Made by a program: the position numbers and the translations under genes. 33,094 nt of DNA from a virus. The stretch is taken from the IMG/VR virus record IMGVR_UViG_3300045988_132076, positions 1 through 33,094 of that record; one strand, written 5' to 3'. Below, one piece after another: positions 1 to 33,094 of this stretch. The notes beneath the pieces were generated by a model, which searched no databases, was not told the origin of the DNA, and worked only from the letters and a program-made list of their open reading frames with translations. Position 1 is the first letter of the stretch, and every line of letters begins with the position of its first letter.

Positions 1-119
1 ATTTTTTTTGCTGATGATATTACCTAAAAGGCAGAAAGGAGAAAAACACATGAAAGAAAGAAGTATTGCGTTCGGTTGGGCTGGGTTTCCCGCTGAACAC
101 GCCCAATCATTGAGAAGGA
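1..119. repeat. Terminal overlap, copy 1 (identical to 32976-33094). This is circular closure of a 32,975-bp unit or a short direct terminal repeat
   Basis: Read directly. Both copies start ATTTTTTTTGCTGATGATATTACC and end CAATCATTGAGAAGGA. The join lies inside the cro-like ORF, whose stop at 33002 corresponds to position 27. Confidence 0.9.
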
Positions 120-238
120 AGATTGCCGCGGCATGGGTAAGACGGCACAAGGCAACAACAACGCCTAAATTAATACGGCACCTTGTTAGAGAGTGCCGCA
201 TTGCAGACGCTGAAGCGACGAAAGAAGCGGCAGTATGA
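50..238 (+). CDS. Small basic hypothetical protein (62 aa), second gene of the rightward early operon
   Basis: ATG 50 is preceded by GAAAGGAGAAAAACAC. The TTG-8 start in the ORF track would overlap the cro-like gene. No motif recognised. The partial copy at 33025-33094 is the circular overlap. Confidence 0.6.
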   Translation: MKERSIAFGWAGFPAEHAQSLRRKIAAAWVRRHKATTTPKLIRHLVRECRIADAEATKEAAV

Positions 239-522
239 ACGCCGTAATGACGGCGAAAGAAGTAGCCGACTTCTTCCAAATATCCGTTAATGCAGTTTAT
301 GCCATGCGGAATGAAGGAAAACTTCACGCCTTGGAAGTGCCGGGGCTGAGGTTCTCGCGGGAAGAGGTTGAAGCGTTCGCAACGCTCAGGGCTGAATATT
401 CGGCCACAGAGTGCCGAAGGCTTAGGGCTGAGTGTGAACGGCTACAAGATGAAAACGAATGGCTTAGAAGTCAAATCAGGAAGATTACAAGCGACTTGCT
501 TGTAATTAGTAATGAGATTTAG
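235..522 (+). CDS. Excisionase-family / MerR-like HTH DNA-binding protein with a C-terminal coiled coil (candidate Xis or early regulator)
   Basis: ATGA start/stop overlap with the upstream gene. MTAKEVADFFQISVNAVYAMRNEGKL...RFSREEVEAF fits the HTH_17/excisionase pattern. The tail ECRRLRAECERLQDENEWLRSQI is heptad-like. Confidence 0.6.
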   Translation: MNAVMTAKEVADFFQISVNAVYAMRNEGKLHALEVPGLRFSREEVEAFATLRAEYSATECRRLRAECERLQDENEWLRSQIRKITSDLLVISNEI

Positions 523-537
523 AGAGGAGATGACAAC

Positions 538-702
538 ATGAGAGGACTCACGCAGCCGCCCGCATGGGTAAATTCCCGCCATGGTCGGAAAGAAGGAAAG
601 GAGATCCGTTTTACAGAAGATAGCGAGGTGACGGAATGGAAAGAAACCGCGGCTTTATGGCTGTTCATTGGCGGTATGATTATTTTCGCCGCAGCACTGT
701 AA
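538..702 (+). CDS. Unannotated 54-aa tail-anchored small membrane protein
   Basis: Not in the ORF track (<60 aa). GAGGAG lies 8 nt upstream of ATG 538. The N-part is hydrophilic and the C-terminal segment is hydrophobic (AALWLFIGGMIIFAAAL). It fills the 522-774 gap on the operon strand. Confidence 0.5.
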   Translation: MRGLTQPPAWVNSRHGRKEGKEIRFTEDSEVTEWKETAALWLFIGGMIIFAAAL

Positions 703-773
703 ATAAAAAAAGAGCCGTGACGGCGGCAACCGACACGACTCACAACAAAAACAACTCAAGGAGATTATAACAC

Positions 774-971
774 ATGAAAAACGAAACGGAAATATTAAGG
801 CGATTAGAGGTTATTAATACAACAGTGGATAAGCTTATCGCGGACAGATTTAGCACCAGAGCCAACGAAGAAACATGGAGATGGATTATTCACGACCTTG
901 GCGACGAACTTATAAAAATCGGAGTAGAAGCCGACGTTATCGGATTTTTGATTAAAGGAGAGGATAAATAA
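774..971 (+). CDS. Hypothetical early protein (65 aa)
   Basis: AAGGAGA SD upstream of ATG 774. TAATG stop/start overlap with the next gene. No motif recognised. Confidence 0.55.
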   Translation: MKNETEILRRLEVINTTVDKLIADRFSTRANEETWRWIIHDLGDELIKIGVEADVIGFLIKGEDK

Positions 972-1459
972 TGGCAACGTTATATGAAATAAACCAAAAC
1001 ATATTGAACTGCATAACAACAGAAGAAGGAATGACCGTAAATACAGAAACGGGAGAAGTAATCGACCTCGAAGCCTTGGAGCAACTGGAATTAGAACGCT
1101 CCGAAAAAATCCGCAATATTGCGTTGTGGATTAAGAATTTAAAATCTGACGCAACCGCCTTGGACGCGGAAGAAAAGGCATTTAAGGCAAGAAAGGACGC
1201 GGCAAAGCGTAAGGCTGAACAATTGAGTAAATACCTTGCCGACGTGCTGAACGGCGAGAAGGTAACGGGGACGGACTTCGCTATCTCGTGGCGAAAGTCA
1301 ACCGCCGTCAACGTGTTGGACGAAAAGGCAATCCCGCAGACGTTCTTAATCCCGCAACCGCCTAAGGTTGATAAGACGGGAATAAGTAAGGCGTTAAAGA
1401 ATGGCGAAGCCGTAACAGGTGCGGAACTCGTCGAAAGACAAAATATGACAATCAAATAG
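971..1459 (+). CDS. Siphovirus Gp157-like protein (accessory of phage recombination modules)
   Basis: N-terminal ATLYEINQNIL, a central coiled coil (LKSDATALDAEEKAFKARKDAAKRKAEQL) and C-terminal PQPPKVDKTGISKALKNGEAVTGAEL match my memory of the Sipho_Gp157 family. It sits directly upstream of an annealing protein, as is typical. Confidence 0.7.
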   Translation: MATLYEINQNILNCITTEEGMTVNTETGEVIDLEALEQLELERSEKIRNIALWIKNLKSDATALDAEEKAFKARKDAAKRKAEQLSKYLADVLNGEKVTGTDFAISWRKSTAVNVLDEKAIPQTFLIPQPPKVDKTGISKALKNGEAVTGAELVERQNMTIK

Positions 1460-1470
1460 AGGTGATACAG

Positions 1471-2169
1471 ATGAAGGAAATACCGTTATTGACGGCTAAT
1501 GATGTTGAGTGCCGCATAAAGAAGATAACGAATGAAGGGGCAGTCCTTTTACTGTATAAGACTGCAAGGGTTGACATGCGTATCCTCGACGAGGTGTACG
1601 GGTCAATGAATTGGCAGAGACATCATGAAGTTATCAATGATAATTTGTTCTGCACCATATCCATATGGGATTCAGAGAAATCTCAATGGGTAAGTAAGCA
1701 AGATGTAGGAACGGAAAGTAACGCCGAAGCGGAGAAAGGACAAGCGTCTGACGCTTTTAAGCGTGCCGGGTTTGCTTGGGGAATAGGGCGGGAACTCTAT
1801 GATGCTCCGTTTATCTGGATATCTGGGAAGGTCAGTAAATACGACCGCTTCCATGTAACTGATATCCAGTACGACAGAGAAAAGCAAGAGTTTACCCGGC
1901 TCGTGATTTTCGACGATAAGGGCAAGGAACGGTATCGCCTGAACGGAACGAAAACGGATCGCCCGCAGAAGAAGGAATCGACGGAAGGAGACCGCCGACA
2001 GAAAGGCATTGCGGCAATCGTTGAATTGGTGAAGAAGAATAACGCAGCCGAAGCCTTTGCCGACTTCTTAAAGCAAACAACAAAAAAAGACGATTTAAAC
2101 GCCTTGACGATTGATGAACTACAAAGTGTATATAAAGGCTTTAAAAAGTGGCTTGAAGGCGGCAAATAA
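1471..2169 (+). CDS. Rad52/Sak-type single-strand annealing protein
   Basis: EKGQASDAFKRAGFAWGIGRELY is the signature of phage Rad52/22-like SSAPs. ATG 1471 has AGAGGTGA upstream, whereas the track start at 1462 is a GTG lying inside that SD. Confidence 0.75.
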   Translation: MKEIPLLTANDVECRIKKITNEGAVLLLYKTARVDMRILDEVYGSMNWQRHHEVINDNLFCTISIWDSEKSQWVSKQDVGTESNAEAEKGQASDAFKRAGFAWGIGRELYDAPFIWISGKVSKYDRFHVTDIQYDREKQEFTRLVIFDDKGKERYRLNGTKTDRPQKKESTEGDRRQKGIAAIVELVKKNNAAEAFADFLKQTTKKDDLNALTIDELQSVYKGFKKWLEGGK

Positions 2170-2735
2170 TGAAGTTTACGGCTAAAGGTATCCAAGTAAT
2201 TAAGTCTTTCGGAGTAGGTTTGTTTATTCCTTCTCCGAAGGACAACGAATTGTTACAGATAGACGAATCGCAAGAATATACGGTAGAGATTAAAAAAGTA
2301 TGCAAAAAAAGAAGCCTAAACGCTAACGCTTTTTGCTGGGTGCTTTGTCAGAGAATCGCGGAGCATTTAAGCCGAGACGGGCAATATTCAAGTCGCGAGG
2401 ACGTGTACCGCAAGGCAATTAAAGACTGCGGACACTTCACTCCGATACCCGTACGAGCCGAAGCGGTAGAGCGATTTAAAGCGATATGGGCGGCTCATGG
2501 TATTGGATGGTTGACCGAAGACCTGGGCGAAGCGAGGAAGGCAAAAGGGTACAGAGTGCTTGCCGCTTATCACGGTTCAAGCACATACGATACTGCCGAG
2601 ATGACAAGACTCATTGACTGCTTGGCTGATGAGTGCAGCCAATTAGGCATACGGCTTGAACCGCCTGAATACGTAAATAGCTTACTTAACGACTGGGGGC
2701 AAACAAATGATAGTCAATCAGTACGGAACGTATAA
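2169..2735 (+). CDS. NinB/Orf-like recombination mediator (tentative)
   Basis: KKRSLNANAFCWVLCQRIAEHL resembles the lambda NinB RSLDQNRKLWACLGDV motif. It lies immediately after the SSAP. Confidence 0.45.
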   Translation: MKFTAKGIQVIKSFGVGLFIPSPKDNELLQIDESQEYTVEIKKVCKKRSLNANAFCWVLCQRIAEHLSRDGQYSSREDVYRKAIKDCGHFTPIPVRAEAVERFKAIWAAHGIGWLTEDLGEARKAKGYRVLAAYHGSSTYDTAEMTRLIDCLADECSQLGIRLEPPEYVNSLLNDWGQTNDSQSVRNV

Positions 2736-3141
2736 GGAACACGGACACCGACATACACGACTGTATAACATTTGGAGCGGACTCAAAGCCCGTTGTAACC
2801 GCCGTAACAACCCTGACTACAAGTTATACGGAGCAAGGGGCATAAAGGTATGCGACGAATGGAACGACTTCATAGCCTTCTACGCTTGGGCGATTGCGAA
2901 CGGATACGGCGAAACGCTCACAATCGACCGTATCGACACAGACGGGGACTATTGTCCGAGCAATTGCCGATGGGTGACATGGAAGGCTCAAGCGAATAAC
3001 AAGAGGAACAATCACATGATTACGTTCCATGGGAAGCGGGCAACCTTACAACAATGGGCTGATGTTGCAGGGATTAAGGCGAATACCTTGCTCTACAGGC
3101 TCAAGAGAGGTTGGAGCGTAGAAAGGGCGTTGACAGAATGA
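2707..3141 (+). CDS. Degenerate HNH_3/AP2-type DNA-binding protein (relative of homing endonucleases)
   Basis: RLYNIWSGLKARCNRRNNPDYKLYGARGIKVCDEW...TIDRIDTDGDYCPSNCRWVTWKAQANNKR plus a C-terminal HTH-like LQQWADVAGIKANTLLYRLKRGW. This pattern is widespread in Firmicutes phages. GGGGG SD 7 nt upstream. Confidence 0.5.
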   Translation: MIVNQYGTYKEHGHRHTRLYNIWSGLKARCNRRNNPDYKLYGARGIKVCDEWNDFIAFYAWAIANGYGETLTIDRIDTDGDYCPSNCRWVTWKAQANNKRNNHMITFHGKRATLQQWADVAGIKANTLLYRLKRGWSVERALTE

Positions 3142-3416
3142 ACAAGAACACTAAGCAAGACCGCGAATTGTTCCGCAAGACGAAGCGGCAAGCGATTAAG
3201 CGAGACAGAGGATGCTGCGTACTCTGCGGCAAATACGGCTGCGATGTTCATCATATCGTATTCCGCAGCCAAGGCGGCAAAAGCACGCTTGATAATCTTG
3301 TGTGTTTATGTAGAGAGTGTCACAACACGAAGGCACACGGCGTAAAGGCAAGGGAATACAGGGCGTTTTTTCAGTCGTATATCGACAGATTAAAAGGGGG
3401 CGAGCCTACTGAGTGA
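3138..3416 (+). CDS. HNH endonuclease
   Basis: CVLCGKYGCDVHHIVFRSQGGKSTLDNLVCLCRECHNTKAHG is a CxxC...HH...N...CxxCH HNH motif. The start is uncertain (3111 or ATG 3138). Confidence 0.8.
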   Translation: MNKNTKQDRELFRKTKRQAIKRDRGCCVLCGKYGCDVHHIVFRSQGGKSTLDNLVCLCRECHNTKAHGVKAREYRAFFQSYIDRLKGGEPTE

Positions 3417-4302
3417 CAACAAGAAATACTACTACATACGGCTAAAAGATAGCTTTTTTGACTCCGATGAAATGAAGGTAATGGAGTCGATGAAGGACGG
3501 GTACTTATACGGCAATATATTGCTCAAGCTGTACTTGCGGTCACTAAAAAATAACGGCTGCCTAATGCTTAACGAGCGAATCCCGTATAACGCTGAAATG
3601 CTCGCCACAATCACCGGTCATCAAGTTGGAACAGTTAAACAGGCGTTGACAGTTTTTAAAGACTTGGGGTTAATCGAAGTTCTTGACAACGGGGCAATAT
3701 ATATGCTCGATATTCAGAATTTTATCGGCAATGGCAGTAGCGACGGAGACAATAAGAGAGCCAATAGAAGAGGTATCACGGACAAATGTCCGACAAATGT
3801 CCGACAAATGTCCACCATAGTTAGAGATAGAGATATAGATAAAGTTAGAGAAAGAGATAGAGATAAAGACAGAAATAAAGATAGAGATAAAGACAGAGAT
3901 AGAGATACGGAAAACATTATATCCTTTCTCAACTCAACTACCGGGAGTAAGTACAAGGCTTCGACAGACAAGACCCGCAGACTCATTGCCGCACGGATTG
4001 CAGAAGGTTTTACAGTTGATGACTTTAAAGCCGTCATCACAAAGAAAGCCAAAGAATGGCAAGGCACGGACATGGCACAGTATTTAAGACCTGAAACGCT
4101 GTTCGGTACGAAATTCGAAGGATATTTGAATCAGCCGGAAGTACGGAATAATAGGCGATCGCCTATAAGCCGGGCAGAGCAAGAACGGCAAGAAGCAATA
4201 AACGTTGTGAATGAATTAATTGCAGAATACGAAGAAGAGGAGCGACAAAATGGACAAAGTAAGCACGACGAAAGCAATAGCACCGCTTCAATTGGCTTTT
4301 AA
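3409..4302 (+). CDS. Replisome organizer (N-terminal organizer domain plus conserved phage C-terminal domain), probably with a CTG start
   Basis: The conserved N-terminus KKYYYIRLKDSFFDSDE is encoded upstream of the first ATG (3472). The frame opens at 3394 and contains no ATG, GTG or TTG before 3472. CTG 3409 lies 8 nt after AAAAGGGGG. The C-terminal part IISFLNSTTGSKYKAS...ETLFGTKFEGYLNQ matches the conserved phage C-terminal domain (TIGR02220-like, from memory). Confidence 0.7.
   Translation: MSDNKKYYYIRLKDSFFDSDEMKVMESMKDGYLYGNILLKLYLRSLKNNGCLMLNERIPYNAEMLATITGHQVGTVKQALTVFKDLGLIEVLDNGAIYMLDIQNFIGNGSSDGDNKRANRRGITDKCPTNVRQMSTIVRDRDIDKVRERDRDKDRNKDRDKDRDRDTENIISFLNSTTGSKYKASTDKTRRLIAARIAEGFTVDDFKAVITKKAKEWQGTDMAQYLRPETLFGTKFEGYLNQPEVRNNRRSPISRAEQERQEAINVVNELIAEYEEEERQNGQSKHDESNSTASIGF
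3781..3907. other. Putative origin of replication inside the organizer gene: 3 tandem 11-bp iterons plus a ~90-bp polypurine AT-rich tract
   Basis: GACAAATGTCC occurs three times head-to-tail (3781-3813), and each unit contains the dyad GACA..TGTC. It is followed by AGAGATA-type repeats, including GATAGAGATAAAGACAGA twice (3856-3873 and 3880-3897). Confidence 0.55.
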
Positions 4303-4777
4303 AGGTGCGTTAGAAAAAGACCGGCTACAGTTCTACGTCATGATGTTAAGCGACATACCGCCGCAGATACTAGAAGTGGCAGTAAAGAAGTTAATCATGA
4401 CGAACAAGTTTTTACCGAGTATCGCCGAAATTCGTGAAACCGCCTATGGAATCAAAAGCACGATAAGCGGCACGGCAGCACCGGATGAATCCGAAGCCTG
4501 GGGCGAAGTCATTAAGGCAATACGGTCAGTAGGCTACTATGGCAAGCCTAAGTTTAGCCACGAGGCCATAACGGTAGCCGTCAATAATATCGGTTGGCAA
4601 GACATTTGTATGACTACGAACGACGGGATGAATACATTGCGGGCACAGTTCAGACGAGCGTACCAGTTAGCGGCACAGCGGCAAAAGGACAACCGAGATA
4701 ATGCCGTACTTGGCATAAGCCCGAACAACGAGAAGCTGAAGCAGTTGACGGGGAATCTTGTGAAACGGTTGAGTTAA
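4250..4777 (+). CDS. G39P-like replicative-helicase loader/inhibitor (tentative)
   Basis: GAGGAG lies 7 nt upstream of ATG 4250. LQFYVMMLSDIPPQILEVAVKKLIMTNKFLPSIAEIRETA resembles the SPP1 G39P family (FPPSIAEIR motif). It lies directly after the organizer. Confidence 0.5.
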   Translation: MDKVSTTKAIAPLQLAFKGALEKDRLQFYVMMLSDIPPQILEVAVKKLIMTNKFLPSIAEIRETAYGIKSTISGTAAPDESEAWGEVIKAIRSVGYYGKPKFSHEAITVAVNNIGWQDICMTTNDGMNTLRAQFRRAYQLAAQRQKDNRDNAVLGISPNNEKLKQLTGNLVKRLS

Positions 4778-4813
4778 TTCAATTTATGGTTGAGTTGAGA
4801 GGAGAAAAAGCAA

Positions 4814-5110
4814 ATGTCACATATAAAATTTGGCGAGTATGAACCGGAAGTGGAGATGATAACCACTGATATAAATAACGCCTCCGCCATGCAACACCTT
4901 TACCGGTTTTCGAACGGGTACGGAGCAAGTGTAATTCAGAATTGCTACAGTTACGGACATGAGTACGGGTTATATGAACTAGCCGTATTAAAAGACGGCA
5001 GGTTGTGCTACAGCACACCGATTACAAGCAACGTTATTGGGTATTTGACTGCTGATAAAGTAGCCAAGCACTTAAGCCGGATAGAAAAACTGCCGAAGGA
5101 AGGAGAATAG
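4814..5110 (+). CDS. Hypothetical phage protein (98 aa)
   Basis: GAGAGGAGAAAAA SD. The GYGASVI...GLYELAVL...YSTPITSNVIGYL pattern recurs in phage early regions. Function unknown. Confidence 0.6.
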   Translation: MSHIKFGEYEPEVEMITTDINNASAMQHLYRFSNGYGASVIQNCYSYGHEYGLYELAVLKDGRLCYSTPITSNVIGYLTADKVAKHLSRIEKLPKEGE

Positions 5111-5112
5111 GC

Positions 5113-5346
5113 ATGAAAAAGACAGAAAAGCGGTACATGACAATAAAAGAAGCTATGGAGTATACGGGCATGGGCGAGGTGACACTTTGTGGAATGTTAG
5201 CGGATATCGACGTATATCCGGTACAGCCTGGCGGATCCGGAACACGGCGGTTTATTGATAAAACGGATATTGATGAAGCGTTCCGAATTTTAAAAGACAA
5301 GGAGCGAGTTATACGGCATACACGAAGTGGACGGCACCCGTTTTAA
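5113..5346 (+). CDS. Small HTH DNA-binding protein (second excisionase/HTH_17-like)
   Basis: GAAGGAGAA SD. MTIKEAMEYTGMGEVTLCGMLA...RRFIDKTDIDEAF fits the short Xis/AlpA-like HTH pattern. Confidence 0.55.
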   Translation: MKKTEKRYMTIKEAMEYTGMGEVTLCGMLADIDVYPVQPGGSGTRRFIDKTDIDEAFRILKDKERVIRHTRSGRHPF

Positions 5347-5380
5347 TTAAAAGATTTGAGCGAAAAAAGGAGATCCGAAA

Positions 5381-5767
5381 ATGAACACAGTACAACTGGA
5401 AGGAAATTTAGCGAGAGACATAGAAATCAGCTTTACAAAGTCAGGAATGGCGGTAGCACGCGGTAGCGTGGCATGTAACAGACGAGTAAAGGACGGTAGC
5501 GAATGGAAAGACGTAGCGGACTTCGTGCCGTTCGTCGCTTTCGACGCACTAGCCGAAGGCATGAACGAATGGACTAAGGGTACACGGGTTTGGATAGTCG
5601 GTAGATTCTCAACGACTAAGTATGAGAAGAATGGAGAAACCCGGTATTCATCGAACGTAGTCGCGACAGGAGCGGGGACGGCAATATTTCCGTTCAAGAA
5701 GAAAGACGGAAATAATTCAGGATTCAACGGATTAGGAACGGAAGTGGACGAAGAAATTCCCTTCTAG
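5381..5767 (+). CDS. ssb: Single-stranded DNA-binding protein
   Basis: OB-fold start MNTVQLEGNLARDIEISFTKSG, and the acidic C-terminal tip DEEIPF characteristic of bacterial and phage SSBs. Confidence 0.9.
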   Translation: MNTVQLEGNLARDIEISFTKSGMAVARGSVACNRRVKDGSEWKDVADFVPFVAFDALAEGMNEWTKGTRVWIVGRFSTTKYEKNGETRYSSNVVATGAGTAIFPFKKKDGNNSGFNGLGTEVDEEIPF

Positions 5768-5792
5768 TATTGAAAAAATTGAAAATTTGGCA

Positions 5793-5858
5793 CTTCTGAC
5801 GAGTTTTAGAACAACGGACGATAAAATTACCGTACAAAACTCTAAAACTCGTTAGAAG
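5793..5858. repeat. Intergenic 18-bp inverted repeat (17/18 match) with a 30-nt spacer
   Basis: CTTCTGACGAGTTTTAGA (5793-5810) pairs with TCTAAAACTCGTTAGAAG (5841-5858). It lies in the 122-nt gap between ssb and the DUF3310 gene. Confidence 0.8.
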
Positions 5859-5889
5859 CCAAAATACGACGAAAAAGGAGCAAGCAAAA

Positions 5890-6222
5890 ATGGACAACAA
5901 AAACGAACGCGATGAAATTTTGGAACTCGTTGAAGACATGATGAAAGAGTTCGGATTAACTGAAACGAACCTTAGAAACCCGATTAACGGACAGATTGAA
6001 GAGGGCAACGAGGTTCACAAGCCCAATCACTACAACTGGCGAGGAACGGAATGTAAAGACGTTATACGGCAGTTGCTAGGGGCTGAAGGGTATAAACGAT
6101 ATTGTGAAGGGAACGTTATCAAGTATCTGTATAGATATACAAGAAAGGGTACACCCACAACGGACATTGCGAAGGCTGCGGAGTATTTACGGATGATTGC
6201 AGAAGAGGAAGCGAGGAAATAA
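5890..6222 (+). CDS. DUF3310-family phage protein
   Basis: KPNHYNW...ECKDVI...GNVIKYLYRYTRKG...DIAKAAEYL matches the remembered DUF3310 signature. Confidence 0.75.
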   Translation: MDNKNERDEILELVEDMMKEFGLTETNLRNPINGQIEEGNEVHKPNHYNWRGTECKDVIRQLLGAEGYKRYCEGNVIKYLYRYTRKGTPTTDIAKAAEYLRMIAEEEARK

Positions 6223-6224
6223 CC

Positions 6225-6464
6225 ATGATTATAATCACCCAAGGGAATATAGATTTAACGCGAACTTGTGAAATGTACACAATGGGGAGTCTTGTTCAGA
6301 TAGTGCTTGATAAAGACGGTCTTGACGTTTCGTTTGGTAATAATAAAAAGGCCGAAGCGGCACTTCAGTTAATCAAACAAGAGATAAAACGGCAAGCATC
6401 CTCTTGCCGGTGCGAAATTGTTATTGATATCGATGAAATCAATGGAAGAGTCGAGAAAGGATAA
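6225..6464 (+). CDS. Hypothetical protein (79 aa)
   Basis: ORF on the operon strand, tightly packed with its neighbours. No motif. Confidence 0.5.
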   Translation: MIIITQGNIDLTRTCEMYTMGSLVQIVLDKDGLDVSFGNNKKAEAALQLIKQEIKRQASSCRCEIVIDIDEINGRVEKG

Positions 6465-6468
6465 AAAC

Positions 6469-6768
6469 ATGGAACGAACTTTTGTACATAGACCGACTGT
6501 GATTACCGTATATGAATTTACGGGAGACCCTAAAGAAATTACGGACGTCCTTGAGAATATAAACGACTATTGTGAACATGATAGATACAGATGGGAGTTT
6601 ATATCTAATCATGAGCCGCCGTTTATAGAGATTTACACCGAACATCCCTTTGATTTCATATTAAAAATAGGCGACTTTTTACACATTGATGAGGATGGAG
6701 AGTTGAATATATTTTCTCGCGAAGAAATGTTTGGTGAATGGGAACCGGAAGGAGATAAGCATGAATAA
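6469..6768 (+). CDS. Hypothetical acidic protein (99 aa)
   Basis: ATG 6469 follows GAGAAAGGA. The longer track ORF (6418) overlaps the previous gene. Confidence 0.5.
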   Translation: MERTFVHRPTVITVYEFTGDPKEITDVLENINDYCEHDRYRWEFISNHEPPFIEIYTEHPFDFILKIGDFLHIDEDGELNIFSREEMFGEWEPEGDKHE

Positions 6769-6946
6769 GGCTGAACGTGAAGAAATAGAAAAAGCGATAA
6801 GCTCCCTTGAACTTGAAATAAAATTTGGTGAGAGAAGTTTTTGGTATGAAAACACTATTACGGTCAATGAGGACGGAATACAAGAAGCACTGGAGATATT
6901 AAAGGGGATAATTAAAACCAAAGGAGATAAGCATGAACGGACTTGA
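6761..6946 (+). CDS. Hypothetical protein (61 aa)
   Basis: ATG 6761 is preceded by GGAGATAAGC. It overlaps the upstream stop by 8 nt. Confidence 0.5.
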   Translation: MNKAEREEIEKAISSLELEIKFGERSFWYENTITVNEDGIQEALEILKGIIKTKGDKHERT

Positions 6947-7034
6947 GTTAATCGCCTATGTGTGCAAATCGGTAATGTTCTTAGTAGCGGGCATGTTGCT
7001 GATTATGATTTACGCGGAGATGAGTAACCGATGA
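6933..7034 (+). CDS. Unannotated 33-aa hydrophobic peptide
   Basis: The initiation box AAGGAGATAAGCATGAA is an exact 17-nt match to the one at 6748-6764. MNGLELIAYVCKSVMFLVAGMLLIMIYAEMSNR forms one TM helix. ATGA overlap with the next gene at 7031. Confidence 0.45.
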   Translation: MNGLELIAYVCKSVMFLVAGMLLIMIYAEMSNR

Positions 7035-7459
7035 TACGAAGTAAAAAGACGGTAATAGACGGGGTTACGTTCGATAGCAAGACGGAAGCGGAGTATTACG
7101 AGTATCTGAAGAGTCTTGAAAAAGACAAAAAGATATACCGCCTTCGCTGTCACCCTGTATATGTACTGCAAGACGCGGTTGAACGGCACGGGAAGAAGTA
7201 TAAAGCGATTAAGTATATTGCCGACTTTGAGTACTGGAGCGACGAAGAGCAAACGCATGTAGTCGTTGATGTTAAAGGTTACGCAATGGAAGACGCAAGC
7301 CTGAAACGGAAGTTATTCGCGTACAAGTACCCGTTGTATAAACTCGTATGGGTCGCGAAGTCGAACAAATATAGTAACACCGGTTGGATTGATTACGACA
7401 AATTACAGAAGTTAAGACGGAAGGCGAGGAAGGAGCGGAAGAATGGCACGACGAAATAA
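7031..7459 (+). CDS. DUF1064-family protein (PD-(D/E)XK-like, possible structure-specific nuclease)
   Basis: KKTVIDGVTFDSKTEAEYYEYL...IKYIADFEY...VVVDVKGY...LKRKLF matches the DUF1064 pattern. Confidence 0.7.
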   Translation: MIRSKKTVIDGVTFDSKTEAEYYEYLKSLEKDKKIYRLRCHPVYVLQDAVERHGKKYKAIKYIADFEYWSDEEQTHVVVDVKGYAMEDASLKRKLFAYKYPLYKLVWVAKSNKYSNTGWIDYDKLQKLRRKARKERKNGTTK

Positions 7460-7778
7460 GCGACGACATTATCAGGCTCCGCGAATAGTGATACTTGGCA
7501 AGACGGCGGAGAAGAATAAGAAGCCGCGTGAATCCGTGTCACGGTGTGCATTTTGCGGCCGTCCGTTGTTCCGTGAATCCGCATGGCACTGGATATACGA
7601 CGAGTTCGGGCAACGGGTTAAGAAGTGCAACAATGAAGCTATCTGCAGAGAGTGTAGAAGTCAAGAAGGCGAGGACGCTTATATTACGGCAGTGACAGGA
7701 AGGAGACCGAGGCATGACGTTGAAGAAGTACACGAAGCGAAAGCCCGATATAGTAAGAGCAATTCAATTTACGGGTGA
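7443..7778 (+). CDS. Cys-rich putative zinc-ribbon protein (111 aa)
   Basis: AGGAGC SD. CAFCGRP ... CNNEAICRECRS gives a CxxC...CxxC arrangement. Function unknown. Confidence 0.5.
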   Translation: MARRNKRRHYQAPRIVILGKTAEKNKKPRESVSRCAFCGRPLFRESAWHWIYDEFGQRVKKCNNEAICRECRSQEGEDAYITAVTGRRPRHDVEEVHEAKARYSKSNSIYG

Positions 7779-8010
7779 AAATGTAGATGAGATATTGAGA
7801 GAGTTCTGCGGAAGTTGGGGAACTTTTTCGGTTAATGTTACGCAGGAAATACGAGGGGACGGAAAGCACGTGAAGGGACTTAGGCTAAATAGTGATTATG
7901 TAGCAGACTGCAAACTTTTGGAAGGAGATTATCTAGTTAAAACTATGAGCGGTGAGCTTATCGTTCACTGCGAAAGCAGATTTTTAGAAATTTACAAGGA
8001 GATAGAATGA
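7714..8010 (+). CDS. Hypothetical protein (98 aa)
   Basis: GGAAGGAGA lies 7 nt upstream of ATG 7714. It overlaps the previous ORF by 65 nt. Confidence 0.55.
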   Translation: MTLKKYTKRKPDIVRAIQFTGENVDEILREFCGSWGTFSVNVTQEIRGDGKHVKGLRLNSDYVADCKLLEGDYLVKTMSGELIVHCESRFLEIYKEIE

Positions 8011-8198
8011 TAGAAAAAATATTAATTCGATTAGGAACAGCAATTGCAGTCTTAGGGGCGATTGGTGCAATCGTAACAATTCATGTACAGGCATATGCTC
8101 AATTTAAACTGTCTGATTTCGCACTCTTTGTAGCCTTATTTGATTGTTGCTTAGGCTTACTGTTGATATTTTCGGTGCAGATATGGAGAGACAGATGA
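8007..8198 (+). CDS. Small two-TM membrane protein (63 aa)
   Basis: ATGA overlap at 8007. Two hydrophobic stretches (LGTAIAVLGAIGAIVTI and FALFVALFDCCLGLLLIF). Confidence 0.5.
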   Translation: MIEKILIRLGTAIAVLGAIGAIVTIHVQAYAQFKLSDFALFVALFDCCLGLLLIFSVQIWRDR

Positions 8199-8617
8199 AC
8201 GGACGGGAATATCTTGAGTATGTACGAAGTCTGAATGTACGATTGAGAATAAAAGAAGATCGCATTGAACAGCTAAGAAAAGACATATGCACACTACAGG
8301 CGATTGACTACTCGAAAGACCGAATAAGCGGAACGAGTTCAAGTGACATAAGCGATAAGATAATTAAATTAGACGAGCTTATAAACAAAACATATACGGA
8401 ATGGGACACGCTTATAGATGAACGAGAAAAAGCCGAAACGCTTATTAACTCGTTAATTAATGTTTACGAACGGCGAATACTGCAACTGCGGTACGTATAT
8501 TGTAAGAGTTGGAGCGACGTTGAAGACGGTATAAGCATGTCACACGTACAGACCTTTAGACTGCACAAACAGGCGGTAAAACATTTTAACCTTATATATC
8601 GAAAAGACGGAACATAA
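8195..8617 (+). CDS. Sigma-70 region-4-like late transcriptional regulator (RinA/ArpU/DUF1492-type)
   Basis: C-terminal ERRILQLRYVYCKSWSDVEDGISMSHVQTFRLHKQAVKHF is a region-4-type HTH. The N-terminal part is a coiled coil. It is the last early gene before the packaging module. The start is 8195 (ATGA overlap, GGAGA SD) or 8183. Confidence 0.55.
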   Translation: MNGREYLEYVRSLNVRLRIKEDRIEQLRKDICTLQAIDYSKDRISGTSSSDISDKIIKLDELINKTYTEWDTLIDEREKAETLINSLINVYERRILQLRYVYCKSWSDVEDGISMSHVQTFRLHKQAVKHFNLIYRKDGT

Positions 8618-8643
8618 TGGTACAAAATGGTACTGAATGGTAC
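8616..8643 (+). repeat. Three direct AATGGTAC repeats at exact 10-bp spacing
   Basis: AATGGTAC at 8616-8623, 8626-8633 and 8636-8643, beginning at the stop codon of the late regulator. TATGAT and TATAGT hexamers follow at 8652-8662. Confidence 0.85.
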
Positions 8644-8804
8644 AACGGAAGTATGATATAGTGTATATGTGAAAAGTAGGGGATGAAGTTCATGCGTGAA
8701 CGATTCCGAGGAGACAGCTGCGGCGAGTCTCAACCACTAATTCTATATGTAGTTTATTTACAGGTCGGGGCGGTCAATGTGGCCGCCTTTTGCCGTAAAA
8801 AAAT

Positions 8805-8830
8805 AAGCCCTCAATTAAGAGGGCTTTTAT
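8805..8830. terminator. Bidirectional intrinsic terminator
   Basis: AAGCCCTC (8805-8812) / loop AATTAA / GAGGGCTT (8819-8826), with an A-run upstream and TTAT ATTT downstream. It lies 3 nt from the end of the minus-strand gene. Confidence 0.75.
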
Positions 8831-8832
8831 AT

Positions 8833-9348
8833 TTAAACGTCGTAGAACTCACATACTTCGGTCGGTGACAGCGGGACAGAATCTTCAACGAGTCGATTGC
8901 GCCAAACTAGCTGTTTGGTTTGACGGTTTACCGTAAAGAGTAAAACCGTTTTAGCTTTATTCGGATTAAATCCGAGTTCAGCATAGAAATTATCGGTAAA
9001 AGCAAAACCAGGGTGAAGAAGTTCTACCGTCTTTTTATTTCCTTCGGAGATTTCAAAAGCACTGATTTCATTATCATTGCCGAAAATTTCAATTCCGTGA
9101 TTAGCTTTAAACTGTTCAAATGCGGCTGCTTGTAATTTGTTAATTTCCTTTTTTGTGATCTGCATGGTGTTTTCTCCTTTTTTAACGATAGCATTAAGCT
9201 TTTCAATTATTAATCTTTCAGCCCATGCGGGCGGCTGTCTTTTTTCGGCTTCCCAATCCTGAACGGTTCTAACCGGAACTCCGATTAACTTATAAACCTG
9301 TGCTTGTGTTAACCCGGCCTTTTCTCTAGCTTCTTTAATTGCTGTCAT
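8833..9348 (-). CDS. XRE-type HTH fused to an unknown ~107-aa domain (171 aa). This is the only antisense gene within the early/late block
   Basis: AAAGGAG lies 8 nt upstream of ATG 9348 (the track start at 9357 is a GTG abutting the SD). The HTH is GLTQAQVYKLIGVPVRTVQDWEAEKRQPP. An internal in-frame ATG at 9165 is preceded by AAAGGAGAAAACACC. Confidence 0.8.
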   Translation of the reverse strand: MTAIKEAREKAGLTQAQVYKLIGVPVRTVQDWEAEKRQPPAWAERLIIEKLNAIVKKGENTMQITKKEINKLQAAAFEQFKANHGIEIFGNDNEISAFEISEGNKKTVELLHPGFAFTDNFYAELGFNPNKAKTVLLFTVNRQTKQLVWRNRLVEDSVPLSPTEVCEFYDV

Positions 9349-9386
9349 CTTGGTCACTCCTTTATGTGATTTCCTTTGTTGAGTAC

Positions 9387-9415
9387 ACTATAACACGCAT
9401 TGCGTGTCTTGTCAA
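9387..9415 (-). promoter_or_regulatory. Near-consensus sigma-70-type promoter with a palindromic operator in the spacer
   Basis: On the minus strand: TTGACA (9415-9410), a 17-nt spacer, then TATAGT (9392-9387). The spacer contains ACACGC-ATT-GCGTGT (9393-9407). Confidence 0.7.
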
Positions 9416-9497
9416 ATGAAATTATGGAAGTTTTTAAAATATTTTTTTGTTCATTACAAACGGCATAACCAAGCCGATAAAAAGGAAGTGAAACTAT

Positions 9498-9956
9498 ATG
9501 AGCGAAGAAAAAAAGAGCGAAAAATTAAATCCGAAGCAAGAGAGATTTGCTATTGAATATATTAAAGACATGAATATGACGAAAGCCGCGGAAAGAGCGG
9601 GATACAGCAAAAAGAGTGCGATAATGCACGGCTCAAGATTGCTTAGAAGTGCTAAGGTACGGGAAAAAGTCGCAGAACTTGAAGCGGAAGTAAAAAATGA
9701 AGCTATCGCAACGGCTCAAGAAGTTGAAGAGTTTTTAAGTGCAGCAATGCGGGGCGAGTTAACAGAAGAAAAGAGTTATAAGAACGCGAAAGAGAAGAAG
9801 GAAAAACAGATCGCAATGAAAGAACGAATAAAAGCGGCTGAACTTCTTGCTAAGCGTTACGCGTTGTTGACAGAAAAAACGGAGTTAAGCGGTAAAGACG
9901 GACAGCCGATTGTTATAGAGTTCTCACATATGCGACGGAACGAAGATACAGAATAG
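9498..9956 (+). CDS. terS: Terminase small subunit
   Basis: LNPKQERFAIEYIKDMNMTKAAERAGYSKKSAIMHGSRLL matches the Terminase_2-type N-terminal HTH. It lies upstream of terL. Confidence 0.85.
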   Translation: MSEEKKSEKLNPKQERFAIEYIKDMNMTKAAERAGYSKKSAIMHGSRLLRSAKVREKVAELEAEVKNEAIATAQEVEEFLSAAMRGELTEEKSYKNAKEKKEKQIAMKERIKAAELLAKRYALLTEKTELSGKDGQPIVIEFSHMRRNEDTE

Positions 9957-10069
9957 TCTTATATACATATGTAAGGAAAACGAAAGCACTAGAATTGATA
10001 GAATTATTCCTTGAAGTTGTATAAAAGTATCGTATAAGCACGGGATAGAAGAAGAAAAACGGAATAAAT

Positions 10070-11428
10070 ATGAATATTACAATCGATTACATGCCGAATG
10101 TGCGGCAAGATGAATTTCATATGTGCAACGCTCCGTATGCGGTTTACGGTGGTGCCAGAGGCGGTGGCAAGACCAAAGCGTTAGTAATGGATTGTCTCGC
10201 TTATTGTCTTGAGCATAGCGGCTGTAATGCGTATTTGTTCCGAGAAACATATCCGAATCTTGAAGCAAACGTAATAAGAGAGTGGAAACGCTCAGTGCCG
10301 AGAGAGTTATACGAGTATTCAGAGCAAAAACACATTGCTACTTTGATAAACGGATCTAAAGTATTATTCCGATACGTTCGTACAGAGAAAGACGCAGAAA
10401 CGTACCAAGGTCAAGAGTTCGACTACCTTGGCATTGACGAATTGACGAAGCACACGGAGCGAACAGCCGAGTTATTAACGGCGTGTCTTCGTTCGTCTCG
10501 TGGATTCCCTGTCCGCTTCCGAGGTTCGTGTAATCCCGGCGGCAAGGGTCACGGATGGGTTAAGCGTAAATACGTCGAAGCAACCGAATACGGTAAACAT
10601 GAAGTTATCGACAAGACAACCGGATTAGAAAAGATGTTTATCCCGGCTCGTGTTTATGATAACGATGTTTTAATGAAGAATGACCCGAATTACGTAAAGC
10701 GTCTTGAAGCGTTGCCGGAGCAAGAGAAGAAAGCGTTCTTATACGGTGACTGGGATGTATTTATTGGACAAGTTTTTACGGAGTTCAATAGAGATAAGCA
10801 TGTAGAAGAACCGTTTACAATCCCTGACGATTGGATAAAAGCCCGCTCGATGGACTGGGGTTTTTCTAAGCCGTTTTCTATTCATTGGTACGCGATTGAT
10901 TATGACGGTATAGCTCATTGTTACCGTGAATATTACGGCTGCACAGGCGAACCGGATGAAGGGTTAAAGCTAACACCGGATGAAGTAGCTGCCGAAGTCG
11001 TGCGATTATCGGGTAATGAACGATATACGTATGATGTCGCTGATAAAGCGATATGGCAAAAAGACGACCGTATGAAATGGAGTATCCAAGGTGAAAGCAT
11101 AGCTGAGATATTTGAGCGACACGGGATTTACTTCACTCGCTCTAATTCTGAACGTATTGCGGGTAAACTCATGGTTCATCAGTATTTAAGGGAAGAGAAA
11201 ATAAAATTCTTCTCGACGTGTAAGCATATGTTAAGAACACTACCGGAGCTTGTGTATGATGAGTCAAAACCTGAAGACGTAGACACAACTCAGGAAGATC
11301 ATGCATATGATGAGCTGCGGTATTTCTGTATGAGCCGGCCGATTAAACCGACACGACCGAAGAAGGAATTTAGCGACGGATATAAAACGATAGACGACAG
11401 TGAAGAGGTGACAGTATGGGGAATTTAA
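10070..11428 (+). CDS. terL: Terminase large subunit
   Basis: Walker A GGARGGGKT, Walker B-like YLGIDELT, 452 aa, followed by the portal gene. Confidence 0.9.
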   Translation: MNITIDYMPNVRQDEFHMCNAPYAVYGGARGGGKTKALVMDCLAYCLEHSGCNAYLFRETYPNLEANVIREWKRSVPRELYEYSEQKHIATLINGSKVLFRYVRTEKDAETYQGQEFDYLGIDELTKHTERTAELLTACLRSSRGFPVRFRGSCNPGGKGHGWVKRKYVEATEYGKHEVIDKTTGLEKMFIPARVYDNDVLMKNDPNYVKRLEALPEQEKKAFLYGDWDVFIGQVFTEFNRDKHVEEPFTIPDDWIKARSMDWGFSKPFSIHWYAIDYDGIAHCYREYYGCTGEPDEGLKLTPDEVAAEVVRLSGNERYTYDVADKAIWQKDDRMKWSIQGESIAEIFERHGIYFTRSNSERIAGKLMVHQYLREEKIKFFSTCKHMLRTLPELVYDESKPEDVDTTQEDHAYDELRYFCMSRPIKPTRPKKEFSDGYKTIDDSEEVTVWGI

Positions 11429-13419
11429 AGGGCTTTGATATAGAAGCGGCACGGAGACGGGTAAAAAGTGCGTTGAGTGCTACTAGTGATTGGCGAGAAC
11501 GAGCCAAAGAAGATTACGAGTTTATGCAAGGTAAGCAATGGGCTGACGCGGATTTATCGCGTATGAAGAAAGCGGGAAGACCGGCAATTACGATTAACCG
11601 AATCCGACCGGTTATAAATCTGTTATGCGGATATGCAGCACAAAACGAGACGGAACCCGACTTTTTACCAAGGTCCGAAGAAGACGATAGAATAAGCCGA
11701 GTCGCAAAAGGGATTACTAAGTATTGTCTTGACCGTGCAAATTATCAGCGAACGAAAAATAAATGCTTCAGAGATAAAGTTATATGCGGTCTCGCTAACT
11801 ACTGGATTACGTACGACTTCGATTATTCAAGACTTGACGGCACTATTAAGATTGACAGAGTTAGCCCGTTTGACGCGTTTATAGACCCTGAATCACAACA
11901 AGAAGATTTGAGCGACGCTCAGTATTGCGGCCGTTACTCGTGGGAAAGCCCTGATAAACTACGGCAAATATACAGCGACAAGCAGAAAGAAATAGACACG
12001 CTACAACATAAGCTTGATAGCACTGAAACAGCTGTTGACACGATAAATACGGAAAAACTTTGGTATGATACCGACTTCAAGAAAGTACGAGTTGTTCAGT
12101 ATTGGTATAAGGAATATAAGACTCAAGAAGTCTATATGACCAAAGAAGGCGTTGTTACAGAAGATAATCCGTTATTTATACAGCTTAAAGCGACAGGAAC
12201 GCAGCCGACAACGATACCGAAGACGGTTATACAATATGCGACGTTTTGCGATGATGTATTGTTGGAAGACGGCGAAAGCCCGTACAAGCATGGAAAATTT
12301 CCGTTAGTGCGTGAATATTGTTATTACACCGGGGAACTGTCAGACGCTGAATTAGAACCCGCGGGCGTTGTTCGAGATATAAAGGACGCACAGCGGGAAC
12401 TAAACAAGAACCGCAGCCAACGTATGCACGTTGTCAATCAACAGTCGTTAGGAGTTAAATTCTGGACTGGTGTCGTTGATGAGCAGTTAAAGAAGACAAT
12501 AAAGGAAAAAGCAACAACGCCTGGAGCAAACATATTCCTACCGAACGGCGTAAGTTATCAAGACGGTACACCCGCTTATGACAGTTCAGTGAATATAAAT
12601 CTTGAGCAACAATCAAGCAATGATTTTTATTCTATTAGCGGCATAACGCCTGAATCATTAAGTGGTAGCGTTGGAGCCATGAGCGGTAAGGCGATCGACT
12701 TACGTCAGTCAGTAACGACAGTGCAGACAGCGGGAATATTCGACCAGACGAAGGAAACAGAACGGCAGATTGTTCAGCTTCTATGGGGCGAAAAGAACGC
12801 TGAAGGACTTATACCACAGTTTTATAATCAAGATAAAGTAATGCGGATACTGGGCGATGACGGGCAAAAAGAATTTATACAGATTACGCCGAATTTAGGG
12901 CAACCTATGCAAGAACAATTTGCGGTTGACCCGATGACAGGAATGCCGAAAACAGACGAAGACGGCAACCCGATTAAGAAAGTATTGTATGACCTTTCTT
13001 GCTTTGATTTTGATATCGTCATTACAACTTCTCAAGCGTCTGCAACGGCACGACGGGCAAACTTGTATCAACTGCTTGAAGCGAAGAAATCAGGCGTTGA
13101 TATTCCTATGGATATTATTCTCGACTTCATGGACTTCCCCGAAAAAGAAAGCGTTAAGAAGAGAATGCAAGAGGCGGCAGAACAGCCGAATTTGCCCGAC
13201 GTACGTATAAACGGACGGCTTGCGGATTTACCCGCTGAAGCGTTAAGTACAGCCCTTTCTAGCATTGGCGTACAGATGTCTCCTGAAGAGATATTGCAAG
13301 AACGGTTAGCAATGAAAGGGTACGCACCGCCGCCGCAGATACAACAGCCGCAAGGCGTGCAACAGTTAGGGCAAGACCAGCAACAAATGCAGTTATTGCA
13401 GAATATGCAACAACTATAA
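11416..13419 (+). CDS. Portal protein (667 aa) with a Q-rich C-terminal tail
   Basis: Position after terL. EDYEFMQGKQWADADLSRMKKAGRPAITINRIRPVINLLCG is a typical portal N-terminal motif. The C-terminus is PPPQIQQPQGVQQLGQDQQQMQLLQNMQQL. Confidence 0.85.
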   Translation: MGNLKGFDIEAARRRVKSALSATSDWRERAKEDYEFMQGKQWADADLSRMKKAGRPAITINRIRPVINLLCGYAAQNETEPDFLPRSEEDDRISRVAKGITKYCLDRANYQRTKNKCFRDKVICGLANYWITYDFDYSRLDGTIKIDRVSPFDAFIDPESQQEDLSDAQYCGRYSWESPDKLRQIYSDKQKEIDTLQHKLDSTETAVDTINTEKLWYDTDFKKVRVVQYWYKEYKTQEVYMTKEGVVTEDNPLFIQLKATGTQPTTIPKTVIQYATFCDDVLLEDGESPYKHGKFPLVREYCYYTGELSDAELEPAGVVRDIKDAQRELNKNRSQRMHVVNQQSLGVKFWTGVVDEQLKKTIKEKATTPGANIFLPNGVSYQDGTPAYDSSVNINLEQQSSNDFYSISGITPESLSGSVGAMSGKAIDLRQSVTTVQTAGIFDQTKETERQIVQLLWGEKNAEGLIPQFYNQDKVMRILGDDGQKEFIQITPNLGQPMQEQFAVDPMTGMPKTDEDGNPIKKVLYDLSCFDFDIVITTSQASATARRANLYQLLEAKKSGVDIPMDIILDFMDFPEKESVKKRMQEAAEQPNLPDVRINGRLADLPAEALSTALSSIGVQMSPEEILQERLAMKGYAPPPQIQQPQGVQQLGQDQQQMQLLQNMQQL

Positions 13420-13475
13420 AATGTAAAACAGACCTGGACACGTCTATAAACTGTCCCCTCCTTTTCTCGTCCTTA

Positions 13476-13570
13476 GCAAGACGTTAAACGGCTAATTATA
13501 AACCACATTCGCCCGGCAACGGCGTTAAACTGCAATTATATTATTTCGTCCGGCAATGACGTTAAACGGC
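13476..13570 (+). repeat. Three direct copies of GCAA-N2-3-CGTTAAAC-(G/T)GC in the portal-scaffold gap
   Basis: The CGTTAAAC cores lie at 13482-13489, 13523-13530 and 13560-13567. The first two copies extend to ...GC(T/A)AATTATA, and copies 2 and 3 share TTCG(C/T)CCGGCAA upstream. Confidence 0.8.
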
Positions 13571-13585
13571 AGAAAGGATATTACT

Positions 13586-14479
13586 ATGGATAACAATGAA
13601 ATGGTTAATGCTGAAGAAATGGGCTTTACTCAAGAAGATTTAGAGGTCGTGAAAAATGAAATGGAACAGGACAAACCTGAAGAATCTGACAGTAAAGAAC
13701 CTGAACCGCAAGAAAGCGGCGAAAAGCCTGAACAGTCTGAAGAGTCTGAAGACCAGGATGATCAGTCTAAAGAAGCTGAAGGCGAAGAACACGCCGAGAA
13801 TTTAAAAGCGGCACTTGCTCAAGAACGGGCAAGACGCAAAGCGGCTGAAGAACGGGCAAGAACGTTACAGGCACAGCAAGCACCCGTTACATTACCTGAA
13901 CAGGAAATAGCTAATATCCGAGATTTTGCGAAGCAAGAAGCGTTAAAGCGATTAGGGGTAAAGGCTGAAGACGTGGAAGGGTTAATGTATGAAGATGAAC
14001 AGAAATACAAAGACCTTTTGAGACTACAGACGCAAATTGAGTATGTAGTTTCTAACCAAATGCACAGCCGATACGACCAGATACAGAAGAATCAGACGTT
14101 TGTGAATGAGATTAAATCACTTCCGAACTTCAATGAACTGTATCAAGACGGTGTAGAAGCCCTTAATGAAATGACGTTAAAAGACGCAAGACCGATTAAC
14201 GACGCATTCGCCAATATTGACAACGGTGAAGGAACGGAAGCGGATTTTGAAATTGTCCGTAAATTCGTTAAAGAGCTGCAAGACAAACGGGCGGCAACAA
14301 CCGTAAAGGACAGCCCGTTAGATGTAGCTAAAACCTTGCCGAAGGCGGGAGCGTTAAGCGGCGGCAACAACACACCGCCGAAGTTAAGCGATGAAGAAAT
14401 TTTGGAAGCGTATCAGAACGGAGAGGCGGACAAGCTCCCCGAAGACGTACGCAAGTATTTTGATAATTTACTTGAATAG
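13586..14479 (+). CDS. Scaffolding protein
   Basis: AGAAAGGA SD before ATG 13586. The N-terminal part is highly acidic (EESDSKEPEPQESGEKPEQSEESEDQDDQ), followed by helical charged segments. It lies between the portal and capsid genes. Confidence 0.7.
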   Translation: MDNNEMVNAEEMGFTQEDLEVVKNEMEQDKPEESDSKEPEPQESGEKPEQSEESEDQDDQSKEAEGEEHAENLKAALAQERARRKAAEERARTLQAQQAPVTLPEQEIANIRDFAKQEALKRLGVKAEDVEGLMYEDEQKYKDLLRLQTQIEYVVSNQMHSRYDQIQKNQTFVNEIKSLPNFNELYQDGVEALNEMTLKDARPINDAFANIDNGEGTEADFEIVRKFVKELQDKRAATTVKDSPLDVAKTLPKAGALSGGNNTPPKLSDEEILEAYQNGEADKLPEDVRKYFDNLLE

Positions 14480-14490
14480 GAGATAAAAAC

Positions 14491-15462
14491 ATGGCAAACG
14501 AAATTCAAATTCCCGCTAATTTAGTACCGAAAGTATGGGCTGCAAAAGTCTGGACGGAAGGCGTTAAAGCGTCTTATTTCGACAAGTTTACAGACGCAAA
14601 CGGCAACAACGTAATTCATAAGAACGTTAAATTAAAAGGCGTTAAGGGCGATAAGGTATACTTTGGCCTTGCAATGAACCTCACGGGTGACGGTATTAAA
14701 GGTAACAATACGCTCGATGGACACGAAGAAGAATTACATATTTACGATTTCGCTGTTCCCGTCGAACTCGTGCGTAATGCAGTCGCTCGTTTCGTAGCTG
14801 ATGACCAGAAAAGCCCGTATGAAAACCTTCAGATTATTAAACCGGCTCTTCAGCAGTGGGTTACTGATTGGCTTGATGATACCTTCATTAAGAAGTTAAC
14901 CGCTTCCCCTACAGCGGGAGAAGTTATTTTTGCTTCGGCTGCGGGTACTGAAGCCGGTACGACGGCAAACGATAAATTAACGTGTGCGTTGATTTCCCGT
15001 GCTAGACGTAAAGCAATGCTTCACGCTCCGAAGGTAAACCCGGTAAAAGTAGACGGCCAAGACCGCTATATTATGTTAGTTTCGCCCTGGGCGGCTAAAG
15101 ACCTTAAAGCGGATCCCGTATGGATTCAGGCTCAGGCACAAGCGAACGTTCGTGGCCGAGAAAATCCGATTTTTACGGGTGCGTTAGGCGAATACGACGG
15201 CGTTATCCTGTACGAATATGAACGTATTCTTAACACAACGACAGGGGCAAGCAGTGCCAATGTATGCCATAACTTGTTACTTGGCAAACAGGCTGCGTGC
15301 TTCGGTGTTGCAAAAGAAGCCACTCCGATTAAACAGGTTAGCGACTATGGCAACCGTGAAGGTAACGGCATTTCCTTGTATGCGGGGATTGAAAAATCGA
15401 AGTATAACGGCAAGGATTACGGCGTAATTCAAGTTGTTACAGGCGGCACGGTAGAAAAATAA
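14491..15462 (+). CDS. Major capsid protein (N4-gp56-like, from memory)
   Basis: AGGAGA SD, 323 aa, after the scaffold gene and followed by a strong terminator. KGVKGDKVYFGLAMNLTGDGIKGNNTLDGHEEEL resembles the N4-gp56-family signature. Confidence 0.75.
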   Translation: MANEIQIPANLVPKVWAAKVWTEGVKASYFDKFTDANGNNVIHKNVKLKGVKGDKVYFGLAMNLTGDGIKGNNTLDGHEEELHIYDFAVPVELVRNAVARFVADDQKSPYENLQIIKPALQQWVTDWLDDTFIKKLTASPTAGEVIFASAAGTEAGTTANDKLTCALISRARRKAMLHAPKVNPVKVDGQDRYIMLVSPWAAKDLKADPVWIQAQAQANVRGRENPIFTGALGEYDGVILYEYERILNTTTGASSANVCHNLLLGKQAACFGVAKEATPIKQVSDYGNREGNGISLYAGIEKSKYNGKDYGVIQVVTGGTVEK

Positions 15463-15477
15463 TGAACGCAAAGAACA

Positions 15478-15512
15478 AAGGGGGAAGGGCTAACCTTTCC
15501 CCTTATTCTTTT
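15478..15512 (+). terminator. Intrinsic terminator after the capsid gene
   Basis: AAGGGGGAAGG / loop GCTAA / CCTTTCCCCTT, then ATTCTTTT. Confidence 0.75.
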
Positions 15513-15523
15513 ATGAGGTGTAT

Positions 15524-16078
15524 ATGAAGGTCAGACAATTAATTAATAGGGCGTATATGCAAGTTGGCGATACGTCACAAGAGACATACACGCCTTATCA
15601 GTTTTTAGAGTTTTATAACGAGGGTAACCAATTATTAAATACGCTCATGGGGAAATATTGCCCGAACCTTGGTACTGTTACGCATGAGGATAGAGGAACG
15701 GGGGAAATCGTTCTTCCTAGTCAATGCGTATCTATTAGAAGTGTCACGGCGGACGGGCAAGAGGTTAGCGGGTATCATGTTCTGAACTTACAAACGGTGA
15801 AGTTTAAAGCCGATAAAGAACAAGATATATCCGTTGATTATGTGAAGTCGGCAGAGTATAAGAAATTCGACGATAACAGCGAATACCCGGCAGAGCTTGA
15901 GACTCTTTTAGTTGATTATATGGTTGCCCGTATTATGAACATAGACGTATCGGGAATTACAGGGAGCATGATAGAGGCCTTACGGTCACTTAATAACAGC
16001 TCCGACAGTGAAAGCGGCTATGTTCTTTCTAAGGGGTATTGGGATTATGACAGTACAAGAACTGATTACGCTGATTAG
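15524..16078 (+). CDS. Virion protein, possibly a head-tail adaptor (184 aa)
   Basis: Called on position only. ATG 15524 follows TGAGGTG (the track start at 15518 is a GTG inside the SD). Confidence 0.4.
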   Translation: MKVRQLINRAYMQVGDTSQETYTPYQFLEFYNEGNQLLNTLMGKYCPNLGTVTHEDRGTGEIVLPSQCVSIRSVTADGQEVSGYHVLNLQTVKFKADKEQDISVDYVKSAEYKKFDDNSEYPAELETLLVDYMVARIMNIDVSGITGSMIEALRSLNNSSDSESGYVLSKGYWDYDSTRTDYAD

Positions 16079-16520
16079 TGTAGAAAGCAACGAAATACTG
16101 GATGATAACAACGACTACATTCAGTACATAAACGCTGGCATTGATTACCTCTCTATGATACTGGTTGCAATTCGTGATAATGAAGTGGTTAAGAGTATGA
16201 CCGTAACGAACAATAGCGACGTTCCTACTAACTTTATGGGGTTCGTCCCTAAAAGCGGGTATCCCATACGGATTGTAAACGGACTGTTCTCAACGTATGA
16301 CGGCGAGGACGTGCAAGACGTGTTTTACAGTATTCGAAAGAATCATATAAATTCAATGGATTCAGCCGTTCCGTTTAGTGAGTTTTTTACGTCGTATCTT
16401 GTGCAACTTATTTCGTTTCTGATTAAAAAGAAGTCGCTAATGATTGATTACGCCAATTATGATAAAGGGTTTATTGACCACTTAACGGAGTTAATCAAGG
16501 CGTCTAGAGGGCTTACATAA
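16050..16520 (+). CDS. Virion-module protein of unknown function (156 aa)
   Basis: Position in the structural block. ATG 16050 overlaps the upstream gene by 29 nt. TAATG overlap with the next gene. Confidence 0.4.
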   Translation, partial: TVQELITLISVESNEILDDNNDYIQYINAGIDYLSMILVAIRDNEVVKSMTVTNNSDVPTNFMGFVPKSGYPIRIVNGLFSTYDGEDVQDVFYSIRKNHINSMDSAVPFSEFFTSYLVQLISFLIKKKSLMIDYANYDKGFIDHLTELIKASRGLT

Positions 16521-17941
16521 TGGGTGAGAGAGCAATAGCAAGTACAAACGGATATAGGCTAGGTCTTGACTGGAGTAATCCGCCTGAAGGGATTGATATA
16601 CAGGCACTTACTCAGGCAATGAATTGCGAGTTCGATAGAACGGATAACGCATTAAGAACAGTATCAGGGGTAACCGTTGCGTACGACGCGGGAATGTCGA
16701 TAGACACGTTATATTACGACGTGTACCGGCACAAATGGTACTTTACACACGGAACAGAGTTATACGAAACGGATCTAAAAACACGTAAGCGATTAGGAAC
16801 GCTCACGGGACAGCACAAACCGAAGTATCACGCGTACAGCGGTGATATTCTCATCGCAAGCGGCGGTAAGCTACAAGCCATAAGCGGAACGGGTGAGTTA
16901 TCGACGGTAGATGGCTCTCCGTCTTGTGAGATTGTAAGCAGCCATGCGGGTCGTGTTCTCGTTGCGTCTATTTATTCTCATCGGCTGACGTGGTCGGCTA
17001 TTGGCGATTATCGCAGTTGGGAGAACAACAAAAACGACAGCTCAAGCGGACAGTATTTAGATGTAGGGTATAAGGACAAGGGGGCAATAGTTGCCGTCGA
17101 TTTTCTTACACGTGCGATTATTGTATATAAGGAATACGGTAAGGTTTATCAAGTTGTTGGAACGCCTGACGAAGGGAATTTATCCGTATACCCTTTATCT
17201 AGTACAGGTTTTTGTAGTGGGTCAGCGATTAACATAGATGACCGCAGTTATTACCTTGGAGAACAGGGCTTAATGTCGTTCATGCCGACAAATACGTATG
17301 CAGAGATACAGCCGTTTGAGACGGGGCTAAACATTAATTCCTATCTACTCACTTATGTGGGGAAGGATTGCGAGATGTGGCATTGTCCGAGCCGTAAGCA
17401 ATTATGGATTAAACCGCATAACGGCGGTGGTATTTTCCTGTATCACTACTTGCCGAGGTATCAGGACGGCCGAGGAGTGTTTACGTCACGGCAGTTTGTT
17501 CATGACGTGCATGATGTGGTGGACGTGAATAAGAACATTTACGTTGCGTACGGCAATAAAATAGGGGTGCTTGATGACCGTACAGACTTAGACGACGGAC
17601 AGCAAATAGAAACGTCTATAGTAAGCGGAAACAGGCTTGCAATGCGGCTGTTCGTTCTTATTATGAATTACAATTTCGTAACTCATAACCTGATAGACGG
17701 CTACGGTAGCGTACAAATATCGGACAAGACACCGAAGCCTGTAACGTTTGCTAGTAAATCAACCAGAACATATTACGCCGATGAACGTACTTTTAGTGCG
17801 GACGATAAGTTAAACGTTAACGAGTACACGAAAGTATATAAAATCGGCGGCGGTGCTAATCGTAACGTACAGTTTAAAATCCATGTGCAAAAGGGAGCTA
17901 TTTCCTTACGGCAATTGGATTACACATATGAAGAGGTATAG
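16520..17941 (+). CDS. Large virion structural protein (473 aa), possibly tail tube or nozzle
   Basis: Position and size. The sequence looks beta-rich and repetitive. No family recognised. Confidence 0.4.
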   Translation: MGERAIASTNGYRLGLDWSNPPEGIDIQALTQAMNCEFDRTDNALRTVSGVTVAYDAGMSIDTLYYDVYRHKWYFTHGTELYETDLKTRKRLGTLTGQHKPKYHAYSGDILIASGGKLQAISGTGELSTVDGSPSCEIVSSHAGRVLVASIYSHRLTWSAIGDYRSWENNKNDSSSGQYLDVGYKDKGAIVAVDFLTRAIIVYKEYGKVYQVVGTPDEGNLSVYPLSSTGFCSGSAINIDDRSYYLGEQGLMSFMPTNTYAEIQPFETGLNINSYLLTYVGKDCEMWHCPSRKQLWIKPHNGGGIFLYHYLPRYQDGRGVFTSRQFVHDVHDVVDVNKNIYVAYGNKIGVLDDRTDLDDGQQIETSIVSGNRLAMRLFVLIMNYNFVTHNLIDGYGSVQISDKTPKPVTFASKSTRTYYADERTFSADDKLNVNEYTKVYKIGGGANRNVQFKIHVQKGAISLRQLDYTYEEV

Positions 17942-17944
17942 CCT

Positions 17945-19345
17945 ATGGCATATAAAGAAAAATACGCACTTGATATAACGCCTCAAGGCGATACAGTGCG
18001 GCAAAGTATTAAGAAGAACCGGGACGAAATATTAGAAGTCGCTAGAACAGTAGAACTAAAAAGCGGCGGCGGTGCGACGGGTCTCCGCAATAGATTTCTT
18101 AACGGCAAGATAAGCAACGGGGAATATTCCTTTTTAACAGGGGATAACCTAGGCGTAACGCTCGACGGAACACAAACGCCCGTAATTGTATCGTTTGCAG
18201 ACGGGTATAACGAGTTTGGGGCAGTTGATTACGTGGCGTCTATTGATAGTAAGGTGAGTGCTTGGAGTTTGCTGCCTAATAAAACGCAGTACATATATGT
18301 AGAGCGGACTGGAAGCGGTGCCGTAAGTTATGGCAGTACAACCGTAAAGCCAGTACGACAGTCAACACCGCCTGATACGGGTTTAAACGCCATGTACTAC
18401 AACGACATTATGGACATGATGTACGTATATAACGGATCTCAATGGGAACGTAAGCAACGTGTACTTATTGCCGAAGTAGTAACGGACGGGTCAAGCGTAA
18501 AGACCATTAAATATTATCAGCCGAGTATGAACGGAAGCGGCATTGCGACAGGCTCTATTACAAGTACGCAAATTGCTAACGAGGGCATTAAATCCGTAAA
18601 TGTTGGGAGCGGAGAAGTAAAGGCGGTAAACCTTGCGGACAAGTCCGTAACCAAAGCAAAGTTAGCAGATGACACGTTAAAGCATATAAACGACGCTGAC
18701 AACGCTGTTAGAAGTGACCTAACCAGTCATAAAGCCGACACAGCCGCACATAAGCCGATATTTGACGGATTTGTAAAGTCTGCGGCTTATGACAACGGCA
18801 AGTTAAAAGTAACTCACGGAAGCGGCACAATTGACAGCGTCAACATTATTACAAGCAATGCCGATGACACAAACTTGTCATTAGGCGTTTCGCTTGGTGC
18901 TGTTAATTCGATTATTTCGGCTCTTCATATTAAAGACGGTAATGACGTTGTACAAGCATTGGGGAATACAGGGCTATCGTCTATCGGTATGGAATTTAAT
19001 ACGAGCAATCCCGACTTATGGTATATGAAATTCGGCAAGGCGTTTCACAATTTCACCATACAGGGCGGTAAACGACAGGTTGGGAAACAGGTTGATACAC
19101 GTAATGACCCTATGATATTTCCTCGCCAAACATTCGCTACTGCCTTTAGTGATAAATGTTTGTGGATGGGATTCACCATTACACCTGTTGCCAATGGAAC
19201 GTATGGACGCTTTTGGGGGAATTCAGCCGCTTCCGTATTTGCTCGCGAAATGAACAAAACCGATTTCACGTATGAAGTTCATTCTATGCTTGAAGGGATG
19301 TTGCTCGAAACGGCAACAATGAAATGGATCGCCGTGGGGGTATAG
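17945..19345 (+). CDS. Tail fibre / receptor-binding protein
   Basis: GSITSTQIANEGIKSVNVGSGEVKAVNLADKSVTKAKLADDTLKHI is the short repeat common in phage fibre shafts. 466 aa in the tail module. Confidence 0.55.
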   Translation: MAYKEKYALDITPQGDTVRQSIKKNRDEILEVARTVELKSGGGATGLRNRFLNGKISNGEYSFLTGDNLGVTLDGTQTPVIVSFADGYNEFGAVDYVASIDSKVSAWSLLPNKTQYIYVERTGSGAVSYGSTTVKPVRQSTPPDTGLNAMYYNDIMDMMYVYNGSQWERKQRVLIAEVVTDGSSVKTIKYYQPSMNGSGIATGSITSTQIANEGIKSVNVGSGEVKAVNLADKSVTKAKLADDTLKHINDADNAVRSDLTSHKADTAAHKPIFDGFVKSAAYDNGKLKVTHGSGTIDSVNIITSNADDTNLSLGVSLGAVNSIISALHIKDGNDVVQALGNTGLSSIGMEFNTSNPDLWYMKFGKAFHNFTIQGGKRQVGKQVDTRNDPMIFPRQTFATAFSDKCLWMGFTITPVANGTYGRFWGNSAASVFAREMNKTDFTYEVHSMLEGMLLETATMKWIAVGV

Positions 19346-19347
19346 TC

Positions 19348-19767
19348 ATGAAAACAGACAGCTTACAAGACATGGTAAAAGACTACGAACGGCGAACGGG
19401 TGAAAAGGTTTCATTTGATGGCTTTTTCTTTGACGAAGGTAATCACTTCCGAGATGATAACTTTCAATATTTTAACTTCTTCCCTAACGAGGGATTCATA
19501 TTCTGGGGGATTAACGAAGAACATGGGGAACGCGTGTTTAGTATTTTACAGACATACGGAAACATGAAAGTAATCGGAAAATTCATTGTAGACGTAATGG
19601 ACAAGAACAAACTTGATACAATCGTTACGGCTACGGCACGAAAAAGCGTAAATGGATTTGTCAAAAAGTGGGATATGAAACGGCTACCCGCCTATGACTA
19701 CACTTATTACGGGAAGGATTATAAGGTCCTTATAACGAACAAAGAAAGCCTTGAACGCACCTTATAG
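19348..19767 (+). CDS. Hypothetical protein in the tail module (139 aa; fibre chaperone?)
   Basis: GGGGGT SD. Aromatic and acidic composition. No motif. The suggested role comes from position only. Confidence 0.4.
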   Translation: MKTDSLQDMVKDYERRTGEKVSFDGFFFDEGNHFRDDNFQYFNFFPNEGFIFWGINEEHGERVFSILQTYGNMKVIGKFIVDVMDKNKLDTIVTATARKSVNGFVKKWDMKRLPAYDYTYYGKDYKVLITNKESLERTL

Positions 19768-19776
19768 GAGATAAAC

Positions 19777-21255
19777 ATGATATTTAACTTACAGCTTTTC
19801 GGCGGTGGCGGTAAAAAGTCTAAAGTATCGCACACTGAAGCCCATCTGCCTGAAGCAAGCGTTGAAGAAAAAGGGTTACTTCAAAACCAGTTAAACTGGA
19901 TTAACGGGGCAAACGCTAGTGCTAATAGGCTTCAGGGTATGGGAGACGGGGCATTAAATAACGCCGTAACGCCGAATTATCAAGACATGTATAACAATTA
20001 CTTGGCTGCCAATAACGGCAACCAAAACGCACTGGCAGCACTACAAAATCAAGTATCATCTGCAGGGACAAGGAACCTTACGGATAATACAAAGTATGCT
20101 CAACAACTTGGGGCGGCAACGGACGGAATGGTAAATAACGCCGACAGTCTAGCCAACGAGTATAACGGAGCGGTACTAAAGAATCAGGCCGCCATGAACG
20201 ACATTACTCAAGGCAATATCCCTGAAGCATACGCAAAGGCACGGCAGACGGCGTTAAATAACGATTTACAAAGTACCGTTGGCAACGCGTTATCAGGCTT
20301 GGCTAGTCGCGGGATTATCAACTCATCACAGGCCGACAGTGCTATCAATGACATATCCAAAAACGCAACGAACGCACTGGCAGCACAATACACGCAAGAT
20401 ATTAATACGGCGGCTAACCTCAACAATCAAGCTTATACCAACGCTTTGAATGGCATTGGAGCAAAAATGAATTTGTGGGGCAACCAATTCAATAACCAAC
20501 AGTCTGGAATTATGAATCAGGCGGCGTTAATGAATCAGGGCTACACCAACCAGGTAAACAATGCGGGAACAGCTGCGGGACTTGTCGGACAGCGTGAAGG
20601 ATTGGCAGCCGCTCCGATTAGTACAGGCAGTTCGACACAACAGGCGGCAATACAGCCGGCTAAAGATTATTACACCATGGCACAGCTTAACAACTCTGAT
20701 AATGAGGATTTGTTAAAAGCCTACATGCAAGGACGTTATGGATTAGCCGCACCCGCACAAACGACAGTGCGACAAGGAAGCGGCGGATTTTTAGGGGGAT
20801 TTATGAGCGGATTTTGTTTTGCAAAAGGCACAGAAATAGCAACGATTGAGGGTAGTAAACCGATTGAAGAGGTTGTTACAGGTGATAAAGTTGTATCCCT
20901 TGGAAAAGTGCTTAACGTTATCGCTATGCATGAAATGGGAGAATCTCCGACGGTACGACTTAACACGGAAGATACAGGCGTGGTTACTACCGCCAGTGAA
21001 AAGGTACTTACTAACGACGGATTGAAACTTGTATCTGAAGTTGAAGTTGGCGAGCATATTATGACGGTACATGGCTGGCAGAAGATCACAAGTAAGGAAG
21101 ACACAGACATTACAGAAGCGGTATATGAACTTGAATGTGACGGGGATAATCTGTTTTACGCTAACGGTATCTTAGCCGAAGGGATTAGCCAGGAAGAGTT
21201 ACAGGCCTTGAATGATGGCGAAAAGAAGAAAGGCAGTAAGAAAGGAGAAGCCTAA
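19777..21255 (+). CDS. Virion (probably ejected) protein with an L27-like N-terminal motif, an N/Q-rich body and a C-terminal Hint domain
   Basis: The N-terminus is MIFNLQLFGGGGKKSK. Residues 347-463, CFAKGTEIATIEGSKPIEEVVTGDKVVS...LFYAN, fit the Hint/intein-like fold pattern. Confidence 0.7.
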   Translation: MIFNLQLFGGGGKKSKVSHTEAHLPEASVEEKGLLQNQLNWINGANASANRLQGMGDGALNNAVTPNYQDMYNNYLAANNGNQNALAALQNQVSSAGTRNLTDNTKYAQQLGAATDGMVNNADSLANEYNGAVLKNQAAMNDITQGNIPEAYAKARQTALNNDLQSTVGNALSGLASRGIINSSQADSAINDISKNATNALAAQYTQDINTAANLNNQAYTNALNGIGAKMNLWGNQFNNQQSGIMNQAALMNQGYTNQVNNAGTAAGLVGQREGLAAAPISTGSSTQQAAIQPAKDYYTMAQLNNSDNEDLLKAYMQGRYGLAAPAQTTVRQGSGGFLGGFMSGFCFAKGTEIATIEGSKPIEEVVTGDKVVSLGKVLNVIAMHEMGESPTVRLNTEDTGVVTTASEKVLTNDGLKLVSEVEVGEHIMTVHGWQKITSKEDTDITEAVYELECDGDNLFYANGILAEGISQEELQALNDGEKKKGSKKGEA

Positions 21256-22799
21256 TGAGTACGATTTATTTACAGGACTTTGAGCCGTGGGCGGCACTTG
21301 GTAAGCTTGCGGGAATGTACGCAACTCACAGACTGGGACAGCTAAACGAAAACAACATGGCTAAAGGGCTTAATGATGTTCTTGGCGGTAGTGGAAATGG
21401 ACAGGCTGCAGATAAAACAGCCGTTGTAGATGACGGACGTAACGGATTATGGAATCAGTCGTTACCTGCTTCGCAATTTAATGCGGGGCAGTATATGAGT
21501 AACTCCCTTCGTAGTCAAATCGGTAATGGAAGCGGTGGATTGTGGGGATTCGGCCAAAGTCAGAACACAACGCCTATTACTCAAGCGGCACAGGCTACAC
21601 CCGTAACACCTACGCCGACGGCAACCGCACAGCCGATACAAAACAGTAATGCCGACACGACGGCGGCACCGGCTGCATTTACTTCGACCCCTTCGTTTAG
21701 TCAGCGTGGCGGGTTATGGGGGTTTGGCCAAACACAACCGCAACAGCCGCAAGGGTATTTGGGCATGGTAACGGGGAATCCGAATTTTTTCGGTAATGCG
21801 TCCCGCGAGGTAGATAGCACTGATACGGATAACAAGACGCAACAGGACAAGCCTGGCTATCAAGTTCCGAACAAGAGCGATATTATCAAGGACGCACGGA
21901 AGCGGCTAGGGGCTGACGTATTAACACTCGTTAAATCGGGCATGGACTTTAAAACCGCCAAGGGGATCGCCGAGGAACTCTATAATACCGATGTGAACAA
22001 CGAGTACACCAAACAGGCTAATGCGTTCTCCGATAACGTTCTTGCACCTATGCGTAATCAAATCATACAGAGCCTTATTTACACTAAGGATAAGGACGGT
22101 AATACGGTTGTTGATACGTATAATTCGCAGAAGGTTAAGGGCATAGCCGCAGCCGTCGATAGGTACAATTACTATGCTAATAAAATAGGTGCTGAAAAGA
22201 TTGACATGAACAACCTCAACAGCATTTACGCATTGCATGATGATTATAAGTTCCAACAGATGAGTAACGGACACGTTGCCCGGTTCAACATGACCCAAGG
22301 CACAATTGACGATGTTGGCAACTACGCAAAATCTAACATGCAGCAAGCACAGAACGGCCAAATGTTCGTAATGACGGATGACGGAAAAATACAGAACCTT
22401 GGTAACTTCGGTAAGAAAAATATCAAGGTCATGAATGACGGCACGGCTTACATGGTAGGGGCTGACGGGTCTATGAAGTACGTTGGTAAATACGTTGACC
22501 CGACGAAAGCGGCAACGGCGAGAGCAGCACAGCAAAACGCAGCCGTTAAAAACCTCGTTACATTACATAAGGCATGGCAATCAAGCCACCCTGGAGAAGA
22601 CGAGTCTGAAAGCCCGTATTATGCTAAGCTTAGAACGTCTATGGGCTTGGCTAATCCGACGTACTCCGAGGAAGAGCAACAACAAGTTGCTGATAGAATT
22701 AACCAGTTAAAAGCGTCAGGTGTATCGTCAGCACAGATTAAATCCGAGTTAATCGCGAAGGGGCTTAACAGGTACGCCGACTGGGTGCCTGATGATTAA
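21255..22799 (+). CDS. Virion/ejection-module protein of unknown function (514 aa)
   Basis: TAATG overlap and AAGGAGAA SD. The N-terminal half is low-complexity, with GGLWGFGQ occurring twice. Position is the only basis for the suggested role. Confidence 0.45.
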   Translation: MSTIYLQDFEPWAALGKLAGMYATHRLGQLNENNMAKGLNDVLGGSGNGQAADKTAVVDDGRNGLWNQSLPASQFNAGQYMSNSLRSQIGNGSGGLWGFGQSQNTTPITQAAQATPVTPTPTATAQPIQNSNADTTAAPAAFTSTPSFSQRGGLWGFGQTQPQQPQGYLGMVTGNPNFFGNASREVDSTDTDNKTQQDKPGYQVPNKSDIIKDARKRLGADVLTLVKSGMDFKTAKGIAEELYNTDVNNEYTKQANAFSDNVLAPMRNQIIQSLIYTKDKDGNTVVDTYNSQKVKGIAAAVDRYNYYANKIGAEKIDMNNLNSIYALHDDYKFQQMSNGHVARFNMTQGTIDDVGNYAKSNMQQAQNGQMFVMTDDGKIQNLGNFGKKNIKVMNDGTAYMVGADGSMKYVGKYVDPTKAATARAAQQNAAVKNLVTLHKAWQSSHPGEDESESPYYAKLRTSMGLANPTYSEEEQQQVADRINQLKASGVSSAQIKSELIAKGLNRYADWVPDD

Positions 22800-22800
22800 T

Positions 22801-22835
22801 AGAAGGGGCGTTTATAACGTCCCTTCTTGTTTATA
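22801..22835 (+). terminator. Hairpin / weak terminator upstream of the giant gene
   Basis: AGAAGGGGCG / loop TTTATAA / CGTCCCTTCT forms 10 bp including one G-U pair, then TGTTTATAT. Confidence 0.5.
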
Positions 22836-22851
22836 TATGAAAGGGTAAAAC

Positions 22852-25800
22852 ATGGGAGCGTTTGATAACCTTTTTCCGAACGAACAAGATAGTTTAAATT
22901 ACACACCGCAAGGGTATTTTGATGATATTGTAGAAAACGGTATCATTCAGCAGCAGTTAGCCCAACAAGCGGCACAACAGCAAGCACAACAAAGCGGCGG
23001 CGGATCTATTATTGATGGAATCGCCAACAACGTGGAGTACGTAAAAAACGGCATTGCGAACAATGTAGAATACGTGCAAAACGGGTTTGATAATGCCGCA
23101 AAGGCGGCCGCTGACCAAGCAGAAACAACGTTAACTAATGTAGGGAATACGATAAAAGACTGGGGAAACAATGTAAAAAACGCCTGGGATAATTACAATT
23201 ACCAAGTCGGGAACGCTGTTATTAATGCGGCTAACGAAAACGGCGGCGTTGTTCCTATGGTTGTATCTGATGACCCTGAAGCAACTCTTACGCAGTATGG
23301 CGGTACAGACTACACCAACGCACGAAGAAACTTATATAACGAAGCTATCGGCAAGCCCGCCGCCAATCTTGCTATTACTCCGTTCATGCCGACACCTATA
23401 CGAGCAGTAGCCGGGATTGCGGCCGCTCCGATGATTGCGGGAGACCTTGCAGAGATTGCAACGCAAAACGCTGAAGCTAAGGCCAACGGAGAAGCACCCG
23501 AAGGAATTATGGGGAACCCTGTCATAGCAACGGCAAAACAGTTTGCGATAGACCCGATTATAGACCCTGTAACACGTGCAGTAAGCGACCCTTCTGGGTT
23601 TATTGGTAATATCGTCGATAATCCTACTAACCTTTGGAGCGATGTATTTTTGCCCGTAGAGTTAACCAAAGGGGCAGTACCCAAAGGAGTAAAAGAGGGC
23701 GTTTATAATAAAGTCTCTGATGTAATCCCTGAACGAGTTGGCGAGATTAAAGAAAAGATAGGCGAAGCGGCAGAAAATGTACGTAATAAAGCGGCGGGAG
23801 CATTTGACGATATAGGTAGAAACGAAATCAAAAGCGAAACGCCTGAACTTGCAGCCGCATACGAACCGCAAGGAATGTTTGAAGGGGTTATTCCTGAAGA
23901 AGCTGTTAGCGATTATGTATCACCTGAACGCCCTGAAGGCGGTTACGAAGAAACGGGAAATCTTCAGAATGACATTTATAACCGTTACCGTGCGGCGGGA
24001 TTCACAGACGTGGAAGCGGCAGCCCTTACGGGTAATATAGGAGCAGAAAGTAGTTTTGATACGAGAGTCGTAAGCCATGACGAATATGGATCAGAAGGGC
24101 TAATTCAATTTACAGATGACAGGCTACAGGGATTAAAGGACTTCGCAGCAGAAAAAGGGCTTGACCCTTATGATTGGAAAACGCAAATTGATTTCTCTAT
24201 CCACGAGTTAACAGAGGGAAATGAAAGAGCCGCATTAAATGCTATGCGAGAACACCCCGACGCAACGCCGGAAGAAATGGCTGTTATTGTTCGTAGGGAA
24301 TATGAAAGACCTAATCCCAATGTAGCCAGAGACGAAGAACGTCAACGTATAGCCCGAGAAACTTTTGATGGCAATTATGGTGATTACAAGAGTACGCCGA
24401 GAAACGGAGTTTCCGAAAACGGTGAATCTCGTCGAATCCAACAGGCTGAAAAGGAAATTCCTCATGAAATCGTGGAAAGCGATAAAAACAATTCTCAAGT
24501 AAGCGGAGATAAAGAAAATTTAAATATTTCGGCAAAAAACGACCTCGTAGAATCATATTTAAGCCATGCTAAAGATGACTTGAATATGAATACTAGTACT
24601 GATGATACAAACGGCGTTAGAAGTGAAAAAAAGGCGGTTTTTGACGATTCAGCCGAAAATAACGCAAAAAAAGAGGTGACAAGTCAAAATATTGACATAT
24701 CACCTGAAAAATTAGCAGAAGAAATTAATAAATCGCCTAAAATTATGGATTCATTCCGAACATATGACATTGATGAACTTAGGCGGTACGAAGAAATGTC
24801 ATGGAAAGATGTAAATCAAGAAGTAAAGAAAAACATTCTTGATTTAAAAGCTGGCGTTATTGACCCGTTGGGGAATTTAGTAAAGTTTGTATATAACACT
24901 GCGAATAAAAAGAGCTTGGATGGATTGGCCAATCATTTGTATATGGGGTCTAAAAAAGCAGAACGTCATCCGAGCAAGTTAAGAGGGTTTGCAACTCAGC
25001 TTATAAAAGACACTTTGGCTAATCCTGACGTAATATATGGACAGGAAAACGGGAATTATAGATATGTAGGGTTCTTGCGAGGGGAACGGAACTTATTGCA
25101 TTCTGTTATTGTTTCAGTCGAAGATGGCAAGGTAAGCAAAATTATTACATCGTTTGCTCATGATTATAGTACTGGGCGTGGAGAAGGTGGAATTGACGCA
25201 AAAAAAACGCTCAATCCTAAAGATGGGGATACACGTGTAACTAACGTTATACACGTTAAACCCGAAATTAGGAATGAGCTTAGTACCCGACAGTCGGAGC
25301 GTCCCCCGCAGGCAACCAGTGATAGTGCCGCATTGTCTGACGCTAGACCCGACACATCTGGTAATTCAAGAGTAACAGATGAACTAGGGAAAGTCAATGA
25401 TAAAGATTTGGAATATAACGTTAGCAATAATAACACCCCTACAGGAGAAGGCGTTGAGCGACTGGGACGGCCTGTTACACGACGGGAAATTATTAATACC
25501 GTTAATGACTTATTTGACCAACGTGTAAAATCGGGACGGCTTGGCAAGCGTAAAGACGTTCTTGGGTGGTATAACCGCATGACGGAAGTAATCCGTACTC
25601 GTAATTTTGGGGATATAAATACGCTTATGCATGAACTTGGTCATCACGTAGATCATAAGAACGGATTCAGCATTAACCCGAAGTTTAACGCAGAATTTTC
25701 TAAGGTTGTACATGAACGCTTCGGCAAGGTGTATGACAAGTTAGGCGATGAAGGTATCCGCAAAGAAGGCTATGCCGAGTTCTTCCATGATTACGTAAGC

Positions 25801-28386
25801 GACCGAAACAAGGCAAAAGCCGACTTCCCTACGTTTTACGACCACTTCACGGAACGACTGGCGAAGGATAAAGAATTAAATGGAGCGATTAACAAGCTGT
25901 CCAAGGTTACGCACGAATGGTTTAAGCAAGCTCCGGAAGAACGAGTAAAGGGATCTATTTCGTTCGATGACGGGAAATTATCCACAAGAATCAAAGACAT
26001 TTCTGACAATGGCGGGTTCAAAGAAAAGCTTTCAGATTTAGGGCATAGCTTGTATACGCATACTGTTGACGAGTTACACCCGTTTGAACAGTTAATGAAG
26101 GAAGTAAACGAGCAAATCGGAAAGGAAATCCCTTTTGAAAACGACGTATATAAACAGGCTTGGTTATTCAGAGGTGCGACGGGCAAGGCTCAAGCCCTCG
26201 TTGAATTTGGCGATAAGGCGGCAGGAGTTAAAGGGCTTAAAGCTATACTAGAACCTATCGGAATTAAAGAGCGTAAAAACTTTAGTGCTTACCTTGTGGC
26301 CAAGCATGATTTAGATTTCCATGCAAATGGACAAAAAGCGACGTTTTCTAAGGCTGAAGACGTGGCAACATTACGTAAGTTCGAAAAGAACGAAACGTTC
26401 AAAAAGGCAGCCGACGAATTACAGAAATACCAACAGCACTTATTACAACAGCTTGTAAAATCAGGCATGTTAAAGCCTGAAATATACGCTGAGCTTGTCA
26501 AGAAGTATCCGAATTACGTGCCGTTCTTCCGCGACTTTAAAGCGGAAAGCATGGACGGGTTCCTTGCAAGCAGTAAGGGATTTATTAACGTAGCAAGCCC
26601 CATTAAGAGATTCAAAGGGTCAACACGGGATATTATTGACCCGTTACAAAGCATTTTGCGTAATACGTACCAGTTTACAAGCGCTATTGAACGCAATAAA
26701 GTAGCTCAAAACTTCGCGAAACTTGCCGATATTCACGGCATGGGGCGTATCGTTGAACAGGTTAAAGAGGGTTCGGCAAGGGCAACGGATAATACTTTTA
26801 CAGTATGGCAACGTGGCCAAAAGGTAGTATACGAAACAACTCCCGAACTAAAAGCAGCCTTAGAAATGAGCGATAAAAACGCAAGTAACTTGCTTGTAAG
26901 AATCATGCAAACGCCCGCAAGTTGGTTAAGAGCCGGGGCAACGTCTACAACAGGGTTTGCATTAGCCAACCTTGTGCGAGATAACGTAAGTGCGGCAATC
27001 TTCTCTAAGCATGGGTATTTACCTGTATTTGATACGCTTAAAGGCGTTTCGCAATTCATCAAGAAAGGCGAATTGTATCAAGAATACTTGCGTTCCGGTG
27101 CTTCGGGTGCGGCCATGGTTTCGCTTGACCGTGACTATATGGGCGGTCAAATCCGCGAAATACTGAGGAAAGAACCGACATGGCAGAAGGTTGTAAAGAA
27201 CCCTATCGAAGTAATGCGGGCGATCTCCGAAGCGTCCGAAATAAGCACACGTCTTGCCGAGTATAACAATGCTCGAAAAGGGTATACAGGCCTTGCCAAT
27301 AGGCTTTTTGGTAGTGAACGTAAATCACTCACACCGCAACAAGCAGCCCTTGAAGCCCGTGATATTACTATCGACTTTAGCCGTATAGGGAAGAACACCA
27401 AGACAGCTAATAGGGTTGTAGCGTTCTTTAATGCCGCTGTTCAAGGGGCTGATAAGCTTCGCAGAGTGTGGAAGGAAGACCCTGTAGGGGCTTCTATTCG
27501 TGCTACTTTGTTTGTAACTATTCCTACGGTTGCGTTATGGCAGCTCAATAAGGATAACCCTGAATATCAGGAACTTCCGCAGTATGTCAAGGATACGTAT
27601 TGGATTCTTCCGAGTGGTGATCACTTAATCAAGATTCCTAAGCCGTTCGAATTGGGCGTATTGTACGGGACAAGCGTTGAACGCATGTTACAGTGGATGG
27701 ACGATAAAGAACACGGACGAAAGGGAATAGGCTTTAAAGGGTACGGCGAACGAGTAGCCGACGTGCTTACGCCGAGTGTTATGCCGACGGCGTTTATTCC
27801 TATTGCAGAATGGGCGGCGAATTACTCATTCTGGCGTCAGAAGAGTATCGTACCGCAAGCACAACAAGACCTTCCCGACGCATTACAGTACGGTCAAAAT
27901 ACGTCAGCAGTAGCGAAGGGGATAGGGTCACTATTTAATGTATCTCCGTATAAGGTTGACAACACAATTAGAGGATACGGCGGTAACCTTGCGACGCTTG
28001 GACTTACGGCGATAGACGCAGCCACTGGCGAAACCGCAAACAGACCCGCAAAACGTTGGTATGAACTTCCTGAAATTAGTAAATTTACTGCAACACCGTA
28101 TCAAGGAAGCAACAGCGTACAACGGGTATATGATGACTTCGACGCACAGAACAAATTATTTAATGAAGCAAAGATAACCAAGAAAAAACCTGAAGACTTT
28201 GATGTACGCCAATTTGGGAAACTCAAAGAAGCAAGGGAACAGCTCACGAAGTTATCAAGAGCAAGCAAGGCAATTATGAACAATGAGAACATAAGCGGAG
28301 AACAGAAGCGTGAGCAATTAGATCGCTTTAACGTTCTCAAAGCCAATATTGCCCGTAGAGTGTACGGGTACGACAGAGTTAAATAG
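22852..28386 (+). CDS. Polyvalent virion protein (1,844 aa): tail-lysozyme-like domain, putative PBECR-like domain, zincin HEXXH metallopeptidase and a ~900-aa C-terminal region
   Basis: AAGFTDVEAAALTGNIGAESSF...GLIQFT (about nt 23965-24320) resembles the phage tail lysozyme family. ERHPSKL...LANPDVIY...IITSFAHDY lies at about 24928-25167. HELGH (25630-25644) is followed by EGYAEFFHD (25766-25792). Confidence 0.7.
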   Translation: MGAFDNLFPNEQDSLNYTPQGYFDDIVENGIIQQQLAQQAAQQQAQQSGGGSIIDGIANNVEYVKNGIANNVEYVQNGFDNAAKAAADQAETTLTNVGNTIKDWGNNVKNAWDNYNYQVGNAVINAANENGGVVPMVVSDDPEATLTQYGGTDYTNARRNLYNEAIGKPAANLAITPFMPTPIRAVAGIAAAPMIAGDLAEIATQNAEAKANGEAPEGIMGNPVIATAKQFAIDPIIDPVTRAVSDPSGFIGNIVDNPTNLWSDVFLPVELTKGAVPKGVKEGVYNKVSDVIPERVGEIKEKIGEAAENVRNKAAGAFDDIGRNEIKSETPELAAAYEPQGMFEGVIPEEAVSDYVSPERPEGGYEETGNLQNDIYNRYRAAGFTDVEAAALTGNIGAESSFDTRVVSHDEYGSEGLIQFTDDRLQGLKDFAAEKGLDPYDWKTQIDFSIHELTEGNERAALNAMREHPDATPEEMAVIVRREYERPNPNVARDEERQRIARETFDGNYGDYKSTPRNGVSENGESRRIQQAEKEIPHEIVESDKNNSQVSGDKENLNISAKNDLVESYLSHAKDDLNMNTSTDDTNGVRSEKKAVFDDSAENNAKKEVTSQNIDISPEKLAEEINKSPKIMDSFRTYDIDELRRYEEMSWKDVNQEVKKNILDLKAGVIDPLGNLVKFVYNTANKKSLDGLANHLYMGSKKAERHPSKLRGFATQLIKDTLANPDVIYGQENGNYRYVGFLRGERNLLHSVIVSVEDGKVSKIITSFAHDYSTGRGEGGIDAKKTLNPKDGDTRVTNVIHVKPEIRNELSTRQSERPPQATSDSAALSDARPDTSGNSRVTDELGKVNDKDLEYNVSNNNTPTGEGVERLGRPVTRREIINTVNDLFDQRVKSGRLGKRKDVLGWYNRMTEVIRTRNFGDINTLMHELGHHVDHKNGFSINPKFNAEFSKVVHERFGKVYDKLGDEGIRKEGYAEFFHDYVSDRNKAKADFPTFYDHFTERLAKDKELNGAINKLSKVTHEWFKQAPEERVKGSISFDDGKLSTRIKDISDNGGFKEKLSDLGHSLYTHTVDELHPFEQLMKEVNEQIGKEIPFENDVYKQAWLFRGATGKAQALVEFGDKAAGVKGLKAILEPIGIKERKNFSAYLVAKHDLDFHANGQKATFSKAEDVATLRKFEKNETFKKAADELQKYQQHLLQQLVKSGMLKPEIYAELVKKYPNYVPFFRDFKAESMDGFLASSKGFINVASPIKRFKGSTRDIIDPLQSILRNTYQFTSAIERNKVAQNFAKLADIHGMGRIVEQVKEGSARATDNTFTVWQRGQKVVYETTPELKAALEMSDKNASNLLVRIMQTPASWLRAGATSTTGFALANLVRDNVSAAIFSKHGYLPVFDTLKGVSQFIKKGELYQEYLRSGASGAAMVSLDRDYMGGQIREILRKEPTWQKVVKNPIEVMRAISEASEISTRLAEYNNARKGYTGLANRLFGSERKSLTPQQAALEARDITIDFSRIGKNTKTANRVVAFFNAAVQGADKLRRVWKEDPVGASIRATLFVTIPTVALWQLNKDNPEYQELPQYVKDTYWILPSGDHLIKIPKPFELGVLYGTSVERMLQWMDDKEHGRKGIGFKGYGERVADVLTPSVMPTAFIPIAEWAANYSFWRQKSIVPQAQQDLPDALQYGQNTSAVAKGIGSLFNVSPYKVDNTIRGYGGNLATLGLTAIDAATGETANRPAKRWYELPEISKFTATPYQGSNSVQRVYDDFDAQNKLFNEAKITKKKPEDFDVRQFGKLKEAREQLTKLSRASKAIMNNENISGEQKREQLDRFNVLKANIARRVYGYDRVK

Positions 28387-28412
28387 GGGACGTGACAAAC
28401 GTCCCTTTTATT
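28385..28412 (+). terminator. Hairpin terminator between the giant gene and the lysis cassette
   Basis: GGGACG / loop TGACAAA / CGTCCC, then TTTTATT. It overlaps the TAG stop. Confidence 0.6.
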
Positions 28413-28430
28413 ATGCAAAGGAGAGGGCAA

Positions 28431-28964
28431 ATGAATTTTATTTTTGATACGCTTTCACACACATGGGAAACACTTACAACCAACTTTATTTTAAAGGCTG
28501 CATTGAGTGCTGCGGGCGGCCTTGCCTTATGGCTTATCGGTATCCGTCATGTGCAGATACTTGGGATTTTTATCATCCTGGTATTCGTTGATTTACTCAC
28601 TAAATGGGCAGCAATTGCCTATCAAATGCTAATTGATGAGTATCAGTACAATCCTGAAGAAATTGCAGTATGGGAAAAGTATAGGGCAATTCCTATTGCG
28701 TTCGAAAAGAAACTTATTTCAAGCCGATATATGCGTAAAGGATTTGTACAGAAGGTGTTATCTTACGTACTGGCAACATTCGCGGCGGTATTACTTGACG
28801 AAATGAGCGGACAACGCAAGTTTGCCGTTTCTCTTGTGTGGCTATACCTTGGTTCTAGTGAGTTTCTTTCAATTCTTGAAAACCTTCGCGACGGGGGCAA
28901 TGTAATGCTTGGTAAGTTTTTGGATCTGGTAAGAACAAAGATTGAAAATAAGGTAAAGTTTTAG
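28431..28964 (+). CDS. Holin (phage_holin_4_1-like)
   Basis: AAAGGAGAGGG SD before ATG 28431. Multiple TM segments and the C-terminal SEFLSILENLRDGG motif typical of this holin family. It lies immediately upstream of the endolysin. Confidence 0.75.
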   Translation: MNFIFDTLSHTWETLTTNFILKAALSAAGGLALWLIGIRHVQILGIFIILVFVDLLTKWAAIAYQMLIDEYQYNPEEIAVWEKYRAIPIAFEKKLISSRYMRKGFVQKVLSYVLATFAAVLLDEMSGQRKFAVSLVWLYLGSSEFLSILENLRDGGNVMLGKFLDLVRTKIENKVKF

Positions 28965-28977
28965 AGAGGAGACTATT

Positions 28978-29577
28978 ATGAGAGGAATTGACGTAAGCGA
29001 GAATAACGGATTTGTAGACTGGGGAACAGTCGCGGCAAACGGCTATCAGTTCGCAATTATTCGACTGGGGTACGGACGTAATACGCTTGATAGTTGTTTT
29101 TATGACAACGTAAACGGAGCGATTAACGCAGGTCTTAAAGTGGGCGTATATCATTACTCTTACGCCTTAGATGAAGACGCAGCCAATCAAGAAGCGGACT
29201 TTGTGTTGAACACTTTGCAAAGCTCCGGGCTTACACCCGATAAATTACCGCTTGGAGTTTGGTATGACATGGAAGACGCTGATGATTATAAGGCTAATAG
29301 AGGTATGCCGAGTAATCAAGAATTAACGAATTTTTGCAGTATTTTCATCAATAAATTATGGAACGCCGGATACGCCAAAACAGGACTATACGCCAATATT
29401 GATTGGCTAGAAAACTATTTATACCCTGAACAGCTTGGCGGGTGTGGTTTATGGGTTGCTCATCTCAACCCGTATTGCGGCTATCCCGGTGCTAATATCT
29501 GGCAATATACCTTTAGTGAGAATATAGAAGGCAATGAGTTTGACGCTGATATAGTTCTTGATTTCGACGTAGAATAA
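28978..29577 (+). CDS. Endolysin, GH25 muramidase, single domain (no obvious wall-binding domain)
   Basis: MRGIDVSENNGFVDWGTVAANGYQFAIIRLGYG...GVYHYSYA is the canonical GH25 N-terminus. 199 aa. Confidence 0.9.
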   Translation: MRGIDVSENNGFVDWGTVAANGYQFAIIRLGYGRNTLDSCFYDNVNGAINAGLKVGVYHYSYALDEDAANQEADFVLNTLQSSGLTPDKLPLGVWYDMEDADDYKANRGMPSNQELTNFCSIFINKLWNAGYAKTGLYANIDWLENYLYPEQLGGCGLWVAHLNPYCGYPGANIWQYTFSENIEGNEFDADIVLDFDVE

Positions 29578-29589
29578 GGAGAATACTAT

Positions 29590-30153
29590 ATGCCTATAAG
29601 CGAATATGTAAAGCGGTTTGCCCCTATTATTGTTGTCGTAAGCTTGTTGTTTGTTGTTATTGCGGCGGGTGTTATTGCTCATCGGCACTTACACAAAGAC
29701 GAAAAAGCCCCGAAGGTTATCACCATAGAACAGGCAAAGAATCCCGAACAGCTTGCAAAAGCCATTAACGTCACACCGAGGGACGCAACGACGATTATAC
29801 GAGAGGTTGAACGGGCAACCCCTGTAACAACCTATTACACGCCCGCAAGGACGGTACAAGAAGCGGCACAAATAACACGGCAACAGATCGCCCGCAATGA
29901 TTCTTCTTTACCGTCTACCGTAACGGCTAAATCTGACCGTACTGTTATCGTCGAAAATACAGATAAACAAAAGGTAGATGTATATAAAATAAATCTCCGC
30001 AACAATCATAAGATTAAAAGCGGAGTAACGTACATTGACGGTAAAATGTATGGGTCGGTAGGTTATCAGGCGGGACGAGTGGAAGCGGTCGCACATGCCG
30101 ACCAAACAGGACTTAAAGGCGGTACCGTCTTGTATACAATTAAAGAGTGGTAG
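29590..30153 (+). CDS. N-terminally membrane-anchored protein of unknown function (187 aa), last gene of the late operon
   Basis: AAGGAGAA SD. One TM segment (FAPIIVVVSLLFVVIAAGVIA), then a ~150-aa soluble domain. It starts 12 nt after the endolysin. Confidence 0.65.
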   Translation: MPISEYVKRFAPIIVVVSLLFVVIAAGVIAHRHLHKDEKAPKVITIEQAKNPEQLAKAINVTPRDATTIIREVERATPVTTYYTPARTVQEAAQITRQQIARNDSSLPSTVTAKSDRTVIVENTDKQKVDVYKINLRNNHKIKSGVTYIDGKMYGSVGYQAGRVEAVAHADQTGLKGGTVLYTIKEW

Positions 30154-30195
30154 GTGTTTAATAAAAAGCCGTTTCGTTAAACAATTTTGTGAAGT

Positions 30196-30265
30196 TAGTC
30201 AAGCAAAAGGCGTTTTACTGGACTAAGATAAAAAATAGTCAAGTGAATGGCGTTTTACTGGACTA
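30196..30265. repeat. Two 30-bp dyad-symmetric direct repeats, 40 bp apart
   Basis: TAGTCAAGCAAAAGGCGTTTTACTGGACTA (30196-30225) and TAGTCAAGTGAATGGCGTTTTACTGGACTA (30236-30265). Each has TAGTC...GACTA ends. Confidence 0.85.
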
Positions 30266-30281
30266 CCCAAATAGCAAAAAT

Positions 30282-30331
30282 GCGGATTTTTGAGGTTTGA
30301 AAAATTTGAGACCTCAGAATCCGCTTTTTTT
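30282..30331. terminator. Strong intrinsic terminator ending the late operon (potentially bidirectional)
   Basis: GCGGATTTTTGAGGT (30282-30296) pairs with ACCTCAGAATCCGC (30311-30324), followed by T7. An A5 run lies upstream. Confidence 0.85.
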
Positions 30332-30339
30332 GTGTTTTT

Positions 30340-30659
30340 AGACATCTTTAATATTAATGCTTTAAATAAACCTATTGAGCTTATATATTGATTGAATAAA
30401 GGTGTTTTTTAACGAAAGTATCCAATTTGCGTATTATGCAAATTGCTTTTTGACGGCAAAAATTCGGCAAAAATTATATGTAGATAACTGGTTTTTATGT
30501 AGTAATCGTAAAAATAAAAACTGTTGAAGTGTGATAATAATGCTATTTTGTAGCTGTATGTATATTTGCCATAATGATTGATGAAAATGTATAGTAATTT
30601 ACAATATGGCTATTATTGGCTTATTTAAAGCGATTATATGATATTAAAAAATAAAATCG
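30340..30659. other. AT-rich non-coding region next to int: candidate attP with arm-type repeats
   Basis: No ORF longer than 15 codons. Palindrome CAATTTGC-GTATTAT-GCAAATTG (30423-30445) and tandem CGGCAAAAATT x2 (30454-30475). It is adjacent to the integrase 3' end. The core site cannot be identified without the host sequence. Confidence 0.45.
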
Positions 30660-31712
30660 TCAAAAACTTTTGCTAAAAATATTAGCGACATTCTCCGCCG
30701 CCTTCATTCTCATATCGTCCGTGTAATGTACATATACTTTAATTACAGTGTTTACGTTATCGCCTAACAAGCTAGCTACGGTTTTAATATCGACTCCGTT
30801 CGCAAGTAGCTTTGTTGCATACGTATGCCGTAAATCGTGGAACGTCTTATCAGGCATAAGCTTCTTTAAAATGCGAGGGACGTACTTACTGTTTTTCTTC
30901 GGGAATAATAGGCGATCCGATTGAGTCGCTTTATATTCCCTAAGAATCTCGCATAATATAGGCGGTATGGGAATGGTTCTATAACTATTGACGGTTTTAG
31001 GTGCTGTTACTCCGAATTTCTTCGAATCAACAATAGTAACCTGTTTATTAATTGTAATGGTTTTTCCGTCAAGGTCAATATCTTCCCATGTAAGTCCTAG
31101 AATTTCACCAATGCGACACCCGGCATAATAAGCAATGGAAATCATAACACGGGCGTACCCGTCTATGTTAGAAAAAACAACCTTCATTTCTTCGTCAGAA
31201 AATGTAGAAACTTTTTTGACGCTTTCTTTACGTCTGGGTACCGCGTTAAACGGGTTTTCCCTGATAAGCTTATAAGGGCGAACGGCGTAATTCGCAATCG
31301 CTTTTAGTATTCTTAAGTATAGGTTCATAGTACTGGGGGCAATATGAATCTCATTAAATGCCCTTATCACAAGATTATGATTGATATTACGAAGTTCTGT
31401 ATTAGTAAGCATGGGGAATGACTTTAAAGCGACTCTATACATAGCTTTTGTGCTGTAGGTAAGGTTGACTTTTTCACGCAAAAAGACTTCCGCAAATTCG
31501 CCAAAGGTTATATCTCTCATATTCTCGTCAATTGGCGTTATTTGAGTTTTTAAGGCTTCTATTATCTGTTGCCCGTACTCTTTTGCTTCCCTTTGTGTTC
31601 GGAAGCCCTGCTTTGATTTTTGCCGCCATTTTCGGCCGTCTTTATACGATACTATGACCTGATAGGCGTTGTCCTTCTTACGAGTTGTTATATTACTTTG
31701 CATTATCCTCAA
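30660..31712 (-). CDS. int: Tyrosine integrase
   Basis: Arm-binding-like N-terminus (AYQVIVSYKDGRKWRQKSKQGFRTQREAKEY). Catalytic boxes YYAGCRIGEILGLTWEDID, HDLRHTYATKLL and VYVHYT. The start is TTG 31712 or ATG 31703. Confidence 0.9.
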   Translation of the reverse strand: MRIMQSNITTRKKDNAYQVIVSYKDGRKWRQKSKQGFRTQREAKEYGQQIIEALKTQITPIDENMRDITFGEFAEVFLREKVNLTYSTKAMYRVALKSFPMLTNTELRNINHNLVIRAFNEIHIAPSTMNLYLRILKAIANYAVRPYKLIRENPFNAVPRRKESVKKVSTFSDEEMKVVFSNIDGYARVMISIAYYAGCRIGEILGLTWEDIDLDGKTITINKQVTIVDSKKFGVTAPKTVNSYRTIPIPPILCEILREYKATQSDRLLFPKKNSKYVPRILKKLMPDKTFHDLRHTYATKLLANGVDIKTVASLLGDNVNTVIKVYVHYTDDMRMKAAENVANIFSKSF

Positions 31713-31914
31713 TCCGTTCCGTGAACTTCTTTAACTCGTGAATTGTTATTAGTTTAATCGGAATATATCCAACCCAAAGACCGATAACGGCGATAAATAG
31801 CCCCGTACCACCTTTTCCAGTGGCAACCATAGCCACTAAAAAGCCAATAATAAACGTAGCTAAATACAACGGCAAAATCGATCGCCCGTAAAAATCTTTA
31901 AATTCTTTTAACAT
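31693..31914 (-). CDS. Small two-TM membrane protein (73 aa) within the lysogeny operon
   Basis: ILPLYLATFIIGFLVAMVA and LFIAVIGLWVGYIPIKLI form two TM helices. It overlaps the int start by 20 nt and lies 9 nt downstream of the ImmA-like gene. Confidence 0.6.
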   Translation of the reverse strand: MLKEFKDFYGRSILPLYLATFIIGFLVAMVATGKGGTGLFIAVIGLWVGYIPIKLITIHELKKFTERIEDNAK

Positions 31915-31923
31915 ATAATCACC

Positions 31924-32184
31924 TCACACAACTTGGCAATAAAATTCAATCCCTTCGGCTTCCGGGATAATATCACTTCGGCGAATCATTTCTTCTATCA
32001 TGTTTGCTTGAATTTCTCTATTAAAATCATTGCTTACTATGTGGCTTAATTCGTGAACCACTTCTTTTTTTGCCTGTTCTCGTGATAACGACTTACTTAT
32101 AATTATCGAATAACTGCCGTCCTCGTTTTCTATTACAGAGGCTTTAGCGTAGGGAATAGAAGCAAATATTATATTAATTGTCAT
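31924..32184 (-). CDS. Minimal ImmA/IrrE-like zinc metallopeptidase (86 aa)
   Basis: GSYSIIISKSLSREQAKKEVVHELSHIV contains HExxH in the usual ImmA context. It overlaps the repressor 3' end by 11 nt. Confidence 0.6.
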   Translation of the reverse strand: MTINIIFASIPYAKASVIENEDGSYSIIISKSLSREQAKKEVVHELSHIVSNDFNREIQANMIEEMIRRSDIIPEAEGIEFYCQVV

Positions 32185-32620
32185 TATATTCTTCCTTAGA
32201 TTTTAGGTATTTAATAAAGTTATATGCTTCTTGCATTTGCTCTTTTGTTAAATCTCTACTTGCACTAAATAAAACTCGTAAGTCTTTATTTGTTCTTAAC
32301 TCTTCGGCATATTGTGCTGTTTGAGGATTAATATAATAGCCGTCGTTTTCATCGTATGTAGAGGTTTCTTTTTTAGGTTCGTCCCAACCCATTAAATACA
32401 CCGGCGATACATTGTAGGCGGCGGCAAGCTTTTCCAACTTATCAGCCGGTACGGCAATATCGGCTTTTTCGTATCTTGAAATAGTAGCGTTGCTTACGCC
32501 GATTAACTTCCCCGCTTCTTCCATTGTTAAATCAGCCGCCAATCTAGCTTCTTTAAGCCGTCTTGCTAACCCTTGCTTTTCTTCAGTAATATCCTGTCCC
32601 CAACGGTTCTTTGCTGACAT
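32174..32620 (-). CDS. XRE-family phage repressor (ImmR/CI-like, no S24 peptidase domain)
   Basis: AAGGAG lies 8 nt upstream of ATG 32620. The HTH is LTMEEAGKLIGVSNATISRYEKAD. The track start at 32674 lies upstream of the predicted -10 box and is therefore rejected. Confidence 0.85.
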   Translation of the reverse strand: MSAKNRWGQDITEEKQGLARRLKEARLAADLTMEEAGKLIGVSNATISRYEKADIAVPADKLEKLAAAYNVSPVYLMGWDEPKKETSTYDENDGYYINPQTAQYAEELRTNKDLRVLFSASRDLTKEQMQEAYNFIKYLKSKEEYNDN

Positions 32621-32662
32621 ATTTATTACTCCTTTATAACAACCCGACGATAATTTAATGAC

Positions 32663-32691
32663 AATATAGCCCATTTCTGCCTGACCGTCAA
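32663..32691 (-). promoter_or_regulatory. Leftward promoter of the repressor operon
   Basis: On the minus strand: TTGACG (32691-32686), a 17-nt spacer, then TATATT (32668-32663). The spacer carries a TTCTGCCT motif (32675-32682). Confidence 0.6.
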
Positions 32692-32731
32692 TATTTTTTA
32701 CAATAAATTAAAAAATTCTGCCTAAAAGGTA

Positions 32732-32760
32732 TTTACATTGTAACAAAACCGTGATACAAT
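32732..32760 (+). promoter_or_regulatory. Rightward early promoter (PR-like) with an extended -10
   Basis: TTTACA (32732-32737), a 17-nt spacer, then TACAAT (32755-32760), with TG at 32752-32753. It is flanked by the inverted 14-mers TTCTGCCTAAAAGG (32716-32729) and CCTTTAAGGCAGAA (32768-32781). Confidence 0.65.
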
Positions 32761-32792
32761 GAACTTGCCTTTAAGGCAGAAAGGAGAAAACA

Positions 32793-33002
32793 ATGAAGAT
32801 ACAAGCGGATAGAATCCGCGGGGAAATCGTTGCCCGTGGATTTAAACAAAAAGACCTTGCAAAGGCACTTGGCATAACGGCTCATGCGTTCCAGTACCGT
32901 TTAAAAACTGGCCGTTTTAACTCTGACCAGTTGTATACGATTGCCAAAATGCTCAAATTGGAAAACCCTTGGCAAATTTTTTTTGCTGATGATATTACCT
33001 AA
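32793..33002 (+). CDS. Cro-like XRE HTH protein (69 aa)
   Basis: GAAAGGAGAAAACA SD. The HTH is FKQKDLAKALGITAHAFQYRLKTGR. It is divergent from the repressor. Confidence 0.8.
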   Translation: MKIQADRIRGEIVARGFKQKDLAKALGITAHAFQYRLKTGRFNSDQLYTIAKMLKLENPWQIFFADDIT

Positions 33003-33094
33003 AAGGCAGAAAGGAGAAAAACACATGAAAGAAAGAAGTATTGCGTTCGGTTGGGCTGGGTTTCCCGCTGAACACGCCCAATCATTGAGAAGGA
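32976..33094. repeat. Terminal overlap, copy 2 (identical to 1-119)
   Basis: See copy 1. Confidence 0.9.

Follow-up and report, generated by a model that had tools for sequence, protein, structure and literature searches.

The minus-strand gene lying between the late regulator and terS in the window, by which we mean the whole 33,094-nt stretch of viral DNA analyzed here, looks from its sequence like a self-contained cassette of a temperate gut or oral phage. The locus is probably an accessory cassette that is autonomous and represses itself, and in it a regulator and its cargo, an XRE-type helix-turn-helix (HTH) domain and a second domain that we call X, are fused in one frame. On our best reading, its plan would be that of AcrIIA1, AcrIIA15, and other Acr-Aca fusions, although it could be assigned to no known Aca or Acr family. 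Judged by its relatives in viral contigs, the cassette is one member of a widespread, undescribed family in phages of human-associated Firmicutes.

RESULTS

A minus-strand gene with its own signals

An earlier note, made from the sequence alone, had described this gene as the only minus-strand gene within the rightward block and had given it a promoter, a palindrome, an internal Shine-Dalgarno (SD) sequence and ATG, and a terminator. It is indeed the sole credible minus-strand gene of that block, the other minus-strand genes of the window being the integrase (30660-31712) and, beside it, a CI-like HTH gene (32174-32674), and each of the signals, like the open reading frame itself, is present base for base in its place. 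The coding sequence (8833-9348, minus strand, from the ATG at 9348 and with the TAA stop included) specifies a 171-aa HTH::X fusion, and the divergent intergenic region between the gene and terS spans 149 bp. GC and AT skew change sign over 8750-9500, as expected for minus-strand coding. Identity as a CI-type lysogeny repressor was considered and fails, as the locus lies between the late regulator and terS and not in the lysogeny module; the window also has a rightward HTH_17 gene at 235-522. The GC content of the gene (39.5%, against ~44% in the flanking blocks) agrees with the low GC that had been claimed for it, but the whole stretch from 7750 to 10250 runs at 37-41%, so the cassette shares its low GC with its surroundings, the argument built on it is weak, and GC was dropped as a sign of foreign origin. 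Rfam and tRNA scans of the 33-kb window gave no matches, nor did a megablast search of positions 7000-12000 against GenBank phages, and tblastn with the 171-aa protein returned generic HTH matches only, the best of which, Javan413, is a satellite CI-like repressor next to its integrase and irrelevant to the gene studied here.

Promoter, operator, and terminator

Transcription of the cassette is predicted to start near 9380-9384 from a minus-strand promoter whose -35 hexamer, TTGACA (9410-9415), is separated by a 17-nt spacer from TATAGT (9392-9387). This is the near-consensus promoter claimed earlier, and it moreover has a TG (9395-9394) that makes its -10 an extended one, TGtTATAGT (9387-9395); it is the only site with ≥11/12 consensus positions on either strand of the 33 kb. 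The A/T-rich stretch upstream of the -35 (9416-9450, minus strand) may act as an UP-element, and the same upstream region is A/T-rich in the consensus of 63 unique related promoters. Right after the -10, GTACTCAACA is kept in three related cassettes (L004, L001, and L052), and the 5' leader (9349-9386, minus strand) carries the SD sequence AAGGAG (9362-9357) 8 nt before the ATG at 9348; structure prediction of the leader gave no significant RNA structure. A GTG at 9357 that appears in the open reading frame listing falls within this SD and is improbable as a start.

The spacer of the promoter is filled by a perfect 6-3-6 inverted repeat, ACACGC-AAT-GCGTGT (9393-9407, read from 9407 on the minus strand), which is the palindrome that the earlier note had seen and the predicted site of an HTH dimer. 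Repeats of this form are not rare per se, with 9 seen in the window against 8.1 expected, and what makes this one significant is where it lies and that other phages conserve it. The core of the dyad, C[A/G]CGCA[A/T]TGC[G/A]TG, holds an unchanged spacer position in L052, L004, L001, L049, and L059, and the module TTGACA-N3-CACGCAWTGCGTG-N-TATAAT, a 22-base pattern, has 72 exact matches in viral contigs against ~0.01 expected by chance. The unconstrained flanking position 7 of the dyad is complementary in 52 of the 63 unique instances, and since the pairs vary (CG, TA, GC, and AT) yet remain complementary, the dyad shows symmetry-preserving covariation. Because the dyad accompanies this HTH subfamily across contigs and covaries symmetrically, its assignment as the operator of the subfamily is supported by sequence comparison, and the HTH would be expected to bind DNA and repress the promoter. 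No second copy of the dyad is present in the window, where the best other site has two mismatches and lies inside a tail gene; that lone site is consistent with chance, and the idea of a regulon controlled through a second operator elsewhere in the phage was dropped. Neither the operator consensus CACGCAWTGCGTG nor the peptide motifs were found in the searchable literature.

At the other end of the gene, the hairpin terminator that had been placed at 8805-8830 is found as AAGCCCTC-loop-GAGGGCTT with T-runs on both strands (8795-8826, hairpin 8805-8826). Because the hairpin and T-run score on both strands, this intrinsic terminator is predicted to be bidirectional. Its sequence is identical in L004, L001, L052, and L054.

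The HTH domain

The N-terminal domain (residues 1-58; 9175-9348, minus strand) is an XRE-type HTH with four helices, modeled by AF2 at residues 3-10, 15-22, 26-33, and 41-58, and residues 4-39 match Pfam HTH_3 (PF01381; E 4.5e-9, 36.6 bits, cutoff 23). R27, T28, D31, and W32 are among its conserved residues. A profile of the subfamily searched against the PDB had its best matches in Atu1735, DBP48, and HigA-2 and returned no Aca; compared with PDB sequences, which include Aca1, Aca2, Aca3, AcrIIA1, AcrIIA15, and AcrIF24, the only Aca match was at chance level, to Aca3 (E 0.51). Antitoxin models score below their cutoffs, with 24.2 against 25.8 bits for Xre-like-HTH, 12.2 against 30 for MqsA_antitoxin, and 25-26 bits against cutoffs of 62-72 for the NCBIfam MqsA and HipB-type models. 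Stand-alone HTHs of the subfamily are 55-70 aa long. A single-protein scan of species-representative genomes gave HTH-only relatives in Lachnospiraceae and no HTH::X fusion; these relatives precede variable second genes, and one of them is beside DUF2075/MazG-like genes. The same HTH lineage is also joined to unrelated domains, to a domain Y in P0017 and to another in L076.

Domain X

The C-terminal domain had been described as a stretch of ~107 aa that could be placed in no family, and this agrees with our searches, in which residues 62-171 matched nothing in Pfam, PHROG, PADLOC, NCBIfam, or PDB sequences. The core of X (residues 62-153; 8890-9165, minus strand) is predicted to fold into one long helix, two beta-hairpins, and a short helix and bears the motifs AAFExF, GF, and LFxVNRQTKQL. 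Structure prediction followed by Foldseek, the check that had been proposed for this domain, ended in a confident model (pLDDT 83.9, pTM 0.72) and in no known structural or housekeeping phage family, as the search against the PDB and BFVD gave no match (best E 0.02-0.2, TM-score ≤ ~0.5); faint matches to microvirus "nonstructural/DNA binding" proteins were not trusted. X is only mildly acidic (pI 5.4), unlike classic DNA mimics.

An exhaustive HMMER search recovered 21 relatives of X, mostly stand-alone proteins of 86-115 aa, and free-standing X genes, which specify 86-120 aa, begin at the methionine that is M62 of the fusion (P0015 and P0016; L002, L008, and L009). L087 encodes X apart from the HTH, in a gene that has an SD of its own and lies directly upstream of the HTH gene, and the same promoter/operator drives the cassette; other stand-alone X genes lie behind strong promoters, and that of L010/L011 has a different spacer palindrome. 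X is, by its distribution among sequenced elements, an independent module. The fusion closes with a C-terminal tail (8836-8889, minus strand) that ends in EVCEFYDV, is disordered in the model (pLDDT <50), has a dN/dS of 0.14-0.19, and is lacking in the distant X proteins that stand alone. The HTH::Y protein P0017, unrelated in other respects, has a comparable C terminus, IEDT...DFYNV. The C-terminal domain of P0017 can be aligned with X in MAFFT, but its hhalign probability is 0.09, and for that reason it is treated as an unrelated domain that has only the terminal tail motif in common with X.

The fusion and its internal start

Seventeen database homologues, 65-100% identical, were recovered, and 13 of them are full-length fusions of 154-176 aa from multiple independent contigs. 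The remainder comprise two free X proteins (P0015 and P0016), the HTH::Y protein, and P0014, whose 110 aa suggested a natural C-terminal-only gene; there, the scaffold contains an N-run, and the true gene is another fusion. Both halves and the tail are shown by codon comparison to be under purifying selection, dN/dS being 0.08-0.19 in HTH and X alike. Synonymous divergence is discordant between the halves, as the window differs from L052 by a dS of 0.19 in the HTH and of 1.05 in X, and from L004 by a pS of 0.80 in the HTH and a dS of 0.36 in X, which implies recombination at the linker. The claim that the product joins an HTH to a separate domain is borne out by this discordance, by the free X genes that begin at M62, and by the fusion of the HTH lineage to unrelated domains.

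The linker is disordered in the AF2 model (pLDDT <50), and its codons contain an internal ribosome binding site (9163-9180, minus strand) made up of AAAGGAG (9180-9174), 8 nt, and the ATG of M62 (9165-9163). This in-frame SD and ATG, which the earlier note had singled out, proved to be conserved: the SD and its spacing are kept in every fusion, free X genes have an SD in the same place before this methionine, and the L049 lineage retains AGGAG-8 nt-ATG though the linker residues have changed from KKGENT to IGGDDI. The element is not a chance occurrence, because it is the ancestral start of X and is preserved where the linker residues differ. RNA around the internal start is less structured than shuffled controls (z +1.64), and translation from M62 would be expected to give free X; the internal SD could also be a relic that the codons for Lys-Gly-Glu or Gly-Gly-Asp have preserved. 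Two other ATGs, at 55 and 32797, likewise follow the SD box GAAAGGAGAAAA, in line with the claim of an initiation box common to the cro-like gene and gene 50. A further copy of GAAAGGAGAAAA at 33009 belongs to the 119-bp terminal repeat of the contig.

A family of cassettes with variable cargo

The locus had been viewed by itself, and the architecture described for it holds, but the gene is one member of a large cassette family and not a one-off. The promoter/operator heads hypervariable cassettes, which combine an HTH, either stand-alone or fused to differing extra domains, with 0-5 small genes that are unrelated to one another and in many cases encode very acidic proteins. An HTH of the subfamily lies downstream in 57 of 75 instances, and several of the remaining loci end shortly after the promoter. 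A short HTH was the first cassette gene in 0 of 16 cases, each first-placed HTH having an extra domain. The 144 cassette proteins fall into 75 clusters, nearly all unannotated, and the cargo proteins, X included, matched no known anti-defense or defense family. Cargo genes lie upstream of the regulator and mostly encode very acidic proteins (pI 4.1-4.9): there is none in the window or L052, one in L004 (85 aa, pI 4.3), one in L059 (83 aa, acidic), and two in L001 (155 and 85 aa). The dyad of L059 thus heads a different cargo from the same position, and the 85-aa and 83-aa acidic proteins, compared as possible homologues, were rejected as such.

In L049, the HTH::X gene and its spacer dyad occur in a different prophage as the terminal gene adjoining host recQ-thyA; the DNA upstream of it is the host's, and no phage gene diverges from it. 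The self-contained nature that had been claimed for the unit is borne out by this recurrence and by its own promoter, operator, and terminator, and the moron layout by the promoter and terminator, the changed slot in L049, and the variable content in syntenic phages. The survey of homologues for the same antisense position beside terS gave a mixed picture: at least eight related cassettes diverge from terS or terL, but others lie at a prophage end, beside integrases, or after lysins.

DISCUSSION

The cassette anchor is new in that no description of it was found in the searchable literature, and the kind of architecture is already known from Acr-Aca fusions. An inverted repeat between the -35 and -10 together with an HTH-effector fusion is described for AcrIIA1, AcrIIA6, AcrIIA13-15, AcrIF24, and AcrIIA32 with its Aca13 domain (PMC10901769, PMC12282945, PMC13551039). 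In the same manner as the Acr-Aca fusions (AcrIIA1, AcrIIA13-15, AcrIF24, AcrIIA32, and AcrIIA36 with its Aca12 domain), the window protein has a putative autorepressor HTH, a flexible linker, and a candidate effector. The HTH occupies the N terminus, an order common to all known fused type II Acrs, the strong promoter has its inverted repeat between the -35 and -10, and the locus belongs to a temperate phage or prophage (PMC10901769, PMC12282945). Unlike them, the window HTH has no detectable membership in any Aca of solved structure, and X resembles no Acr in the PDB, Pfam, or PHROGs, be it in sequence or in fold. A conserved internal ribosome binding site and start yielding a free effector was likewise not found described in the text consulted of three papers (PMC10901769, PMC12282945, PMC13551039). 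The parallel that had been drawn with AcrIIA1 and Aca loci is apt in architecture, the more so as related cassettes place variable, often acidic small genes upstream of a constant HTH. This arrangement of a constant HTH and promoter operator, swappable small upstream genes, and a regulator that is last or near last across relatives is also that of acr-aca operons (Aca1-Aca14); the window differs from these in having no upstream cargo gene, its fused domain being the only cargo, and no cargo protein matches a known Acr or anti-defense protein.

The cassettes further resemble phage morons in having their own promoter and terminator with an orientation independent of the surrounding operon, in sitting at module junctions (late regulator/terS, a prophage end, or beside an integrase), and in content that varies among otherwise syntenic phages. 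They differ from a generic moron in their dedicated autorepressor, with a promoter/operator conserved over dozens of phages, and the window cassette differs from morons in its weak compositional contrast with its neighborhood. Antitoxins of the HigA-2 and MqsA type autoregulate via promoter palindromes and are often the downstream gene of a two-gene operon. The window HTH is, like theirs, a small XRE-type domain, and HigA-2 is among its closest solved relatives by profile, but all of its scores against antitoxin models fall under the curated cutoffs, a partner from a toxin family is absent from the cassette, and the upstream genes of its relatives are acidic, diverse, and unannotated, and not RelE/ParE-like.

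Given the architecture described here, we propose that the promoter, which is near consensus, of the host sigma-70 type, and extended at its -10, would fire without phage factors both on entry and in a lysogen, and that an HTH dimer would bind the 15-bp spacer dyad and shut the promoter once enough protein had accumulated. X would be the payload, which elsewhere is a free-standing, separately promoted gene in the accessory regions of phages and mobile elements. The mRNA would probably give two products, full-length HTH-X and free X, because the Shine-Dalgarno and start codon native to X survive in the fusion. X itself is most likely an inhibitor or modulator of a host or competitor function; a role in anti-defense is plausible, if somewhat short of an even chance, and one in exclusion or defense is rather doubtful. 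Put more specifically, and tentatively, X may be an unrecognized anti-defense or counter-phage effector that is made from one ORF as a free 110-aa form and a 171-aa HTH-tethered form, with tethering coupling the level of the effector, and possibly its engagement of a target, to repression of the promoter.

The locus might instead be a prophage-expressed defense or exclusion module of the toxin-antitoxin or abortive-infection type, which would protect the lysogen against other phages; the HTH would then repress its own promoter in the way of an antitoxin, and the toxic or excluding effector would be X or, in the relatives, the upstream genes. The resemblance to HigA-2, with weak NCBIfam and Pfam matches to MqsA, HipB, and Xre-antitoxin-type HTHs, would fit such a module, as would the lysogenic-conversion slots of the family (the prophage end of L049 by host DNA, positions beside integrases and after lysins), a factor-independent promoter with its own terminator, and the Lachnospiraceae stand-alone HTHs with their variable second genes, once beside DUF2075/MazG-like genes. 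We consider it unlikely, given that every antitoxin-family match is under its curated cutoff, that neither X nor the sampled cargo matches PADLOC or a known toxin fold, that the window has no second gene as a possible partner, and that the cargo is hypervariable, mostly of pI 4.1-4.9, and upstream of the regulator, as is typical of inhibitors and not of RelE/ParE-like toxins. An artifact of assembly or sequencing, or a recent inactivating accident that joined two genes, can scarcely be credited at all; P0014 proves that artifacts occur in these data, but the frame that stays intact through 13 separate database entries of varied sample and assembler origin, its persistence over two different phage backbones, and purifying selection on both halves and the tail effectively refute it.

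A more ordinary arrangement, in which the protein is a two-domain transcription factor, X is an oligomerization, sensor, or co-regulator domain, and the internal SD and ATG are a silent relic, would have the gene control its neighbors, for example, the divergent terS/late operon or early/middle read-through. Repressors commonly consist of an HTH followed by a C-terminal domain, only ~90 bp of the divergent intergenic region separate the operator from the terS ATG, at least eight related cassettes are divergent from terS or terL, and just past the cassette, in convergent orientation to it, is an element of high conservation that bears an activator-type array of repeats. Bidirectional regulation is also described for Aca11 and Aca13 (PMC12282945). 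The adjacency of X and the HTH gene in L087, set beside their fusion in the window, is a Rosetta-stone hint of physical interaction, and X could be a partner or modulator of the regulator. However, the HTH::X gene and dyad of L049 have no divergent phage gene to control, some cassettes have an integrase or a lysin gene as their neighbor, domains unrelated to X are also found fused to the HTH lineage, X occurs alone under other promoters in unrelated elements, and the best other dyad-like site in the window is the two-mismatch one in the tail gene. In addition, X would not be needed for HTH dimerization, because HTHs of the subfamily function as stand-alone proteins of 55-70 aa. Taken together, this makes a plain regulator quite improbable.

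If the reading of the locus as an autoregulated accessory cassette holds, the 29-bp promoter/operator signature and the HTH would form a sequence-searchable anchor for feedback-controlled accessory operons in phages of the gut and mouth. The cargo behind this anchor comprises at least 75 protein clusters, almost wholly uncharacterized and enriched in small, very acidic proteins, a profile also seen in many of the DNA mimics known to inhibit restriction and CRISPR systems. The window gene adds to these X, a compact domain of ~90 aa that is confidently modeled and has no detectable structural relative by Foldseek in the PDB or BFVD, and a testable idea, namely that a regulator-cargo fusion retaining the start of its cargo may let a single ORF supply the effector in both a tethered and a free form. 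As anchors, Aca genes have led to many anti-CRISPRs, most of them from Proteobacteria, Listeria, Staphylococcus, and Streptococcus. Should the anti-defense reading prove true, the promoter/operator and HTH would mark a large unexplored reservoir of anti-defense genes in the phages of human-associated Firmicutes, consisting of dozens of unrelated small acidic proteins that could be mined by guilt by association in the same way as Aca genes.

Anatomy of the cassette and its genomic setting

The window carries an exact direct terminal repeat of 119 bp (1-119 and 32976-33094) and therefore represents a complete, circularly assembled genome with a unit length of 32,975 bp; because of this repeat, the SD boxes at 34 and 33009 are one and the same copy. 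The genome is that of a temperate phage, with an integrase (30660-31712) and a CI-like HTH (32174-32674) on the minus strand and a rightward block encoding an HTH_17 protein, Gp157, a Rad52-like protein, a replisome organiser, SSB, DUF1064, a DUF1492 late regulator (8144-8617), and terS (9498-9956), followed by terL, portal, structural genes, and a GH25 lysin. HTH::X, which joins an XRE-type HTH to a C-terminal domain, X, is encoded by the one credible minus-strand gene in this block, between the late regulator and terS, and both GC and AT skew change sign at the cassette, which fits minus-strand coding.

The elements described in the earlier note are present. On the minus strand, TTGACA (9415-9410) and TATAGT (9392-9387) are separated by 17 nt, and the promoter also has a TG extended -10 and matches 11 of 12 consensus positions, as does no other site on either strand of the window. 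The spacer indeed holds a perfect palindrome, ACACGC-AAT-GCGTGT (9407-9393), which alone is not improbable (nine 6-3-6 palindromes in the window vs 8.1 expected). An AAGGAG SD lies 8 nt 5' of ATG 9348, from which a 171-aa ORF runs to 8833, and the reported hairpin terminator, at 8826-8805, was scored as bidirectional. Pfam places HTH_3 on residues 4-39 only, leaving residues 62-171 without a match, in keeping with the claim of an HTH joined to an unplaceable domain, and the linker codons do contain AAAGGAG, 8 nt, and an in-frame ATG at 9165 (M62). Low GC had also been claimed; the gene is at 39.5% against ~44% in its flanks, but the dip is common to the whole 7.75-10.25 kb neighbourhood.

Just past the late-regulator gene, AATGGTAC occurs as three direct repeats 10 bp apart, followed by the -10-like TATGATATAGT, in an element spanning 8604-8830 on the plus strand of the window and found in related loci (L004 8514-8750, L001 6331-6570, L052 5502-5740, and L054 710-950). 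All three repeats read ATGACAC in L001 and L052, a concerted change. The ~150 nt after the -10-like sequence are 98-100% identical among phages, although dS in the adjoining X coding sequence is ~1. Strong structure is predicted for this stretch, and two terminators close it, one being the bidirectional terminator shared with the cassette; it had no match in Rfam. The element may be an activator-dependent promoter with a conserved leader or small RNA converging on the cassette.

HTH::X is a fusion of two modules

Among 5.8 billion proteins, a word-indexed search recovered just 17 relatives; 13 of them, from many samples, are full-length fusions of 154-176 aa with 65-100% identity. The dN/dS is 0.08-0.19 across the two halves, both of which are under purifying selection. 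Divergence of HTH and X is discordant between relatives, with a dS against L052 of 0.19 for HTH and 1.05 for X, and against L004 a pS of 0.80 for HTH and a dS of 0.36 for X, which indicates recombination at the linker. In the full-length AF2 model, the HTH domain is built of four helices, and the C-terminal domain stands apart from it beyond a linker of pLDDT <50. Judged by these comparisons, HTH::X is a real gene and a fusion of two modules.

The spacer dyad is tied to the HTH

The earlier note proposed surveying homologues for the position beside terS. The close relatives L052, L004, and L001 occupy this slot, and in each the dyad core holds its position in the promoter spacer, but L049-L051, from a different prophage, carry HTH::X (67% identical) as the terminal prophage gene, convergent with the lysis genes and ~230 bp from the host recQ-thyA-dhfr junction. 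Here, too, the dyad core is in the spacer. The host ThyA is 79-85% identical to that of Megasphaera, and the host of this prophage (L049 1-4550; L050, L051) is Megasphaera-like (Veillonellaceae). The dyad core also occupies the spacer in L059 (TTGACA-ACACACGCAGTGCGTGG-TACAAT), followed by an unrelated gene for a very acidic 83-aa protein and then by this HTH joined to another domain, Y.

A search of IMG/VR for TTGACA-N3-CACGCA-N-TGCGTG-N-TA.A.T, with 22 fixed bases, recovered 72 contigs against ~0.01 expected by chance. An HMM of the HTH domain detected a family member downstream in 57 of the 75 promoter/operator instances, with several of the remaining loci breaking off shortly past the promoter. 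A core-flanking position left free in the pattern is complementary in 52 of 63 unique instances, with four pair types, and therefore covaries so as to preserve dyad symmetry, as would be expected of a dimer-bound site. From these patterns, we infer that the operator belongs to the HTH.

A family of cassettes with variable content

In these cassettes, the HTH follows the promoter/operator after 0-5 genes. Together, the 144 cassette proteins form 75 clusters, and many of the first genes encode small, strongly acidic products (pI 4.1-4.9). Almost none are annotated by Pfam or PHROG, the sole matches being extra HTH/sigma-type DNA-binding domains, AP2/HNH endonuclease, Phage_Gp111, and tail-fibre-like PHROGs. 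The HTH is either stand-alone (55-70 aa) or fused on either side to variable domains (103-290 aa). Since the short form is never the first gene (0 of 16) and every first-position HTH carries an extra domain, every cassette includes one or more non-HTH modules, and the fused domain is therefore the only candidate cargo in single-gene cassettes, including that of the window. Where landmarks are recognisable, cassettes diverge from terS/terL (at least 8 loci) or lie beside integrases (6) or near lysins (3). Syntenic relatives of the window phage vary in content: no gene precedes HTH::X in the window and L052, an 85-aa gene (pI 4.3) with a stop codon overlapping the HTH start does so in L004-L007, and 155-aa and 85-aa genes do so in L001.

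One sub-family (L062, L064, L084, L086, L092, L102, L120, and L126) ends in a constant pair, a basic ~195-aa protein (PHROG 10678, function unknown) and a 60-aa HTH, with the genes upstream swapped freely (e.g., 98-97, 232-71, 189-73, 98-73-74, and 116-108-156-74 aa). Stand-alone HTH relatives are also common in Lachnospiraceae genomes (Blautia, Dorea, and Anaerobutyricum), preceding variable second genes, among them one that is DinD-like and another next to DUF2075 and MazG-like genes.

Domain X and its internal start

Two of the database relatives, P0015 and P0016 (L002, L003, L008, and L009), are free-standing X ORFs that begin at the M62-equivalent residue and lack an upstream HTH. When a profile of X alone was run exhaustively with HMMER against 1.84 billion representatives, it recovered 21 proteins; most are stand-alone (86-115 aa) and share the motifs AAFExF, GF, and LFxVNRQTKQL. 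A further relative, P0014 (110 aa), was rejected as a natural C-terminal-only gene, as an N-run in the L001 ENA scaffold (~5860-5875) split HTH::X and led the gene caller to deposit a spurious protein, a caution for counts of natural stand-alone X genes.

In the confident model of X built on the family alignment (pLDDT 83.9, pTM 0.72), a long N-terminal helix is combined with two beta-hairpins and a short helix, and ~15 disordered residues form the tail. The earlier note could place this domain in no family, and no significant match was returned by Foldseek against PDB and BFVD, nor any match by profile searches of Pfam, PHROGs, PDB sequences, PADLOC, and NCBIfam. The tail (window 8836-8889) ends VEDS...EVCEFYDV; the HTH::Y protein P0017 (L059 1030-1089), with Y otherwise unrelated to X, closes with a similar IEDT...DFYNV, and distant stand-alone X proteins lack the tail. 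The tail may serve as a short motif for docking or degradation.

The SD and ATG at M62 are kept in every fusion (AAAGGAGaaaacaccATG in the window and L052, AAAGGAGaatacatcATG in L004, and ttGGAGGAGacgatataATG in L049, the most divergent lineage), and AGGAG, 8 nt, and ATG persist in L049 even where linker residues KKGENT have become IGGDDI. Free-standing X genes have an SD (AAAGGGGA) in the equivalent position. The RNA around the internal site shows less structure than shuffled controls do (z +1.64), and the internal SD is unpaired in the minimum-free-energy fold. The site is therefore the ancestral ribosome-binding site of X; its preservation is at least suggestive of continued use, with translation from M62 a prediction.

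L087 encodes X separately from the HTH, in a gene with an SD of its own directly upstream of the HTH gene in the same cassette type, and other stand-alone X genes lie behind strong promoters, that of L010/L011 with a different spacer palindrome (TTGACA-ATATACTTCCGTAAGTA-TATAAT). Elements with stand-alone X repeat near-identical promoter/leader modules of ~90 nt before successive small genes (L002 800-900 and 1850-1950; L009 3900-4000 and 5130-5200; L011 ~2230, 2950, and 3950), each of which combines a consensus promoter with an operator-like palindrome and has a small GC hairpin just 5' of the SD; this suggests further repressor-controlled accessory gene arrays of other specificities. Distant stand-alone X homologues also occur in L056 and L057 (around 5001-5264) within long same-strand arrays of ~25 small unannotated genes (55-250 aa), including a DarA_C fragment and a short tyrosine recombinase, that resemble an early or leading-region anti-defence island.

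Discussion

The anatomy, conservation, covariation, modularity, and selection observed here are most economically read as a four-step scheme of feedback and payload. The strong host-type promoter would fire on phage entry and in the lysogen, and an HTH dimer would then sit on the spacer dyad and shut the promoter off in negative feedback. X, with a predicted short isoform and a presumed target, would be a payload fused to its own regulator with its own start retained, and the slot upstream of the regulator would take further payload genes. The structural claims of the earlier interpretation find support in the comparative and sequence evidence.

Such a scheme is the working mode of acr-aca operons and Acr-Aca fusions, documented for AcrIIA1, AcrIIA6, AcrIIA13-15, AcrIF24, AcrIIA32 with an Aca13 domain, and AcrIIA36 with an Aca12 domain, several of which have an inverted repeat between -35 and -10 (PMC10901769, PMC12282945, and PMC13551039). 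The window cassette has the architecture of an acr-aca locus. However, the HTH profile matched Atu1735, DBP48, HigA-2, and the 434 and P22 repressors but no Aca in PDB, so that the HTH is not placeable in any known Aca family compared, and no payload matched a known anti-defence protein in the databases searched; the locus is therefore likened to an Acr-Aca fusion rather than filed as one.

A toxin-antitoxin or defence cassette has some support, given the likeness of the HTH to antitoxin types and the location of the cassettes in lysogenic-conversion slots, but no toxin-family partner was found and every antitoxin model scored under its cutoff. That HTH::X is a plain regulator is weakened by the stand-alone HTHs of the same subfamily, by the occurrence of X alone under other promoters, and by the presence of the same cassette in L049 with host DNA upstream.

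The searchable literature yielded no description of the large cassette family. HTH::X is best described, with its function a prediction from sequence, as a putative autorepressor-cargo fusion, which would add to this known layout a cargo domain without a detectable fold match and a conserved internal start.

Follow-up and report, generated by a model that had tools for sequence, protein, structure and literature searches.

A giant polyvalent protein with lysozyme, zincin and LPD38 modules and a hypervariable nuclease-like cassette, putatively carried in the virion of a phage of Megasphaera-type bacteria

The window, by which we mean the whole 33,094-nt stretch of viral DNA that was analyzed (IMG/VR record IMGVR_UViG_3300045988_132076), contains one giant gene that takes up 16.7% of its length, in line with the roughly 17% given in a preliminary description of the sequence. 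The gene and its surroundings are laid out as follows.

11416-13419, plus strand: P22-type portal gene (Pfam P22_portal, E=2.4e-101; PHROG 156 portal, E=1.5e-102)
22801-22827, plus strand: terminator-like stem-loop (12 bp) with a T-run, directly upstream of the giant gene (-18 kcal/mol)
22852-28386, plus strand: giant ORF, a single uninterrupted ATG-to-TAG frame of 1,844 aa (ORF list and translation)
28385-28407, plus strand: terminator-like stem-loop with a T-run; it overlaps the giant gene's stop codon
28432-29577, plus strand: lysis genes, directly downstream (PHROG holin and endolysin matches)
28432, plus strand: probable ATG start of the holin, with AAAGGAGAG just before it
28978-29577, plus strand: GH25-type endolysin (PHROG match)

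The giant gene is the last of the structural block. Genes for the terminase, the P22-type portal and the major capsid protein lie upstream, tail-fiber-like genes precede it, and holin and endolysin genes follow immediately, a location among late virion genes that is typical of the polyvalent class discussed below. The same position is held by the corresponding gene in three relatives (33-37% identity) with SU10-type adaptors. No tape-measure, tube or sheath genes were matched in the window or in these three relatives, and no chaperone genes in the window. The preliminary description had placed the gene where podovirus ejection proteins lie, before the lysis genes; the P22-type portal, the synteny with gp20 of phage Page and the lack of tape-measure, tube and sheath genes bear this out.

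A prophage with 93% identity, L003, resides in a Megasphaera micronuciformis-type chromosome. There, the lysis genes were recognized by gene calls and by Pfam Phage_holin_4_1 and Glyco_hydro_25. The upstream stem-loop is identical in this prophage, and the downstream one is conserved with one compensatory pair change, U-A to C-G. Beside the related prophage lies a gene for NusG, whose product matches the M. micronuciformis protein at 100% identity; this identifies the hosts as Megasphaera-type bacteria (Negativicutes, Firmicutes with two membranes). No tRNA was found at the integration site, and a literature search on Megasphaera phages returned nothing specific.

The protein matches 1,153 database proteins at E<=1e-5, and more than 100 metagenomic relatives of 1,750-1,844 aa share 53-95% identity with it across the full length. 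A sequencing artifact is therefore excluded: the case raised in the preliminary description, an ORF split by sequencing errors into ordinary tail genes, was checked and the frame is intact. Megablast of the gene against cultured phages found no close relative, a scan of GTDB species representatives found no close relatives of the protein, a search of the whole protein against PDB sequences gave no match, and NCBIfam yielded nothing relevant. Some relatives in nr and BFVD carry the name "Type I restriction enzyme methylase", which we rejected because the methylase domain is absent; the label was most likely transferred from methylase-fused homologs.

Within this single ORF lie a Phage_lysozyme2 domain, a PBECR2-like segment, a zincin and an LPD38 domain, and the matches to Phage_lysozyme2, LPD38 and PHROG 9854 are far above chance. 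Of these identities, that of the lysozyme is strong, that of the zincin good and that of PBECR2 tentative. The positions of the motifs in the preliminary description were all reproduced exactly in the translation. The modules are arranged as follows.

22852-23961, plus strand: N-terminal region, aa 1-370 (long helices predicted at low confidence, pLDDT below 50)
23020-23052 and 23053-23085, plus strand: 11-aa tandem repeat, aa 57-78, IANNVEYVKNG and IANNVEYVQNG (from the translation)
23965-24369, plus strand: tail-lysozyme module, aa 372-506 (Pfam PF18013 Phage_lysozyme2, E=1.1e-23)
24019-24057, plus strand: AALTGNIGAESSF motif of the lysozyme module
24046-24048, plus strand: codon of Glu399, candidate catalytic residue aligned to phi29 gp13 residue 45
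24097-24114, plus strand: GLIQFT motif of the lysozyme module
24370-24728, plus strand: linker, aa 507-626 (acidic, low-complexity, predicted disordered, pLDDT 23-30)
24729-25446, plus strand: hypervariable cassette, aa 627-865 (no nucleotide similarity to L003 there)
24952-25161, plus strand: PBECR2-like (BECR-fold nuclease-like) core, aa 701-770 (sub-threshold Pfam PBECR2)
24961-24981, plus strand: ERHPSKL motif of the cassette
25141-25167, plus strand: IITSFAHDY motif of the cassette
25480-25956, plus strand: zincin-like metallopeptidase domain, aa 877-1035 (HExGH conservation, AF2 core)
25630-25644, plus strand: HELGH, the sole HExxH in the protein
25765-25791, plus strand: EGYAEFFHD, with E972/E976 at 25765-25779
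25978-28383, plus strand: C-terminal helical module, aa 1043-1844 (conserved, mostly helical; PHROG 9854)
27559-28071, plus strand: Pfam LPD38, aa 1570-1740 (E=4.3e-46)

This composition makes the protein a phage-type polyvalent protein, a class described in 2017. Its LPD38 domain (PF18857) scores 157.8 bits against a cutoff of 27, which independently confirms the class assignment of the preliminary description, where this domain had not been visible. Like the proteins of that class, it joins several domains in one very long chain, is encoded together with the virion genes and has a zincin as its hub, and lysozyme, PBECR2 and LPD38 are all on the published list of domains that occur solely in phage-type polyvalent proteins (Iyer, Burroughs, Anand, de Souza, Aravind 2017, J Bacteriol; PMC5512222). 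The present architecture (an N-terminal helical region, lysozyme2, a hypervariable PBECR2-like cassette, zincin and LPD38), combined with a Negativicutes host, is not described in the sections of PMC5512222 drawn on here.

The N-terminal region has no family match in Pfam or PHROG. Glutamines are concentrated at aa 32-48, aa 185-203 form an Ala/Gly/Pro segment of moderate hydrophobicity, and the region is conserved, always at the N-terminus, in the nearest clades (P0134-P0152 and a 1,753-aa clade). The Q-rich start and the 11-aa repeat at 23020-23085 were located as first described. The 2 copies of the repeat differ at 8 of 33 nucleotides and only 1 of 11 amino acids, from which it follows that the repeat is maintained at the protein level; TRF did not detect it on the DNA.

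The tail-lysozyme-like character of the next module, first proposed by eye, is confirmed by profile, fold and active-site alignment. The Phage_lysozyme2 match reaches 84.4 bits against a cutoff of 28.2 and covers profile positions 3-138 of 140. In a Foldseek search, the modeled domain matched the N-domain of phi29 gp13 (3csr; E=8.8e-4, probability 1.0, TM 0.64, rmsd 3.5 A), with which it shares the motifs GNxxxES, GL[IV]Q[FW]T and YERP. A phmmer alignment, nonsignificant on its own (E=0.29), places E399 opposite residue 45 of gp13, a Glu within GNxxxES, and pairs GLVQWT with GLIQFT and YERP with YERP. Residue 45 is presumably the catalytic Glu of gp13, and E399 is invariant in 25 relatives. 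The two proteins differ in build: gp13, a tail-tip protein of 365 aa, has a peptidase as its second domain, whereas here the lysozyme is one internal module of a 1,844-aa protein. Gp13, the closest solved relative of the lysozyme, is mounted externally at the tail tip and not in the head interior.

That the only solved relative of this module is a tail-tip enzyme lends some weight to a different reading, in which the giant protein is an external tail-tip structural protein or "tail lysin", mounted on the tail in the manner of phi29 gp13 or of lysin domains in tape measures, and neither packed in the head nor injected. The place of the gene after tail-fiber-like genes would fit this, as would a match of aa 333-541 to PHROG 9570 "tape measure". 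However, that match is limited to the lysozyme domain, for which reason we rejected a tape-measure reading, and the missing tube, sheath and tape-measure genes also count against a tail protein.

Beyond the lysozyme, the linker (aa 507-626) has no homolog outside the close family, and it is followed by a sharply bounded hypervariable cassette. Its flanks share 93% and 92% nucleotide identity with L003, and the cassette itself none; compared with 80 close relatives, identity in the cassette is 0.13-0.56 against 0.9-0.99 elsewhere in the protein. The preliminary description had seen a PBECR-like segment here. This stands insofar as 9 of 11 divergent cassette alleles have PBECR2 as their best Pfam family, with no other family recurring, but all of these scores are below the Pfam cutoff of 27.1 (for the window protein, 19.8 bits in the whole protein and 24.1 bits, E=4.3e-5, for the isolated segment, the highest value among the alleles). 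The AF2 model of the cassette (pLDDT 60-87) has helices followed by a 4-stranded sheet, with a helix at 707-723 and strands at 727-731, 736-743, 748-757 and 760-771. Its best Foldseek match is the CdiA-CT complex 6cp9 (probability 0.84, E=0.15), followed by BrnT (0.44) and, lower, NTF2-like folds. A cassette profile run against the PDB pointed to leucine-rich-repeat proteins; this was spurious, a sum of sub-significant matches to a short LxxLxNGVxDxL-like motif.

Six residues are the same in all cassette alleles: G668, R711, T721, P725, D726 and Y738. Position 752 holds H or R. Thr or Ser occupies position 766 in 10 of 11 alleles, and in the eleventh a Thr stands one residue before it. His706 varies, so the alleles lack a fixed His of the kind found in five of the six PBECR families, and the invariant Arg711 stands in its place. 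[quoted passage not shown] The combination of a constant delivery part with a sharply bounded, variable, nuclease-like cassette resembles polymorphic toxins (CdiA-CT, Rhs), as does the fold match to 6cp9. Unlike in those toxins, the cassette is internal rather than C-terminal, no immunity gene was seen adjoining the giant gene, and delivery would be by a phage particle.

The domain that follows has good support as a zincin from its conserved motifs, its AF2 fold and a set of weak matches to lethal factor and reprolysins. Of 130 diverse representatives, 129 retain HExGH, and among 24 diverse sequences G905, R915, H927, E928, G930, H931 and E972 are invariant, with D934 and E976 nearly so. The model (pLDDT 82-96) consists of an N-terminal helix, beta strands, an HExxH helix and a Glu helix, with the HExxH and the downstream Glu motif on consecutive helices. 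Family matches are mutually consistent, each nonsignificant alone: a PDB profile search aligned both zincin motifs with lethal factor 2l0r (E=0.63), Foldseek gave lethal factor a probability of 0.35-0.44 (E about 2), and profiles of the 24 members matched ATLF (best E=0.0021), Reprolysin_5 (7/24), Zn_peptidase and M43, in a range of 3-7/24. The zincins of polyvalent proteins have been unified with a lethal-factor template (Iyer et al., PMC5512222), and the Asp three residues past HExxH is shared with their widespread phage-type clade. This domain differs from them in that it falls below Pfam MPTase-PolyVal, which was matched by 1 of 24 members at E=0.033, and in that an invariant Arg, not His, ends strand 2. 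Thus, the conserved HExGH...D...EGxAEF bears out the zincin that was first read from HELGH and the downstream EGYAEFFHD. Profile searches, whose failure to show lysozyme or zincin relationships had been named as one point against the first reading, gave Phage_lysozyme2 at E=1.1e-23 and the weak but consistent zincin matches.

Of the remaining ~900 aa, the preliminary description had said that their function is unknown. Their function is still unassigned, but the region is catalogued and very widespread: together, the zincin and LPD38 form a C-terminal module of ~985 aa that recurs in more than 15,000 protein clusters. PHROG 9854 matches aa 893-1837 (E=1.4e-151), aa 860-1844 are matched by 15,088 cluster representatives at E<=1e-3, and the module ends at most 20 residues from the C-terminus in 130 of 161 proteins. 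In BFVD it has 80 matches at E<=1e-3, and among the 50 matches listed, every named one is a large polyvalent or LPD protein or a fusion. Relatives carry SLT, ART, RelA/SpoT, ParB, methylase, helicase or PBECR1/3 domains N-terminal to the same module. The fold is confidently predicted (pLDDT 85.4, pTM 0.80), and no solved relative was found: the module profile had no match in the PDB, and Foldseek of the model against the PDB returned insignificant helical-bundle and transporter matches plus local matches to lethal factor. A T7- or P22-like ejectosome fold was rejected, as the Foldseek PDB matches at E<=10 contained no ejection proteins. In hhalign, the module showed no link to the last 1,400 aa of N4 vRNAP, its encapsidation region (probability 0.13). 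Hydropathy revealed no convincing transmembrane helix in the module (best 19-residue value 1.4-1.5).

One could regard this C-terminal part as the main enzyme or effector, for instance a protease or hydrolase acting on the host envelope or on cytoplasmic targets, with the N-terminal modules as accessories and no passive carrier role. About 90 of its residues are near-invariant, many of them charged or polar across the 15,000 clusters (R1360, N1373, R1376, D1377, D1394, D1426, R1427, E1463, D1508, N1527, K1597, E1610 and N1657), and the zincin catalytic motif is invariant. Yet no catalytic fold was recognized outside the zincin, and the window protein and its clade have Gln at 1266, which is Glu in 150 of 162 relatives. 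The Page-like clade retains the helical module and has lost the zincin. We consider this reading quite unlikely as a replacement for a polyvalent ejection protein, although the two overlap and do not exclude each other.

Gp20 of the Bacillus megaterium podophage Page (1,679 aa; relatives Palmer, Pony and Pookie) is 29-30% identical over aa ~1050-1838, lacks cysteine, and is encoded immediately before the holin. It differs in having no HExxH zincin, and its lytic enzyme is separate, encoded by the upstream gene Page_19 ("lytic tail protein"). Closer to experiment are two giant LPD38-bearing proteins from podoviruses of Enterobacteria, which have other N-terminal effector sets. Gp25 of Escherichia coli phage PTXU04 (2,198 aa) shares the C-terminal module by direct homology (tblastn 3e-38, Foldseek 2e-38) and is required for plaque formation in a CRISPRi-ART knock-down (PMC11879866), a requirement that an enzymatic role of the module would also accommodate. 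Gp47 of the Stx phage phi24B (2,811 aa; LPD5, LPD1, LPD38, MuF-C) was missed by BLAST searches with the window protein and is linked to it solely through the Pfam LPD38 reported by its authors. Mass spectrometry shows it to be abundant in virions, yet it is invisible in the cryo-EM density of shell and tail, and its authors propose that it is an ejection protein and suggest that the metallopeptidase attacks peptidoglycan (bioRxiv 10.64898/2026.04.10.717836), the latter in favor of an enzyme at the C-terminus.

The amino acid composition also fits an ejection protein. The giant protein has no cysteine among its 1,844 residues, compared with 0.91% in the other ORFs of the window (P about 5e-8), and 149 diverse relatives have 56 Cys in 265,284 aa. 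T7 gp15 (0/747), T7 gp16 (0/1318) and N4 vRNAP (0/3500), which are ejected, are likewise free of cysteine, whereas N4 replication enzymes contain 1.1-1.4%. The small terminase, the putative scaffold and the holin of this phage, which are not ejected, are also without cysteine. The way in which T7 gp15/gp16 and N4 vRNAP (gp50) work would be comparable too: they are large, lie inside the capsid and leave it before the DNA does. At its N-terminus T7 gp16 has a peptidoglycan hydrolase (SLT), and N4 vRNAP also has a zincin (Iyer et al., PMC5512222). No sequence or fold relationship to them was detected, and the giant protein stands outside those families.

Gene position, the absence of cysteine, the LPD38 protein in phi24B virions and the essential PTXU04 homolog together suggest that the giant protein may be packaged in the virion and injected. 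These data also weigh on a tail lysin. An LPD38 protein that is present in phi24B virions and absent from the resolved tail and capsid density does not fit it, the lack of cysteine matches internal, ejected proteins, and an RNase-like effector, or the ART, RelA/SpoT, methylase and helicase domains of relatives, would make no sense outside a cell. We therefore judge a tail-mounted protein unlikely.

A non-virion protein that acts late in the cytoplasm in anti-defense or host takeover, with its place in the structural operon reflecting only timing, appears very unlikely. It would account for the terminator-like hairpins on both sides, which mark the gene as a unit, and for N-terminal partners in relatives that are often anti-restriction-like (methylase, ParB, helicase). 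However, anti-defense effectors are needed at entry, not late, and a lysozyme domain would have no substrate in the cytoplasm. Distant relatives likewise have the gene at the end of their structural module, and both the detection of the phi24B protein in virions and the cysteine-free signature argue for a virion component.

We consider it probable, rather, that the polyvalent protein is packed in the capsid of a short-tailed, P22-portal-type temperate phage and expelled with or before the DNA, with a division of labor among its modules. The protein would be synthesized late, enter the capsid, and leave it through the tail, either before the DNA or together with it. The C-terminal ~985 aa would act as a "chassis" for entry into the virion and exit from it, and may help to build a passage through the envelope; this chassis or channel role is put forward by analogy. 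The lysozyme module, with its phi29 gp13-type fold, would cut peptidoglycan at the entry site. The cassette at aa 627-865 would be a BECR-fold RNase-like effector that attacks host or rival RNA as soon as the protein has entered, and an arms race would drive its diversification. The zincin would most likely cut the polyprotein at the disordered linkers, freeing modules for different destinations. In short, we infer that the giant protein may be ejected, cleave itself, act as an RNase and form a channel. Several observations weigh against this picture: the C-terminal module resembles no solved ejection protein and has no classical transmembrane helix, the PBECR2 scores fall below the cutoff, phi29 gp13 has an external location, the window protein carries Gln at 1266, and some proteins of this phage that are not ejected also lack cysteine.

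A wider proposal is conceivable, if doubtful. The ~985-aa unit of HExGH zincin and LPD38 may be a universal single-polypeptide device for DNA ejection and cargo delivery in many short-tailed phages, functionally equivalent but unrelated to T7 gp14-16 and P22 gp7/20/16, and fitted with interchangeable N-terminal warheads. In this Megasphaera phage lineage, recombination would exchange one of these (aa 627-865, BECR-like), much as polymorphic toxins exchange their tips.

Polyvalent proteins probably act in an infected cell before any other phage product, and to our knowledge almost none has been studied experimentally. The protein presented here is a compact example; its phage belongs to an abundant lineage that is associated with humans and infects Negativicutes. 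The cassette alleles found in otherwise near-identical proteins form a natural series suited to mapping the target of the arms race, and a cysteine-free composition could offer an inexpensive way to predict which phage proteins are injected. The constant C-terminal zincin-LPD38 module, whose fold is unclassified, is common to thousands of phages. If it is an ejection device, it would explain how many of the podoviruses without T7- or P22-type ejection genes cross the envelope.

The giant gene forms a single unbroken frame on the + strand, from the ATG at 22852 to the TAG at 28386 (ORF list and translation), which encodes 1,844 aa and occupies 16.7% of the 33,094-nt window. At E<=1e-5, a search of 5.8 billion proteins returned 1,153 matches, and among them over 100 were of the same size class (1,750-1,844 aa) and 53-95% identical over their full length. 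A preliminary description of the sequence had considered that the ORF might be broken by sequencing errors; given these near-full-length relatives this is not so, and the frame can be taken as genuine rather than as an assembly artefact. All motif coordinates proposed within the ORF were reproduced by script.

The surrounding genes were identified by PHROG and Pfam searches.

Genes of the window, and the two hairpins bracketing the giant gene (L003 is a contig with a related prophage)
9498-9956, small terminase
10070-11428, large terminase
11416-13419, P22-type portal (PF16510, E=2.4e-101)
14491-15462, major capsid protein
17945-19345, tail-fibre-like protein
22801-22827, terminator-like stem-loop with T-run, 5' of the giant gene, conserved in L003
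22852-28386, + strand, giant gene
28385-28407, terminator-like stem-loop with T-run, 3' of the giant gene, conserved in L003
28432 (ATG, the likelier start), holin of 177 aa after the giant gene, with AAAGGAGAG ahead of the start; so called in L003
28978-29577, GH25-type endolysin
30660-31712, - strand, integrase
32174-32674, - strand, repressor-like regulator

No tape-measure, tube or sheath proteins were found in the window by these searches, and the layout is that of a small, temperate, P22-type short-tailed phage. The two hairpins have the arm ACGTCCCTT in common, and the second shows a compensatory U-A to C-G change between the window and L003; they may limit how much transcription reaches the giant gene and the lysis genes. 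The mechanical ORF call for the holin (28392-28964) starts at a GTG that falls inside this second hairpin. In the tail region, a 492-aa ORF (19777-21255) matched Pfam Hint_2 at aa 347-379 (E=2e-7; 31.8 bits, cutoff 28.4), with weak intein-splicing matches near its C-terminus, and may encode a virion protein with an autoproteolytic Hint domain. The 514-aa ORF directly 5' of the giant ORF (21255-22799) has no family match and no Cys in its 514 residues, and could encode a second internal or ejected protein.

A database relative of the giant protein, P0070 (85% identical), is encoded by a prophage on a 71-kb contig, beside rpmG-secE-nusG-rplKAJL. NusG of this contig and NusG of Megasphaera micronuciformis F0359 are 100% identical, and the prophage is 92-93% identical to the window in DNA over 16.6 kb. 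On this basis the host is a Negativicute of the Megasphaera type, and so one of the Firmicutes that have an outer membrane, as assigned through a 93%-identical relative and not the window contig itself. Similarity between the window and its integrated relative in L003 ends at about 30602, shortly ahead of the integrase gene, and the attachment site probably lies near 30602-30660 (L003 17803-18026). The L003 prophage is flanked by a sodium:dicarboxylate symporter gene and rpmG-secE-nusG, with no tRNA gene at the junction.

Polyvalent proteins were defined as a class by Iyer et al. 2017 (PMC5512222), who named the zincin as their hub and counted lysozyme, PBECR2 and LPD38 among those domains that are restricted to the phage type. 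The giant protein is multi-domain, its domains include an LPD (LPD38) and a zincin, and its gene context is that of late genes, all in agreement with the class first proposed for it; it is one of the phage-type members. The T7 and P22 ejection-protein families and the tape-measure family were also considered and rejected, the protein being a member of none of them.

The C-terminal module, consisting of the zincin and the LPD38 part (aa 860-1844, ~985 aa), matched 15,088 proteins at E<=1e-3, of which 6,234 reach E<=1e-30, in an exhaustive HMMER search of 1.84 billion cluster representatives. The best 150 matches range in length from 758 to 4,034 aa (median 1,710). Of 161 proteins examined, 130 have a match that ends no more than 20 residues short of the C-terminus. 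Ahead of it, relatives carry SLT, ART-PolyVal, RelA/SpoT, DdrB-ParB, methyltransferase, Sno-type helicase, PBECR1/3, GGDEF, InPase, RadC or DnaJ domains.

HExGH is kept in 129 of the 130 proteins whose zincin part aligns. Within the zincin (aa 877-1035), an alignment of 24 diverse sequences shows G905, R915, H927, E928, G930, H931, E972 and G973 as invariant and D934, A975, E976 and F977 as nearly so, which is the gluzincin pattern, HExxH with a Glu on the next helix. D934 stands three residues after the motif, like the Asp described for a phage-type zincin clade (Iyer et al. 2017, PMC5512222). Similarity to known zincins was weak: anthrax lethal factor (2l0r) aligned at both motifs with E=0.63, Foldseek matched lethal factor at a probability of 0.35-0.44, and ATLF, Reprolysin_5, Zn_peptidase and M43 were each matched by 3-7 of the 24 members (best E=0.002). 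These matches, weak as they are, all point in one direction, that of the zincin originally suggested.

AlphaFold2 modelled aa 860-1844 confidently from a 58-sequence alignment (mean pLDDT 85.4, pTM 0.80); besides the HExxH and Glu helices, the N-terminal part of the model comprises a further helix and strands. The rest (aa 1043-1844) is mostly helical and contains Pfam LPD38 at aa 1570-1740 (E=4.3e-46); a match to PHROG 9854, a family of unknown function, takes in both this part and the zincin (E=1.4e-151). The preliminary description had left the last ~900 aa without a function, which still holds for the PHROG but overlooked LPD38. For the ~800 aa after the zincin, no solved-structure relative was found by fold or by profile; the Foldseek queries were multi-domain models, which lowers sensitivity for sub-domains. 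Among predicted viral structures (BFVD), the model had 80 matches at E<=1e-3 with TM up to 0.81, and those that bear a name among the 50 listed are all large polyvalent/LPD proteins or fusions of such proteins, including PTXU04 gp25. Some 90 positions of the module show 85% identity or more within the family, many of them charged or polar; R1360, N1373, R1376, D1377, D1426, R1427, E1463 and D1508 are among the near-invariant ones. A clade of Page-like Bacillus phages differs in keeping aa ~1050-1840 while the zincin is missing.

Several further observations concern this module. At Q1266 (codon 26647-26649), the Glu found in 150 of 162 diverse family members is replaced by Gln in the window protein and those closely related to it (DPLESI to DPLQSI), and three other near-invariant positions are changed as well (T1367 for Pro, Y1605 for Phe, W1661 for Phe). 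The LPD38-containing module also occurs, at 27.6-28.8% identity, in the pelagiphages HTVC010P, HTVC204P and Lederberg (NC_020481, Pelagibacter phage HTVC010P; MT647605; MW273926). The label "Type I restriction enzyme Methylase" on three relatives in nr (P0036, P0068, P0099) and on BFVD A0A8S5RE05 was rejected, as no methylase domain is present; it seems inherited from Vibrio and Shewanella phage homologs, in which the module is fused to a methylase.

A variable part of the protein lies before the zincin. Identity to 80 close relatives is 0.9-0.99 nearly throughout and 0.13-0.56 between aa 601 and 880. The window and L003 are 93% identical in DNA up to nt 24728 and 92% from nt 25447, with no detectable similarity between these positions, so aa 627-865 are a replacement cassette with sharp bounds. 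In 11 divergent alleles, G668, R711, T721, P725, D726 and Y738 are common to all, with either His or Arg at position 752. Thr or Ser occupies position 766 in 10 of the 11, and the eleventh has its Thr one residue before. Pfam PBECR2 was the top family for 9 of the 11 and no other family recurred; the best score, that of the window allele (E=4.3e-5, 24.1 bits), is below the 27.1-bit cutoff. The model consists of helices followed by a four-stranded sheet (pLDDT 60-87), and its best non-lysozyme fold matches were the CdiA-CT toxin-immunity complex 6cp9 (probability 0.84), which we take to represent the BECR-fold tRNase toxins, and BrnT, a RelE-like RNase (0.44). Most PBECR families have a characteristic His, which the alleles do not conserve; the invariant Arg711 would fit the Arg-type PBECR family mentioned by Iyer et al. 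(PMC5512222). The PBECR reading of the segment described earlier is thus plausible rather than proven.

The N-terminal model was poor (pLDDT 47.8 overall), only aa 370-510 and 615-800 being usable. The Q-rich aa 1-370, predicted with very low confidence as long helices, contain an Ala/Gly/Pro-rich, moderately hydrophobic stretch (aa 185-203); they are kept in the nearest clades, N-terminal every time, and were assigned no family by Pfam or PHROG searches. They also hold an 11-aa repeat (aa 57-67 and 68-78; nt 23020-23085), missed in the DNA by Tandem Repeats Finder. Because its copies differ at 8 of 33 nt but in only one aa, it is maintained at the protein level. The differences fall at 7 synonymous sites and 1 non-synonymous site, implying an old duplication held by selection on the peptide. 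N-rich near-repeats continue to about aa 130 and, with the 11-residue period, hint at an amphipathic helical repeat.

Residues 372-506 matched Pfam Phage_lysozyme2 (E=1.1e-23), and this part of the model resembled the N-terminal domain of phi29 gp13 (3csr; probability 1.0, TM 0.64, rmsd 3.5 A), in keeping with the tail-lysozyme-like module recognized at first reading. In a weak sequence alignment (E=0.29), GLIQFT is paired with GLVQWT and YERP with YERP, and E399 stands opposite gp13 residue 45, presumably its catalytic Glu. An acidic linker, predicted to be disordered, follows (aa 507-626). As gp13, the solved relative of the lysozyme, is an external tail-tip lysin, the giant protein might be one too, although we consider this unlikely.

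The reading we prefer instead, ejection from the head, draws on gene position and composition. The giant gene closes the structural block and, as originally noted, directly precedes the lysis genes. Page gp20 is placed likewise, and the same position is kept by homologs in three contigs that are only 33-37% identical in the module; two of the three carry SU10-type adaptor genes, each has lysis or lysogeny genes downstream, and none has long-tail genes. Cys makes up 0.91% of the other 29 window ORFs but is absent from the 1,844 residues of the giant protein (P about 5e-8). Of 149 diverse relatives, 114 are free of Cys, and the whole set contains 56 Cys among its 265,284 residues. The ejected proteins T7 gp15 (747 residues), T7 gp16 (1,318), N4 virion RNA polymerase (3,500) and N4 gp51 (644) also have 0 Cys, whereas N4 DNA polymerase, primase and helicase have 1.1-1.4%. 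This signature is suggestive of ejection and is not specific, since the small terminase, putative scaffold and holin of the window phage are also without Cys.

Evidence from relatives bears on the same point. According to a 2026 preprint (bioRxiv 10.64898/2026.04.10.717836), mass spectrometry shows phi24B gp47 (2,811 aa; LPD5, LPD1, LPD38, MuF-C) to be abundant in virions, yet it lacks cryo-EM density, and the authors proposed an ejection protein. That the giant protein is instead a late product outside the virion seems to us very improbable. Gp25 of E. coli phage PTXU04 has the same C-terminal module (tblastn E=3e-38, Foldseek E=2e-38), and its knock-down by CRISPRi-ART strongly reduced plating (PMC11879866), a result that fits better with a core infection function than with a dispensable anti-defence role.

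The domain identities, conservation patterns, gene context and composition observed here can be joined in one reading, which we regard as fairly probable. The giant protein would be carried inside the head and leave by way of the tail at infection, where its lysozyme would open the peptidoglycan. The zincin-LPD38 module would act as a chassis handling incorporation and exit, possibly also aiding DNA across the two-membrane envelope; the zincin would cleave the polyprotein at disordered linkers; and the cassette would be a fast-evolving, RNase-like effector. The packaging and cleavage are inferred, as are the RNase activity and any role as a channel. A reading that overlaps with this one, in which the C-terminal module is the principal enzyme and not a chassis, appears distinctly unlikely.

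These results overturn no current ideas about polyvalent proteins. Rather, they add a host lineage; they show how large the zincin-LPD38 module is and how strictly it is placed at the C-terminus, and give a confident model for it without a solved relative; and they add the recombinational hypervariability of the cassette and a Cys-free signature in common with proven ejected proteins. More tentatively, and with some doubt on our part, the C-terminal module might be a widespread single-polypeptide device for ejection and cargo delivery, unrelated to the T7 and P22 systems.
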